Assembly (NCBI GenBank): GCA_001244265.2
Contig: CDLV01000005.1
Coordinates: 806,001 to 870,000, forward strand
Direction of reading: 5' to 3'
Origin: Microbotryum violaceum
Taxonomy: Eukaryota
DNA length: 64,000 nucleotides
Shown: in pieces, positions 1 through 64,000 of the stretch
Numbering within the stretch: position 1 is the first letter of the stretch
How the letters are laid out: each line of letters opens with the position of its first letter
Made by a program: the position numbers and the translations under genes
The notes under the pieces: generated by a model
Told to the model about the DNA's origin: nothing
What the model saw: the letters and a program-made list of their open reading frames with translations, nothing else
Databases searched by the model: none

Positions 1-195
1 GACCATTGTCACCACGTTGGTGCTGAAAACGAGGGAAGCAGCTTTGCCAAAGTGACCTGCATGCTGTTGGGCCTGCCGAATTTTGCTTCCCTCTCTGTCG
101 AGTCTAACCTCTGACGCCTGACTTATCGAGTAGACAGTGTGGTGAGCTCCTCGCAGACTGAAGGTGAGCCGAGGTCGATGTAAGCTGGCGCCTGG

Positions 196-2626
196 CTAAG
201 GCTTTGCCGCTGGTGACATCGACTCTAACCCTCGGGTTCCAGCTTGGGCTTCTTTCTTCAGTCCCCGAAAGTGGGGACTAAAGTTGAGGGTCGCAAGATT
301 ACAGTCGATCAAGCACAACGAGCCATCGTGGCGTCGCACGACGTTGCGAAGCTTACGGTCCGAATGATCGATTCCATACTTCTCGAACAGTTTGTATGCG
401 TCGCTATGGAGGACCATATCACACGCATCAGTGACCTGTAAAAGTAGGACAGTATGGCCCCCCTTCCCGTGAGAGCTCACCATATCTGTTGCTGAAGATT
501 GTCGTCCGACCTCTCAGCGAAGGGGATTGGATTGCCGGCGTAACCCATGATCAAAACGAGCGTCCGACCGCCGCTTGATCGATAGGTTCCATAAGAGTGC
601 GGGAGAAATGCGCGAGTTTCCTTCAGGAGTAGAGGGAACACCGTTTCATAAAAAATCGATTCTCGTATCCCCGCTTCCGTGTGGACGTCGTCATCTAACA
701 GCTTGATCACCACTGGCTGGTCGGTCGGGATCGAAGTCCGTCGCGTCTCCGAGTCCCCGTCCGAGGTCTTGTCGTTGTCGGCGGGCGCCCCGGCTTTGAG
801 TTGGCCAGCGGTGACAGAAGCGAATCCACCTTTGCCCAGAAGTTGGACCGCTTCCAACCTGGGCAGGGAATCGAATTTGACCTTGTTCTGATCCGACAAC
901 TTGGCGATCCCTCTCGCAGGGCGCCCATCCTCTTCGACTAGCGGTTCGGATAGATAAGACAGCAGTGCAGATGACAATTGGCTGAGCCGGCGACTCGGCT
1001 TGTATCGTAAAGGTTTAGAGCGTCCCTTCGTTTTCCAACCGACTTCGAAAACTACGGCTTCCATGGGGGTATACTCGTGCCGCCACTCGAGTTTGACGAA
1101 GCCGAAACGCGGCTGTTGGACGCAGAGCATGTGGGTTAGCCAGCATACACGAGAGAAACCCCACCATCCGCCTACCGTAAAACAAATGAAGCAGCAGTTA
1201 TGGCGCTGGCGTTGGTTCTGTATCAAGGTCGAGGCTTACCGGCCATGATGTGGTGTTCAGCCTCGTCTTAACAATGAAGTTGCTGGACCTCCACGCGTCG
1301 ACGAGATTCGGATATGGTGTGGGCTGGTTTCTCACTCGATAGGAACTTCGACTGATATCTTTGGACACATCGGAGGGAATTGCGCTCGGCGACTTGGAGA
1401 CAGCCCCGCCCGCAGGCTGCGCGTCTGTGAGAGATTGACCATCGCGATGCGGATCTGACGGCTCTTGCCGGGCACCAAAAAGCGAGTCGAGGGTGCCGGA
1501 AGAAGGACCGGGTGTGTGCATGACGTAGTCCAGGATGGATGCCAAAAACATGAGACTAACTGATCGTTGCTGAAACGAAAATGGGATTTCGCCCTGGTAC
1601 AGGTAGCTCGGGTAGACCGTTCGGAAGATGGGGGTGTAGAGCAGTCCACATTCTTGCGAATTATTCGGGTTCTCAACTGCCCGAAAAACGCAGACAGTTT
1701 TCAGCTCCAGTCCGGTGTAGTTCGACAGACGGGTGACGACCTACCGGACTCGGCCAGGATCGCGAGGCGAGTGCTCATGATCAAGCCAAAGCGCACGGGA
1801 ACCTCGACTTGTCCGGTCGCCGCGTTACGCTGAACCGCGGAGTGCATCCTCCAGGCAAGCTACAGAGACAGGATCTTCGGTGGTCAGCATGAATGTGCCC
1901 AGTGTACGAATTAAGAATGAATGCCACATGCTCACCTTGTTCAGCATCGCCTGCGCGCCGTGGCTCCTGCCGCTTGGATCGAGCGGGATCGGCCCACGCT
2001 CGTGGAGGAAAAACTTGCACTCGTCCTCGCGCGCAAATAGGTCCGGCTGAGGTCCGGAAAGTCAAGAGGCTGGTGTCCTCCTCGAACGAGATGACCATGT
2101 TGGACGCCACCCTCGTATGGGTGTGCCTCAGAGCGAACGTGATACCGCGAGGGAGTAGGGTCTGCGTGGGGTCTTCAGGACGGTATTGAAGAAGATACCA
2201 ACCGTCCTCCTTCGCGATCGTGCCAGCCTCGCCAGTCTTGTCATCATACTGCTTCAGCACAAATTTCACGAGGGGTTCGAATACGCGTATACGCAGATCG
2301 TGGACACTGACGGTGCACTCAGATGCGTTCGTACAGAAGAGTCGTTCCTCCCACATGCTCGTCAGGAGTGCGGTCGCCTCTCTCAGCACGGGGTCCACCA
2401 AGTCGAGCTGAGCAAAGAATTCGACAGCCGAGCTTTGTAGTCGATCCCAGAGCAACTTGTCCAACATTGCTGAGACTGGCACCTGAGATGAGGGCGGAAG
2501 GGGTGCTCCCTCGAAAGGAACGCCGATCGCACGATAGCTCAAGTCATCTGGCCCACCGCAGGGATCGTGCGAGCGTTCACCAACGGGTAGCATCGTGTAC
2601 CGAGACTGGAAGAACTGTTCTTGCAT
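196..2626 (-). CDS. Multi-exon atypical protein kinase (fungal FunK1/Crinkler-type-like) with degenerate REase-like N-terminal region
   Basis: Gly loop LLGKGGFASV and VVIKLLD (ORF 477-1226), catalytic loop GIDHSDRKLRNV and CLIDCN (ORF 196-483); N-terminal ORF 1781-2725 resembles the neighbouring paralog at 5416-6838; GT..AG introns between ORF pieces. Confidence 0.65.
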
Positions 2627-3229
2627 CGTGATCCGAGGAGCTGGGCGCCGGCGGCGCCTATGACGATCGAAGTACTCTCCAAGTGCGCACGTTGTTCTGG
2701 CGTCTAGCGCGTCGAGGGCGGGCAAAGAAGTCGTGACGCAGTGGTAAAGCAGGGAGGGTCATGCAGGGCTCGCGCGCAACTCGCGCGCACGGATCCTTTC
2801 TCCCCCGTGGACGCTATAGCTGTGCTACACGCGCGACCTTCCCTCGTACGGATAACATGAGTCCGTACCCAGTACGCGTTCCTTATGAAACTCTTCTGCA
2901 AAACTTGAAAACTTTGGTACTCTGGAATCCATATGGTATGTAGAAACATTACAGCATCAGCTCACTAGCGGTTGCTAAGAATGGAGTAGATGTTAAGCAT
3001 CCTCAAACCGTTGATTAACTGTCTGCAATTGCAATAGGTTCCATGCGCTCAGAAAATGACAATTTCAACTTCTCGTGTCCACCGTGGAATCCGTATGATC
3101 CAGCACCGCGAGGCTAGCGCCAGTCAGACCCTGCGGAAATCAGGAGCGGATCCGTGCGAAATCCCCATCCAAAAGGGCTGGCCGTGTAGCTAGCTATAGC
3201 TGTGCTAGTCCGTGAGTTCGACACTCGCG

Positions 3230-4440
<1,211 letters not shown>

Positions 4441-5415
4441 ATAAGCTCGCTGCGAAACGAACAACCACCTCACCTACATCATCCGCCCACTCCCACCCCG
4501 ACGCTGCTCCCTGTCCTGGCAGCTGCTCTACAAATTCGGTCGCCCATCCCACCCTGCCTCAAGGATTGGTGGTTTTGGGACCGGTTCAAAGACCCCCTTC
4601 GGAAGCGGTTGCTCAGACGACGACGACGTCGAGTGCTTCCCCTTCCAAGTCGACTGGAGGAGCGAAATCCGCTGCAGGGCTGTTGGGGTCGGATTCGATC
4701 ATTGATATCAAGCCAAATCTCATCAGTGCTACGAGGACCTTCACCTTCACTCTTCGAAAATTTCCTCAGCCCCTTCTGCGACGTTGATCACCTCAACGAA
4801 AGATTGGGAACAATCCCTACGGGAAGGCATTGACGCTCATCTTGCGTCGACCTTGACCTCCGCCTCGACCTCGGGATCACAAGATGTCGGTCGTCAGAAC
4901 TTCTTGGATCGAGCGAAGGAGCTGTACGACGAATTGAGGATGTTGAAAAAATGGAGAAAGGGCGGGAAGGTTCCTTCACTTACATCTCCTGCGCGAGTGG
5001 TAGAGGTTATTGGGGGCGGCCAAGGTGAAGGATGAGGGGACTATACGAAGGGGAAGCCTACGCTAAAGAGGACGCGTTCGCATCGGGTTGGGAGGCGAGG
5101 GGTCAATGAATGGCTGGAGGCGTGATGAATTTGCTGTAGTATTATCCATTTTTCTCGTTTGTTTTGTACCCAGCAACAAGTCGACGTCGCAAATAGGAAA
5201 AAAATCCCCATCTTCTGCGCTCACTTTGTGCAAGGCAGCAAGTTCTCACGGCGCAATCATTTCGGGGGAGGATTGAACGGTCACGACTGAACGATTTTTT
5301 AACAATGCAACGCAGGCTTGGAACCCTTGTAAATACCCCCGAACGAAAACCCAACAAAGTACCCTCTGCCACAATCACTGCGCATGCGACAAGGACCCGA
5401 CGGCTTCAGTCATTT

Positions 5416-6838
5416 TCACGTCGCTGCGGGGCACGAGGACACTTGAGGATGGGCGTCAAGCCAGAGACTCACCACCAAATCCATATGATCCGTGTCTCCT
5501 TGAGAGGACCCGGTCTTGAAGGAAGAGTTGGTGTTGGTCGAAGACGGATAGTATGAGGCCGACGAGTCGGAGCCGCTTTCAGCAGTCGTTTCCGGCGGGA
5601 CGACCTCTTCGGCGAAACGAGCCTCCTCGAACAGCTTGTTGACCGTGTCGACACCGGGGTCGTCTATTCCGTACAGCACACTCAAACACAGAGCGAGGAG
5701 TATCATCGGAAGCGAGGTTCGCGTGTACGCATGATCGAACTTGGTGTCGCGGATGCTTTGGAAGACATCGCTAAACAGCACTCCGAAATCGCCATCGCTC
5801 TCGGCGAGATGGTTGACTGGGCTCGCACAGGTACCGGTCCGGATATTAGAAGAATGCGCAAGTGATTCCGCTACCGAAAGTTTGTACTCACCCCTTTCGG
5901 CGACTAATCCGAGATAAGCACCGCAGATGATGCTTCACCGCACCTCGATTCTGTGGTGCTTGCTCGCCGTTACCGATTGGATAGCGGTCTACGCCCGCGC
6001 CAACAGAAGCACTGGCATGGTGGTAAGCAAGTGCGAGTGGTCAGGCTAAAAGAAAGATAAGATGCTCACCCTGAAGAGGATCCCGCTTGTGTGCGGAGTT
6101 TCGGGTAAAGTGGCGTTGAGCTTGACGGCGGCAGTATCGGCGAATCGGAACTCGCCATTCGGAAAGCGAGGCCCGTCGTGGTGCTCCTCAGCGTAGCCGT
6201 CGATCACCGATTCCCTCTTGGATTCGAACGACACGACCGATCGCACTTCTCCGTTGATTAGAAGTACGAAGTCGCCGTCGCCTTGCTGGCGTCGGTTTTT
6301 CGGCGGCGTCTCGATGTGGAGCTGATAGGAATTCTTGCTGCGAGCAAATTGCAGTTGTGAGGCCCACAATTTGGGCAAGATGAGATCGAGCATAGGCTCA
6401 ATAAATCGAACCCGAAGAGTCACGATCCAGTCTCGGCACTCAGTCTCCGTGTAACATGGTTGAAACGACGGAATCTTCTGGACCAGCCCCTCGGCGAGCA
6501 TCAAGACGTCGTCGACCAAACCGAGCCGTTCCAGAAAGCTGAAGAAGCCCTTCCAGACCCGAGGCACGAATCCTTGCTCTGCATGGCTGCCACTGGATTG
6601 CGACGGTCACCGGCCTCGCTGCTGGCGGGGTGACCCAACTGAGATGCGTCTCCCGAAGGCTCTTGCGACAGCTCTTGCGACGACTCCTCTGAATCGTCGT
6701 CCGTCTCCATCGACGAATCTGCACTCGAGGGGGTGCGGGTGCCTTGCGGAATCTCAGGCTCGGGCTAGGGCCCCAGGAAGCGCGCGGTTCCTCTGGCGGT
6801 CGAGGACTCCAGGCGGTGCGCCGCGTCCGGTACGACAA
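5416..6838 (-). pseudogene. Paralog of the 196-2626 gene N-terminus with PD-(D/E)xK-like motif; premature stop
   Basis: LRVRFIEPMLDLIL vs LRIRVFEPLVKFVL; DGDFVLL...SFESKR motif; exon IEVR*SIICGAYLGLVAERG (TGA at 5935-5937) aligns with VPVRFGLIMSTRLAILAESG of the paralog, with the same intron position. Confidence 0.55.
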
Positions 6839-8412
6839 GAGAAGGGTAGTGACTGTCAGAGTGTATATTGCTGTTTCATCCCACTTCTATTACCGATCAC
6901 AATTAGTTACTAGTTGTTGATATTAGTCGCCTCGCGCGGCTATTGCTTGCCTCGCGCGCTCCTACTCTGCGCTTCTCTTCTTTCTCCAACTGTCTTTACT
7001 ATCATCCTCGGCTCTCGTACTAAACGTATCTCGTGCCTTGGCTTTAGGTTCTAATAGCGACCACGCAAGTCACGAAGTTGTTGAGAGACGCTGGCATGAG
7101 GAGCAAATGTATTTGTTTGAATGAAGGGCTCAGAGTAGACCACGTGTAGACAAGGGGATTGCATTGAGAGTTGAGAGAAGTGGGACAAGAGCGCGCATCA
7201 AGCTGCCTCTCAAAACGAGCCACTGTACTGCCACTCTCCGCCTTTCCCGCGCAACCGGCACCGCCCTTCTCACATTGCGCTGTGCCCCTTTCCCTGTCCG
7301 CCTCCAACGCTATGCTCCCAAAATCTCGGACTCTCGCTCTTGCTTCACGCTTGACTCGTACTAGGACCCCATTGGGGGTCATCAAGCACCGCGTCCTCAA
7401 TCCTCAAGATCTCTCCTAGGTTCCGCCGCCGTCTCCTCTGACCTAGTGAAAGGCACGAGATTGCGCTCGAGCCTCACTGAATCCGAATCCAAACAGAAAG
7501 GATCAAACGGTGTATTCGCAGGCGCAGAAAGACTACTAAAAGGACCCGTGGCGCCGCGCGCAAGTAAAGTTTAGGCCGCTGAGGTTGGCTTGAGGTTGTC
7601 GTGAGGCGGAAGCGGAGCGGCGCCTTACACCTAACTCCGACCCAGTTTTGTAGCTCGCAACTTTCTTCCTTTTCTGCAGCTCCGAATCTCGTCACAGGTC
7701 GCATCTTTGCTCTCGTCCTTTGTCCTCGTCTCTCCTGAGACGACCCCAGAACATTGCTTGACTCATCCCGTGTCCCTTGCCCCTTCAACTCGAAGTTGTC
7801 TCGAGCCCCGTTGTCCGGCTCGCCCTCCTATCCTGGTCCTTTGTGATACTACCCGGCCAGCCTGCTCGTTACCCGGGCCTGGTGACACCCGGATTCAGCA
7901 GCTAGCCTTGTTGGGTTGTCTCGTATTGGTCCAGAATCTCAAGGGTAATGTGGATGTCTTTTTTCATCCTGCAGGGTGTTCCACTCAGGTCAGAAGCGTC
8001 AATCTTGGCTTTCCCGCGGCTGCGCATAGGCACGGGACGTGCATGAGCCCTCGTCAACACGGTAATCTTTGTTCTGTTGTAATGATCTGGAGACGTGCGA
8101 TGACGAGCAGCGAGGGCGAGCTTGCGCGTGGTCAATGGTGTTCAAGAGGCAAGGTGCGATAACGCGCTGACGCTTCGCACGCGCGACTGTCTCGGACCAT
8201 CGAGCGACCACGCCAACAACCGCAGGAAACGTGACGGAAGACGAATCGATCCCCAGAATCGGGAAGCCCTGGACTTTAAAAATATTATAGTGCTGATTGA
8301 GTTGCTGAAATATCATACTCTGGCCGCCTATCGCCCTTTCGCGTCCAAATGAAGAATCCCCGGCTCCCTTCCCATGTCTTGCGTGAATAAAATACTGCCC
8401 CGGGACCGATCT

Positions 8413-8976
8413 TCAACATCAATAATTAGATCGAAATTTGCAGATTCGACGGTTCGTCACCTCATCTTCACAAGGCGGGCAACGCTCAGAGGTCCGAGCG
8501 CAGGGCTCTTCGGAGAAGCGCAGTATAAAGTTCGGGCGTCGATATGCCTCCTCTCGCTTTCCCTTCGCCCTCCTCTCGTTCACCTGGTGCGCATCGCCCT
8601 CCACTGCCACCACACTACCTCAAGCCCTTGCACGCCTCCAACATCCCGTCGCCACATCGATCGGCTTGCCTGCGATTCGCCGATGCAATCGCCGAAGGTG
8701 GCTCCCGGTGTCCTGCCTCCGTCATCGGTGCCACCGGCGGGGCTCCCCAACTTCGAGCGCTCTTGCTGGGCCAACTCGTGGCTACAATTCCTCCGCGTAG
8801 ACCCAGATTTTGTTCTCAGTGTACGAGAACTTGCGCGGGCCAGAACCGACGAGTTGGAGACTGCGAATGGTGGGTTTCACCGCTACTGGTGCCAAGTGGG
8901 GTCACCAAAGCGCTCGATCGTTCCACTGACTTTCGGCCATCGGACTCGTTTGAACCTGCAGATGGACCCATGGCGG
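8413..8976 (+). repeat. Left arm of 564-bp inverted repeat (copy of promoter plus first exon of USP-like gene)
   Basis: Reverse complement of 9895-10458; identical ORF translations on both arms; contains TATAAA (~8525), CT-rich leader and ATG at 8683. Confidence 0.95.
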
Positions 8977-10188
8977 CTGCGACGTTCGAGTCGTCGACGT
9001 GGAACCAGCGGTCCCCTGAGCACACGACGCAGGTGTAGTGGGAACGCGACGGATGGTAGAGCAGGAGGCTCATGAGGTGCGCCGGCTGAGCCGTGGGCGC
9101 TCGCAACGCATCCTCGCCTCTGCCGTCAAGGGTCGGCGCGATCGCGATGGGGGTCGCACAAGGGAGGGGAACCGTCACTCTTGAATCGGTCGCCGACAAA
9201 GCCGGGGCCTCGACCAAGGCCGACGATGATAGGAGAGGTTCCCCGAGCGAGCTTTGCCTCGACGTGGGCAAATTCTTCGCGGAAGCGGCACGTGACGAGG
9301 GTCGCAATGCAGTGGTCGGTCGGGGAGTCAGCTGAGGGTTTCTCGGGGCCCGTTTCGGTCAACACGAGACGCAAGGTCACGATCACGACCTACCTTAGAT
9401 TTGTGCATTCCGGTGGGTCCGCCAGGAGTTGAGTCGAGCGCGCGACCAAGGGGTGGTGGTACCCCTCAAAGAATTGGACTTGGCCGTCCATACAGCCGCC
9501 GAAACTCTCCTGTCGTCGTCGGAGCTTGGCGGCGAGCTCGGGGTTCCGCGCCTCAATGCAGGGCAAGCAGGCTCGTGCTTCGTTCGTCGAAACGTAGTGT
9601 CGTTCGTCGGGGATGGCCAGCTCGGGGAATACTCGCACGATCGCGTCGAGCGCGTCGTTGGGGTCGGCATCGCCGGCCGCGATGGGTTGCCCGCCGGTCG
9701 CAGTCATCGCGCCTGTCGCGGGTGAGGATGGACGACGCGCCGTGTGGGGGTGGAGAGGGGTTAGTGCGCTAGCACGGTGAGATGACCGAGGCTCCCGGGT
9801 CGCTTGGTCGCGTGCGACTCACCGGAGAGGAATCGACGGAACGGTACAACGCCAGCCGGATCTCCGTCAATAACCATGCGCATCCCCTTGAGTCCCGCCA
9901 TGGGTCCATCTGCAGGTTCAAACGAGTCCGATGGCCGAAAGTCAGTGGAACGATCGAGCGCTTTGGTGACCCCACTTGGCACCAGTAGCGGTGAAACCCA
10001 CCATTCGCAGTCTCCAACTCGTCGGTTCTGGCCCGCGCAAGTTCTCGTACACTGAGAACAAAATCTGGGTCTACGCGGAGGAATTGTAGCCACGAGTTGG
10101 CCCAGCAAGAGCGCTCGAAGTTGGGGAGCCCCGCCGGTGGCACCGATGACGGAGGCAGGACACCGGGAGCCACCTTCGGCGATTGCAT
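8816..10188 (-). CDS. Divergent ubiquitin-specific protease (peptidase C19/USP)-like gene, possibly disrupted
   Basis: Cys box GLPNFERSCWANSWLQ, Asp-box-like DADPNDALDAI, His box SHYTCVVCSGDRWFHVDDSNV, in order on the minus strand with introns; C-terminus runs into the inverted copy of its own 5' end; possible frameshift near 9150-9190. Confidence 0.65.
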
Positions 10189-10458
10189 CGGCGAATCGCA
10201 GGCAAGCCGATCGATGTGGCGACGGGATGTTGGAGGCGTGCAAGGGCTTGAGGTAGTGTGGTGGCAGTGGAGGGCGATGCGCACCAGGTGAACGAGAGGA
10301 GGGCGAAGGGAAAGCGAGAGGAGGCATATCGACGCCCGAACTTTATACTGCGCTTCTCCGAAGAGCCCTGCGCTCGGACCTCTGAGCGTTGCCCGCCTTG
10401 TGAAGATGAGGTGACGAACCGTCGAATCTGCAAATTTCGATCTAATTATTGATGTTGA
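9895..10458 (-). repeat. Right arm of 564-bp inverted repeat
   Basis: Reverse complement of 8413-8976; breakpoints tcaacatc.../...ccatggcgg. Confidence 0.95.
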
Positions 10459-10849
10459 TCGTGGGCAAAAGTTCGTACCTGGTCTATCTGGCCTCCTCCG
10501 GGGTATGTGACCGCGTACAAGCCGTTGCGGTGGTAGATGTCCCCACGTACGATACCCCCGAGCAGCGAGGTACAAGCCTATTCGAACTACATCAGCAAAA
10601 CCAGCACTCAATCGACTGTGAACTTGTGGTGGTATCGAAACGACTCGAGCACTTGCTCATGTAGAGTTCTCCTCGCACGAAATGCTCTCAGTTCGTCGCC
10701 TGTGGGAACCGGCCATTGGCGCCCGCCGTGGGCGCACGTCATAGCTTCCTCAGTTGATTACACATGCTTTGCAATGCCAATGCCAAATCACATTTCGCTT
10801 ATCACCATCACTGCGCACGTACAAGCAAAAATACAAGATACTTCGAAAA

Positions 10850-13800
10850 TTAATTCCACAACACCTTGGACTTTCGAGGCCTGGTGGAGGTGCCGTTCGC
10901 CTTGCGATCCTCGTCCTCACTGCTGTCGTCTTCGCTCTCGTTCTCGCCATCATCGCCCTTCCTGACCCAGCTCAAAGCAGGAACCGCGGCGCCTTTCGCA
11001 GAAAACGTAGAACCTTGACTCGTCAAAGGACCGGCATGCCGCATCGAACGTCGAGGGGTCGCTTCGTCCAGCTGGGACAAGGCGCGCATCGACGAAGCAC
11101 GACCATGCCCTCGGAAGCTGGTCGTCGGCAAAGGCTGGGACGCGGAAGGTGGTCGAGAGCTGACGGAATTCTTGGACGACGGAGCACTCGCGGATGGAGC
11201 TGTCGCCGAGGGGCCGGGCGATACGGTCCTCGCACGGAGGCTGGCGGCTCGGGTCAGCCGTCCGTTCGGCGTCGCATGCGAGGGTACGTCCAGTGTCACG
11301 GCATCGACGGCCTTCTTGACTTGCGACGAGCCGTTCAGGATAGTTTGCGATGACTGCACACACAAAGTTTGGGTCCTTCTTCAGCCAATGTACTTCCTAT
11401 GATATTTGGGGCCACCCGGCCACGTCAAAACGTACCTTTTGGCTCTCCTGGCCCTCGTGGTCCACAAACCCTGGGAGCCGCTGCGTCGGCTGTGTCTCCT
11501 CGAGGAAAAACGGCTGGCTTTTTATCAAGGGCACGTATTGACTCTCGTCCGAGTCCACTCCGTGGTGGTCCAGTCGGAATAACTGAGAAGCCTGGGCGTC
11601 CATCATCAACGGCGTGCCGGGGGTGCTGCTCGCTTGCGCTGCGATGTCCGAGAGGTTCACCGCTTCTATGGGTTCCGCGGTCGTCGCTTCGAGACTGCTG
11701 TTGACTTCCTTGAGGGATTTCGTGCTACCAGCGTCAACTTCGCCATCTCCGTTCCTCTGCACCTCCACGGCGCCTTCCTTTGAGGGTTCTGCGACCGCCC
11801 CGGCGGTGGTCGTGTCGGCTTCAGAAGAGGAAACCGACGTCGACCGGCCCCTGGGTTCTTCAAGTCGCTGCTCCTCCTCCTCCGCATCTTGCAACAGCTT
11901 CTGGACCGCGCTTTTGGGAACTGGTTGCGACAACAACTCGTCAATGTCCTCCTCCATCTCGGCGTCCTTGTCGATCTCCGGACCGGTGCTCGACAGCGTC
12001 CGCGCGAGTGACGAAGTCTTGAGCGGGCTCGACTGACGCTTGGCGCGGTTTTTGCGCATCGACGCCGCCGAGCCAAAGGCACTCGTCGCTACGGCACCGA
12101 TCGATGGGCGAGAAGGTTTGCGATACGCTCGGTTCGAAGCCGTCGACGACGACGACGACGAGTCGGAATCGTCGTCATCGGACGAGCTGGCGTCGGAATC
12201 ATCGTGGCCAATAGTGCGAATTGGGGGTGGTGGCGAGGGAGAAGGAGGGAGCGGGACGTTGGCGGGATCGACGGGTTGTCGTTGGCCCGGCGAAGGGGGC
12301 ACAGCACCGTTCGTAATCGGGCTTGCTTGGCGAACGGCGTCCTTCTCGACGTGGGACTCGTCTTGCGCTTGCGCATCGGCCATGGCTGCATCGCCATCGT
12401 GCTCGATCCTGGGCCGTGCTGTTGGCTCGTCATCTTCCTCTCCCCTATTCTCATGCTGTTCCTCTGAGCCGTCATTGACGTTCTCTCTCGCGTGGCCGTC
12501 TTCCTCCTCGTGTTTCCCCTCCACATCGTCTTCCTCGGTCCGGGGTTCGAACTCGTCTCCGGACTCAACCTCGGGGTCCAAAGACAACGGTCGTTCCTTC
12601 CGTGGGGAAGTATGGGTCCTCAACGAGAGTTCAATCTCCTCCGGGTCATCCTCGGAAGAGAAGGCCGAGATGGTCGAACGTGGAGCCTGACGAAGGGGGT
12701 GAGAAGGTCTCGCCAGCACGGGTGTCGAGGCGAGTTGATCAATCTCGTTCTCTGAGGCCTCGTCGTTTTCGCCACGGAAGCGAATGGTGGGGTCGGTGCT
12801 GTGGTTGAGCGGACCGTCCTCGTCGGGAGAAGAGGCCGACGACTCGGGGGTTGCTTCGGCCGCTCGAATAGCCGCGCGTTCCGCTTCCTCCGCTTGCGAG
12901 TCCGACACCTTGATCACGAGCTCCTCTCGAGCTGGTGGCAACGTCAAAGTTGGCGCCAAGGAGGATTGTCTCGAGGATCCGGCCGACTGACTCATTGACC
13001 TCAAGGCGCCCTTCTTCAGCTTGCCCAACCGCTTCCGAATTGGCCGATCCTTGTTCAACCTCTCGCTCTTGTCGGGCGACGAAAGGGGCGTCGCGGGTCC
13101 GTCCTCCTCATCAGGCGCGGGGGGAACGACCTCATGCTCCTCGGGTGGGCTCGACGGCGCCTCGGCGGCTACCTCCTTTTGTTGCTTCTTTTCGCGTCGC
13201 TCTTTCTTGAGCAACTTTTTGGCAGCTTTGGCGGCACGGGCCTTTATGGCGGCTTCGGCTTCAGTCTCGGGCGCATCGGCGGTAGGGGTGGCGATAGGGG
13301 CGGCGGTAGGGCGTGCCGCAAATGTCGAGGTGAGAGCGGGGCGCGTTGACGACGAGGTCGAGGTCGAGGCCACAGGAGCCTCGGTACCGTTCAAAGGCGC
13401 GCGACCGCTGGTCTGGCTCAATCGACGATGCTGCTCGTACTCGTGCTCGTCCTCCTCGGGTGTCGTCGAATCATCGTCGTCGTGGTTCGACGTCGGCGGA
13501 GCCTCTGGTCGCATGTCGGCACTCGCCACCTTGGCGACCAGTGCCTGGAACAGTCGAACAATGCCTTCCCCAAACACGCCAGATTCATGTGCATACGAAG
13601 GAGACGCGCGTAGGGCGTTGACCGTCTGCACCAATAATTGTTCAAGGTCTCGCGAGTCGGTGGAAGTCGGAGGGAAACCATTCACTGCCGGGCGGACAGG
13701 GGCCGAAACGGCGGTGTTGGCTTGGGTGGACGGGACAGCCGCAGACGAGCCGTTCGCAAGCTTGCGCTTCTTGCGGGGAGATTTGACGGGCGACACCGCG

Positions 13801-14675
13801 ACTTCGGAAGCAAGCTCGGAAGGTCGAGGCCGTTTGCTGCTCGACTTGGACTTGGATTTGGCCTCGGCGATGGGTTTTGGAGGCGGGCTCGGGTGGTGGT
13901 TTGCCGCGGATGAACAAGACTCGTTCAGGTTATCCTGCACGATCTACGGTGACCAAACAAAGTGTATTGAGATCATCAATTCCGTGTCACCGAAAAACTT
14001 TCAAAGGGATCTCGCACTCACCTCCTTGCCCTTGCCCTTGTCCAGCTTCTTGCTCTTCTTCGATCGTTTCTTCGCTTCCTTGTCCGTCCTCTCCTGCTCC
14101 TTCTTGCCCTTCTTCTGTTTACGATCCTTGACGGGCGATTCCAATTCATCCACTTCCATGTCGGCTTCGGCCTCGAGAGCGGCCTTGCGTTTAGCCTCCT
14201 TCTTGTCCAACTTTCGCTGCTTCTTTCGAGCCTTGCGCTCCTCCTCGTCATTGTGCGTAGGGGCATCATTACCGTTCTCGTCTTCGTCATTGTGATGCTT
14301 GTCATGTTTGGACGTCGACTTGCCCTTTTTGCTCGGTGGTGTTTCGACTACAGCAAGGGCCACCGAGTTGACGGACTTCCGCTTCGAGGTCGGTTTGCGC
14401 TCCGCAGGAGTCTCGTCTGCTTTACTCCGACTGGACTCGGGCGTTGGGCCACTAGTCGGCTTTGGAACTGGAGCTGGGTTCAAGGGTGGTGCTGTGGAAG
14501 TGGAGGTATTAGTGCTGCCCGCGCGGGACTGCACGAGCGCGTTGAAGCGGGCGATCCCGATTTGGCGAGCGAGTTCCATCAGCTTGGGGTCGACCGCGTT
14601 CGGGACCGACGAGGAGACGCTGCCGGCCACGGAGGAGCGTGATTTGGGTTTGGGCTTGGTCGTAGAAGAGGACAT
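10850..14675 (-). CDS. Large low-complexity Lys/Glu/Ser/Pro-rich hypothetical (probably nuclear) protein, 3 exons
   Basis: Long ORFs 14001-14675, 11397-13940 and 10850-11365 joined by short GT..AG introns; no recognisable domain. Confidence 0.7.
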
Positions 14676-15374
14676 GGTTGCGGGAGCGGAGAAAGAAGAT
14701 GTTGGGTGGTGGGTGGATCAGTCGAGCGAACGGTCTGAGTCCCGGGTCCGCACGGATTGACTGCTGGCGACTGCGAAGGCTACGGCGTGACGGCATCGAC
14801 ACCACTGGAATGTCAGCTTCGGCAATTCAGGGTAGGTGCGCTGCGCGTAGGAGAGAGGCAGGGAGGATGTCCCCAGGTGCGAGTTCCAGCATGCTCATAA
14901 TATATGGCGAATGCGCGTGGTGCGACCCCAACTCGCCAGGTGGTCGACGAACTGCCCGCGCGACGACGAAGCGAGCTGACCAGCCGACTCACGCTGTGCG
15001 GGTGAGAGGAACCTGCAAGCCGGCCCGGGGAACCAACTCCACTCTTGACGCGTTAGCCGGATCGAGGTGATGTTCAGTGCCGTGAGGGTTGTTTGGGTAT
15101 ACGCAGAGATAGGAGAGCGAGAGCTAGACCTGGCGCGCGGCGGGTGGTGCGAGGAAAAGGGCCATAAAGGGCCATTATGAACAGCGTTACAGCGTTAGTG
15201 GGGGTAATGGGGGAGTAATGGGGGTAATTGGGACACTATGGGGATGCGCGACGGTGGCCACGCTCGCGAACCGCCGCACGAGACGGAGAGCAGCTGCGTC
15301 ACACCACACATTCCCGGCCTTGCACCCACCCGACAGACCACACCAACCTCAACCGAAGCACCAGAACTTGAGCC

Positions 15375-16450
15375 ATGGCCATCACCGAACACGTCAAGAT
15401 CGCCGCCGACGACCCCTCGCTGCTTCCCTCGGACGACGACGACGACGACTTTACGCTCGACGACGATGCTGATGGCGCTGGCTCGTCCGGCTCCGATTCC
15501 GATTCGGACGACGACCGACCCAGCAAGAGGAACAAGACGTCCCATCTCGAACAAGCTGCAGAACCTTCGTCAGTCTACTCGGCCAGCTAGGGCCCTCTGT
15601 GAGGCTGACTCGAGCTCGCTTGGAATTCCCCCACACGTCCCAACAGCCTGACGAAACAAGATGTCGATGATTTATGGGCCTCCTTCAATTCCGAACCAGA
15701 CCCCTACGCTGCTCCGTCCACCTCAACTACAACAGCTACGACCTCCACAGCGACAGCTACTACCACTTCAACCCCCCACAACGACTCGGCGAAACCCTCA
15801 AGCTCGACAACAAAGTCGAGTCAGCCGAAGACGATCAAGATCCAAGTCGAGTACAAATTTGTCGGAGAGACGGTCATGTAGGTTGTGCGATCTAGCTGAG
15901 CCTTCAGAAACTGAAGGCTGACTGTCCAGCTCAATCTTCTTGCGCTTAAAAAATTTGACGCAGGCAAGAGAAAGAAGTGCCGATAGACTCGCCCGAAGCT
16001 CGAGAGTGGCTTGCCAAACAAGGTCAAACACCATCGACGGCACCACCTTCCAAGCCCGACGGTACATCGACTAGTACGACATCAAAGCTGGACTCTCTGT
16101 TCGGCGCCGACTCGGAGAGTACAGCAGATTCGAGCTCGGCAACCACAACCTCGGCAACGACAGAACCCGCTGCAACGACAAAACCGGCGACGTCTTCGGC
16201 ACCTCGTCGACCCAAATCAGGCGGTCTCGGAGCCCTCGCGGCTTCACTCTCCTCGAAACCGGCCAAACTCAACACGCTCGAAAAGTCCAAACTGGATTGG
16301 GGACAGTTCGTCACCAAGGAGGAAGGTCTGCAGGACGACTTGAACCACAACAGGAAGGGCGGATACTTGGAGAAGCAAGACTTTTTGAATCGGACCGAGC
16401 AAGCGAGGGAAGAGGCGTGGGAGAAGAGCAAAAGTACGCGGAGAAAGTAG
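15375..16450 (+). CDS. SWC5: SWR1 complex subunit Swc5 / BCNT-C domain protein
   Basis: Acidic N-terminus; C-terminal KLNTLEKSKLDW...KGGYLEKQDFLNR BCNT motif. Confidence 0.88.
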
Positions 16451-16480
16451 ACTGGCCTTGCTTGTGTCATCGCAACAAGT

Positions 16481-17726
16481 TTATTCGGCACCTAGACGGC
16501 CCGAAATCATGCCCATCCCCCAACCAATACGTTCCTTGCCATCTGCTCGACCCTTGCCATATCCTGTCGTTGTCAGCTTTTCCACGAAAGACTTGACTAC
16601 GTCCGAGCCTGGACCGTGCTTCTCGTCGTAGGTGTGCGCCGACGACCACGTCCTGAGATACGCTTCGAGCTCTTCCAATGACCATACGCGCTCCAAGATC
16701 AAGTCGTGCTTCTCAACCTGAACCTGTGGAGGGTCCTCCGGGTTGGTGGGGACAGCCGGAGAAGAGTCCGAAGATGCTCGAAGAAAGTAGTCTCTTCGGA
16801 ACGAGGAGGTGTCCCATTTTTTATCCGAATCGCGAGAAGGGAAGGCGTACTGGGATAGCAGGGATTCGGCGATCCCTCGACCGGGTTGTTGCCAGTAGTC
16901 TTTGAGCAAGTTGCCGGAATACTCGGGGACGAGTTGGTTCAACTCGGGTGCGGAAGGTTGAGGGAAAAACATCTCGCCGTAGCCCTGCAGTGAGAATCCG
17001 GGTTGTGAGTGGAGAGTACAACTGTTTGGGCTGATGTGCCTACTTCTCAACGCACGAAGAATACAAAAGAGCCCCCCGGTTTGAGCACCCGTGTGAGTTG
17101 CGAGTAGACGGCTTGGGCGTCGAACCAGTGAGCGGCTTGACCTTTTGGAGCGGTTTAGGATTCTCAGACGGTCAGTAAATCCAAAATCGTTTCAATACAT
17201 ATGAACTTCGGAATACGAACCTGCTACGACCAGATCGATGGACCGATCTTCCAAACCTAGAACGGCCTGGGACAAATCTTCACCTTTGCCCTGCGCGAAC
17301 CTAAGCTTGTCTTGAGTAGACGCGTCCTTCCCCTTGAGTATCTCAGTTGCATGATGGACCATGTTCTTGGATGGGTCTAGACCCAGTACCCGATCAAAGT
17401 GGGGTACAAAGGCAAAAGTCGACAAGCCGGGGCCACAGCCGAGGTCGACCAAAACGGAGGATGAGTCCTTGCCGCTGGTGCTGGTGGAAGTTGTCGAGGA
17501 CGAAGGGATGGAGGCGATAGAGAGTATGTGCTGATAGATCTTGGGCGGGTACGCACTGCGAATGAGGAAGCAGGGCTTGGTTTGAGTATCGGTACCGTCA
17601 GCTTGCGACGTCAAGTGGGGCTCAAGCGCAGCGGCGCTACATCATCAGGGGTACTGGGCCAATAACCCACGGTCTTGACAGGGCATAGCCGATCGCATCG
17701 AAGGACTGTTTGGCGAATGTGGACAT
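16481..17726 (-). CDS. SAM-dependent methyltransferase (trans-aconitate methyltransferase-like)
   Basis: MSTFAKQSF..YALSRP start, VDLGCGPG motif I, GLDPSKNM, QAAHWFD, YLRTWSS. Confidence 0.85.
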
Positions 17727-18248
17727 GGTGTTGAGCTAAGGAGAAAGAAGACCGAGGATCCGCTTGGCTCCAGGTCGAGGTGAGAAGCGGAGCAGGCGGT
17801 ATCGCAGTGAGACTCGGACACGAGGCGGGCGTAGCGGACGAACTTCGGCCAGTCCGGCTGAAACATCGGAGATCCGCTGCCGGCGGGCGGGGGTGGTCTT
17901 CAATTTGCGACTTGGCCTTTTATCTGTGTGCCCGCCTCCAATTGAAACTGCGACAAATTCATCGATGATAAAATCCAAAACCCCCTTTGTTTGAGGATGA
18001 ATTGAGAGCGACCCGAGCTCACGAAAAAGGCGAGCCGTGCGTTGCCGAGCACTGGCGTGGACTGACGTAGACCTACGTAGACCGGCTGCGGCAAGCTGCG
18101 GCCGGGCACGAGCGGAGACGAGCGGCGGTGACGAGTGGCGTCGCAAGCGTGAAGCCGGCGTCGCCTTCAACTCGCCTTTACCTACCGCAGCTTCTTTCTC
18201 ACCGTACCTAATCCTCCCCCCACCCCCCACCATTCGCAAACGGTCACC

Positions 18249-19021
18249 ATGGCCGCCTCCCGCTTCACCCGAGTGACTCCTCTACTCCGATCATTGGCCT
18301 CTACACCCACCCGACCGTCCACGAGCGCCGCGGTGTCCTTCACCCCGCTCGCCACCACCTCCTCGCGATTCCCAACCTCGTCCCTGCGCTGCACCTTCTC
18401 CACCACCTCGACCTCGTACGCCTCCGAAGCACCTCCGCAATCTCCCTGGGAAGCAAGAGGTTTCCAATCCGAAGTCCCTATGTTCGATAGGCTACAGAGC
18501 CATCCTGAAGTGCTGCAATCGATCGAACAACTCGCGGAGATCGTCAAGGAGAAGACCGGCGTCGACTTGAGGAATGGTGATGCTCCGACCATGAGCCTGA
18601 TGTACAAACTTGCCCAGTGAGTTCTTCTACGTCGTGTTAGGACAGACGAAGGTGCAGCTCGGCACGGACCGCTCGTTTGACTCCCCTTTGTTCTGGCAAT
18701 CGGCTCGATTCGGCTCAGCGGTCAGCTCCTGATGCACGTTGGAAATGCTCCTTCTGACCCTGGACCCTCTCACCCACCCACAGGGATCCCGAGCTTCGAA
18801 CGGCCGCCGAATCCCTCATGGTCGCCTTGCGCTCGGCCGGCATCCAAGTCGACCCCAAGCAGGCCTTCAACGCACTGCAGATGATGGGCGGAGCCGGTTT
18901 CGAGGACAAGAACAGTCTCAAGGATTTGCACGAGGCCGTCAGGAAAGGGAAGGGAGAGGAGGGAGGGGAGGGCGGGGAGGGCGAGGGTGAAGGCGAGGGG
19001 GAGAAGGGAGGCAAGAAGTAG
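18249..19021 (+). CDS. Small hypothetical protein with mitochondrial-targeting-like N-terminus (2 exons)
   Basis: ORF 18249-18620 with Arg/Ser/Thr-rich N-terminus, intron gtgagt..cag, exon ending at 19021. Confidence 0.65.
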
Positions 19022-19241
19022 AATGGAGGAATCTATCCGGACGCTCGACGCAGAGCTTGCAGGAGTTGCTGTATCAACAAAGTTGTAACATTGTAATAAC
19101 TATCATCTCTCTTGGACCGAATCCGACAGCGAGGTCACATTCCCTGTCTCGGCATTGAGCTTCTCAAAAACGGCCCCACAAACATTATTTCGGTCCGGCA
19201 CATGGATTGCACCCGTGCACAGGGTATGGCATCACACCCCC

Positions 19242-21369
19242 TTATCCAAGCTCTACAAACGAACGATCATGTCTCACAATCACCGGATCGAAGGTCAGAT
19301 TCGGCATCTTCTCCCAAATCGGCTCTACATCCGGACCATCCAAATCACCGGGCCCGTCCCAACCCCAACACCACACGTAAGGTGGCGGCTGCTTGAATAC
19401 GATTGCTTCCGATTCTTCTTGGCGGAACAGTCGGTCGTGGGGACCGTGCCATGAGCGATCTTGCGGATCTGAATGCGGGTCGTCGGCGTTCCCACCGAGG
19501 CGGGTGTAGCCTCGGATCGTTGTGAGGTTCCTTCGCTCGGGGTGAATGAGATGGAAGACGCTCTGTTTGGACGATTCACTCTTCGTGTAAGCTCAAGAGC
19601 ACGGATAGGACAGCACGAGTCAACTCACCCCTTCATAAGCCAACTTCACCCGCGGGATCATGATGATGCGCCCGTAGCCCGCCTCCCAGTAATCGTTGCA
19701 AATGAGCGAGCATTCGGACGCCGAGCATTCGCCCTTGGGCAAGTTCGCCATGCGGAACCGAACGTGTGGGTGCGCATACATCGGTGCCGGGTCCAAGATT
19801 GCAATCCCGTTCCAGCAGGATTGTACCTGAATTGGCAAGTGGCGCTGGAAGCGGTGCGTGGATTCGGTGTCGTGAAAGACGTTCTCGAAGGGGGCGTTCT
19901 CCAAAGCGGTGCCGTTGATATCTCGAGCGACCCAACTGAGCGCGGAAAAAGAAAGCGCACCTCAGCAAGCTGGTCTTGTTGATCGATCCGACGCATCCAA
20001 CTCACTTGTCGTAAAAGACCGGGGCACCCTGGACGAGCGAGCCGAGAGCGAGCAAATAAGCATCTGAATTTTGAATCTAACAGAAGGGGACTTGAGATGA
20101 CTTACCACTTCGTCGTGATAGATGTAATCACTACCGCAGGTGATACCGGCGTTTTGTCGTCGACTTTGCCAAATGAGCTCGAGCAGGTCATCCACGCAGG
20201 GCAAGACGTCGTTCATGAAGATGATTGAGTCAAAGACTTCGCCCGTCGCATCGCGAAGTTCTTGGAGTGGTACAAGCGCAGCATTGCGCACCTCGGCGAG
20301 GTACTCGATACGATGCGCGAATGCTCCACGTCGACGCTGCGATGATCGGATCGTGACACGCAGTCCGACGGAGCGACAGAGGGCGTCAAAGACCCGCAGA
20401 AGAGCCTTCGTTTGATCCGACGAGCCGTTCTCGTAGACGGAGATAAAGACGTTGTTGTACCCCAAGATCGCCGAGACTCGAAACATGTTGGAAAAGAGAT
20501 CGGGAATAATGTCGAAAGAGTTGTACTGCGTGCATGTGTGTGTGGGATGGGTGAATTAGCGCGGTCCACGCGAATGACGGAGTCCGATGAAGCGTACCAA
20601 GTTGATCGCAAAGTAGTACTTGTGCCCCTGCGACATGCCTTTCCCCCCATTCCGCAAGTCCGAGTGAAAGATCTTGTTGATCTCGGTCTCTTCATGGTCC
20701 GAATGCGAGAAGAAACCCCTCTTCTTGAGAAGCTTGGGTACGAGTCGCGAGAGCACCCCACGCCGCGAGTTCTTCCTCTGGTACCCGACGATGGGCTCGT
20801 AGCGCTCGTACACTTGGCGTCGATAGGCCTTTTGCGCCTTGCGCAAGCAGAACCGTGTGTGTCGACCTGTCAAGGTGCCAAGCACTTTGATGATGCGCTC
20901 GCGTTGCTCGAGTGTCGGCAGTGATGTCGGTTTCGTCCGAGGATTCCAGTTCGTGCTGAGCGAACCACCGGAGGGATGCCAACTCGACGCTCCGCTCTGG
21001 TAGTATGATTTCCATTGAACCGAATGCAATTAGAATTTGGTCACAACCCCATTCAGGCAATGGTGGCGACGATGATCTCGAACTCACGCTACCCCCCATC
21101 AGCGCACTCGCAATGATGAGCCCGATCAGGACTCCGGCTAGCAGGCTCAAGGCCGAAGCTCCTCTTCGCCTGAGGTATACGAGGAAATTGTCCTTATTTT
21201 CGCTCGACGATAGACTCCCCCGCATCAAAGATATCGAAGAATACTTGCGCCGTCGCATCGTGTTGGATCCGCTGCTTGGGGCCCCGCTCGTGCTCATGCT
21301 GTTCGCCGTATGACCCGGTGCCGTGCCAGCACCGGTCAACGGTCGCATCTGAGAGTACGACGACGACAT
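19242..21369 (-). CDS. CAP59: CAP59/CMT1-family alpha-1,3-mannosyltransferase (GT69)
   Basis: Type II TM anchor; YENGSSDQT, HRIEYLAEVRNAAL, FMND, VQSCWNGIAILD, CSASECSLICNDYW, WCWGWDG motifs. Confidence 0.8.
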
Positions 21370-22442
21370 GCCCTCGAGCCAGACGATCCGTCGACGTAGC
21401 TAGGGCTAGAACCTCGGAGGGTGGAGTTGTTGGTGAAAGTGCACACGCAATCGAGTTGAACGTGGAACGGAGAGCGCGGGCCCGGCCAGACCTTGTCAGC
21501 CATCGATCAGCCAACTTGTACTTGGTGCTAGACGGCCGAATCTATCCGATCGATCGATGCGCGGCGGCCGGGCCAGTCACGAGTATCACTCACCTTTTTT
21601 TGCTGAACGAGAAATTCACAATGCACATGCTCATCCGAAGGTGAATGCTCTCTGAGAAACGGGTCGTCACTGCACGTCTCCGGCGGCCGAAAACCTTTTA
21701 ATCTGGTGCAAAGGCTTGCCTGCCCTGGGGGATTAACGCGATGCAGGCAAATGTGCAAGACACCCCCCAACAATACCAACAGTTATCCTTGAAATGGCGC
21801 TTCCACATAGTTTCGTTTCAACATTCGCCATAGACTAGATCGCCCTCCCATGCAGCCATCAAGCTGCCGGATAAAAAAAAACCCAACTTGTGAAGAAAGA
21901 TACATATATAATCGTACGGGGAGCCGGATCGTTTCATCTACGGAGCTTACGGAATGTGCTACTGCAGATCGGAGCGGCTTAGCCTGCTCAGGCTGAAACG
22001 TCTCAGGTTGCTGCGGTCGCGTGAAACCGAACGGGGAAGATCATGCGATCGCTGTGACTAGGGAGCGCGAGATAATTTTCTCAATCGTTTCGGCGCCAGG
22101 CCCTAGTAGCCCACTCATGCTCGGGAAATTATTCCGTCCCTTTCACTAGACTGAGAATTTGCTTTAACGCGTCGGCGATCCGCGGGAACGGGCGGTTGCG
22201 ATAAATTGCGATTCGCGACCCAGGTACTTGTCGAGCGCTTCACGCCTCTCTCTGTCTCCGCGCTTGGCTTCCACGCTCGCCTTCTTCTATCATTATCAGA
22301 GTGTACGACGGAACCGAGGCCCGAGCAAGTCCTGCGGGCTCAAAACACGGACGGATCTAGCTGTGCTCTGTGTTTAAGTACACCCCTTTGAACCGACTGT
22401 AGCAGGAGCCAGCCCATCGCGCGTTCGGTAGTCGCAGATCGC

Positions 22443-24674
22443 ATGGTCGGCGGTCCCTCGCCTCGACGCTCAAGCAGTGGTAGCGCGTCGGGTAGTCCGG
22501 TGCACCGCAAGGCCACGTCGTTCAGCTCGATCAAGGTCGAGCCGTTTCGCTCGTCATCGTCGCTCTACAACCCGGGCTCGAACGGCGGCTTGTACGCGAT
22601 CCGCAATGGCCAGGGCTACCACCATTCCCGCCCCGGATCGTGGGTGCGAGCGCTGGCCATCTCGTGGCTGCCGACGCCGCTGCGGCGACTGCTGTACCTC
22701 CACCCGACCGCATACCTCATCCCGTGCTTCCTCTTCTTCTTCCTCATTGCGTCGAGCTCCTTGTCCCAGTCGCCGGACAACCACCCCCTCGAGATCTTGC
22801 ACGAGCTGCCTTTGCACCCCTTCGCGGCGTTCAACGTCAAGTGTCACGACGCGCCCCACGCCTCGCTCGTTGTCAAGCCGGAATACGTCGACGACGTGCT
22901 CGCCGGTCAAGACCACAAGGTCACCGCAATCGTGCTGCATGGCTTCAACGATCGCAATCAATGGACCGATCCGCTCAAGGCCGCGCTCCCCTACGTCAAA
23001 TGGTGCGTTCTCCATTTTCGTTCTGACTGTCACGCCAACGCGCCTCCCCCCACTTTGGTTCAACCGACTTGGCGCGCGGCAGCGAGACTGATCTCCGGGC
23101 TCGGTCGTGTGGACAACTTTTGCCTCCCCCATGGGCAATGTCTGTCTTCCACAGGATACATCCGAAGGGACGCACGATTAACATAACCGCCAATGAAGGC
23201 CATGCTTCACCCGCGTGGTACAACATCAAGTAGGTTTTTCTTCCTCCTCGTGGCTCGTGGCCCATAGACAGCACGGACCCCTTCGCACGAGCTAACGACG
23301 CCAGTCGTTCCTTTGCCCGCCAGGACCTATCACGACATACACGAAGATGAGGACCGGGCAGGGATGTTGGAGACACAGCGACAGCTCAACCAACTTATCA
23401 AGCGAGAACGGAGCGTGTTTGAGCAGCGTGGGGAAACGCCGAGAATTGTCGTGGGCGGGTTTGGCCAAGGTTCGTGTGCCGATCTCTTGGCGCATGCGTG
23501 TTCTGGTTCTTCTGCAGGATGCTCAACAGTTCTCCGACTATTTGGACAGGTGCGACCATGGCGATCCTAAGTGCATTGACTTCGGCCGAGCCGCTCGATG
23601 CCGTGATTGCGCTGTCGGGCTACGTCCCCGTGCCTTCGAAAGCCCTCGAGGTGAGAACCGACCCGGACCCTTCTCTTCGAGAGTAAAGCTCATTAAGTTA
23701 TCTCGTTGTTGCGCACCCGCAGATCGCCTCCGCGGTTCGCAAGTCGACCCCCATCTTCTGGGGTCACGGGAAGAAGGATCCCTATTTCTCGTGCGCTCTT
23801 CGGATCGCTCCGATCTCCGCCTACCCGGGTGCTGACGTACACCCCGTCTACTCTTCCTCCAAATACCAGTGTGGAGGCTGCAGAAGAGGATGCCAACGCC
23901 TTGCAACTGCCGCCGTACTCACTCACCAATGTCGAGTTCCGTTCCTACGAAGGGCTCGAGCACTTTTGGCGCGCCGACGAAGTCAATGACTTGATCGGGT
24001 GGCTGCGTCTAACGGTGCAGGTCTCGGATCCGGTCGAATCCGCCGAGGTGGTCGAAGACGCGGTCGCGCAGGTTCCGACGCCCGAGGAAGTGGGCGAGAC
24101 GGATACGATCGACGAGGATAGCGAAGAGCTCGTCGACGAGGACGCGCAGCCGTTAAAGGCTGGCTTCGGTCGACCCAACCCGGGGCAGGTCGGCGGCGCG
24201 ATGACACCGGAGAAGGGCGCGGGTGATGAGAGTGATGACGGAACAGCTCTGATCAGAGCGCCCCTCGTAAAGCCGGAAACGTTCAAAGTGTCTGGGTCGG
24301 GGAGAAAGAGCGGGCCGAATCGACTCCTGCCGGCCAAGGACACCCAAGCTGACGAGGACGAGGATGATTCCGAGGCATCCGATGTGGAAGGCAAGCCGAA
24401 GCTCGCCGGACCCGGCCGTGCATCTCCCCTACCGGTGCTTCCGGTTGAAATCGACCTTCCGCTGCCCGCAAGTGAAGTTGCGGTCGTCGACTCGAACGCA
24501 GACGGGCATGTCGAGGACACGCTCTCGGATCTAGTGAAGGAAGCGCAAGAAGCCGAGGCGTCGGCAAAGGCGGGCCTGTTGGACACGACGCCGATGGAGG
24601 ACGAGTTACAGGATGTTCCTTTGGAAGAGCAAGCAGCAGCAGCAGCAGAGGCGCCGAATCCCGGCGACGCATAG
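22443..24674 (+). CDS. Membrane-anchored phospholipase/carboxylesterase (APT1-like, Abhydrolase_2) with acidic tail
   Basis: IVLHGF, PAWYNI, IVVGGFGQG, ALSGY, FWGHGKKDP, YEGLEH motifs over several exons. Confidence 0.8.
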
Positions 24675-24967
24675 TACTCCCGCTTTTTCTTTGGATAGCA
24701 TAAAATACTAGTGACGAAGCGTTCGTTTTCCGCTGTTTGTTGTAGTTGTAGATGATGATTCCCCCTTTCAGGTTTTTCACAGTAGGCCTGGAACCTCTGA
24801 CGATTTTGCCATGCATTCTCTTTTTTAGACCTCAGCCTCTCATGGTAGCCGCTCACGAGGTAACTTATGGTATATGTGTTACTCCTTTCCATGCGTTGTA
24901 CACCCTATCCACGAGGAGTGCGAGCAAGGCACGATGAAGCCTGGGTGAATGGGGCCGTTGGCCTACA

Positions 24968-26317
24968 TCACTGCTCTCCTAGCCTGTGGCCGCTTCCCCA
25001 ACGATGCCTGACCCCTTCTGCCGCACTCGTCCCAGCTCTCGCGATCGGAGTGGAGCTCGTGGCTTGAACTCCATCCCCTCGGGGTCGAGGTGTCGCGCCC
25101 AACCGGTTGCCTCCCGCAGGTCGAAAGCCCCAGCCGCCACCGGCTTGGTAGGTCGCTCCGGCGGCGCCAGGAGTCTCGGGACCGTTGCCAAATTGCTGGA
25201 CCAAAAAATTTGGGGTACCCATGAAAGGCAAACCTGTACCCCCATTTTGGCGTGGGTAGATCTGGCGTCGGAATAGAGAATAAGAACTCAGCTCAACGGG
25301 TCGTGGATGAGAGCTTGTCAGACCCGCGAACGTACGACCGCAAGGAAATAGTAGGCGTGGGCTGCGACAACTCCAGTGGCTGATTGTATCGCCAACGAAG
25401 GACCGGCTTGGACGAGATCCAGCAAAATGAGCGCAAAGGGGAAGTAAGGCGCGGGGAGGTTGATGATGCCGAAGAGGGAGACTCTGCACATGGGGGGGGG
25501 GGGGGGGGTTCGAGATCAGTCTTGACAACGAAATCGAATGCGCGGATGTTATCCGATAACACACCTGTTTTGTGCATTCGTCTGGGCCCACTGTGGAGGC
25601 GGCAGAAGGTCGCGAGCCGATGCGCGGTCAGCATGTGGGGGAGGGGAGGTCCGGAAGCGCCACGTCAGCTGGAGCACCGAGAGCGCAGACGCACGAGATG
25701 GGTCACGGCTAGCAGGAATGGACGGAAAAAGACCATGGTTCGGAGGGGATAGTTTGTGCCCTGCCAGTTGATCGCCAATGAACCTCGGCGGTCAGTCATT
25801 CAAAGACGGGGCCATGCACACCAGAGTGGGGGGGAGCGACTGACCATTACGCCACCGGCGATGATGATCAAGGCCCATACTGGAGATTGAGGAAATGTGA
25901 CGATATCGTGTCCGCTCTCTCGCGCGTTAGAGGCAAAGCTCGGAACAGGGCGACGATCATGCTCCCCACGGACGTACCAAAGTCGGCGGTCCTCCTCTGG
26001 AAGTGGCTCTCTTCGAGATCGTTGAGCCCACGGAAGAGCATGAACGTGTCAAACAGGAGGGGCAGTCCACTTCCTCCGTAGAGAAACGAGGTTACGAGTC
26101 GCCATAGCTGGAACTTTTGGAAGACGAGCGCTTGGACGTAGATGACCTTGTACGGCGACAAGAGCTGGAGCAGGCACGGCAACGTCACTGCGAGCACGCC
26201 GCCGACGAGAGTGCGTGTCACGGGCGGGATCTTGCGAATCTGTCAGAAGCAGAAATGATGGCGTGTCAATCTCAGGTACGCCTTGGTGGTGTAGGTGAGG
26301 CGACGCACTTCATCCAT
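24968..26317 (-). CDS. Derlin (Der1/Dfm1 family ERAD rhomboid pseudoprotease)
   Basis: IPPVTRTL, FQLWRLVTSF (WR motif), LEESHF; C-terminal SHP-box-like HRWGSGHRLG. Confidence 0.88.
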
Positions 26318-26796
26318 CGTCGGTGCAGTAGACTCGGAAGTGGGGTGACGTGCGCGGGCTCAGGGTGAAAGGCGTTCGGGCAGCGCCTGCTCACTCGTGC
26401 TGAATGCCCCAGCGGGTGTCCGCAGGTGTCCGCTGGGGTCCGGGCCCGGTGTCGGCCGATCGACCCCTGCACGAGTCTGGAGTATGACAAGCTGCCGTGC
26501 GCATGACAGCGCAAAGATTTCCACGTGCATTCGCATGATCCCTAACATTGGAGACGGTGGATACCGCACGATCGAAATCTCAATGTTGCGTATCTGGACC
26601 CGGTTCATGTGGAAAAGGGGCACTGGGCAACTTGTTGCTGTCCACGGCGAACAACTTCTGCTCTGCGGCCTGTTAGAATATTCTAGACTCTAGAAGGTTT
26701 GTCTGTAAATTCAATGGGAGCATCCCATTATACATCGCCCTAATAAATATGTCATACTTGTCCTGAAATGGCACCGAAACAACGCTGAGCACGGCA

Positions 26797-26900
26797 CTGG
26801 AAATGCTCTGGAATAGATCCGGAAAGCTCTGGAAAAGATCCGGAAAGCTCTGGAAAACTCTGGAAATGCTCTGGAAATGCTCTGGAAGCTCTGGAAGCGC
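26797..26900. repeat. Imperfect tandem array of (ATG)CTCTGGAA units, ~9-11 bp period
   Basis: About 9 copies of CTCTGGAA/TCCGGAA seen directly; flanked by TCTAGA-rich motifs. Confidence 0.8.
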
Positions 26901-27494
26901 ACTGAATGTCTGGATTTCCAGACAATATCTAGAGCAATCTAGCACCGCAGAGTTGAATGCCCTTTACGCGCTTTACGCCCGGATTGTTCTAGATCGGCTC
27001 TGAATTGCTCTAGATTGTTCTGAAGCGCGCGCGGTAGAGTTGCTGATGGAGTCAGCGGCTGGTTTTCAGGGCGTTCTTTCCTCGGTCAGAATAGTGTCGG
27101 GGAACGGGGAACTCAATGCTCCCAAGGATGATTCATTCCGGCAGAGACGCTTTGCGAGAGAGGGGAACAAGAGTTCAAAATAGGAAAAACGTACGTCACC
27201 TTTCTAAGTTGTCGTCCTGTTGTCGTTCTGGTGGAAAAGCCGGCGAAGGTGGGTGTTTGTTAACTGGCTGAGTTCGAGCCGAAACGTGCGAAATGATAGG
27301 CATCGAATACGTTGTTCGCTGTACACGGCCACCGAAGTGGTCGGCAATCAAACACTGGCCCATTCTCTCCTATCCAGCTCAAGGCTGATTATGCGATATC
27401 GTGCCGCCAACAGCTTCCAAATTGAAATACAACAACAGGGCAGACTAAGGTTTCCGCGAAGCGATTACCAAGTTAATCTCTTCCAGGATGAAAT

Positions 27495-30400
27495 TCACCT
27501 ACCGAAGAAACCCTTCAAGGTCTTCTGACCCTTCTCGACTTCCTCCTTCGGCGCAGTCTTGGTGCTCATGCTCCCACTCGACGACCCTTGCTGCTTCTTC
27601 GCCTTGCCCGCGGCGGCATTCAGTTTAGCGGCCGCACCGCGCGCCTGACTCAACTTGACATTATTCAATACCGTAGCGCCGCCGTCACGGCCCTGCTGCC
27701 GTTCTCGCTCAATCATGCTGCGAGCGAAATGGTAGTCCTTGTGTTCTGCTTTGGCCTTGGCCATTGCCGTATCGTCCTTGGCCGACAAGACCTTGGTGCA
27801 TTTGGAGCAAGTCCATGCCAACTCTTCCACCCCAACCCCCTCGCCGTCACCCTCCTCAGCATTCTCATCCGCAGTCGACTCATCGTCAGAGAGCTCAATC
27901 ATACCCAAGTCTTGCGGTGTTTCGTCTTTTTTCCGCTTCTTCGCCAGCCCCTGCTTCGACGGCTCCTTTGTCGTCATCGGCCTCTTCTCGTCCGTTCGCG
28001 CAGCTGCAAGTCCAGCAACACCCGGCGCACCCATCAAGAACTTCTCTATCCCACCCACCCCTTCTTCCTTCTTACCCAAACCAGCAAAGCTCAACTGGAT
28101 GTTGCTCCACGGCCCAACGAGCGAGTGTTCGTTCAGGCCTTCGAGTCGATCTGGGATCGCTAGGCGCAAGAGCTTGTCAGCATGCTTAGCGATATAAGGG
28201 ATCGAGAGTTGCGAGGTGTAGGGGAATGGGATCTGGTGCGTGCGGATGACGTAAGAGGGGGAGCGATGCGAGAAGTGGACCGTTTTGGGCTGCAGGATTG
28301 CGTTTGGCGTCCGTCAAATTAGTCGATGCAAATGTGAGAATGTACAAGGGAAATGTTCCCAGAGGCTTACCCAGAGAGATGGATCGAGCCGGCGCGCTTC
28401 ACACAATCGCAAGTGAAGCTCGGTAGCCAAAATGTTCATCCAGTGGCACTGCACACGGAGCAAAACCAGTCGGTTGTGTCAAAAACATGTTCGTGACTGA
28501 CGAACGGCGGGTGTACTGACCACTTCTTTGAACTTGGAGATAGTCGGTCGAAAGTTCTTGCTCGAAAGCATCGACTTGACATGCGTTTTCGGCTCAACTG
28601 GCATATTTAGTGCAGCCGTTTCAGCGATCGACCTCAGGTGCTCATCCAGAACACAGAGCCATCCAGAACAGAGAGCTGACTGACCTTCTCCAAAGTCCAG
28701 TCCGCGAATGATTTCCCACAGCCACAGTCCGCTGTCGTCGCCGAGTTTGCTTTGCATGTCGATGAGCGTGTAATCGAGCAGGTCGTTGACCGTCTCGGCA
28801 TCGTAGGCTTCCTTGACCGAGATGCCGAGTTTGCCACCAAGGTTCCGGATTTTCTGGAACGGCATTGGCCGCAGGAAAGCCGGGACGGCGCAGCACCGGA
28901 GCACGGTCTATTGAGGTGAGGGGATTTGTTGAGTAAAAGGCCGTGTGATCAGATTTCGAGACGACGTAGCGCACGGTAAACCCACCTGCGCGTTTGGTTT
29001 CTTCCACGCCGAGCACAGCTTTGCAAGCATCTGTACGTGGCAATCAACGGTCAGCACGGTCCTATGTAAATGCATCTACTGGCGGTCTCGACAAGCACCA
29101 CGCACCTTGTTAGGAGCCAAACCGGCACTACAGGTGTAGCCCAACTGCTCGTGCACATCTCGTCGACACCGTTGTACAAGTTCGGCTCCGATAGACAGCG
29201 CAACGTCGGACCAAGTCAAATCGGGCTCCTCCGGCTTGGTCGCTGGCTCCTCTGCTTCAGAGACGTCGACGGCCGAAGCTGACTCTAAGTTGGCCTGGTC
29301 GGTCGAGCTCGCGGGGTCGATCGCCAAGTTTTCGTCCCTTTCCTTCTTTGGCTCGGCCATGATCTCTCTCGGCTGATCCTCCTTCTTCTGGCCGCTTGTG
29401 GGAATCAAGTTGCCGAGTTGATCCCAATCGATCGCGTTGATGCCGAGCTCTTTTGGAGTCGGTACGAGGTCGTCCAAGGTCTTACCCGGGGGTAGTTTGC
29501 CAAGCTGAGGATACCGTTGAATAAGAATCTCTCGCACTTGTGGTGAGGCATCGAGATAGGACTCGTCAATAGAAGCCTTCTCGACTGTTGGGATGTGGGA
29601 CGTAAAGACCTTGATGATCTGGAGAGGGCAGAGAGAGTTTGAGCGCAATTCCGCAGAGCTTCCATGCGAAGTCTTCCCCAGATACATACCTTGAGCGACT
29701 CTCGTCTATAATGGTCAAGAGAGATCTGAGAGGTTGCAGGTTCAGCAAGAGGGGGGATCGGAAGCTATGAAGATGCGGATATCCTTACTTTGTGAGTCGC
29801 GGGAGTCGGATGGAAATTGTCGTAGCTCGGCTCGGTGTCGTCTTCTTTATAGGTTGCACAGTGGACCATGACGAGGTGAGGACATTTTTTGAGCGCTTCG
29901 GCGGGTGTTTCGTGACGAGTTATTCCAAACTTGCGCGCTGGATAGTTGACTGCGATCTGCAAAAAAAAACGGAGCGAAATGCTGAGTTTCGTGTCGTACT
30001 CGACGCAACCGCACTCGCTCGCGGTCCATGGCACGCGCGCACGTGACGTCAACACGCGAGATAAACGCGGTGGAGTAACGTACAAGACCTTGCCACTGCT
30101 GTACCGCGAGTGGAGTCGCCGGGTCTATCCCCAAGCGAGCCATCTCCATCGCAGCATATGCTGCATCGATATCAACGTGGGCTATTGTTCGAAGCGGATG
30201 TCTGACCACAACAACAGGTAGAGTAAAACAAAGGTCAAAAATTGAAGCGCATCACTGCAGTCCTGATCGCGGCGTCGCACGAAAGCCTCCAGCGCACCCA
30301 AGGAGCATACCCGACTGGAAGAAGGATACATACTCACACGGGAGTGTTGAGTTGATTACCCAGGAAGTGACGATAAGTAATGTTGCCCATACCCGGCATC

Positions 30401-30594
30401 AGTCGCGCTCCAGCATCGTCAGTTGACCTAATCGCCTTGTCCTTGCCCTTCCACAACACCCCGGTCTGCTTCTTGGGCGGCGACCATGCGACCTGCTTGT
30501 TGACGGCGGTATTCCTAGCAGCTGCAGCGAGCTCGTCCTCGATCCCCGGCGGTGGTAGGAGCGGTGAGCCCAAGCGATTCGCATACGGCGACAT
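27495..30594 (-). CDS. RAD30: DNA polymerase eta (Y-family translesion polymerase)
   Basis: IAHVDIDAAYA, AVQQW, EKASIDESYLD, CSAGLAPNK, KIRNLGGKLG, UBZ (CSKC..EHKDYH), C-terminal PIP box QKTLKGFF. Confidence 0.92.
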
Positions 30595-30777
30595 GACCAA
30601 CGGGCCGATCTCGAAGTCACGCGTGGTGGGAGGGAACAGAGTCGCAGAGGCTCTCAGAGCCGCTCAAAGTGGCTTTTTGGTAGGGGGAAAAAGAATAAAA
30701 GAAACAGTACGCAAAGTCCAGGGAGGAATGGTTTATCGTAAGTGTGACATGACGTTTCTATTTTGTCACGGCAGGAG

Positions 30778-30835
30778 GAGCAGCTACGAAGAACGACAAG
30801 AGGAACGAGCAGCTACGAAGAACGAGAAGAGGAAC
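30778..30835. repeat. 29-bp tandem duplication
   Basis: gagcagctacgaagaacga(c/g)aagaggaac x2. Confidence 0.85.
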
Positions 30836-30861
30836 GAAACTTTGGAACTGAAAAAAAAAAA

Positions 30862-30943
30862 AGCCCCGATTCGGATTTGAACCGAAGACCTGACGATGTC
30901 CATCACTGGAGTCGCCCGCGATAGACCACTACGCTACCAGGGC
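30862..30943 (-). tRNA. tRNA-Trp(CCA) with ~8-nt intron
   Basis: GCCCTGG/TCGGGGC acceptor stem, TAGCGTAGTGG A box, GGCGA-CTCCAG-[TGATGGAC]-A-TCGTC anticodon arm, GGTTCAAATCC B box, followed by a long T-run terminator. Confidence 0.9.
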
Positions 30944-30997
30944 CCGTTGAAAGACTCGTCCCCAATTGTTAATATATTGCGCAAAGCACTCTTTTTA

Positions 30998-32640
30998 AGG
31001 GTCCTTCAACTTCTTTGGGCTCACCCGACCGTTCACTATTCGAAAGCTTCGTCGGCTTGTGAACGTGGTTCGGTTCCCAGGGAGGGAGGATCGTGTCAAG
31101 CGTTTCCGTGATGGGACTTCTCAGAGCGATAGGAAGCGCTTCTGGAGATGGCTTCATGACCGGTTTGCGTCTGCTGTGGAGCAGGACACCCACTGGCGGC
31201 TCATGTACGACGTGACGCCGACGCGCAAGAGGCAGCATACTCAGGGTCATGCCTCTTCGCCGACGTGTCTGTTCTGCGGCAACGATGCAGCGGTCATCGA
31301 GACGGTGTCGCACTACTTCTTCGAGTGCGCGTACTCGACCAGCTTCTGGGGTGGGGTGCTTCGCATTCTGTTCGACAAGCTGGGCATCGAGGATACCGAC
31401 GTCGATCCGTCGACGTTCACTCCGGAGCAGCTGACTATGGGGCTCCCCTTTTGCGGGGTCGTGGGAGAACGACCTCGAGATGGATGTGGGTTCGGCTGGC
31501 CTGCGCGATCGGCTTCCAGCGGCTGCACCTGCTCCGCTGGCGCGTTCATCAGCGGTTCGAGCTGGACAAGGTCGTGGCCCCTCCCTCGCTCCCCAGTGCA
31601 CTCAGAGCGTTCGAGCGAGATTTTCTCTCTCGAGCGGGTTTTGTGCCTGGGGCTCGAGATTGGGAGGTGTGATGACCGAGTTAAGTCGTTCCTTCCCATT
31701 TTCTTCCCCTCCTTTCCTCCCTTCTTTTTCGGAGGTCGACTCCTCTTTTAGAAGCTGACTGTCTTGGAACTTGTTGCGCAGTGGAAGGCTGCGCACCTCT
31801 CCCTCTCTCTCTCTACTTTGCGCAGTAGCGGTTTTTTGTTCTTGGATGGATCGGCAAGCCAGGTCGATTGTCTTTGCGTTGGAGGCTTTGTGAAGTTTTT
31901 TCCCTCTCCTTTCCCCCCTTTTTCCCTTCCCTTCCTCTTCTCGTTCCTGTTGCTCGGTTGTTGACTACGCTTCAGCCACTTCTCCTTTTACTCCTAAGCC
32001 GTGTGTTGGATTCCGTTGAATGGTTCGTTCGTTCGCGTTGGTCAAGATCTACGGCATGGCTCGGGAAGGAAGGTCGCTCGTTTCTGGTCAATATCCTCGC
32101 GTCAAGGCGAGGCTCGTTTCATTGTACTGGATCGCTTTTCTCTCGGCCCCGACGGCTCAACAGCCAGCACTCGAGATTCAGCCAAGGGAGGACATCAGGC
32201 GCTGTCGGGGTGACGAGTAGCTGGGGCTTGGCTGCGGCCTGTTAGTCCCTGGGGACCTCTACCTCCGGCTTCGACCCCCTCCCTTGGCCCCTCGGGTGTG
32301 TTCCCCTCCTCTCTGTCTTAGTATTCCTGGTTCTCCGTATCCCCAGTTGTGACTTTCTGTATACTCTCCCCCTTCTTTCTCTAGGCTCTCTTGCCTGGTT
32401 TTCGAGTATCTTTGCTCCCGCTCTTGGGACGTGAAGCGGCAGCAGTACTCACCGCCCGTTGGAGTCCGCGTCAGGTGCTCGGCGGGCTTTGATCTGCGCA
32501 GCGCTCTTTGCGCGCAGGGGTTTGACTTTCACCCAACTGCTTGCCGTCGTTGCTTTATAACCTCCTTTAGCTCTTTTTGTAGCGGTCCCAGCCAACCCGA
32601 AGGATTGCAATTTATGAGCCCCAGTCAAAAAAAAAAAAAA
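30998..32640 (+). mobile_element. 5'-truncated non-LTR retrotransposon, family A (ORF2 C-terminal zinc-knuckle plus ~1 kb 3'UTR plus A14)
   Basis: SPTCLFCGN...ETVSHYFFEC (CCHC, zf-RVT-like); ends ttatgagccccagtc-poly(A); near-identical to 46326-47558; 1-bp deletion in a C-run near 31446. Confidence 0.9.
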
Positions 32641-32661
32641 TCATACAAAAAAAAAGTTTTC

Positions 32662-33449
32662 CGCCGCAGGGAAGCGAGGCCCCTGCGGAAGGTATACCCC
32701 GCCTCTTGTCTCCAGCTGCGCGCCGGTGTTGACGGCCACCCGCCCGCGCTGCAGACCGAGGCGTGTCCAATGGACTGTCACATGCTCCATGACTTTCCCC
32801 GGAAATCTCTGGATTGTGTGTTTTTGTGCGAAGTAGGCCTGTTTCGCAGTTGCAGTCATTGAAATGGGGGTGATCTGGGGTCGTGCGGTCGCGAGGGGGG
32901 CAGACTTTGGTAACCGAAAAGGGGGTTGGACTCCGCGGTGGAGATCCAGCGCAGACGGGTACAAGGGGTATGTGATTGCTGCGGTCGCAGGGGGTTACAT
33001 TCCCCCTTTTGGACCACGTGAATCATTCGGATTGAGCGGGATGTTTGTGCCATCGGAGGCCTTGTTCGACGCGTCTCAAAGAATTAAGGGCCTCAAGGAG
33101 TATGGCAGTCTCAGGGGGGTCTGAAGTCAAAAGATCGAAGAAGGTTCAACTGTACAACTATGATCGGATTCACCTGTACAACACATGTACCACCACCAAC
33201 ATTTCTTCCATCGTTTCCAGATTCCCCGTGTATTATCTTCAATCTTCCTTTCATTCGTCTCTGGGAGGGAGCAACCGTGGGTGGGGGGGACTTGAACTCG
33301 GATGTATCGGGTTGGTCTGTTCTGCTAGTTACAACGCATCGAGCGGCGGTTGTGGTCATCAACGTGCATACTGGGCAACATCACCTTTAGTTCCGTAGGG
33401 GGGTTTCTCGTCTTGCAAATTAGCGATGAGTTTCATACAAAAAAAAAAA
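32662..33449 (+). mobile_element. 3' fragment of poly(A)-tailed retroelement, family B
   Basis: Highly similar to 37459-38249; ends gatgagtttcatac-A11; flanked by GTTTTC on both sides. Confidence 0.8.
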
Positions 33450-33455
33450 GTTTTC

Positions 33456-36400
33456 GCGGCCGGTCCACGCCAAGCTCGCGGCGCGGAACTCGGACTCCAA
33501 GATCACAGCACTGCGCTTGAGCAACGGAGAGCTAACGCATGACATTGATGTCGCTCTTGACCACACGCAGGCGCATTTCCAGCGCCTCTACCACATCGAG
33601 CCTCGTGACCCGGACCGCGTCGACCGACTTCGGGACGAATTCCTCGCGCCGATCAGGGCGGCGCGGACTTGCGACGACCCGCGCTCGGATCCTCTCTTTC
33701 TGCGCCGACTCTCGGAATCACAGAACGACTTACTCCAGCGACCAATCACCGAGGACGAGGTCGTGGCCGCGATCGGGACGACGCACCCGGGGCGATCGCC
33801 GGGACCGTCGGGCGTGCCCTACGAACTCTACCAGACCGCACCCAAGGCGTGGGCCAAGGTGCTGACCAAGGCCTACAACGTGATGATAGAGCGAGGCTCA
33901 CTCTCTCCCAAGCAGGGCCAAGGACTCGTGCGCCTCATCTTCAAGCGACACAAGAAGAATGCTGATCGCGCCGAACTTTCGGCGTACCGGCCGATCACCC
34001 TGCGCGAGTGCGATTACAAGATCTTTACCAAGGTCTATGTCGCCCGTTTGAACCAAATTCTACCGGATCTCCTCCCGCCGCAGCAGCACGGATTCGTCAA
34101 GGACCGCCGATTGGCTGACGCTGCACTACACCTTCGTCTCCTGATCGAGGAAGTTGGCGCGCGCAGGACCGAGTTCCCCGCGGCCGCACTCTTATCTCTT
34201 GACCAATCGTCCGCCTACGACCTCGTCGAGCATGACTGGATCTTTGCCATCTTTGACACTCTGGGCGCTCCTGCCACCTTTCTTCGCGTGCTGAGGATGC
34301 TCTACTCGGGTGACTCGACCTCGGCCCGCTACATCATCAATGGGTTCTTGACGGCGCCGGTACGACTGACGTGTGGGCTCGGCCAAGGGGACCCGGCGTC
34401 GTCGTCGGTCTGGGACATCGTGTTTCAGCCGTTTCTGGATGCTCTACACCGTCGAAACATCGCGCTGAATCTCTCCATACCTGCACTTCATCCGTACCCA
34501 CAGAGCCGCGCCATTACATCGCTTGCTTTTGCCGATGACGTTGTCGTCGCCGTCGCGGGCTTGGGGTCACTCAACTTGCTCGATGACCTGGCGCTCGACT
34601 GGAGGCATGCAACGAATGGCCGGCTCAACACGGACAAGACGGTCGTCCTACCGATCGGACGCCGCTGGGACCCGGGGCAACGCCCGCTCGTCGTCAAGGC
34701 CGCAGGCGAGTCGCTCGAGTGGATCGGCCTCCCCTTCGACCCGAGCGGCGACACCGAACTCGCCTACGCGAATCTCATCGAACGCCTCGAGGCGACGCTG
34801 GAAGGGGTTCAGCATCGCTGGCTCACACACCACACCCGTGCCTTTTACGTCAATCGGTACGCCATCCCCAAGATCCTGCACTTCCTTGCAGGCGACATCC
34901 CGCCGCCCGAAGTCGTCAAGAAGCTCGATGACATGCTCGTCGATTTCGTCCGTGGGGGCAAGGGCAGGACCAGCTACGGCAGAGATATCGTGTTCACAGC
35001 CAAGCTCAAGGGGGGACTCGGGGTGATCAGGATGCAGGACGTCGTGGACGCGGTTGCGGCACGGATCTGGGACGTTCTTCTCGGCGGTTCGGGCGCGATC
35101 TGGCAAGGACTTGCGCGCGCGGCACTCCAGCGAGCTCAGTCCGACCTCGACCTGGCCACCGATCTCTGGCCACATCCATCCACTCCCATCCCCAGCGACC
35201 TCCATCCCCGATGGCGAGCAGCTTTGGGGGTTCCGAAACAGCAAGACGCGCAGGTCAACCCGAGGACCTTGACCACCGCGAACCTGCTCGCGCTTCCCAC
35301 CTTGCTCGGCAGCCTCCACACCCCCATCAGAGGGAGACAGACCATCGACGCGGTTCATATACCTGACTACCTTCGTCTCCAGGGCTACCCGAAGGTGGCG
35401 GATCTTTACCGGCGCGAGTTGTATGCGGGTGGGGGTTTCACCTTTGGACGCCGCCGGCGGATGTGCTCGGCGACAACAGCGAGTACGATCGACGCGGGCT
35501 CCCGCAGCGATTGGCAATCGCGGCCTGGTACCGGTTCACTGTCGATCGACACAAGAACACGCCCTTGGCGGTGGCGGTGGCGGCAGGACGGCTCAACGTG
35601 CCTCCCCGGATCGGCACCAGCGCACCACTCGAGGCGATTCTCCCCAAGCCCGTGGCCCGCTTCGCAATGGAGCAGCGCCTTCCGGACCCGGTGCTTCCAC
35701 AGCAGGCGAGCCAGTACAAGCTGCTGAACATGGCTCGACCGTACACCATCCGTCGCATCCGCCGGGTCCTGAACGCGAAGGCCTTTACCAACACGCTCGG
35801 GCTCAAGGGACCACCGCAGCCGGACGACCTCAGGAGCTTTTGGAAGGCGGTCAACTCGAAGGCACTGACGGCGAGGGAGAGGGAAGTTTGGTTCAAGCTG
35901 ATTCTCCGCTTCACCCCGACGCGTAAGCTGCAACACCAACAGAATCACGACACTTCTCCCGCGTGCCTCGTCTGCGAAGCGCCGGTGGACGACACCGACC
36001 ACTACTTTTTCGACTGCGTTGACTCTGGGAACGTTTGGATAGCGGCAAGGAGCGTGCTCTGCGACGCACTGGGGCTCGACACGATCGACAACACGCATTA
36101 CACGGCTGTTCAACGCATGTTCGGACTTCCGAAGCTCAAGGCCAGTCTACGCGATCAAGAAGGAGCGGGGAGGACGATCGAAATATTCACCGGGCTGGTC
36201 TTGGAGATGATCAGCAGCGGGAGGTGGGGGATGCAAAAGTGGGGGACGAGGATGGAGGGTGTTGGGAGGAGGAGGATCATCTTGGAGGAGAGGTTGAAGC
36301 TGAGGGCGGGAGGAGCTTGGGGGAGGAGAGGGCAGTAGAGGCTGGGTTCGACTTTCCCCCCACCACCACCACACACACACACCAAATTCTCGTGACATCA

Positions 36401-36997
36401 TTTTCTCCTACTGTACACTAAATAGATCGCTTTCATCTTTCATTTGTTACAGGTTCACCGTTGCGGATCATGGACCATCTCGCGATTTGGCGTCGACTCG
36501 GTGTGGCTCGCGCTCTTCGGCTTCGGGGTTCTGAGTCAAGGGAGGGATCAGCGGACACAGGCAGAAAGTCGGCTTTGAGGGGCCAGGGACTGCCGATGGG
36601 GGAGGTTTTGAGGGACCTTCACCGCGTCTTGTTGTGACTGAGCAGAGACTTGGAGCGTCGAGGGTCGTGGTGGTTGCGCAGTCGTGCTCTTGTCTTCGTC
36701 TCGACCGAGTGGGAAGTGGCTGTGGGGTGGGCCTTCTGTCGTTAGTACATTTCTTTTCTTTCTTTTTCTCTTCATCTCTCTTTCTCTCTCTCATTAGTCT
36801 CCGGGGGGGAGCAACCGCTTGGCTAGGGCATTTGAATCCGAATCTCGGATTGGTGGACTTGGCTCGTTTCTCGCACTTTTGCGGGCGGTTTGTGTTATCA
36901 TCGTAGTCTTCCATCTAGTTTTTCCGTAGGCCAAAACAGGGGGAACAGGAACTGGGGGCAATATGATGAACGTTTTCTACAAAAAAAAAAAAAAAAA
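33456..36997 (+). mobile_element. 5'-truncated L1/Tx1-clade LINE, family C (RT plus C-terminal CCHC, 3'UTR, A17)
   Basis: [59 protein letters not shown]; endonuclease and ORF1 missing; flanked by GTTTTC. Confidence 0.93.
33517..36338 (+). CDS. LINE ORF2 reverse transcriptase (partial; one -1 frameshift at ~35433)
   Basis: ORF 33517-35727 (RT) continues in the -1 frame as ORF 35463-36338 (zinc-knuckle). Confidence 0.88.
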
Positions 36998-37003
36998 GTT
37001 TTC

Positions 37004-38249
37004 CTCCTCATAGGCTTCCGTACTCCCCAGGAGCCTCGGGTTCTTTGCGCCGGCGGGCATTGTCGCCCTTGGTTCGAGCTTCTGCCACATCACGATGACA
37101 CACAGCGAAAACGGATCCCCTTGGCCCTCTCCTGGACTATACCGTGAGTTTTCCACTCCTCTCAAGGGCCGGGTCTGTTTTCTCTTTCGGTCGAGCGACC
37201 CCGTGATCTCCTGTTCAAGGCCGGCACAAACTGCCTGCGTGGCTCGCCTCTCCTTGCTTTGCTGCTCGCTCGGAGTCGCGGCCCCGCGGCGGGTGACTCG
37301 GGTACCGAACCGCCATACACATCCACACTCGAGCGAGGTCCCACCCAATGACATCACCGTCGTGGGCCTCATGCTCCTTCTTTCCCCAGTATCTGCGGTG
37401 ATTGGGAACCACCTGCACGTACAAGGGGACTCGAGTGTGCGTTCCGAGATTGGGAGTACGCCGCAGGGAAGCGAGGCCCCTGCGGAAGGTATACCCCGCC
37501 CTTGTCTCCAGCCGCGCGCCGGTGTTGACGGCCACCCGCCCGCGCTGCACCCGACCGAGGCGTGTCCAATGGACTGTCACATGCTCCGTGACTTTCCCCG
37601 GAAATCTCTGGATTGTGTGTTTTTGTGCGAAGTAGGCCTGTTTCGCAGTTGCAGTCATTGGAATGGGGGTGATCTGGGGTCGTGCGGTCGCGAGGGGGGC
37701 CGACTTTGGTAACCGAAAAGGGGTTTGGAATCCGCGGTGGAGATCCAGCGCAGACGGGTACAAGGGGTATGTGATTGCTGCGGTCGCAGGGGGTTACATT
37801 CCCCCTTTGGACCACGTGAATCATTTGGATTGAGCGGGATGTTTGTGCCATCGGAGGCCTTGTTCGACGCGTCTCAAAGAATTAAGGGGCTTCAAGGAGT
37901 ATGGCGGTCTCAGGGGGGGGCTGAAGTCAAAAGATCGAAGAAGGTTCAACTGTACGACTATAATCGGATTCGCCTGTACAACACATGTACCATCACCAAC
38001 GACTCATCCATCTTTTCCAGATTCCTTGTGTATAATCTTCAACCTTCCTTTCATTCGTCTCTGGGAGGGAGCAACCGTGGGTGGGGGGGACTTGAACTCG
38101 GATGTATCGGGTTGGTCTGTTCTGCTAGTTACAACGCATCAAGCGGCGGTTGTGGTCATCATCGTGCATGCTGGGTAGCATCTCCTTTAGTTCCGTAGGG
38201 GGTTTTCTCGTCTTGCAAATTAGCGATGAGTTTCATACAAAAAAAAAAA
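37004..38249 (+). mobile_element. Longer 3' fragment of family B retroelement
   Basis: Extends 32662-33449 by ~450 bp at the 5' end; same 3' end plus A11; no convincing ORF. Confidence 0.8.
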
Positions 38250-38476
38250 GAGTTTGCTCCCGCTCTTGGGACGTGAAGCGGCAGCAGTACTCACCGCCCG
38301 TTGGAGTCCGCGTTAGGTGCTCGGCGGGCTTTGATCTGCGCAGCGCTCTTTGCGCGCAGGGGTTTGACTTTCACCCAACTGCTTGCCGTCGTTGCTTTAT
38401 AACCTCCTTTAGCTCTTTTTGTAGCGGTCCCAGCCAACCCGAAGGATTGCAATTTATGAGCCCCAGTCAAAAAAAA
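38250..38476 (+). mobile_element. Short 3' fragment of family A LINE
   Basis: Matches ~32404-32634; ends ccccagtc-A8. Confidence 0.88.
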
Positions 38477-38500
38477 TAAGAAAATAAAAATAAAAATAAT

Positions 38501-38913
38501 CACACCATCACACTTCATCTTCTGACAAAACACTGTATACTAAATACCTTGCTTTCATCTTTCATCTCTTACAGGTCTGCTTTCGTTGCTCATGGACCGG
38601 CTCGCGATTTGGGATTGACTCGACGGTGCAGTGGCTCGCGCTCTTTGGTTTCGGGGTTCTGAGTCAAGGGAGGGATCAGCAGACACTGGCAGAAAGTCGG
38701 CTTTGAGGGGCCAGGGACTGCTGAGGTGGAGGTTTTGAGTGGCCTCCACCGCGTCTTGCTGTGACCGAGCGTAGACTTGGGGCTTCGTGAGTCAGGGTAG
38801 TTGCGCAGTCGCTCTCCTGTCTTTGTCTCGACTGAGTTGGGAAGTGGGTGCGGGGTGGGCCTCTTGTCGTTAGTACTAGTTGTTTTCCTTTCTCTCTCTC
38901 TGTCCTTCTCTCT
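38501..38913 (+). mobile_element. Diverged family C 3'UTR fragment lacking its 3' end
   Basis: Colinear with ~36375-36790 (e.g. ttcggggttctgagtcaagggagggatcagc, gaaagtcggctttgaggggccagggactgc). Confidence 0.8.
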
Positions 38914-39029
38914 GCGAGGCCGGCGGAAGCTTGATCGGAGCGTTCCCCTCATCCCGCTGCAACTTGACTCATTTTACCGCTATGTACATACACGTCGCGC
39001 GAGCGGTCCAGGGAGTCGACCCTGCCCAC

Positions 39030-39280
39030 TAGGGCTGGGTCACTTAATTGTTTTGGCCCCGTCACTAATAGGTGACAAAAGTCGGACCCTCGGTCACTTA
39101 TTATCGTCACCAGCACTCAAATGCTGTCACTAATGTCACTAAGTCCAATATTTGGTCACTAATGTAACTGAATGGAAACGATGTACATTGCACTGTCGGA
39201 GGCAAGCTCTAGCACTCAACATAACAAAGTGCACTAAAGAGACTAGTATCATTACATCGTCATTTCGTCGTCAGGTGACC
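39030..39280. repeat. AT-rich cluster of GTCACT/GTGAC motifs after TAGGGCTG; possible hAT-type DNA transposon end
   Basis: About 9 GTCAC/GTGAC copies within 250 bp starting at tagggctgggtcac; partner TIR not found. Confidence 0.45.
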
Positions 39281-39788
39281 AAAGATCCATCGCTTCGTTT
39301 TCCTCGTCGTCCAGCACCACTGCCGGGAGCGGAAGGTTGTTAGTTCGCTCCTCCGTTTATTTTTATTCTATTTGGCAGATTTTAATACCTAGAAACCTTC
39401 GGAAAAGTCGGAGGAAATGCTCTTACGCACACTGCCTGCTTGGTCAGGATCTACCTAGATATTTCTCGTGCCTGTGACCCGTCGTAACGCCTTGCCTTAC
39501 AGCGGAGTCGGCGGACGGCCACGGATCGTCTAGACAGGCACAATGAGGAGCAGCTAATGCAGGCGGGCTTCTATTCCTCCGACCCATCTTCAATTCCTCC
39601 TCGAGGTGTACCAACAGCGAGAAAATTATGTGATCTTGACCCTCGAGCAGCTTCTTCATCTCCCAGCTCTGAGTCGCTTATTTGTGTCTGTGCTTCATCA
39701 ATTGGGTGGAATAAACAAAATAACGACATGAAAATAAAATGAACGAAATAAGGCACAATCCGTCATCCATCAAAAATCAAAAGCATCG

Positions 39789-42700
39789 CTAGACCATGCC
39801 CAACCTCGACTTGGGTCTTTCGCCCAGCGGTCGATCCGTCGCGCGTGTCCCACTTGGAATCATCCTAGGACTGTTCATGTAAACGGTCGAAGGCGTGGTC
39901 GTCGTCTTATTACGCTGCAGAGGTGCCGACGCGCTCGCGTGGTATGCGACCGCAATCGAGCCCATGGTCTTGGCTCGCAAGTCCCCCGGAGGCGCTTTGC
40001 GCTTCCTCGTCATCTCTTCAATCACTCGACTTTCCTCTTCGCGCGAGTTCTCTTGTTCTTCCAAAGCGTCGATCAGCTCCGTGACGCTGCGGCGGCGACC
40101 AAGCGTCATCTCCTTTTCAACGTAGGCCGCTGGGGGATCAAATAAGGATGAACGGAGGGGTACAATTTTGCGACCCGAGTCGGTGACGGTCTCGCGCGGG
40201 ATCGACATGTCAGCGAAGCGCAAGGGCTGGACGTCCTCGGACCAAACCCTTCGTTCGGCCATCTCGGGTCCGGGACTGCCCGACGAGGAAGTGGTGCACG
40301 ACTCGTCCACTCGGCCACTGTTGTCTTGTTGTGCTGGTGCAGAGGGTGATCGTCGCACAAAAGAACCGAGATATCTCATCAATTTGCGCGCCGTGCTGGG
40401 TGGGCACTCTTGCTCCGCTTGATCCACCTCACGCGGCGCGGGAGTGCCTTCTCGTTCGCTTTCGTCAGCGAGGCCCCACGACTGCGAGGGGAGCTTGGGC
40501 TTCTCGATCGGCGCGTCGTCATAGAGGTACGCAAAGCGACTGCTGGCGAGAGCCAGCGGTGGGACGATGGGCAGCTCTTCCTCCTCGTCTTCGCCCTCCT
40601 CGAGCGGCCGGATCTCGATCTCCGTGGGGAGCTTGAGCTGACGAGGGCCACGACTGAAGAAGGTGTCGTCTTCAGCGTCGTGTTCGGGGCCGTCGTCGTC
40701 TGACAACTCCGAAGCGGGCAAGGACGGAGGCAAGACCTCGCGCTGCTTTCCCTTGGCGACCGCGCGAGAGAGCTCGAGGTCGAGCGTAGCGACGCGGCCT
40801 TGCGAGGGCTCGGAAGTCGAGGCGACTGAATGAGAGCGCAAGGAGCGCGTCTGTGAGCGACGAGCCCGCAGTGCCGTAATGCGCGTCACCATCTTCTCTC
40901 TGTCGAGCGTGTAGCAGAAGAATGCAGGTCAGCACATTAAACACCATGGAAACAGCATGGAAAACGCACCTTGACCAGTCCCCTACAAGCTCAGTCTCGT
41001 GCACATGGACGCGATCCAAAAACTTCATGATGACCGTTCGAACATTGACGGGCTCTCCCGTCTGCTTCGTTTCCCGCTCATGCTCGACCAGGGCTTTCTC
41101 CAAGGCCCTCCACTCCACCGAGGTCCACGATTCGGTGGTCGATCTCCCACCTTCGCTCGTGGCACGTACGCTCAGCGTCTTTCGGCGCAAGTCCATGCCG
41201 GGCACTGTAGAGACCTTCTTGACGGTTCTCAAGACTTCGCCCTCGGCTCGATTGAGCAATCGGCGAACGTCATTCTCGTCGACGATCGGCGGCCCCTCGA
41301 CGGGGGGCAACTGCACCGAAATACCCTGTTCGACGTACGAGTGGTAAACCTTGAGGATCGCAGCGGCTCGCGCAGCAGCCTGGGGATCCGGAGAAGTGAT
41401 CTCGACGACCGGAAAAGTCGGGTGGGAAGGTCGAGGCGCACGGTGGCTGCTTTGAGAAGATGTCATCGATGCTCGAGTGCTACGCGCCGAGGGGACGGGA
41501 GTCGATCGAGATGGGCCAGCGTGGGGTTCAAGACGCGGTGATGAGACCTTGCTCGCGCCGACGAACAGCACTTGGCGCAACATATCGATCCCCCTTTGGA
41601 CCTTGCCGCTGCTCTGCAATCGCTCCACCGACGCGGGTATCTTGGAAGTCGATTGGTACAGGGTGCGAATCGGCGAAGCGTCGCGACGCTCGGGTGTCGA
41701 AGACGCCAACTCGGCCGCTCGAGGGGACAGGCCGGCAAGGCTGGAGAGCACAGGTCGAATCGGCGAAGGGCTGCTCATGTGGATGTCGACGGCGTTCGAC
41801 GCGGTCCGCGTAGGAGTCGTCTGAACCATGAGCGATCCTTCGGCGAGAGCCAAGGGCAAGGTTGACAGTTCGTCGGGAGCAAGGTTCTCGGATTGAGGCA
41901 CGTGGGAAGACGAGGAAAGGGGCGAGCGACGATGGGTGAAGCCAGCCGAAAAGACGTCGGGTTTGACATCCTCTTGAAAGCTCGGCGGGCTCATGGCGTC
42001 GCTTCGGGAGGTAGGACCAGATGAACTCTGCATCGGTGGCGCGGGCTCTTCTGCAGCCTCGAACCGATCTTCTTCCTGCTCCTGCCCGTCCTCCTCGGCT
42101 TCGACTTCGACCCGCGCAGGAGACGGCGGCAGCTCTGGGGCGGTAGAGGGCCGCGTAGTCGCCAAGAGCGCATTAATCTGCGAGAACGGACTAACAGTTC
42201 GGCTGACATTTGGTGACGTTTCTCTAGCGCTTCGCATGGGCGTCGGACGTTCGCTCGAAGAAGCTGCTGAAAGAGGCTCAGCCGTCGAGGGCGCCACGGC
42301 GGGGACGGCGGGGGTCGGACGCATCGGGGAGATGGACTCGACCTTAGCCGTCTTACGCACTGGAGATAGCAATTCTGCGAGACGCGCAGCCAGGTTCTGT
42401 CGGACCAGTGATCCACCACTGGGCGAGACCGTATCACCGACAGTCGAGAGTTTGGGGTCGTGATAAGGATCTCGCGACCTCGGTCGCATGCTCGGCAGCT
42501 GGCTGAAGGGCGATCCGAGGAACATTGAAGGTTCCGAAGGCAGATCGACACGAGCAGGATTGAGAGAGGAGAAAATCCGGGGAGGCGAAGTGGAGGGGTC
42601 CCTCAGCGAGATCTCGGAATCGACGGCTCCGGGAGGGGGTGTCGGGATGCGCAGCGACTGCGATTGCGTGAGCGGAGGCGACATGGGCGCGCGCCCCAGA

Positions 42701-44226
42701 CCAAAGTACTCGTTGCCATCATCTTCGGTTGCCTGGGGTTGGACGCCTTCGTTCACCCGGAGTTCATTGGCATGGTGGACAGCCGGGTCGATGATTTCAT
42801 CTTCGACGTCATCCTCGTCACTCTCTTGATCCCGTAGTGCGAGAAAGTCGAAGCGATTGACCGGCTCGACGACCTCGTCAGGGATCCAGTCATGTTCTAT
42901 CCCGCCATAATCAGAAGAGTCTTCTACTTCCTCCTGAACTTTGGTCCCATGATTGTCGTCAAATCCGTTGCCGGGACCTTCGTCGATGGTGCCGGATCCG
43001 AGCGGTGCCAAGTCCACGTCGTTCCAATCATACGGCTCTGCTTCGCGCGGAGTTTGACGCTCTGGTGATACTGAGGACAGCTGCATGACCTCGATGTCAA
43101 GCTGACTGGCATTATTATCCTGCTGGCCCTTGTTTGACACTCGTCGCGACCTTGCCACACTGCTCGTGCGTGATCTAAGCCTCGATGATGTGGACTGCGA
43201 TCGCCACGAAGCTTGTTCGGCTGGCACATCTACGCTCTCGCTCCGAGGTCTTCCTTCGCCTTTGCCGCGTGTCTCGTCGCTGCCCTTGAGCAAGATGGGG
43301 TCGTCGCTGTCGCTCTCGGGGTGGTGGTCGACGGAGACAGGCAATATTTCGCTCGGGACGGGGACAAACGAGCTTCTCCGTCGCTTCGGCCCCGTTCCCT
43401 TTCCTCTCGGCGTCGTCTTGGACGTGGTTGCCGTTGGTTTGGGCGAAGCGCGTGATGTACCCGACGATTGTCTACGGTTGGTCGCACCGGCTTGGGGCGA
43501 AGGGACTGGTGACGCCGAGGTCGAGCTGCGCCGCCGGGTGGGTTTCGTCATGTGAGCCGCGGTGACCTGAATCGTCTCGAGATCCACTGTGGTCGAAGGT
43601 GGGGCAAGAAGCTACAGGCAAAAAGGGTCGAGTCAGCAAAGATATAACTCGTCATCTTTGGGCGAAAATATGCTGACCTGAGTGCTCGAGCGCCTCGGCC
43701 GGGACGATCCTGCAACCGCTCTCTCCTGTGAGAGTCGAGATTTGTTGGTCTTTGGCACCGCTCGTTGAGGACTTTGACTATTGGGTGGGGTTGGCATGAT
43801 CGAGGTCTCGTTTGAATCGAAGCCGAGCTGGGACTGCGAATCGTCGCCGCCGCCGTCGCGCGCATCACGTGCTTCTGCGTGGTCGTCCGGGTCTTGATGG
43901 TCGCTCGTTGGCAGTTGTACCAGCAACGACGGTCTGGCGCTCGACGAAGGTTTTGCAATTCTGCGGGGCGAGCCGTCTGTGATGATGACGTTGGTAACGG
44001 CCGTAAAGGGTTGTCGTCGGGTCGTGGCTGGAGACGCTGAGAGGGCGGTCGGAGGCTTCGTTGAAGGACCGCGTGCGAGAGCGGGCATCAACGGCGGTGC
44101 GGGTGACGGAGCGCGTTGCAAGGCTTTTACACGTCCCTGAAGCAGGCCGACGGAGGATGATCGATAGGGTGTGTTCTCATCGCGGGCATGGGCTGCAGTC
44201 GAAGAGGGTTGACGTGGGGCAAACAT
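39789..44226 (-). CDS. Large low-complexity Ser/Pro/Arg-rich hypothetical protein, 3 exons
   Basis: ORFs 43633-44226, 40672-43587 and 39789-40892 separated by GT..AG introns. Confidence 0.72.
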
Positions 44227-45507
44227 CCGGGAAAGGGGCTAGTTCGTTGCGTGTCTGAGCGTGTTTGGGGCCGCCAAGTCCAGTCAGTCGGCCGGTCCGT
44301 CGCACGCGTTCCTGCCAGAAGTCACAACTGGCAGTAGCAACAGCGGTGCTTTGAGCTTCATCAGTCAATATCCGTTTCGGGTGATATATAGGACTTGGGC
44401 TTCCCTTCGACGTACCTCTTTTGACGCGGCGTGGTCCGGTCTAAAGCGCACTGTTGATCGGTCAATCAACAATCGCCCAACTTCGGTGATCAAGGCGATT
44501 GAGGGTTCGATACACTGATGCACTGAGAGTATTAGGCGGCCAAGAAAGGGAGCGTATTGCTAAAGAAGTTGCTAACAGGTCGAAGGGTTCGGAGTTGAAG
44601 GTAATGATCGCCGGCTGAGCTCCAATGAGCTCATTCAAGCGCGCTGGCCGGCGAAAGCGACGAAATGCGGGAGGTCCGAGCGCTGATAACAGCCTCAGCA
44701 GGCTCTAGCCTGTGCCCCTGCACCGACCCCGGCCTCTTGAATCACCTGAGCCTGATGCGAGCCACGAGCTAAGCATGTCTACGCAGTCCCAATTTTCAAC
44801 CAAGTCGAATATCTAGGTAACTGAATCTTATTGTCGAGGTATGTAAGAAGTCAGCGGACGAGCGGTACTATCACTCAGCAGTGGCGTCGAGCTTCTTTCG
44901 GATCGTTTTCAACACTGCAGAGACGAGCACATCTTCTCAATAAGATTCCAGCTCCGTGGAGTGCGAGAGCGACTTACCCCCTTCGTTGAAGCCAGTCGGA
45001 TCGAAGGTGTAGACCCCTTTGAGCCCTTGCGACAAGGCGTATTTCTGTCAGGAGGGGAAGAGATTAGCTCAGTTCACAACTTAACGCGACTAGCAAGCTC
45101 GGACTCACGGTCTTCTCACCCGCAGAAGACGCATCATCATAGTTGATCATCACTTTGGTCTTCAAGTTGAACAGGAAAGGGGTGGCGGAGCAAGCATCGA
45201 CATGACGCGTCCATCCCCTCGAGCCGACCCGATGCCGTTCAAAGACAGGAGCTATGGCATGAAAAATCGTCCGGATTCCGATTGAGTGGAGCGCATGAAT
45301 GAAGGAAGCAAAGCTCTTATAAACGCTCCATACTCACACGACATAATTACACATCCCGGTGTACGAAGCCGTTCTCACACCACAGACATCGACGACGGTA
45401 TTATTCGCCTCCGTCCTGTTCTTCGTGAACACATTACGCATGTCCTAGCAGATTTGCGAATGTTGGAATCAGCGATGATCCCGAAATGATCAACAAAAGA
45501 AGAAGAA

Positions 45508-45579
45508 CGGCTGGACCAGGAGTCGAACCTGGGTCGCTTCCATTAATCGGAAAAGCTTTGACCACTAAGCTATCCGGCC
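45508..45579 (-). tRNA. tRNA-like gene (72 nt) with atypical anticodon loop GA-TTA-AT, nested in a chitinase intron
   Basis: GGCCGGA/TCCAGCC acceptor (one mismatch), GCTT/AAGC D stem with AGTGG, TTTCC/GGAAG anticodon stem, CCAGG-TTCGACT-CCTGG T arm, TTTT ~10 nt downstream. Confidence 0.75.
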
Positions 45580-45650
45580 CCTGATATCAGTGCAAGGTCT
45601 ACTAACACCTTCAACAACGAAGTGAACCCCTTGATCTTCTGAGACTTGAG

Positions 45651-45771
45651 GGTTTGACTTTCACCCAACTGCTTGCTGTCGTTGCTTTATAACCTCCTTC
45701 AGCTCTTTTTGTAGCGGTCCCAGCCAACCCGAAGGATTGCAATTTATGAGCCCCAGTCAAAAAAAAAAAAA
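45651..45771 (+). mobile_element. Family A LINE 3' fragment plus A13
   Basis: Matches ~32519-32639. Confidence 0.88.
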
Positions 45772-46325
45772 GCGGAGCTCGTTCGTTTTATTGGATCGTT
45801 TTTTTGCCCGACTTCCGACGGCTCAACAGCCAGTACTCGAGACTCAGCCAAGGAGGGCCATCGGGCGTTGTCGGGGTGACGAGTAGCTGGGGCTTGGCTG
45901 CGGCCTGTTGGTCTTTGGGGACCTCTATCCCTGGCTTCGACCCCTTTCTTGGTCCCTCGGGTGTGTCCCCCCTCCTCCCCCTCCTTTCCCCTTGTTTTAG
46001 TATTTTCCTTTCTCGGTGTTCCCGTTTGTGACTTTCTGTATATTCTCTTCCTTCTTTCTCTAGGCGCTCTTGCCTGGTTTCGAGTATCTTCGCTCCCGCG
46101 CTTGGGACGTGAAGCGGCAGCAGTACTCACCGCCCATTGGAGTCCGCGTTAGGTGCTCGGCGGGCTTTGATCTGCGCAGCGCTCTTTGCGCGCAGGGGTT
46201 TGATTTTCACCCAGCTGCTTGTCGTCGTTGCTTTATTACCTCTTTTAGCTCTTTTTGTAGCGGTTCTAGCCAACCCGAAGGATTGTAATTTATGAGCCCA
46301 GTTAAACAAAAAAAAACGAAAAAAA
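45772..46325 (+). mobile_element. Diverged family A LINE 3' fragment with degenerate A tail
   Basis: Colinear with ~32110-32626 with many substitutions. Confidence 0.88.
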
Positions 46326-47558
46326 CGGAGCAGCTGACTATGGGGCTCCCCCTTTTGCGGGGTAGTGGGAGAACGACCTCGAAATGGATGTGGGTTCGGC
46401 TGGCTTGCGCGATCGGCTTCCAGCGGCTGCACCTGCTCCGCTGGCGCGTTCATCAGCGGTTCGAGCTGGACAAGGTCGTGGCCCCTCCCTCGATCCCCAG
46501 TGCACTCAGAGCGTTCGAGCGAGATTTTCTCTCTCGAGCGGGTTTTGTGCCTGGGGCTCGAGATTGGGAGGTGTGATGACCGAGTTAAGTCGTTCCTTCC
46601 CATTTTCCTCCCCTCCTTTCCTCCCTTCTTTTTCGGAGGTCGACTCCTCTTTTGTGAGCTGACTGTCTTGGAACTTGTTGCGCAGTGGAAGGCTGCGCAC
46701 CTCTCTCTCTCTCTCTCTCTCTACTTTGCGCAGTAGCGGTTTTCGTTCTTGGATCGATCGGCAAGCCAGTACGAGCGTCTTTGCGTTGGAGGCTTTGTGA
46801 AGTTTTGCCCTCTCCTTTCCCCCCTTTTTCCCTTCCCTTCCTCTTCTCGTTCCTGTTGCTCAGTTGTTGACTACGCTTCAGCCACTTCTCCTTTTACTCC
46901 TAAGCCGTGTGTTGGATTCCGTTGAATGGTTCGTTCGTTCGCGTTGGTCAAGATCTACGGCATGGCTCGGGAAGGAAGGTCGCTCGTTTCTGGTCAATAT
47001 CCTCGCGTCAAGGCGAGGCTCGTTTCGTTGTACTGGCTCGCTTTTATCTCGGCCCCGACGGCTCAACAGCCAGCACTCGAGATTCAGCCAAGGGAGGACA
47101 TCAGGCGCTGTCGGGGTGACGAGTAGCTGGGGCTTGGCTGCGGCCTGTTAGTCCCTGGGGACCTCTACCTCCGGCTTCAACCCCCTCCCCTGGCCCCTCG
47201 GGTGTGCTCCCCTCCTCTCTGTCTTAGTATTCCTGGTTCTCCGTATGCCCGTTTGTGACTTTCTGTATATTCTCTTCCTTCTTTCTCTAGGCGCTCTTGC
47301 CTGGTTTTCGAGTATCTTCGCTCCCGCTCTTGGGACGTGAAGCGGCAGCAGTACTCACCGCCCGTTTGAGTCCGCGTTAGGTGCTCGGCGGGTTTTGATC
47401 TGCGCAGCGCTCTTTGCGTGTAGGGGTTTGACTTTCACCCAACTGCTTGCCGTCGTTGCTTTATAACCTCCTTTAGCTCTTTTTGTAGCGTTCCCACCCA
47501 ACCCGAAGGATAGCAATTTATGAGCCCCAGTCAAAAAAAAAAAAAAAAAAAAAAAAAA
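46326..47558 (+). mobile_element. Family A LINE 3' fragment (end of ORF2 plus 3'UTR plus A26)
   Basis: Near-identical to 31423-32640; intact frame EQLTMGLPLLRG...ARDWEV*. Confidence 0.9.
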
Positions 47559-48284
47559 TGCGGAAAAATGCGGATGCGCCAAAAAAAAAAAAAAAGAGCC
47601 TGTACGAGTAGCCATAGGCAGGGATGCCGAGCATCATCTTGGAAACGGGGATCCCAGCCTTCTTGAACGTGTCGAACACCTCGACGACACTCGTCACGCT
47701 CTTGCATGTCCTCAGCCGGCAATTAGGCCCCGAGGTGGCTTCCCATGGTCCACCGACATCGTAATTCATCAAGTTAATAATGTCAAAGACTCTGCCGAAA
47801 TCGCTCATGTCCGCCAGGGAGCTGCCGTCGGGTCCTACCAATCCCGGGGTTGCAATGGAGGCGGTGATCAACTTTGACGGAAACCCTGTTCGGATCGAGC
47901 GACGATACCGTTGCTTCACAAAAAAATAATCCGGCTTCGGTCAGTAGCTCTTGCGCTGTAATTTGCTAAAATTCACGTGCTGGATTTGTCTTCTCTTTGT
48001 ATGTTTGCATGATGCAAAGAAGCCGTTCGGCATACTACGGCCAGCCAACCTTCGCCCAAACGCCACGTGACTCGAGGGCATTTTTGAGGCGAGTTCTGTG
48101 ACACTAACGTGGAATGGGAATGCAACGACGCGCTTCGGGCCTCAGCTAGCTGAATCTGCGTCTCATCTGAGACCATGGAAAGCACTCGCTATCGAGGTCC
48201 AGTATCACTGATAATTGACTTATTGGATATCATACAAGTGTCTATAGCTGCCTGCATAGGATACACAACAGATGATCCGCCGCT

Positions 48285-50046
48285 CTACATACTCGGATCC
48301 TTTGAAAAGCCCATGGGCCCGATCTCCTCAAATCTGCGCGTGTCCGACCCACCACTTCGAGTTACAGGAGTCTCCGACACCGAGCCTCCGAGCTCACTCG
48401 AAGACGTCGGATCCTGACGTAGCAGGGACATTTTGTCACGTTGCTTGAGCAATGCGTTGGCCCAAGCCGTTTCGTAAGTCAGGAGGACTTTGGAATAAAT
48501 CACCGCGAGTTGTTGCGTGCATTGAGACTGGTCGGGTAGTCCCAACATCAAAGCAACTTTCGGCCATGTTTGATCCGATTCAACCTGTTTGAAAAGATCG
48601 GATCAGGTCGAACGCATCGATGAACCAGGCGGTAGTCTTTTGCCGGCTCACTCGCTCGCCTCCCGGACCTAGGAGCATGACGGTTTGGAAAAGCCTGAAG
48701 AGATCGACCTTGATGCCATCGATTCGGTACCCGTTCCTGTCGACAATCACTCCTCCTCGACTCATGACCACTTCCAGACTGGTATAAAAGTCTGACTCTT
48801 TCAACTGCGGTCAGGTGGATTAAAAGTTAGGGTCAGATCTACACGCCATCGAAACCACGACGACGCCGGAACTCACCTCGTCTTGCATGCTCTGAAGCGT
48901 AGGATAACCCAGTGCAGCGCCCTCCGCCAAGCATTCCGTTGCTGACTTGGTTCCGACCCCAGATTCACGAAGTACACCGCCTGAAGCCGACGACTTCAGC
49001 ACCAAAGCTGGGGAAGCGTCAGCGCTCGAGATCTTCGGAACCCAAGGCTTTGAGAGAGCGGGCAGATCGCCTGTCGCATTAGGTGGAGCAGGTTCGGGAA
49101 TGGTCGGATAGGTCGATGGGTTCGATAGAGCGGCGTCTCGAGCGCGTTTCGCAGCTGCTACCTGGGCCCGAAGGCTTGGTGGGAGGTGGCTGAGATCGGG
49201 GCCGCTGAGAGTAGGTGCAGGTTGCTTCTTTGCTCGTCGGGAAGTGGATGCTTCCCCGGTGGTCGCGGATGTGGAGGTATTTGACGACTTCGTCAGCTCG
49301 GAGGGCGGCAGAAGACGAGCGTCCACCTCAGCCGTAGAAGTTGTTGCGGTAGGTTGAAATGATGGGGCGGTAGAGGCTACGGGTAAAAGAGGTGTCGGCT
49401 CGAACCCGAACATGGAAGAGGAGCTCGTATTCGCCAACGGCAGCTGAGATGGCGATGCATAGGAGTGAGGCGGTGGCGGTGGCAGTCCATACGGTGATAT
49501 ATACCGGAGAAAAGATTCTAGCTGTGTATTGTTCCATGCCGGCTGTGAGGAGATGGGAGAGGGAAAAGCGGGTGGAAGGCCCAAGTCCGCCGAGGAGCCC
49601 TTCGGTGGAAGCAGGGAGCTCTGGTGTAGATCAAAACCTTGAGAGACAAAAGAGGGGAAGAGGTTCGCATCTAGAGACGTCATGTTGTTGTCAGGATAGT
49701 TGAGCCCGTCGATCGGTCGTTCGCTGGCAAAACTGGGTACAGCGTCCTTGGAGGTCGGGAACGACGATGCGAGAAAGGATGTTTCATCAGAACGCTGATG
49801 GATTGAGGTTGAGTTGGTGTCGTCTAACATGTTGGTGTCGCCCAACATGTTGGTGTCGCCTACCATCCCGAACGGAGTAGAGAACTGTGTCAACAGCGCC
49901 TGCAGCGTCAAGTTGGCGTCCTCTTGCGACCAGTTCCAAGGACTATCCGAGTCACGATCCTGCGGAGGAGCATCACATTTTGCGAGCAGGCGAGATGAGC
50001 CCGGCGGAACGAGGACATAGGTGCGCTGAGTTGGCTCTAGAGACAT
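48285..50046 (-). CDS. ARID/BRIGHT DNA-binding domain protein
   Basis: IDGIKVDLFRLFQTV..GG..V, TWPKVALMLGL, QLAVIYSKVLLTYE; long disordered N-terminus. Confidence 0.8.
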
Positions 50047-50461
50047 GCCTGAGATGTTGTAGCATCGGAGCTTGACTGATACGGGCCACCCGCCTGCTGT
50101 GACGGCAGACTGAACGCTTGATCGCCGTACATCGCGACTGAGACTCGTTTCGCGCCGATCGCCTCTTCTTTGTGGTTCAGTACCGAGTTCGATTTAAGGT
50201 AGGACCACCATGAGGGATGGACGGAGGTGATCACGTCGGGGTGTTTCGCTCGTTGGTGTATTGGACGGAGAAGCGCTGGCGGCGCGTAACTTTCGTGAAC
50301 TGGCTGGAAATCGATCGCCGACAGTTGCCGACCTTCGCCGAGCTGACTCATCAGCTTGAAGATGGCTTGAGACTCGAAGCGGCTCGATTCTAACACCCTT
50401 TATTTTGCATCACACAAACAGTACTAATTGATTAACAGACCGAAACTATAAGTAGTTCGAG

Positions 50462-51697
50462 TCACGCCAGCGCCATTCGCTTCCCAGAAAAGATCATTAC
50501 GTTGATCATGACCAAATTGGCAATCACGAGCGTCCCCAAAATAACCCCCGATGTGATCAACATGACTCTCCAGCCTCTCGAAAGACTCAGGCCCGTGGTC
50601 CCTCGGTCCTCAACCGACTTGCCCGGCTCGTCAATCGAATCCCAAGGGGCGATCTTGACGTGCCTCGAACTGCGACGACGGGCTAGGAGCTCGGCCCGCG
50701 AGCAACGTGACGCTGTGGATCGGTCCGATTTTTCCGTCATCTCGCCGTCGGGCGAGGCCACCTTTCCTTTAGGAAGATCGCTGACAAAGTCGAATCGGGT
50801 GAAAGGTCGGAGTTTGTCCTCGTTCGAACCAGGGAGGGTCGGAGAGAGCGTGCGTGGAAGGTCTTGGAGTCCGCGGAAGACAAAATCATCGATGTTAGGT
50901 CGGCCTCGGACTGCGCCGACACGAGCGGGACGACATAACTCGGACTCGAAGTTTGGAGGCTCGAAATCGGGGATGGGCGGACGTTGGATGGGGTGACGGA
51001 TTATGCGAACTTGTAGTTGGTGCGGTTCGAGAGGGGCACGCTGTCCTTCCGTAGCGTAAGTTTGGACCGAGGAGAGATCAGAGCTGTGGCAGTTTGCGCC
51101 GAGCGAGGAGGGGGCCAGACATTGGAGTGATGAGCGGGTCGAAGGTGATCGAGAGAAGCTTGAGTCCGGCAGAGTGAAGTGGGGCGGAATGATGACGGGC
51201 GGCTCCGACGAAGCTCCATGGTCGGTCGGTATTGGCGGAGTGCGCATGGGGACAGGGGAAGAAACAGCTCGACGAGCGTACGGGCGAGCGTGCGAGAGTC
51301 CAATGAGCTGGGCGTAGGCGATATGCAAACTGTCATCTCCGGCCGTGGAAGGCGTCGACGTCGAACTTGAAGGTCCAGGAGTCCAGGCCATCGGCTCGAC
51401 ATCAACAGCAGAGTGACAGCAGGACTCGCCACCGGTCGAGAACGAGGAAAGCCGGTCCTGGGTGCTCGTGTGTGAGGCCTGCATCGAGGGTGCACATGAC
51501 GCTACGGCCTCCGGTGAGGCTCTTTGAGCGTAGGGCGAAGGCAGAACCCGGTGCGAATAAGTCGAGATGATTCCGAAGGCGGGCCCGAAGGGCGAGGGTG
51601 CATCGTGTGTGGCCGATCGAGGGATTCGAACACGGAGGGGAGCAGAATTAGGCATGATCTTTCCACGAATCGACGGTGGGATCGTGAGTGCTGTCAA
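50462..51697 (-). CDS. Hypothetical Ser/Pro-rich protein with C-terminal transmembrane helix
   Basis: 411-aa ORF ending in VMLITSGVILGTLVIANLVMINVMIF. Confidence 0.6.
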   Translation of the reverse strand: MTALTIPPSIRGKIMPNSAPLRVRIPRSATHDAPSPFGPAFGIISTYSHRVLPSPYAQRASPEAVASCAPSMQASHTSTQDRLSSFSTGGESCCHSAVDVEPMAWTPGPSSSTSTPSTAGDDSLHIAYAQLIGLSHARPYARRAVSSPVPMRTPPIPTDHGASSEPPVIIPPHFTLPDSSFSRSPSTRSSLQCLAPSSLGANCHSSDLSSVQTYATEGQRAPLEPHQLQVRIIRHPIQRPPIPDFEPPNFESELCRPARVGAVRGRPNIDDFVFRGLQDLPRTLSPTLPGSNEDKLRPFTRFDFVSDLPKGKVASPDGEMTEKSDRSTASRCSRAELLARRRSSRHVKIAPWDSIDEPGKSVEDRGTTGLSLSRGWRVMLITSGVILGTLVIANLVMINVMIFSGKRMALA

Positions 51698-52209
51698 GTG
51701 GTGGAGAGAGCTTGGGGAGTTTTAAAGAGTATTCAGCCGACGACAGAGCACTGAAGTAAACATCTGTGCCGGCGTGAATAAAGGGCCTGGTCTGTGTCCA
51801 TGGATCTTAGAAAGGCGAGGGCCGAGGCGCGCCGGGAACAAGGGCCCGCTGATAGGGGCCGTGCGCTCCGCTGCGAAACAAAGGCCCGAGGCCGAGGCTG
51901 AAGCGGCCTCTGCGTGGGTGCGAACTACATCGTCTCGGAGATCCAAATCAAATTGCTTCGTTTGTTGCATTGTGAGCTTGTGGGTTGCTGAGCGCTCGGA
52001 ACTCGAGATGCCGATCAGTTGATTGACCTCGCCTAGGCCGCCCCCTGGTCATCAGCCATGCTGGCCAGGGCCCAGAGGGGCCCAGCGGCCAGCAGCAGCC
52101 TCCCCACATTTTTCCCGCCGAGGTGCATTTCTACTCCGCTTCCGTCTTTGTTCTTTACACTCGCCCTTCCTTTCGCATCCACGTTTATTCCAATCGACCT
52201 CTCAATAAC

Positions 52210-55200
52210 ATGGCTGTCACCGCTTCCATGTCCGCTACTGTCAAGTCTGTTCTCTCCGCAGATACAGTACGTGCTTCATCAACGTGGTCCAGATTGCTCG
52301 CGTGACCTCGGGACCGCCTTCGCTGACGTCGCAAAGTGCCGCCTTCCTCCCCTCCGTACAGCTCGTGTTGAGGGGCAAAGTCCTGTCGCCCAATAGCCTT
52401 CCTCGTGAACGGGTGGTCCATCTCGATGACGGCCTCACGGCGCCGCGAGTAGGCAACAGGGACCGCGAGGACGAGGTCAGTACTCTCCTTCGCTATCCCC
52501 CTCACCTTCGAAGGGCGACGAGCTTCAAACATGGCTCTCGTGGATTCATTTCGGTTCGATCGAGTCTCAATCCCATAGTCAATTGAGTCTTCAAGGTATG
52601 ACAGATGCTGACTGGGACTACCCCTCCGAAATGCACCGCCTCCGCGCCGAAATGCGCCACGTCAACGCTCACGATGACGACTGATCGATGGCTCGCACCG
52701 CTCACCGCTTAGCCCTGGGCGTTCGATGCTCGCGAGTACCTTCGTGCGCTCTTGGTCGGCAAGACGGTCAACTTCCAAATCACTCGCACCATCTCCACGA
52801 CAACCCCTCCGCTCGAGTTTGCGCGCGTCTTTTTCACCCAGCCTGACGGCGAGCAGCTCGATGTTGGTCTCGCCGTCGTTAAGGCTGGTTGGGCTAAGCT
52901 GCGCGACTCGCCCAAGGGAGCTGCCGACGGTGACGAGGATCCTCGTCGTGCCGAATTTGTTCAGGCCGAGGAGGAGGCCAAAGTCATGGCGCGTGGCATG
53001 TGGGCAACGAACGGTCCCCCCGAGCAACACGTCAATTTCTCCATGCCCGAGGACCCGTCCACTTTCCTCGCTCAATATAAGGGCCAGCCTCTCGACGCCA
53101 TCATCGAGGCCGTCCCTAACGGTTCGACTGTCCGGGCGCGCTTGCTACTTTCCCCAACTCACCACCAGGTCGTCGGTGTCGGACTCGCCGGCGTTCGTGC
53201 TCCACGTGCGGGCAACTTGTCCTCCGCCGACAGTTCCGCGCCATCGGGGGAGGAATTCGGCGATGAGGCCCGCTTCTTTGTCGAGACCCGACTTTTGCAA
53301 CGCATGATCAAGATCACGCTGCTGTCTCTCCCGACACCCGCCGTCGCTCCTTCGGCCTTCAACTCGTCTGGCCCTGCCGCTACGCCCGCTCCGGCGACCA
53401 TGTTCATCGGCACGGTCGCCCACCCTGCAGGCAACATCGCCGCGTTGCTCATCGCGACGGGTCTGGCCCGCATCGTTGACTGGCACGCCGGTTTCTTGTC
53501 GCAATCGCCGACGCCCGGTATGATGGCCGAGTTGCGGAAAGCCGAAGCCGAGGCCAAGGGCGCTCGACGTGGGGTGTGGAAGTTCCTGCCCGCAGCGACT
53601 CCGACCGCTGCGGCTCAGGCGGCTCAGCAGGAGAAGGAGCGCAAGTTTGAAGGTGTCGTCACTCGTGTTTGGGGCGCCGATATGCTCTCCGTCGTTAAGA
53701 CAGGCGAGACGAAGGAGCGCCGCATCCAACTCGCATCGGTTCGACAGCCCAAGCCTAACGACCCCAAAGTCGGTGGTCTGCAAGCCGAGGGCAAAGAGCT
53801 GATGCGCAAGAAGCTAATCGGTAAATCCGTCAACGTCAACATCGACTACATCAAGCCCGCCGAGGGCGACTACGAGGCTCGCGAGTGCGCCACGATCCGC
53901 GTCGCAGGTGGCGCCAACGTTGCCGAAATTTTGGTCGAGAAGGGTCTGCTACACGTCATCCGACACCGACAAGGCGACGAGCAACGATCGTCGGACTATG
54001 ACAAGCTGTTAGCCGCCGAGGCTAAGGCGGTAGCCGAGACAAAGGGTGTGCACTCGGGCAAGGAATACCCCGTCGGTCGCATTATCGACGCCTCCGAATC
54101 TGCGCAGAAGGCTGCACCTTTCCTCTCGTCATTCAAGCGACAAGGCCGAGCCGCTGGTGTCGTCGACTACGTCGCTGCCGGGTCAAGATTCAAGGTCTTT
54201 ATTCCCAAGCAGGACATCAAGCTCACGCTCGTCCTCTCCGGTATCCGTGCGCCCCGAACAGCACGAAACGCTTCCGAGAAGTCAGAGCCGTTTGGTGCCG
54301 AGGCCGCCCAGTTTGCTGGGAGAAAGTGCATGCAAAAGGACGTCGAGGTATTGATCGAGTCGGCTGACAAGAGTGGTGGTTTCATTGGCAAGGTCAGCAC
54401 GGCCAGAATATTTATATTCCGCGATGAAAGGTGTCGAATACTGACATAGCGGGTGTCTCTTTAGATGTTCTTGGGCAAGGATGACTTTGCTGTCTTACTC
54501 GTTAAGGAGGGCCTGGCCCGAGTCGACGAATACGCCGCGGAGAAGGGCGCCAAGGACCTCGTCGAAGCTCAGGACGAAGCCAAGCGGAACAAGAAGGGGA
54601 TCTGGTCCAACTACGACGCCGCCGCTGATGCCGCTGATGCTGCTGCCGCCTCCTCCGAACCCGCCGTCGCTCGTCGAGAATACGTCGACGTCGTCGTTTC
54701 CGACGTCCGAGGAAGCGCTGACTCACCCTTCTCTTTCGCCGTCCAAGTCCTCAGCTCGAACAGCTCGATCCCAGAACTCGAACGCCTCATGTCCGAATTG
54801 ACCGTCTTCCACGAAGAAACGTCGGGCGACCTCACACCTGCCAACTTCTTGCCGCGTAATAACGATCTCGTTTCAGCCAAGTTCTCGCAAGACGATGTTT
54901 GGTACCGCGCACGAATTCGCCGAGCGAACCCGGCCAAGAAGGAGGCCGAAGTGCTTTATGTCGACTGTAAGCGACTGTTACGAATGCTTTAGAAGTAGTA
55001 CTCACTGACATCCGCTTTATGTATTGCGTACAGACGGCAACTCGGAGACGATCCCTTACTCACGCCTCCGACCCCTTGCGGCGCAATTCAAATCCCTGGA
55101 GTCGCAAGCGAAGGACGCGACGCTCTCCTTTGTCACCCTTTTAGACCACTCAACCGAATACGGCCTCGAAGCCCAAGACCGTTTCCGCGACTTGTGCGAA

Positions 55201-55467
55201 GGCCGACAACTCGTCGCAAACGTCGACGCTCGTGATCCCGGTCTCTTGCACCTCTCCTTGTTCGACCCTAACGACCCTGAATCGGCCAAGGGCCATGAAG
55301 CTAGCATCAACGTCCAACTCGTGAGAGAAGGGTACGCTAGGGTCGATCAGAAGAGTCGCTTTAGGCAAGCGTACCCTCAAGTCGTCAAGGCGCTCGAGAG
55401 GGCCACCGAACAAGCCAAGAGGGACCGTGCCGGTGCCTACGAGCTCGGTGATATCTTCGAGGATTGA
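52210..55467 (+). CDS. SND1: Tudor staphylococcal nuclease (Tudor-SN)
   Basis: VKSVLSADT start, repeated SNase domains (LAGVRAPR, EEFGDEARFFVETRLLQR), Tudor AKFSQDDVWYRA..YVD.GNSE. Confidence 0.93.
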
Positions 55468-55668
55468 TCAATCGATCGCAATCATCTAATTATAACCCCC
55501 TTAACGCTGGAATCCAAAAGCGATACGTCGCCAGATCCCTCAGTCTCATTCCTCATGCTCTGTCGATGAAGGTGTCTTCTCAGTAGGGCCATATGCAAAT
55601 TTACGTGTCTATCCGATTGCAGTTGCTTCAATGACTAGGCAAACGTCCATCAAGGGAGAGAGAAAGAG

Positions 55669-58600
55669 CTACCTCAACCCGAACCCGTTTGAGCTTAAGT
55701 AAGCCAAAAACGGCTGAGCAAATTCGGGGTCGACCGCCTCGACGAGAGGACGGATCTGACCCGGTTTGGCCTGACTTAACTCGCTCAACTGACGCGCCAA
55801 GTGGGCCTGAGGATCAACGACATGAGCGACGGGGTCAGGTCGGACCCTTTCCGATGCACCGAGTTTGGAGAACGAGGCTTGGTAACCCGTTTCTTCGAGA
55901 TCGGCAACTTCGATCTCGTCGACGTCGGCGGAGACGTTCTTAGAGAGCGTCGCAGGGAGGAGGAAGAGCTTGAGTAAAGCTTCCAGCGTAGGGGACCATG
56001 CGCGGACGTGGGGCTCTTCAACCATGATCAACGAGTGGGTCAGGATGTTGGCGAGGCCGACGGCGATGACCTTGCGGTTTTGTTCTGGCGCTTTCTGCAC
56101 CTCGGGAATGAGCACGAGGAGGACTTGGCCGAAGAGACTGAGGGAGACGGCCGATATCATCAGTACACTGCGATTTCGCCAGGAGGTATTCTCACGTCCA
56201 CCTACCCTAGTTGGGGTTGCACCCCATCGAGCATCCGGACGACCCCATCAACGTCCAATCCAGGCTTGTTGATCGCTGCCATAAAGCAAATGAACCTCAA
56301 CAACCCTTGCGAGAATTTATCCGTCTTGCTAGTCTGCAACCTAGTCAGCAAGAGCATGAACACAGGGTTCGACATGTACTGTCGGATCGAGTTGAGCGGC
56401 ACGTATTCGACGATCGATTCGAGCAACTCGAAGCCGTACGCGTCGTTGGCCTTACTTCCGACGAGGTGCTGGAAGATACCGAGCATCGGCGGGAGTTGAT
56501 TCGCTTCGACGATAGAGGGTGCTCCGCGAGCGAGGAAAGCGCGCAGCAGTCGCACGAGCGCGGGAACGTTGCCTTTGGATTCCCACAATGCCGGGGTGAG
56601 CATCGGCGGTAAGAGCACGCGGTACGCCTCAGGGAAGTCGCCTTCGGCATGCAGCTCGAGCAACTGGGACAAGATTTGGAAGACGAAAGGCGTGAATTCG
56701 GATATGTCGTTCTGCAGGATGACCTGGAACAGCGGAAAGAGGGCGCTTTCGAATTCAGGTAGAGTCGAAGGGGTGCCAGAGGTGACGAAGCGTGCGAGCG
56801 CCGAGATGGACTCGAAGGTAAAGTGGTTGAATTTCGGGTTGCTCGGATTTTTAGAAATTTCGCCGAGGATGCCGGTGAGGTTCCGCAGAACAGTGACGTA
56901 GATCGGGGTCAGCGCCTGCCGCGAGGTGATGATGACTCGCATGACCGCTGTTGCATCGAACAACTTCTTTAGCTCATGCTCGACAAGCTATGATTTCGTG
57001 TTAGCGACTCACACTTCATGAGGTGGTCGTTCGCAGCGATCAACTGCGGCGTTTCGCCTCTGAGAATGACCTTGAACAAGGCGTTGAGGATGTTTTCCGA
57101 GTAAGGTCGAATATCGGCCTGGCCACAGAGGAACGCGCCGTTCTGCTTGATGAACAAAATGCGCTCGATCGTGATCGAGGCGTAGGTGTGAATAACGAAA
57201 GAAGGGTGCTCGATGTGAGGGACGAGCAAAGGGAGCACGGCGAGCAGTTGCTCTTTTGTGAGTTGGTTGCGGAACGTGTAGAGGAATTTGATGGCGTCAG
57301 AGAGGATGATGGGGTGGATCGAACCGGGAGCGGCTTGCAAATCGCCGAGGACGTGCTTGGAGAACCAGTCGACGACATCGACGAGCGCGTTCGTCGAAGT
57401 GACACCGTGCTGGGCTGTCGACCCCCGCGAGGCGATCGAGGTGAGCAAGAAAATTGCCGTGTCTTTGCTCTTCCAGTTGGTGGCCGGGTTCGCCTCGTAT
57501 TGCTACATGGGCCGAAGACTGCGTGTCAGCTTTCAGATCATCTAACCGGTCATGGCGCGGCCAATGCACATACCGAGAGGTATGCGCCGACGTATTGCAA
57601 CAAAAGCTTCGTGACCTGGCTCTCGAATTGCTCCATCAACGCCTTGGTGAAATCCGACGCGGCCTGCCTCCTCGTTTCGCTGCCTGAAAATCGCAGTTCT
57701 CAGGGTTCAGCTCGGGTCTCATCACAAATTCGATGACCGAGCGTGAACGTACTGGCACTCTCGAGATCCCTCCTGACGTACTCAGGAGCATCGTCCTCGA
57801 ACATTTCCTCTTCGAACGTCCGCAAAGTCATGTTGGGCAACAAGATTTTTTCGCAAATGGAAGGGAATGTGCCCTCGCCATCGAACAAGGCTCTTTGGGA
57901 CGGCATTTTGGCAACGACGCCAAGGAATCCGGTGGCTTTTGAGATAAGCTGACGAACACGACACGGAATGGGTCAGTGTTCTGCAACACTACGCAATCTA
58001 GTCTCGCACATGAACTGACCCCATCATACTTGACCGCCAAGCCCAACTTGGTCAATAACTCCCACGTCTTTTGGACGAACGGGCCGAGATAGCCTCCCTC
58101 GCCGAAAGCATCAAGATATCTCAGCGAGTACAACTGGGCAATCTCGCACACCTCGGCCTTAATGTTTTCCATATCTCCCGCTGCTTCCTCATCATCGTCA
58201 TCCGTATCGGGTGTTTGCAGTGCCGCCGATGGGGAGTAGTCGAGGTACCTGAGCAAGAGCGTCATGAAGTCGCCAAGTCGGTCCTCGAAGAATTCGGGCA
58301 AGTCCTGCGAGTTGAGGTCGTGGTAGATTTGAAGCAGGAGTAGGATCGTCTTGAGCAAGAGCGCGTGTTGGTCCGCTGTGAGGGTCGGCGACGAGAGCAA
58401 GGCATCCGTTTGCTGCGTGGGATTCGGGTCACGAGAAGATTCGTTTTTTGACCGAGGTCAGCGCGAGCCATGGGTCGGACAGATAGACGAGTGCATCACC
58501 CCACCTGGAAGAGCTGCTGGTAAGGAGCACAGAATCGATCGAGTACGAACTTGATCTCGAGGAAGAGGCGGTCGGTCCTGAACTCGGATCGCCACCTATT

Positions 58601-59336
58601 TGCGTATTCGCGTCGCGCGTCGCACGGCGGGAGATGAGGTTGTTAGCGTCAAAAGAAGCGCCTCTTCGTATCGAGAGCAAATCAGCTGACCTTCGGAATA
58701 TGGAATGAGCGGTTCGCAAGACGGCGATATTGACGACAAAGTCGTTGGGTGTGAGCGATTGCACGAGTTGCTGCCGGTTCAAAGGCAAGAGGAGCGATCG
58801 CGGCCGGTCAGCAAGGCGCGTCCACTCCTCTCCCGGGATCATTCCCAGCATTTGCTCATCTAAAACTGACATCGATCAAATTTTCCCACCGGTCAGGGAA
58901 GTCGGCTTCGGCCATGATGGCGATCGCTTCGCCGATCTGGACCTGCAAAGCAGGCGCGTTGGCGAGCGAGATCATGATCGCCACGATCGACTGCTTCAGC
59001 CCTTCGGCAGTCGAGCTCGTCAGCGGTGTCGGGGCTTCCTCGAGCTGTAGTTTCATAGCGTCGAGTGTCAGTCTGCGCCCGTCAAGCAGCCACTGTCCAC
59101 GCGCAACTGTGCGAACGCACCGCCCAATTGGCCTTGATCCAATTCTTGAAATTGAGCGCCGCACTCTGTCGAATCGTCTTGTTGCGATTCCCGTCCTGAG
59201 CCAACTGCAAGATCCACACCCCGAACGAAGGGTGCGCCTGGATCTGCAACAGGTTGCGTTCGGCCTGCCGACGTGTCGCCGCGGACGAGTCCAACGTCGA
59301 CGTGAGCATCTGCGCGAGCTGCTCCAGTTCCGCCAT
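55669..59336 (-). CDS. CSE1: Importin-alpha re-exporter (exportin-2)
   Basis: IBN_N RRQAERNL..AALNFKNWIK, ADFPDRW, SQDLPEFFED, EEMFEDDAPEYVRRDLE, SKNPSNPKFNHFTFE. Confidence 0.93.
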
Positions 59337-59625
59337 GTCGCTCGAGGTGTTCCGGGGCAAATCAAGGAGTTCTAATGTCAAGACACCACCGATCGGGTGG
59401 GTGGGTGGTGGTGGTACGTCGGGGGAAAGCGCGTCGTAAGTGCACGAGGAGGTCAAGAGCAAAAGCGCGGAGCGACGAGGAGCGCCCTCGCAGTTGAACG
59501 TTGAATGAAAAGGAAGCCAAAGGAGGGTGCATACACCCAGCCGACATATCACCAGTCCGATTTCATATCCTCCTATGATAGCAACAAGATAACTCAGACG
59601 CAAAAAGAATAGCTTGAGTGCCCCG

Positions 59626-61422
59626 CTAACACCGAATACCACTCGACCGGCCGACTCTTCGACCTCCTCCGCTAGCAGAAGATTCTTCCGCCCTTTTCCT
59701 CCGTGCCTGCTTCTTCAGGATCGTCTCCGCCATCAAAACAATCTCACGAGCTTCCCTCGTATCAATATCATCTCGGATCTCGTCCCCAGCCGAGACCTTT
59801 CTGGATGCGGTGGTTCTTCGTGTCTTCTTCGTTGGACGTGTGGAAATTTCGCAAGAACGCTCGCCGAGAACCAATCGCGGTTCGGAGCAGTTCCTTGTCT
59901 GCGCCGACGGTATCGGACCCTGGTGTTCGACATCGGCGACAGATTGGGTTGTAATATTCTGCTCTCTTTTCGTGACCGTCGAAGTCATCGGCATGATCGA
60001 GCGGATGAACGCCCTCTGTCGCTTCTTGACCCCTATCCAAGCTTGCGGATCCGCAGCTCTCCACTCCGTCCTGATCCTGTCCATAAAGTCATCACAGTCC
60101 GCCATGACTATAACCAGAACCGAAGAATGACATGATCAAAATCATAAGTAAAGGTCCACATTTCCGGCGACCCCAAGTTCCGCGGAGACTGACCATGATA
60201 ATCAAACACCTCCTCCCAAGAACTCGCGACCCTCTCCCGATTGACCAAAACGCACATCCCACCCCTCGCTCTCACAGCACCCGCAAAACTTCTTGCCATC
60301 TTGACGAACCCATCGATTCGAAGACTGCTGCCGCATACGAGGACAGTCGATTTGGAGGATGTCGTGATTCGCTAGACGGACGATCGTTTCCGAGTGGGGG
60401 ATGAGTTCGTCGTAAAGGAATATGGAGGGGCGAAGATAGGAGCGGGACCAGATCGTTCGTTTGCCTAGGATGGAGCGATTTTGCACTGATATGATGTGGG
60501 AGTCAGTCTAGTCCAGCACGTCTCGGTTAAGATTGCAAACTCCGAAGACTCACTTCGGGCTTGACACTTTGGGCAATCAACCTTCTCCCCACTAGCCCAT
60601 TCTTGCACGACCCAAGCTCCACACCATTCCTCGTGGTCGCATTCACTACATCTCGCGTCTTGAACTGTGCCATGCAATTGCACCGTATCCCCCCTCTCCT
60701 TTCCCATCCCTGCGCCAGCTCCCAACTCGACGTTGCTCAACCCACCGCTCCTTTCGAAGCCATCGATATTCTGACTATACACCCTCCCCAGCTTGCGCAT
60801 CACGTTCAACTCGCCCAAAAAACGATGTAGACTTGTCACGCCTCTCGAGGAAAGACTTGAGGCAAGACTTTGATCGACTTGGTTTTTGAAGGAGGCGAAG
60901 AATTTGAGTGATTGGACGCGGGTGGAAGGATTGCGGAAGGAGGAGGAACTGAAGAAGGATCGGAGCTGAGTTGGGGTGGGATCGTCTTGCGACGAGGTTC
61001 GAGCTTGGCTTGATGTACTGGCTTGAGAGGAGCTGGGGGAGGACGAGGCTTCGTCGCTGAAGGGGGCGTGCGCTGCTTCGGACGTTGAACGCGGAGTCTG
61101 ACGGGAATACCAGCCTGTTCCCTTACTCCGAAAGTCCTGCAGTATGAAACAAAATGTCGGCACTCCTGAACATCACTTCGTAATCGAAAAAAGCTAGTAG
61201 ACCCACCGTTATTCCAGCCTTTGTACTCGCTCCCGCTCCAAGCATCACGATCGTATTGCGAGCTTGAGCCATGGCTGTTGCGATATCCGACAGCGCCAAC
61301 GAGACCTCTTCCGGTTCGAGGTGTGGAGGTGTTGATGCTGGATAGGCGATCAGCATCGTGCTGATGCACAAGTGGATGCGTGGGGATGGATAGCAAGAGT
61401 GATGACCGGCGCGATCAGTCAA
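59626..61422 (-). CDS. Sirtuin NAD-dependent deacetylase, HST3/HST4-like
   Basis: GAGASTKAGI..DFRS, YSQNIDG, QLHG, CxxC...CxxC, LRPSIFLYDE, VLVN; start approximate. Confidence 0.85.
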
Positions 61423-61588
61423 TTAATTTCACACGTCGCGTCGCGTGTTTGCTTGGGCCACAACATTCATCTCTGCCTCGGGGGTTTTCAAGTTCAGATC
61501 GCCGCTCAGCGCTCATCCGCAATTTTCATTCTTGTTCGGTATGTTCTCGAACATCGAGTCAATAACTTTATTTTACCTTCAGAACAAG

Positions 61589-64000
61589 TTACAATTCCTT
61601 CTTCTCCCCCTCATACCCCTCCATCGAGTTCTGTTGTTCCCACATACCTCGATAAACCCCATCCTCCTTGGCCATCAATTGCGCATGAGTGCCTTGTTCA
61701 GCGACGTACCCATCCTGGAGTACGATGATGAGATCCGAATCGGCAACTGTTTTAAGACGATGGGCGACGAAGACGGACGTGCGTGCTTTGGACAAGAGGG
61801 TCTGGTTGATGTTCTGCATCAACGCGGCTTCGGTCGTTGAATCCAGAGCCGAGGTCTGAGAGAGCAAGTGAAACTCAGCAACGGAGAATCCTTCCCCAGC
61901 TTCGTGAAGTGCACTCACCGCCTCATCAAAGAACAATATCCTCGGGTCCTTCAATAACAATCTCGCCACCGCCAACCTCTGTTTCTCCCCGCCCGAAATC
62001 ATCAACCCCCTCTCCCCCACCTTGGTCTTCCATTTCTCCGGCATACTCTCGACCGTCTCACTGACCCTCGCCAACCTCCCCGCTTCGTGCACTTCCTCGT
62101 CCGTAGCGTCCAAACGACCATACCTCACATTATGCAAGATATCGGAATGGAACAAGGGTGTATCCTGAGGAACGACCCCGATCTCCTTCCTCAACGATTC
62201 GAGCGTCACTTGATCCAAAGGTTGACCATCAATCAAGATCTGTCCTGAAGAAGGTTCGTAGAAACGGAACAAGAGGCGAAAGACGGTCGATTTGCCGGAG
62301 CCGGAGGGGCCGACGATGGCGACTTTTTTACCGGCGGGGATGGAGAAGGAGGTGTCCCGGAAGATGGGTCGGGAAGGGTGGTAGCCGAAGGAGACGTTGC
62401 GGAATTCAATGCGGCCACCTTCGTGGAGCGATAAGGGCTTGGCGGTGGGGGAGTCCTGGTGAATGGGACGCAGATCAGCTGGGAGCTCAGAAATGACTTT
62501 TCAAGGGAAGAGCAACTGGCCTTGATGGCTAGCCCGACGGACTGCAGGCTAAACAAAGTATCCATGTCGATCAAACTTTGACGTAGTTCGCGGTAGACGG
62601 TACCTGCAAGAGTGAGGCGGAGCCGATGAGCTTAGTACATAGTAGAGAATACCATCCGACCCAAACATACCGAGAAAGTTGAGCGGCAACGAAAGCTGAA
62701 ACACGAGCTGATTGATCATGACCAAATCGCCCACCGTCATCGCCCCGTTAACGATCCCTTTGGAAGCAAGATACATCATCGCCGTCAAGGCACTGGAGAA
62801 AATGACGTTCTGGCCAATATTGAGTGCCGCGAGCGAGGTCGAGATCTTGACCGAAGCTTTGGTGTAGTCCTTCATCGCTTGGTCGTATTGTGCAATCTCG
62901 AATTTCTCATTGTTGAAGTGCTGAAGTGAAGTAGACGGGACTCATTAGTCTCATTTGTGGGGCTTTGGACCTTGGGGCTTACTTTGACGGCTTCATAGTT
63001 GATCAGCGAGTCAACGGACATGGTCGCCGCTCGATTGTCAGCAGCGTTGGCTTGCTTTCGGAACTTGGTCCTATCGGCACTTCGATCTAAGCTCGGCGAC
63101 CAAAAGTACATGCGAGCTTATGTGACTAACCTCCATGACGTCGTCTTGATGGTGAACCACGTGTATGCTCCCATCGTGGCCAATGTGACCGCAGCAAAGT
63201 CCCAGCCGAATTTGTAGGACTGAAAAGGGATCGGGTGAACGGATCGAGTCAATTCCTGAAACTGGGATCGACGCAGATGCGGAGATCGACTGACCAAGAT
63301 ACCGCACACCATTGAGATTTCGAGCGCCGTCGGAACGACGTGGAAGACGATCGAGCTCAGTAGGAACGAAATACCCCTGCGTGCAGAGAACAAAACTGCA
63401 CGAGGTCAGATTTTCACCCTGTCGTATCCTCAGTGGGGATACCTTCCCGAGACCCACTTTGTACCACGATCAATAGCCCGTGTCAGCCCACCCGTTTGTC
63501 TTGTGAGGTGGAACTGAACGTCGAGGTTGAGTAAATGGGTGAAAACGCCGCGTGCGACTCGTCGGATCGCCCCCTGAGCGACATTGGCGAAAACTGCGTT
63601 GCGCAGTTCAGAAAATACACCGGCTCCGATACGTGCAAGACCGTCTGTGTGGTCATGTGGAGCCGCGCATATGAGCCTCGCATAGACTGCTGGTCTCATG
63701 GAGGCGAACAAGACTCACATCCAATGATGACCGTCCCGGCAATGGCGAATGCACCCCCTCCGGTGGTAGGATCAATCTCGACATTGAGAGTGTCGATGAT
63801 GCTTTTGAAAAAGAATGGGACTTGAATGTTGAGGAGCTGTTTCGGAGCAGGCATGTGATTTCGATTAGCTCGTTCATCGGAACAGCAGTAGCCGCCCACA
63901 TGAAGCTGGTGCTCACTTTTCCACCCACGAGCAAGCCCAACGCCAACAGAACCCTTGTCTTTGTGGACCAATCGTTCTTGGGCCATACGTTGGGCACGAG
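61589..64000 (-). CDS. ATM1: Mitochondrial Fe-S cluster ABC half-transporter (5' end outside the window)
   Basis: [58 protein letters not shown]. Confidence 0.93.

Follow-up and report, generated by a model that had tools for sequence, protein, structure and literature searches.

Can the LINEs of a fungus find their integration sites by way of the Pol III complexes that assemble on tRNA genes? This question is raised by a stretch of DNA of the anther-smut fungus Microbotryum (the window, i.e. the whole 64,000 nucleotides analysed here), in which a sequence-only reading had noticed two stacks of LINEs, both beginning 55–70 bp upstream of a tRNA gene and in the same orientation. It had also assigned the DNA to a basidiomycete, and the reverse transcriptase (RT) encoded in the window is indeed 98% identical to proteins of M. 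silenes-dioicae, i.e. of Microbotryum affinity.

Two LINE stacks adjoin the two tRNA-type units

With introns allowed, ARAGORN predicts exactly two tRNA-type genes across the 64 kb, and both are encoded on the minus strand. The first (30862–30943; placed at c[30861,30944] by ARAGORN -i) is a normal tRNA-Trp(CCA) gene with an 8-nt intron, as is also evident from reading the sequence. The claim of two tRNA genes thus stands for this unit, the second being a tRNA-derived dispersed repeat. Rfam RF00005 matches the tRNA-Trp unit (45.4 bits, E 2.3e-8) only when an 800-bp slice is scanned and not in either of two whole-window scans. The promoter consists of box A at +8 and box B (GGTTCAAATCC) at +61, and a T12 run follows directly after the gene on its own strand (plus-strand A12, 30851–30862). 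TFIIIB is expected to sit just upstream of a gene. The 56-bp spacer between the tRNA-Trp gene and stack 1 (30944–30999) contains a TATA-like TATATTAA at −33 to −26 (30969–30976), and the integration site of stack 1 would therefore lie just past the expected TFIIIB position.

Self-BLAST, tblastn searches with 115 LINE proteins from public sources, a scan for runs of A/T and a check of coordinates together delimit ten LINE pieces. All of them belong to two plus-strand, head-to-tail stacks, and every one is 5′-truncated. They represent at least three families (A, B/C and D) of elements combining APE, RT and zf-RVT domains, with human L1 ORF2p as the nearest solved relative, which agrees with their earlier description as L1-like. 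The nearest relatives of the RT are fungal, and public models of these LINEs have a single ORF of ~1900–2080 aa (P0010). No further copy of families A, B or D, as had also been claimed, is found by self-BLAST or tblastn in the rest of the window, where the sole other retroelement match is a gypsy-like fragment (3492–4486). The window is gene-dense, and none of its other intergenic spaces holds a LINE piece.

The 5′ ends of the stacks lie 56 bp (±2; stack 1) and 71 bp (stack 2) from the 5′ ends of the tRNA-type units, which confirms the distances and orientation first noted; these values are 15 bp apart, and box B lies 116 and 121 bp away, respectively. Each of the two units has its stack, and the orientation relative to the unit is uniform in all ten pieces. 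The probability that both founders would by chance fall 40–90 bp upstream of either unit in the observed orientation is ~6e-7; with a generous interval, reaching from 150 bp past the 3′ end up to 232 bp upstream and allowing either orientation, it is ~1.4e-4. The two target sites have no evident sequence in common, and that of stack 2, in a GH18 gene, lacks an A/T run, which makes it less likely that the founders were guided by an endonuclease that recognises a specific sequence or seeks poly(A).

The stacks consist of independent integrations

Stack 1 (31000 to ~38920) comprises seven pieces, six of which end in an A tail. It begins with A1 (31000–32640; PF13966; tblastn 97–98% to P0054, P0060 and P0008), a family-A LINE truncated at about residue 1680 of its ~1900-aa ORF, which keeps the zf-RVT C-terminus and ends in a ~970-bp 3′ UTR and an A14 tail. 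Then follow the final 6 nt of a family-D element (TCATAC) with A9 (32641–32655) and a piece (32656–33449) consisting of the hexamer GTTTTC (32656–32661), a short D copy (32662–33438; 95% identical to 37459–38250) and A11. What had been read as one large RT-bearing element is in fact two, divided by an internal A17 at 36981–36997. The first (33450–36997; Pfam RVT_1 and zf-RVT), again opening with GTTTTC (33450–33455) and ending with this A17, is a LINE of family B truncated at residue 1118 of a 2082-aa ORF (tblastn 98% to P0010). The second (36998–38249) begins with GTTTTC (36998–37003), continues with a segment (37004–37458) that is either an upstream part of D or original DNA, and ends with the 3′ part of a long D copy (37459–38238) and A11; a search for protein homologues of its ORF at 37014–37712 found none. 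The last two pieces are A4 (38253–38499), which retains the final ~220 bp of family A and has a tail that is A-rich but degenerate, and the exception without a tail, C (38500–38920), a B-like 3′-UTR fragment that is also 3′-truncated and is 82% identical to B and 90% to L001, a B-like LINE on a metagenome contig.

Stack 2 (45651–47595) consists of three family-A copies, all with A tails: the final 108 bp plus A13 (S2_1, 45651–45771); a diverged, ~86% identical copy preceded by G and CGGAGC and ending in A9-CG-A7 (S2_2, 45772–46325); and a 1.2-kb copy starting with CGGAGC (S2_3, 46326–47595), whose 3′ end reads A26, short non-A pieces (47559–47580) and A15. The G that separates the S2_1 tail from CGGAGC has no counterpart after the S2_2 tail. 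The long pure A26 tail suggests that S2_3, the copy farthest from the tRNA-like unit, is young; in stack 1, it is the outermost tailed copy, A4, whose tail has decayed most.

The hexamer GTTTTC stands at three successive junctions of stack 1, ahead of differing families and truncation points, and is therefore a propagated target duplication, which in turn implies repeated independent integrations via one nick pair. Jumps of the reverse transcriptase from one RNA template to another, as reported for a fungal LINE (PMC2104539), or local tandem duplication could in principle have produced each stack in a single event, and the absence of the duplication at some junctions would fit. Such jumps are not expected to propagate GTTTTC between members, however, the copies are 2–14% different and vary in truncation point and family, and a duplicated flank is absent, all of which makes a single-event origin extremely improbable.

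A transposed tRNA-derived repeat carries the second stack

The second unit (45508–45579, minus strand; ARAGORN, Rfam 49.2 bits) has intact boxes A and B, the latter (GGTTCGACTCC) at +51. Its anticodon loop is aberrant (GATTAAT, with A at position 33 and an ‘anticodon’ TTA), and there is a C–A mismatch in its acceptor stem. We rejected it as a tRNA gene: it is the core of a dispersed tRNA-derived repeat of 156–157 bp with TG..CA ends (45461–45617, minus strand) and a target duplication. The edges are those at which matching contigs diverge—15, 13, 12 and 8 contigs in four runs once past 45461, and 6–7 beyond 45616/7—and the repeat is flanked by cgaa/cgaa, a duplication that is perfect over 4 bp or, with one mismatch, extends to 5 bp. 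The window holds no second copy.

The surroundings of this repeat are coding sequence of a GH18 gene on the minus strand. A fragment at 47596–47940 (PF00704, 5.8e-11, profile positions 150–233 of 317; orthologs P0118 and P0119) is interrupted by stack 2, and the gene resumes at 45650 beyond the stack and again from 45459 downwards beyond the repeat; in tblastn, its segments stop at 47596 and restart at 45459. The 34-bp spacer between repeat and stack (45617–45650) is itself GH18 coding, its translation L-K-S-Q-K-I-K-G-F-T-S corresponding to residues 238–251 of P0118. Removing the repeat and one flanking copy restores the ortholog reading G-F-T-S-Q, and 12 bp (K-S-S-K) are gone at the target of stack 2. 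In-frame stops make the gene a pseudogene.

A transposed tRNA-like unit in former coding sequence thus carries a LINE stack. The repeat moved into the GH18 gene and, as the LINEs start at 34 bp from its edge, they adjoin a newly arrived Pol III promoter where no other attraction is found. This also bears on the idea that LINEs integrate at random and survive only in harmless places such as the upstream sides of tRNA genes, for which the dense gene content and the LINE-free other spaces of the window might speak. Yet those same spaces are intergenic DNA that could have retained LINEs, a fixed distance or orientation cannot arise by selection, and stack 2 lies within coding sequence. We regard such a retention bias as very improbable.

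Targeting, open chromatin or poly(A) tails

The sequence-only reading proposed that at least three LINE families have adopted Pol III-positioned integration; three families (A, B/C and D) are indeed present in the stacks, all of which may target Pol III genes, though not with every B-like copy. L001, near-full-length and with 85% aa identity in its best tblastn segment, resides within a copia gag gene; neither ARAGORN nor Rfam finds a tRNA on its 12.4 kb, and no box-B-like word occurs within 500 bp. B-like elements at least are thus not strictly targeted.

L001 shows that such LINEs can enter elsewhere, and together with one site being common to several unrelated families it would suit a passive hotspot, in which nucleosome-free or fork-stall-broken DNA upstream of active Pol III units admits any LINE family, partly without its own endonuclease and without contact to TFIIIB or TFIIIC. 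The junctions point in the same direction by being heterogeneous: stack 1 has a duplication of 6 bp, the target of stack 2 has lost 12 bp, and A1, S2_1 and L001 are joined bluntly. An identical 6-bp duplication occurring three times, however, means that both nicks recurred at the same nucleotides. All ten pieces moreover have a single orientation, and the box B spacing is nearly equal at two unrelated loci, so that we consider this explanation unlikely.

Less likely still is that later copies stacked up on existing poly(A) tails, with founders placed by chance and tRNA-type proximity a coincidence. An A run does precede every inner junction, duplications in which GTTTTC follows A(k) would be compatible with its three copies, the longest pure tail is on the distal S2_3, Zorro3 is described as integrating at poly(A) sites (PMC7175516), and public gene models of other Microbotryum genomes read through same-orientation LINE stacks. 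Against this, it is left unexplained why both founders start, in the same orientation, 56–71 bp upstream of a tRNA-type unit when the window has only two (p ~1e-4 to 6e-7), the GH18 and L001 targets have no A run, the unrepeated G of stack 2 does not fit, and neither does the decayed tail of the distal A4. If later copies did enter poly(A) tails already in place, targeting would be needed for no more than two copies, the tRNA-proximal ones of family A, i.e. for two events rather than ten.

Discussion

Overall, our data favour, with a probability of roughly 60%, the reading that Microbotryum LINEs—family A certainly, B and D possibly—prefer a fixed site upstream of DNA on which Pol III complexes assemble. 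On the other side stand the small number of loci (two), the 15-bp difference between the distances to the tRNA 5′ end, the L001 copy away from any tRNA, and the position of the second target in a former gene, where a ‘safe haven’ does not apply. We infer some role of TFIIIB or TFIIIC, which may be pictured as follows. TFIIIC bound to boxes A and B would position TFIIIB just upstream of the gene, and the LINE ribonucleoprotein would be held next to the TFIIIB complex, perhaps by the ~750 residues that precede the endonuclease. This enzyme would then nick the tRNA-sense strand ~56–85 bp upstream and target-primed reverse transcription would follow, leaving the element with its 5′ end directed towards that of the tRNA. 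A mobile, tRNA-derived repeat whose A and B boxes are intact would serve like a real tRNA gene, and repeated rounds, guided in every case or for the founder alone, would build up same-orientation stacks.

Dewa, Keno and Mutsu are sequence-specific Tx1-clade LINEs that insert into small RNA genes, and Utopia is another APE-type LINE that is reportedly tied to multicopy small-RNA genes (PMC4640811). Similar in this association, they differ in inserting inside the RNA gene at a specific sequence, whereas in Microbotryum the gene is intact and the site sequences differ. Zorro3 of Candida albicans is a fungal L1-clade LINE whose reported preference for poly(A) sites could account for stack growth; in contrast to the Microbotryum LINEs, whose founder targets lack A runs, it is not known to be associated with Pol III genes. 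Yeast Ty3 and Ty1 also enter the DNA upstream of Pol III genes, by contacting TFIIIB or Pol III (PMC5911963), but as LTR elements they depend on an integrase, and their integration distances are different.

The repeat inside the GH18 gene resembles a solo LTR of Helenus (TRIMp3), i.e. of tRNA-derived non-autonomous LTR elements with 5-bp duplications in fungi, which are reported as absent from Microbotryum (PMC10886601). Both are short and end in TG..CA; in both, boxes A and B lie in a tRNA-like sequence inside the element, the anticodon is called as non-functional or ‘suppressor’, short duplications flank the solo copies, and copies are numerous. In contrast to Helenus, the repeat is here one solo copy without paired LTRs, PBS or PPT, and its duplication, perfect over 4 bp, reaches 5 bp if one mismatch is allowed.

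Our literature search found no fungal precedent for LINE integration upstream of tRNA genes, in line with what had been supposed. The closest counterpart is TRE5-A of Dictyostelium discoideum, described as integrating ~50 bp upstream, 114–127 bp from the B box and with its 5′ end facing the tRNA 5′ end (PMC3159450). The Microbotryum LINEs share with it the non-LTR type with APE and RT, the orientation and the distances (56/71 and 116/121 bp), as the sequence-only reading had suspected. They differ in their fungal host and in an RT with fungal relatives, in an association seen at two loci with one B-like copy away from any tRNA, and in their single ORF, all TREs being described as having two (PMC5006619). 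Precedent for an independent origin of tRNA-upstream integration is provided by NLTR-B of Polysphondylium pallidum, a non-LTR element unrelated to TREs with TRE5-like integration, which is amoebozoan, has an RNase H domain and is set apart by its description as another lineage (PMC5006619). From the fungal affinity of the RT we infer convergence with TRE5. Thus, a geometry so far known only from slime-mould TRE5 elements has its match in Microbotryum, and integration directed by Pol III complexes has probably arisen independently in L1/Tx1-like LINEs of fungi.

Two Pol III-type units

The window, which comes from a Microbotryum anther-smut fungus, contains exactly two tRNA-type genes according to ARAGORN with introns allowed, both on the minus strand. 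One is a tRNA-Trp(CCA) gene with an 8-nt intron (30862–30943), which scores 45.4 bits in Rfam (tRNA threshold, 29 bits) and carries the TATA-like sequence TATATTAA at positions −33 to −26. Neither Rfam run over the whole window (in gathering or E-value mode) nor default ARAGORN detected this gene; it was recovered by Rfam in an 800-bp slice or by ARAGORN allowing introns. tRNA counts derived from default scans in fungal windows will be too low. A direct tandem repeat of 31 bp, 97% identical (30778–30837), lies just past the tRNA-Trp terminator.

The second unit (45508–45579, minus strand; Rfam 49.2 bits) was called 'tRNA-Stop(tta)' by ARAGORN, with an aberrant anticodon loop (GATTAAT) that has A33 in place of U33. 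We rejected it as a bona fide tRNA gene on account of A33, of an anticodon that is not a sense anticodon, and of its location: the unit belongs to a dispersed repeat that has duplicated flanks and interrupts a coding sequence. Thus, where the sequence-only reading had proposed two tRNA-like genes, the tRNA-Trp gene stands, whereas the other has to be replaced by a transposed tRNA-derived repeat with an A33 loop.

Two stacks of truncated LINEs face the units

Beside each unit lies a head-to-tail stack of 5′-truncated LINE pieces, delimited by self-BLAST, tblastn with 115 public LINE proteins, an A/T-run scan (runs of at least 9) and a base-by-base check of coordinates. Each of the 10 delimited pieces runs along the plus strand, i.e. 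opposite to both units. Stack 1 is separated from the tRNA-Trp gene by a 56-bp spacer (30944–30999) and begins with a copy of family A, A1 (31000–32626), ending in A14, which is followed by a 6-nt remnant of family D (32641–32646) with A9. Then come GTTTTC and a short D copy, D-short (to 33438, then A11), GTTTTC and a family B copy with RVT_1 and zf-RVT domains (33456–36980, then A17), and GTTTTC with a 455-bp piece (37004–37458), which may be either element sequence or original DNA, ahead of a longer D copy, D-long (to 38238, then A11). The final ~220 bp of A, with a decayed A-rich tail, make up A4 (from 38253), and a B-like fragment lacking its 3′ end, termed C (~38500–38920), closes the stack. 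An ORF at 37014–37712 has no Pfam match and no homologue. Immediately beyond this truncated right-hand end of stack 1, at ~39028–39180, there is what looks like one end of a CACTA-type DNA transposon: the terminus CACTAGGG and, after it, five subterminal repeats of the type GTCACT(A/T)A.

Stack 2 follows a 34-bp spacer (45617–45650) and consists of three A copies: S2_1 (45651–45758), which is 108 bp of A followed by A13; S2_2 (to 46307), with ~86% identity to other A copies and the tail A9-CG-A7; and S2_3 (46326–47532), which is followed by A26, 22 nt of short non-A pieces and A15, the stack ending at 47595. These non-A pieces (47559–47580), TGCGG and TGCGGATGCGCC between two A runs, may be leftovers of very short insertions. 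Self-BLAST and tblastn revealed no further copies of the stack families in the window, in agreement with the sequence-only reading. The sole retroelement match outside the stacks is a gypsy-like fragment (3492–4486, plus strand) with 42–57% identity to part of the public protein P0067.

By domain order and nearest solved structure, the stack elements appear to belong to the L1/Tx1-like LINE superfamily. A full-length relative of B (protein P0010) contains PF03372, PF00078 and PF13966, in the order APE (residues 750–976), RT (1288–1520) and zf-RVT (1927–1983), and among solved relatives human L1 ORF2p comes closest (E = 4.8e-25, as compared with 3e-17 for R2). In the gene models full-length relatives are single ORFs, i.e. 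2082 aa for P0010 and 1902 aa for the A relative P0060, with a region of ~750 aa preceding the APE domain. Proteins of M. silenes-dioicae and M. saponariae match the RT-bearing ORF P0001 at 94–98% identity; among the matches listed, the closest relatives come from Microbotryum and Sporobolomyces, followed by proteins with at most 31% identity. Family D has no detectable coding capacity. Its last ~14 nt resemble those of B (..GATGA..TTTC.TAC, followed by the tail; 33425–33438, 36967–36980 and 38225–38238), and D might therefore depend on B as a non-autonomous partner.

Several public Microbotryum gene models that span two LINE copies with a shared orientation (P0003–P0008, P0016 and P0056) show that stacks are common in other genomes of this genus, while remaining silent on tRNAs. 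Together with P0012, these 'proteins' of 2000–3500 aa are two stacked LINEs, or a LINE and a copia element, that have been read through, with poly(A) tails rendered as lysine runs.

An important question is whether the position of the stacks merely reflects chance. The distance from their 5′ ends is 56 and 71 bp to the 5′ end of the respective tRNA unit and 116 and 121 bp to box B, so that the proposed arrangement of LINE stacks upstream of tRNA-type units, facing their 5′ ends, is borne out at both units. The probability that both founders would fall 40–90 bp upstream of the two units in the observed orientation is ~6e-7, and it is still ~1.4e-4 with a generous distance range and orientation ignored. 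Within this window, the association between stacks and units is thus real and greatly exceeds what chance would produce. In Dictyostelium, the non-LTR element TRE5-A integrates ~50 bp upstream of tRNA genes with its 5′ end always facing the tRNA 5′ end, and on the rDNA element it was found 114–127 bp from a B box, according to the available text of PMC3159450.

The second unit is part of a mobile repeat inside a chitinase-like gene

When contigs of four public sequencing runs were aligned to 45000–48000, the segment 45461–45616/7 emerged as a dispersed repeat: 15, 13, 12 and 8 contigs matched up to 45461 and then diverged from one another, and 6–7 contigs diverged after 45616/7. The repeat has TG..CA ends and intact boxes A and B, and its flanks match perfectly as cgaa/cgaa or at 4/5 positions as gcgaa/acgaa. 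Excising the repeat together with one flank copy restores the residues G-F-T-S-Q of the GH18 ortholog P0118 from M. intermedium. Taken together, ends, flanks and restored reading identify a transposed element with an integrase-type duplication of 4–5 bp. tRNA predictors label this repeat a suppressor tRNA.

With Helenus (TRIMp3), tRNA-derived TRIMs described by Kojima (2024; PMC10886601), the repeat shares an LTR with TG..CA termini around a tRNA-like core that has both boxes, a short target duplication (5 bp for Helenus in fungi) and many dispersed copies. Known here from the one solo copy in the window, it thus resembles a solo Helenus LTR in its sequence features. In the portion of that paper available, no Helenus is said to have been found in Microbotryum.

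The interrupted gene encodes a chitinase-like GH18 protein (44883–45459 and 47596–47940, minus strand) and is broken by both the tRNA-derived repeat and stack 2. On the minus strand it reads ...AYGYSYRL (to 47596), stack 2, LKSQKIKGFTS (encoded by the 34-bp spacer), the repeat, and SQ..., with in-frame stops. At stack 2, 12 bp (K-S-S-K) were lost and there is no duplication. Intact or near-intact GH18 orthologs and paralogs (P0118, P0120 and P0121) are found in M. intermedium and M. lychnidis-dioicae.

Among the matches listed from the public runs, flank contigs end at 45451–45499 on the left and restart at 47570–47587 on the right, and no contig piece spans stack 2. Summed depth reaches ~75–90 times single copy over the tRNA-like bin and tens to hundreds over family A, values that do not represent copy numbers. 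A joint from 45160 to 47603, seen at single-copy depth in three runs, was initially considered to be an empty site, but was re-read as a GH18 paralog: it probably stems from a paralog that shares two conserved 60-bp stretches. GH18 paralogs (P0120 and P0121) exist. In run X14, a 47-kb contig matches 45000–45398 and then 47922 onward.

A related LINE away from Pol III units

A metagenome scan yielded five related loci, of which one, L001, contains a 5′ end, the other four being RT fragments; viral contigs contained no related LINE loci. L001, whose metagenome contig stems from a relative of Microbotryum, is a near-full-length B-like LINE with an A10 tail (~2786–9022; 85% aa identity to P0010 in the best tblastn segment), from which an internal deletion has removed part of the RT (aa ~1365–1634). 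It is inserted bluntly and in opposite orientation in a copia gag gene, whose reading resumes across the insertion. No tRNA was detected on the 12.4-kb contig by ARAGORN or by Rfam (including an 800-bp local scan), nor was there a box-B-like word within 500 bp upstream of the LINE. Thus, the single further informative locus lies away from a Pol III unit (1/1). The Pol III association appears not to be strict, at least for B-like elements, and the case consists of two loci and one counter-example in a relative.

How the stacks grew

The hexamer GTTTTC precedes D-short and B and occurs again past the A17 of B. As it stands before pieces that differ in family and truncation point, it is a target duplication passed on from event to event, and an origin by template jumping in one step, or by tandem duplication, is thereby ruled out. 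The third GTTTTC, discovered behind the internal A17, led us to drop an origin of the hexamer from B. Read as such duplications, the GTTTTC junctions show that an identical nick pair was used at least twice. For stack 2, CGGAGC ahead of S2_2 and S2_3 was downgraded as a 6-bp target duplication, because the A consensus (CGAGGC) already matches it at 4/6 positions.

We lean towards a fixed site, with newcomers entering beside the spacer and the copy nearest to the tRNA being the newest. Recurrence of both nicks follows naturally from such a site, A4 as the farthest tailed copy has the most decayed tail, and the G that separates the S2_1 tail from CGGAGC has no counterpart past the S2_2 tail. Entry of newcomers into the A tails of copies already in place, with A(k)+GTTTTC as the duplication, also fits: the longest pure tail (A26) is on the distal S2_3, and poly(A) sites serve as integration targets of the fungal L1-type LINE Zorro3, as described in the available part of PMC7175516. 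In the A/T-run scan every inner stack junction is preceded by an A run; in contrast to the poly(A) targets of Zorro3, however, no A run is present at the clean targets in GH18 and at L001, and an A run is therefore not needed by these LINEs. Under tail entry, the Pol III units would have placed only the two proximal family-A copies. Divergence failed to provide an age order, with the middle copy S2_2 being the most diverged (~86% identity) under any model.

Discussion

Overall, our data are best explained if an independent L1/Tx1-like lineage of fungal LINEs has a TRE5-like preference that the Pol III complex directs, a reading to which we assign a probability of about 0.6. The elements share with the TRE5 type the APE and RT non-LTR make-up, the upstream distance and the fixed orientation, but the TRE clade of Dictyostelium has two ORFs with a separate ORF1, whereas the A and B gene models are single ORFs. 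As far as the available text of a 2018 review (PMC5911963) and a 2016 survey (PMC5006619) goes, tRNA-gene-targeted non-LTR elements are listed only from dictyostelids (TRE5, TRE3, NLTR-A and NLTR-B). For M. lychnidis-dioicae, the genome paper gives 392 LINE copies and 0 SINEs, and 'tRNA' as a whole word is absent from its main text. No description of a fungal LINE with a tRNA-upstream habit was found in the literature outside subscription journals, Repbase reports and supplements (Microbotryum repeat libraries might bear on novelty).

A new element of the case, which comes from one locus, is the putative use of a mobile tRNA-derived repeat as a LINE target. It invites a more far-reaching scheme, which we regard as rather unlikely in its entirety: in a two-tier system, the tRNA-derived LTR-type repeat would spread working Pol III promoters as landing pads, and the Pol III initiation complex would guide several LINE families to a nick pair ~116–121 bp from box B, where they pile up. 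Since such landing pads would be mobile, what is supposed to be a safe haven could end up within genes, the GH18 locus being an example.

These findings also matter for reading Microbotryum annotations, both their tRNA predictions and their chimeric gene models. A tRNA-derived repeat as a target would provide a natural experiment that is absent from Dictyostelium, and since population data and many complete genomes exist for this genus, one could ask which protein part reads the Pol III complex and how precise the ruler is. A fungal L1/Tx1-like case would represent an independent origin of the same solution and, if the two-tier system were true, the LINE load of the genome would follow the spread of a small repeat.

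Follow-up and report, generated by a model that had tools for sequence, protein, structure and literature searches.

The stretch from 30998 to 38913 of the window (the whole 64,000-nucleotide stretch of Microbotryum violaceum DNA that was analysed) is a stack of seven retroelement pieces, arranged head-to-tail, 5′-truncated and with poly(A), as found by re-reading the letters and by self-BLAST. It is best explained by six or more independent rounds of target-primed reverse transcription (TPRT) by related L1-like Microbotryum LINEs. Two of the pieces, B1 and C, carry true 6-bp target-site duplications, GTTTTC, left by repeated insertion at one staggered cut, and the duplicated hexamer comes from the first six bases of an A-family copy that was itself interrupted by an insertion. 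The stack begins 53 bp upstream of a tRNA-Trp gene, in the opposite orientation, an arrangement that hints at tRNA-guided insertion as in Dictyostelium and does not prove it.

Layout of the stack and its families

The features of this stack, and of a second one in the same window, are as follows.

30861-30944, minus strand: tRNA-Trp(CCA) gene with an 8-nt intron, found by ARAGORN with introns allowed
30945-30997, no strand: unique 53-bp spacer from the tRNA-Trp 5′ end to the first LINE base
30998-32640, plus strand: A1, A-family LINE truncated at the 5′ end, keeping the last part of ORF2 (zf-RVT) and, after it, a long 3′ UTR and A14
32641-32655, plus strand: tiny B end, 15 bases by direct reading (B's final 6 bases and A9)
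32656-32661, plus strand: GTTTTC copy 1, left duplication of B1
32662-33449, plus strand: B1, 5′-truncated B copy with an A11 tail
33450-33455, plus strand: GTTTTC copy 2, right duplication of B1 and left duplication of C
33456-36997, plus strand: C, 5′-truncated L1-like LINE with RVT_1, zf-RVT, 3′ UTR and an A17 tail
36998-37003, plus strand: GTTTTC copy 3, first six bases of A2, the interrupted A copy
37004-38249, plus strand: B2, a longer B copy that ends in A11 and interrupts A2 after its first 6 bp
38250-38499, plus strand: remainder of A2, its last ~220 A-family bases and an impure A-rich tail
38501-38913, plus strand: C′, copy of a C-like subfamily, truncated at both the 5′ and the 3′ end
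38914-39381, no strand: unrelated repeat closing the stack, with unique DNA again from 39382
45508-45579, minus strand: tRNA-like Pol III-type gene, anticodon TTA (ARAGORN; 49 bits by Rfam; multicopy)
45650-47595, plus strand: second stack, three A-family pieces (122, ~550 and 1233 bp) and a 22-base fragment with an A15 tail, head-to-tail

Direct reading of the window re-located the units and the three hexamers at the positions first given, and with self-BLAST it confirmed the original prediction of seven units from three families, head-to-tail, with GTTTTC after successive tails. The limits proposed for the units were placed correctly, save that A2, which B2 interrupts, has its start at 36998, and that C′ lacks its 3′ end, being cut at 38913. 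Family copies continue beyond that point (contigs of all four runs compared hold the joint 38913->36782, with 6 letters between). The closing repeat has its end marked by contig starts and a depth change at 39382-39385, and sensitive blastn found no second copy of it within the window. The features expected of LINEs and of TPRT are present: RVT_1 in C, zf-RVT in both C and A1 and an endonuclease domain (PF03372) in relatives, together with pure tails of A9 to A26 and start points that differ between copies of one family (from the A-run list and self-BLAST). All 12 element pieces of the two stacks lie on the plus strand. At seven of their nine internal junctions a tail comes before the next unit, either directly or with the hexamer, and at the two founding 5′ junctions there is no tail.

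Within family A, A1 (31423-32655) is 96% identical by self-BLAST to 46326-47558 in the second stack, and its coding end is 97% identical by blastx to the C-terminus of a related protein, P0035; short-read contigs reveal a private 1-nt loss near 31444. A2 (38253-38496) matches 32411-32655 at 97%; against the tail part of A1 it shows one difference in 216 (99.5% identity), and the four bases TATC are absent after its GAG. Element C encodes an L1-like reverse transcriptase, 98% identical to a Microbotryum silenes-dioicae protein, and is without the endonuclease part, whilst full-length relatives have endonuclease (PF03372), reverse transcriptase and zinc-finger domains. It carries a private frameshift near 35430, behind which the contigs of all four runs have an extra G, and in the ESM Atlas its ORF met generic reverse transcriptase clusters only. 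C′ (38532-38913) matches 36410-36781 of C at 83% by self-BLAST, and a further comparison put C′ at 87%.

B had been called a LINE family. The poly(A)-bearing unit is present, but its status as a LINE is unproven, since B2 gave no ORF match over 1246 bp, no Pfam match and no blastx match among 57 proteins. No Pol III head was seen in B, so it is not a classical SINE. Self-BLAST matches B1 (32662-33450) to B2 (37459-38250) at 95.3%, the identity over 37459-38238 of B2 is 96.1%, and 4 of the 30 differences between B1 and B2 are of the TCG/CGA type, too few sites to give an age or a RIP-like signature. Sensitive blastn against C and A found a 30-base core shared with C only; B and C have similar 3′ hairpins, and their ends run ...GTTTC-ATAC-A11 and ...GTTTTC-TAC-A17, respectively. 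Autonomous LINEs can share a 3′ end, stringently recognised, with non-autonomous partners. B, with no ORF in 1246 bp, and C, with the same 3′ hairpin and terminal motif, resemble such a pair, and B was probably moved by a C-type enzyme. The original claim that the families share a specificity is weakened because B and C, with their common 3′ hairpin module, probably used one enzyme.

Among the best 80 of 214 confirmed loci from a metagenome scan with a 14-protein alignment, the sole close relative was L001, a full-length C-like element, 85-90% identical, that abuts a copia-like element; the others (L002-L080) are LINEs of other organisms, 20-35% identical. No Pfam family was found for the 806-aa ORF1-like ORF of L001.

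Origin of the repeated hexamer

The plus strand of the window has 13 A-runs of at least 8 and the minus strand none; three of the 13 are immediately followed by GTTTTC (at 32656, 33450 and 36998). With 24 occurrences of GTTTTC on the plus strand of the 64 kb, the chance of three in 13 is estimated at about 1e-8. The source of the hexamer is visible at its third copy. A-family sequence reads GTTTTC-GAG right at the 5′ side of the A2 start (in A1 at 32398-32406, and also in the copy a3), with ...CTTGCCTG ahead of it, and the hexamer at 36998-37003 joined to the GAG at 38250-38252 gives 9 contiguous A-family bases across B2. A2 therefore begins at 36998 and is split by B2, and copy 3 is the first six bases of this interrupted A copy and the source of the duplicated hexamer. 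Copy 3 is no duplication made by B2, and GTTTTC is absent to the right of the B2 tail (A11).

B1 and C each have GTTTTC on both sides, and where they are truncated the hexamer is foreign to both. In contig loose ends from runs X17 and X7, other C copies have ...GAACGACTG ahead of 33454, and 12 of 16 related proteins carry a shared 12-residue reading, not the hexamer, across the point where C is truncated; only the last two bases of the hexamer, TC, are common to the C family sequence there. For B1, the B2 letters before the point homologous to its start differ from GTTTTC. The flanking copies are thus target-site duplications, as first proposed. Membership of the hexamer in a family consensus, the test suggested with that proposal, has a divided answer: it belongs to the A family, which explains its origin, but not to C or B1, and the duplication reading stands. 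To the left of A1 there is no GTTTTC, unless one counts the internal copy at 32398. The hexamer was also considered as a 3′ motif of the element that is copied again on insertion, and this was rejected: it fits the GTTTTC of C, not the GTTTC of B, and the A copy explains the hexamer.

Positioning of the insertions

The tRNA-Trp gene, predicted at about 55 bp from the stack, was indeed found by ARAGORN with introns allowed, across the 53-bp spacer; neither ARAGORN without introns nor Rfam at the gathering score detects it. A T12 run (30851-30862, as read on the minus strand) is its terminator. The second stack begins 70 bp upstream of the tRNA-like gene and is oriented to it as the first stack is to tRNA-Trp: in two of two stacks the gene is on the minus strand and the pieces on the plus strand. 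Outside the first stack, LINE-coding DNA is found in the window only here, beside its one other tRNA-like gene; for two of two clusters at two of two genes we estimate a chance of about 1e-6, with the proviso that these are two loci. The targets at the two founding junctions are not A-rich. No GTTTTC is found at the junctions of the second stack, which sits within the remains of a chitinase-like ORF. Private changes number 2 in ~110 in its innermost piece, ~12 in the middle piece, where the tail is impure, and 7 in the outer piece, which has a pure A26. A joined form (45160->47603) also occurs in contigs and could be a paralogue or an allele.

These observations show how the hexamer was multiplied. 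A2 was truncated so as to start with GTTTTC-GAG, and B2 struck it after its first six bases. C and B1 each entered later at a cut on the left border of the hexamer, while the second strand was cut on its right border, so that GTTTTC was re-copied as a 6-bp duplication at each insertion; the hexamer is target DNA, neither B or C sequence nor a constant 3′ follower of tails. Reuse of one phosphodiester bond could mean that the RNA polymerase III complex on tRNA-Trp holds the integration machinery in place, with the cut set 53 bp upstream (59 bp for B2) and the 5′ end of the element toward the tRNA. Newcomers would then come in on the side nearest the tRNA and displace older copies outward, with an age order that runs from C′, the oldest, through A2, B2, C and B1 to A1 plus the tiny B end. 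A1 and the tiny B end may be one event, in which the reverse transcriptase copied the B tail and 6 further bases and then switched to A RNA, and the A1 5′ junction would have formed without a duplication. If Pol III guidance is true, such stacks would be ordered records of successive insertions. It is consistent with this order that C′, the outermost piece, looks most diverged (its 413 bp hold 10 of the 40 differences from family contigs, among the differences listed) and that the innermost piece of the second stack has the fewest private changes. However, the middle piece of that stack looks older than the outer one, and A2 is nearly identical to the tail part of A1, so substitutions give no sign that it is older. 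The original idea that the most diverged copy lies farthest from the tRNA is therefore borne out weakly for C′ and not for A2.

Guidance by Pol III has other difficulties. It rests on two loci in one 64-kb window; the second stack, at 70 bp, lies beyond the 44-54 bp TRE5 range; its place inside the remains of a chitinase-like ORF is a poor fit to a ‘safe haven’; and the 12.4-kb contig of L001 shows no tRNA by ARAGORN, with or without introns, or by Rfam at E<=0.01. Guidance also needs A1 to have gone in without leaving a duplication and B2 to have gone in 6 bp away from the common site. In an alternative parse, the left part of A1 and A2 are one old A copy; the later events would then lie 1.45 kb from the tRNA, and the reuse of the site would not be explained by tRNA guidance. 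This parse belongs to the chief rival, insertion into or beside earlier poly(A) tails in the manner of Zorro3 or L1, which was raised as an alternative at the outset and remains live, although we think it less likely than not. Once a first element stood beside the hexamer, priming of later ones would occur on the T-run opposite a tail, the second-strand cut would fall just after GTTTTC, and the duplication would be some A's plus GTTTTC. All nine junctions in the two stacks are indeed tail-to-5′-end in one orientation, the absence of extra bases after the tail in the second stack and between A1 and the tiny B end is expected of an A-only duplication, and the outer piece of the second stack looks younger than the middle one. 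Zorro3 itself is described in the cited passages as targeting poly(A) tracts, with template switching seen (PMC7175516, PMC3956500). The variant takes the left part of A1 (30998-32403) and A2 for a single old A copy, in which one 3′ UTR site would have received four nested insertions: the A1 tail joined to the tiny B end, B1, C and B2. A new A copy would have been joined seamlessly by homology, which would leave GTTTTC to the left of every insert. The hexamer at 32398-32403, left of the A1 tail part, then makes an event without duplication unnecessary, and it also fits that A2 is 99.5% identical to the A1 tail part. What insertion into tails leaves unexplained is the start of both stacks so near Pol III-type genes, 53 and 70 bp upstream of them, with no A-rich target at either; moreover, the B2 cut (GTTTTC/GAG) is outside any T-run and B2 has no hexamer on its right, the second-strand cut is required at the same base three times, and C′ lies behind the A2 tail yet is seemingly older than A2. 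On balance we favour Pol III-guided positional insertion over insertion into tails, and give it an even chance of being right.

Three further explanations seem to us very improbable. Generation of the whole array in a single integration with serial RNA-to-RNA template jumps would account for the tiny B end after the A1 tail and the 22-base fragment after the a3 tail, both of which resemble aborted copies followed by a switch, and template switching has been reported for Zorro3 in yeast, according to the cited passage (PMC7175516). One event, however, leaves one target duplication, and three internal GTTTTC would need each RNA to end in a tail plus GUUUUC; elsewhere B and C tails run into other letters, and the hexamer is traced to the interrupted A copy. 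Template jumping, another of the original alternatives, is required at most for the pair of A1 and the tiny B end, and fails for the array. There is hardly more to be said for a hexamer intrinsic to the elements, either 5′ consensus where they are truncated or a 3′ flank brought along by transduction. A similar motif does stand just before the C tail (GTTTTC) and the B tail (GTTTC), and GTTTTC belongs to A family sequence, but the idea was checked and failed for C and B1, at two of three junctions. The tails of B2 and L001 are also without it: the C-like tail in L001 continues with other letters, and in run X1 contigs a B tail runs into 5 other letters and then an A copy. An assembly chimera in this repeat-rich region is scarcely credible either. 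Short-read contigs, here the Logan contigs of 4 of 23 listed runs, are too short for the units, and poly(A) junctions (32627-32655, 36971-37009 and two more) are masked in the comparison, such that the internal and hexamer junctions rest on the assembly. The junction of flank and A1 is confirmed, however, in three of the four runs and in two organisms: single-copy contigs (X1, X17, X2) span 30500 to 31000-31033 and end there, and a contig loose end shows another A copy diverging before 31000. Removal of B2 restores A sequence and removal of B1 or C leaves one hexamer, outcomes of which an assembler is an unlikely source.

Comparison with known systems

For elements of the Zorro3 type, empty sites are A-tracts, and A-runs flank the elements on both sides. 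The Zorro3 element of Candida albicans, a member of the L1 superfamily, is described in the cited passages as integrating into A-tracts, with template switching seen (PMC7175516, PMC3956500). The Microbotryum elements are likewise fungal and L1-like, and most of their junctions come after a tail. They differ in that the founding junctions are outside A-tracts, two units have a visible 6-bp duplication that is not of A's, and the stacks adjoin Pol III genes.

Most genomic copies of TRE5-type elements lie beside Pol III genes; their ORF1 protein binds TFIIIB, and an intact B box is needed. In Dictyostelium, the cited passages place TRE5 insertions ~44-54 bp upstream of tRNA genes in the opposite orientation, and give ORF2 an APE endonuclease, a reverse transcriptase and a zinc finger (PMC5911963); TRE-like elements are reported there only from dictyostelids (PMC5006619, PMC5911963). 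Searches of the literature on fungi, basidiomycetes and Microbotryum found no report of a LINE that targets tRNA genes from upstream. The present case differs from TRE5 in kingdom, in the 70 bp of the second Microbotryum stack and in the relative L001, which has no tRNA nearby. Should the link to tRNA genes fail, these would be ordinary, though unusually clean, nested LINE insertions reusing one site. The likeness to TRE5-A/DRE of D. discoideum lies in the 53 bp of the first stack, the opposite orientation and the clusters of truncated copies, and full-length relatives have the domain order of TRE5 ORF2. The broader proposal, that L1-like LINEs of Microbotryum (A, C and the non-coding partner B) are guided by Pol III to a near-fixed base ~53-70 bp upstream of tRNA-type genes, head-to-head and with a fixed 6-bp stagger, and that the TRE5 strategy thus had an independent fungal origin, is tentative and in our judgement falls somewhat short of even. 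If the link holds genome-wide, no LINE from beyond the social amoebae will have been shown before this one to aim upstream of tRNA genes. ‘Safe-site’ targeting would then have arisen convergently in a fungus whose genome is tractable, and the stacks would add a natural, layered record of the order of insertion.

The stack at tRNA-Trp and its element families

Pieces of three retroelement families (A, B and C) lie head to tail on the plus strand, where direct reading of the sequence gives seven units:

30998-32640, plus strand: A1, with an A14 tail
32641-32655, plus strand: tiny B end, the last six bases of B followed by A9
32662-33449, plus strand: B1, with an A11 tail
33456-36997, plus strand: C, with an A17 tail
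37004-38249, plus strand: B2, with an A11 tail
38250-38499, plus strand: A2, with an impure A-rich tail
38501-38913, plus strand: C', without a tail

The original prediction of a seven-unit, three-family order was borne out by this reading and by self-BLAST of the window, which upheld the family membership of the units. The stack begins 53 bp upstream of a tRNA-Trp(CCA) gene with an 8-nt intron (30861-30944, minus strand; aragorn, introns allowed), and the 5′ ends of the elements face the gene. Just downstream of the tRNA-Trp terminator, at 30778-30837, a 31-bp unit is repeated at a 29-bp offset with 97% identity. At the other end, C' is truncated by another multicopy repeat of reiterated GTCACTAAT-like motifs (38914-39381), of which no second copy was found within the window. 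Unique DNA starts again at 39382, and different letters stand before this position in run X7.

The window has 13 runs of at least eight A on the plus strand and none on the minus strand. GTTTTC directly follows three of the 13, at 32656, 33450 and 36998; as the hexamer occurs 24 times on the plus strand of the window, the estimated chance of this is about 1e-8. An assembly chimera seems to us highly improbable. At least half of the window's sampled words are contained in 22 of the 23 sequencing runs listed, and in a contig comparison covering four runs from three organisms, single-copy contigs of three runs span the tRNA flank and end 0–33 bases into A1. Poly(A) junctions were left out of that comparison, so the hexamer junctions are those of the assembly itself.

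The coding part of C comprises a reverse transcriptase (RVT_1, E 5e-21) followed by a zf-RVT zinc finger; A1 holds the zf-RVT end from a related ORF. A Microbotryum silenes-dioicae protein matches the C ORF at 98% identity, and further matches include dozens of Microbotryum proteins, the full-length ones being about 1300 aa long with endonuclease, RT and zinc-finger domains. By these domains and relatives, A and C are classed as L1-like LINEs, and the window is identified as DNA of an anther-smut fungus. The copies C and A1 are dead; family contigs carry an extra G behind 35430 of C in all four runs, and an extra C behind 31444 of A1 in X17 (about one third of the depth) and X1 (all of the depth). 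B (1246 bp) matched none of 57 proteins and no Pfam family. It has short 3′ blocks in common with C, the long 3′ hairpins of the two are alike and stop some 10 bases short of the tail (z of −2.45 in B, −1.75 in C and +0.59 in A), and B is probably a non-coding partner of C-type elements. Over all units, contig depth adds up to 10–50× the single-copy level, which is not a copy number but places them in multicopy families.

Origin of the hexamer

In A1 (32390-32419) and in a3, the outer A piece of a second stack, the A family reads ...CTTGCCTG-GTTTTC-GAG-TATC-TTTGCTCCC...; the middle piece of that stack matches except that its hexamer is one T shorter (GTTTC). GTTTTC stands directly before B2, and directly after the B2 tail A2 opens with GAG-TTTGCTCCC. 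Taking out B2 rejoins an unbroken run of nine A-family bases, after which four bases are missing; B2 thus sits within an A copy, of which GTTTTC is the first six bases kept. This origin of the hexamer goes beyond the original prediction.

That GTTTTC belongs to the elements themselves is a very remote prospect: it does occur in the A family, but it is not the consensus of C or B1 at their truncation points. Before 33454, other C copies read ...GAACGACTG (loose contig ends of X17 and X7), and only the last TC of the hexamer belongs to C sequence. Across the same point, 12 of 16 related proteins differ from the window's sequence, the other four giving no pattern match. The letters before the base homologous to the B1 start differ in B2. 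Nor does the hexamer generally follow these tails: GAG stands after the B2 tail, elsewhere in X1 five other letters separate a B tail from the A copy after it, and the tail of a C-like LINE on a metagenome contig, L001, is followed by unrelated DNA. These observations support the reading of GTTTTC as target DNA duplicated by the C and B1 insertions, and so uphold the proposed target-site duplications at both elements. The stack records target-primed insertions that struck repeatedly at a single pair of cuts, staggered by six bases.

A second stack and a metagenome relative

The only other tRNA-type gene in the window (45508-45579, minus strand, anticodon TTA, Rfam 49 bits) has a stack beginning 70 bp upstream, on the plus strand, composed of three A pieces plus a 22-base fragment, all joined without extra bases. 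By tblastn with 57 proteins, LINE coding DNA in the window is confined to the two stacks. Both LINE clusters thus lie just upstream of the two tRNA-type genes, in one relative orientation (rough chance estimate, 1e-6).

The 22-base fragment with its A15 tail (47559-47595) follows the A26 tail of a3 and, as with the tiny B end, has the look of a copy that was aborted, here from a fourth family. The tRNA-type gene has A in place of U before the anticodon and one acceptor-stem mismatch. Together with a 47 bp 3′ trailer it is high-copy (45461-45579), the letters before 45461 vary among 13–17 contigs in three of the four runs, and it may be a tRNA-derived repeat, not a working tRNA gene. Gene and stack lie between two pieces of a minus-strand reading frame (45064-45333 and 47518-47940), which from its GH18 motifs we take to be chitinase-like and which breaks off precisely at the final poly(A) tail. 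Three of the four runs contain a joined form, 45160->47603, at single-copy depth, which may be a paralogue or allele.

L001 was the sole close relative from the metagenome scan. Its full-length C-like LINE (2863-9022) has an acidic 806-aa ORF1-like frame that matches no Pfam family and an ORF2 that includes an endonuclease. Compared with C of the window it lacks about 920 bp internally, and its 3′ motif is AGATTC at the place of GTTTTC in the window copy. It adjoins a copia-like element. No tRNA was found in the 12.4 kb of L001, which counts against strict tRNA targeting, though the contig stops within the copia element.

How the insertions may be guided

We favour, at about even odds, a model in which the Pol III complex on the tRNA gene would fix the cut by distance and new copies would arrive on the tRNA-proximal side. 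It accounts for both stacks and for founding junctions that are not A-rich. C' looks more diverged than any other unit (its 413 bp hold 10 of the 40 differences listed) and the innermost piece of the second stack is the least changed, both consistent with entry on the tRNA side. The model requires that A1 and the tiny B end arrived in a single event, by template switch and without duplication, and it places the entry of B2 6 bp farther from the gene. To attribute the whole stack to one event with serial template jumps strikes us as far-fetched.

Insertion into earlier poly(A) tails, as described in excerpts on Zorro3 of Candida (PMC7175516, PMC3956500), is possible but rather unlikely. It leaves unaccounted for the tRNA proximity of both stacks, the B2 cut and a second-strand cut repeated three times. 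In one variant a single old A copy comprises A2 and the left part of A1; the GTTTTC within A1, at 32398, would then flank an insert of A1 tail plus tiny B end, so that the hexamer lies to the left of every insert. This suits the single difference in 216 between the A1 tail part and A2, and the outer piece of the second stack, which seems younger than the middle one.

If the Pol III complex does set the cut, this would be tRNA-guided, TRE5-like insertion in a basidiomycete, which is plausible though thinly supported. The table excerpted from PMC5911963 has tRNA-targeting non-LTR elements only from dictyostelids, and an excerpt of PMC5006619 mentions that a check of three other amoebozoans found no TRE-like elements. 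In a literature search judged from listings for most hits and from main-text passages for the others, no paper described LINEs targeted to tRNA genes in fungi, Microbotryum included. TRE5 of Dictyostelium, an APE-RT-ZF element, inserts 44–54 bp upstream of tRNA genes in the opposite orientation, according to PMC5911963; the Microbotryum stacks likewise have the opposite orientation, and they begin 53 bp and, beyond the TRE5 range, 70 bp upstream of tRNA-type genes.
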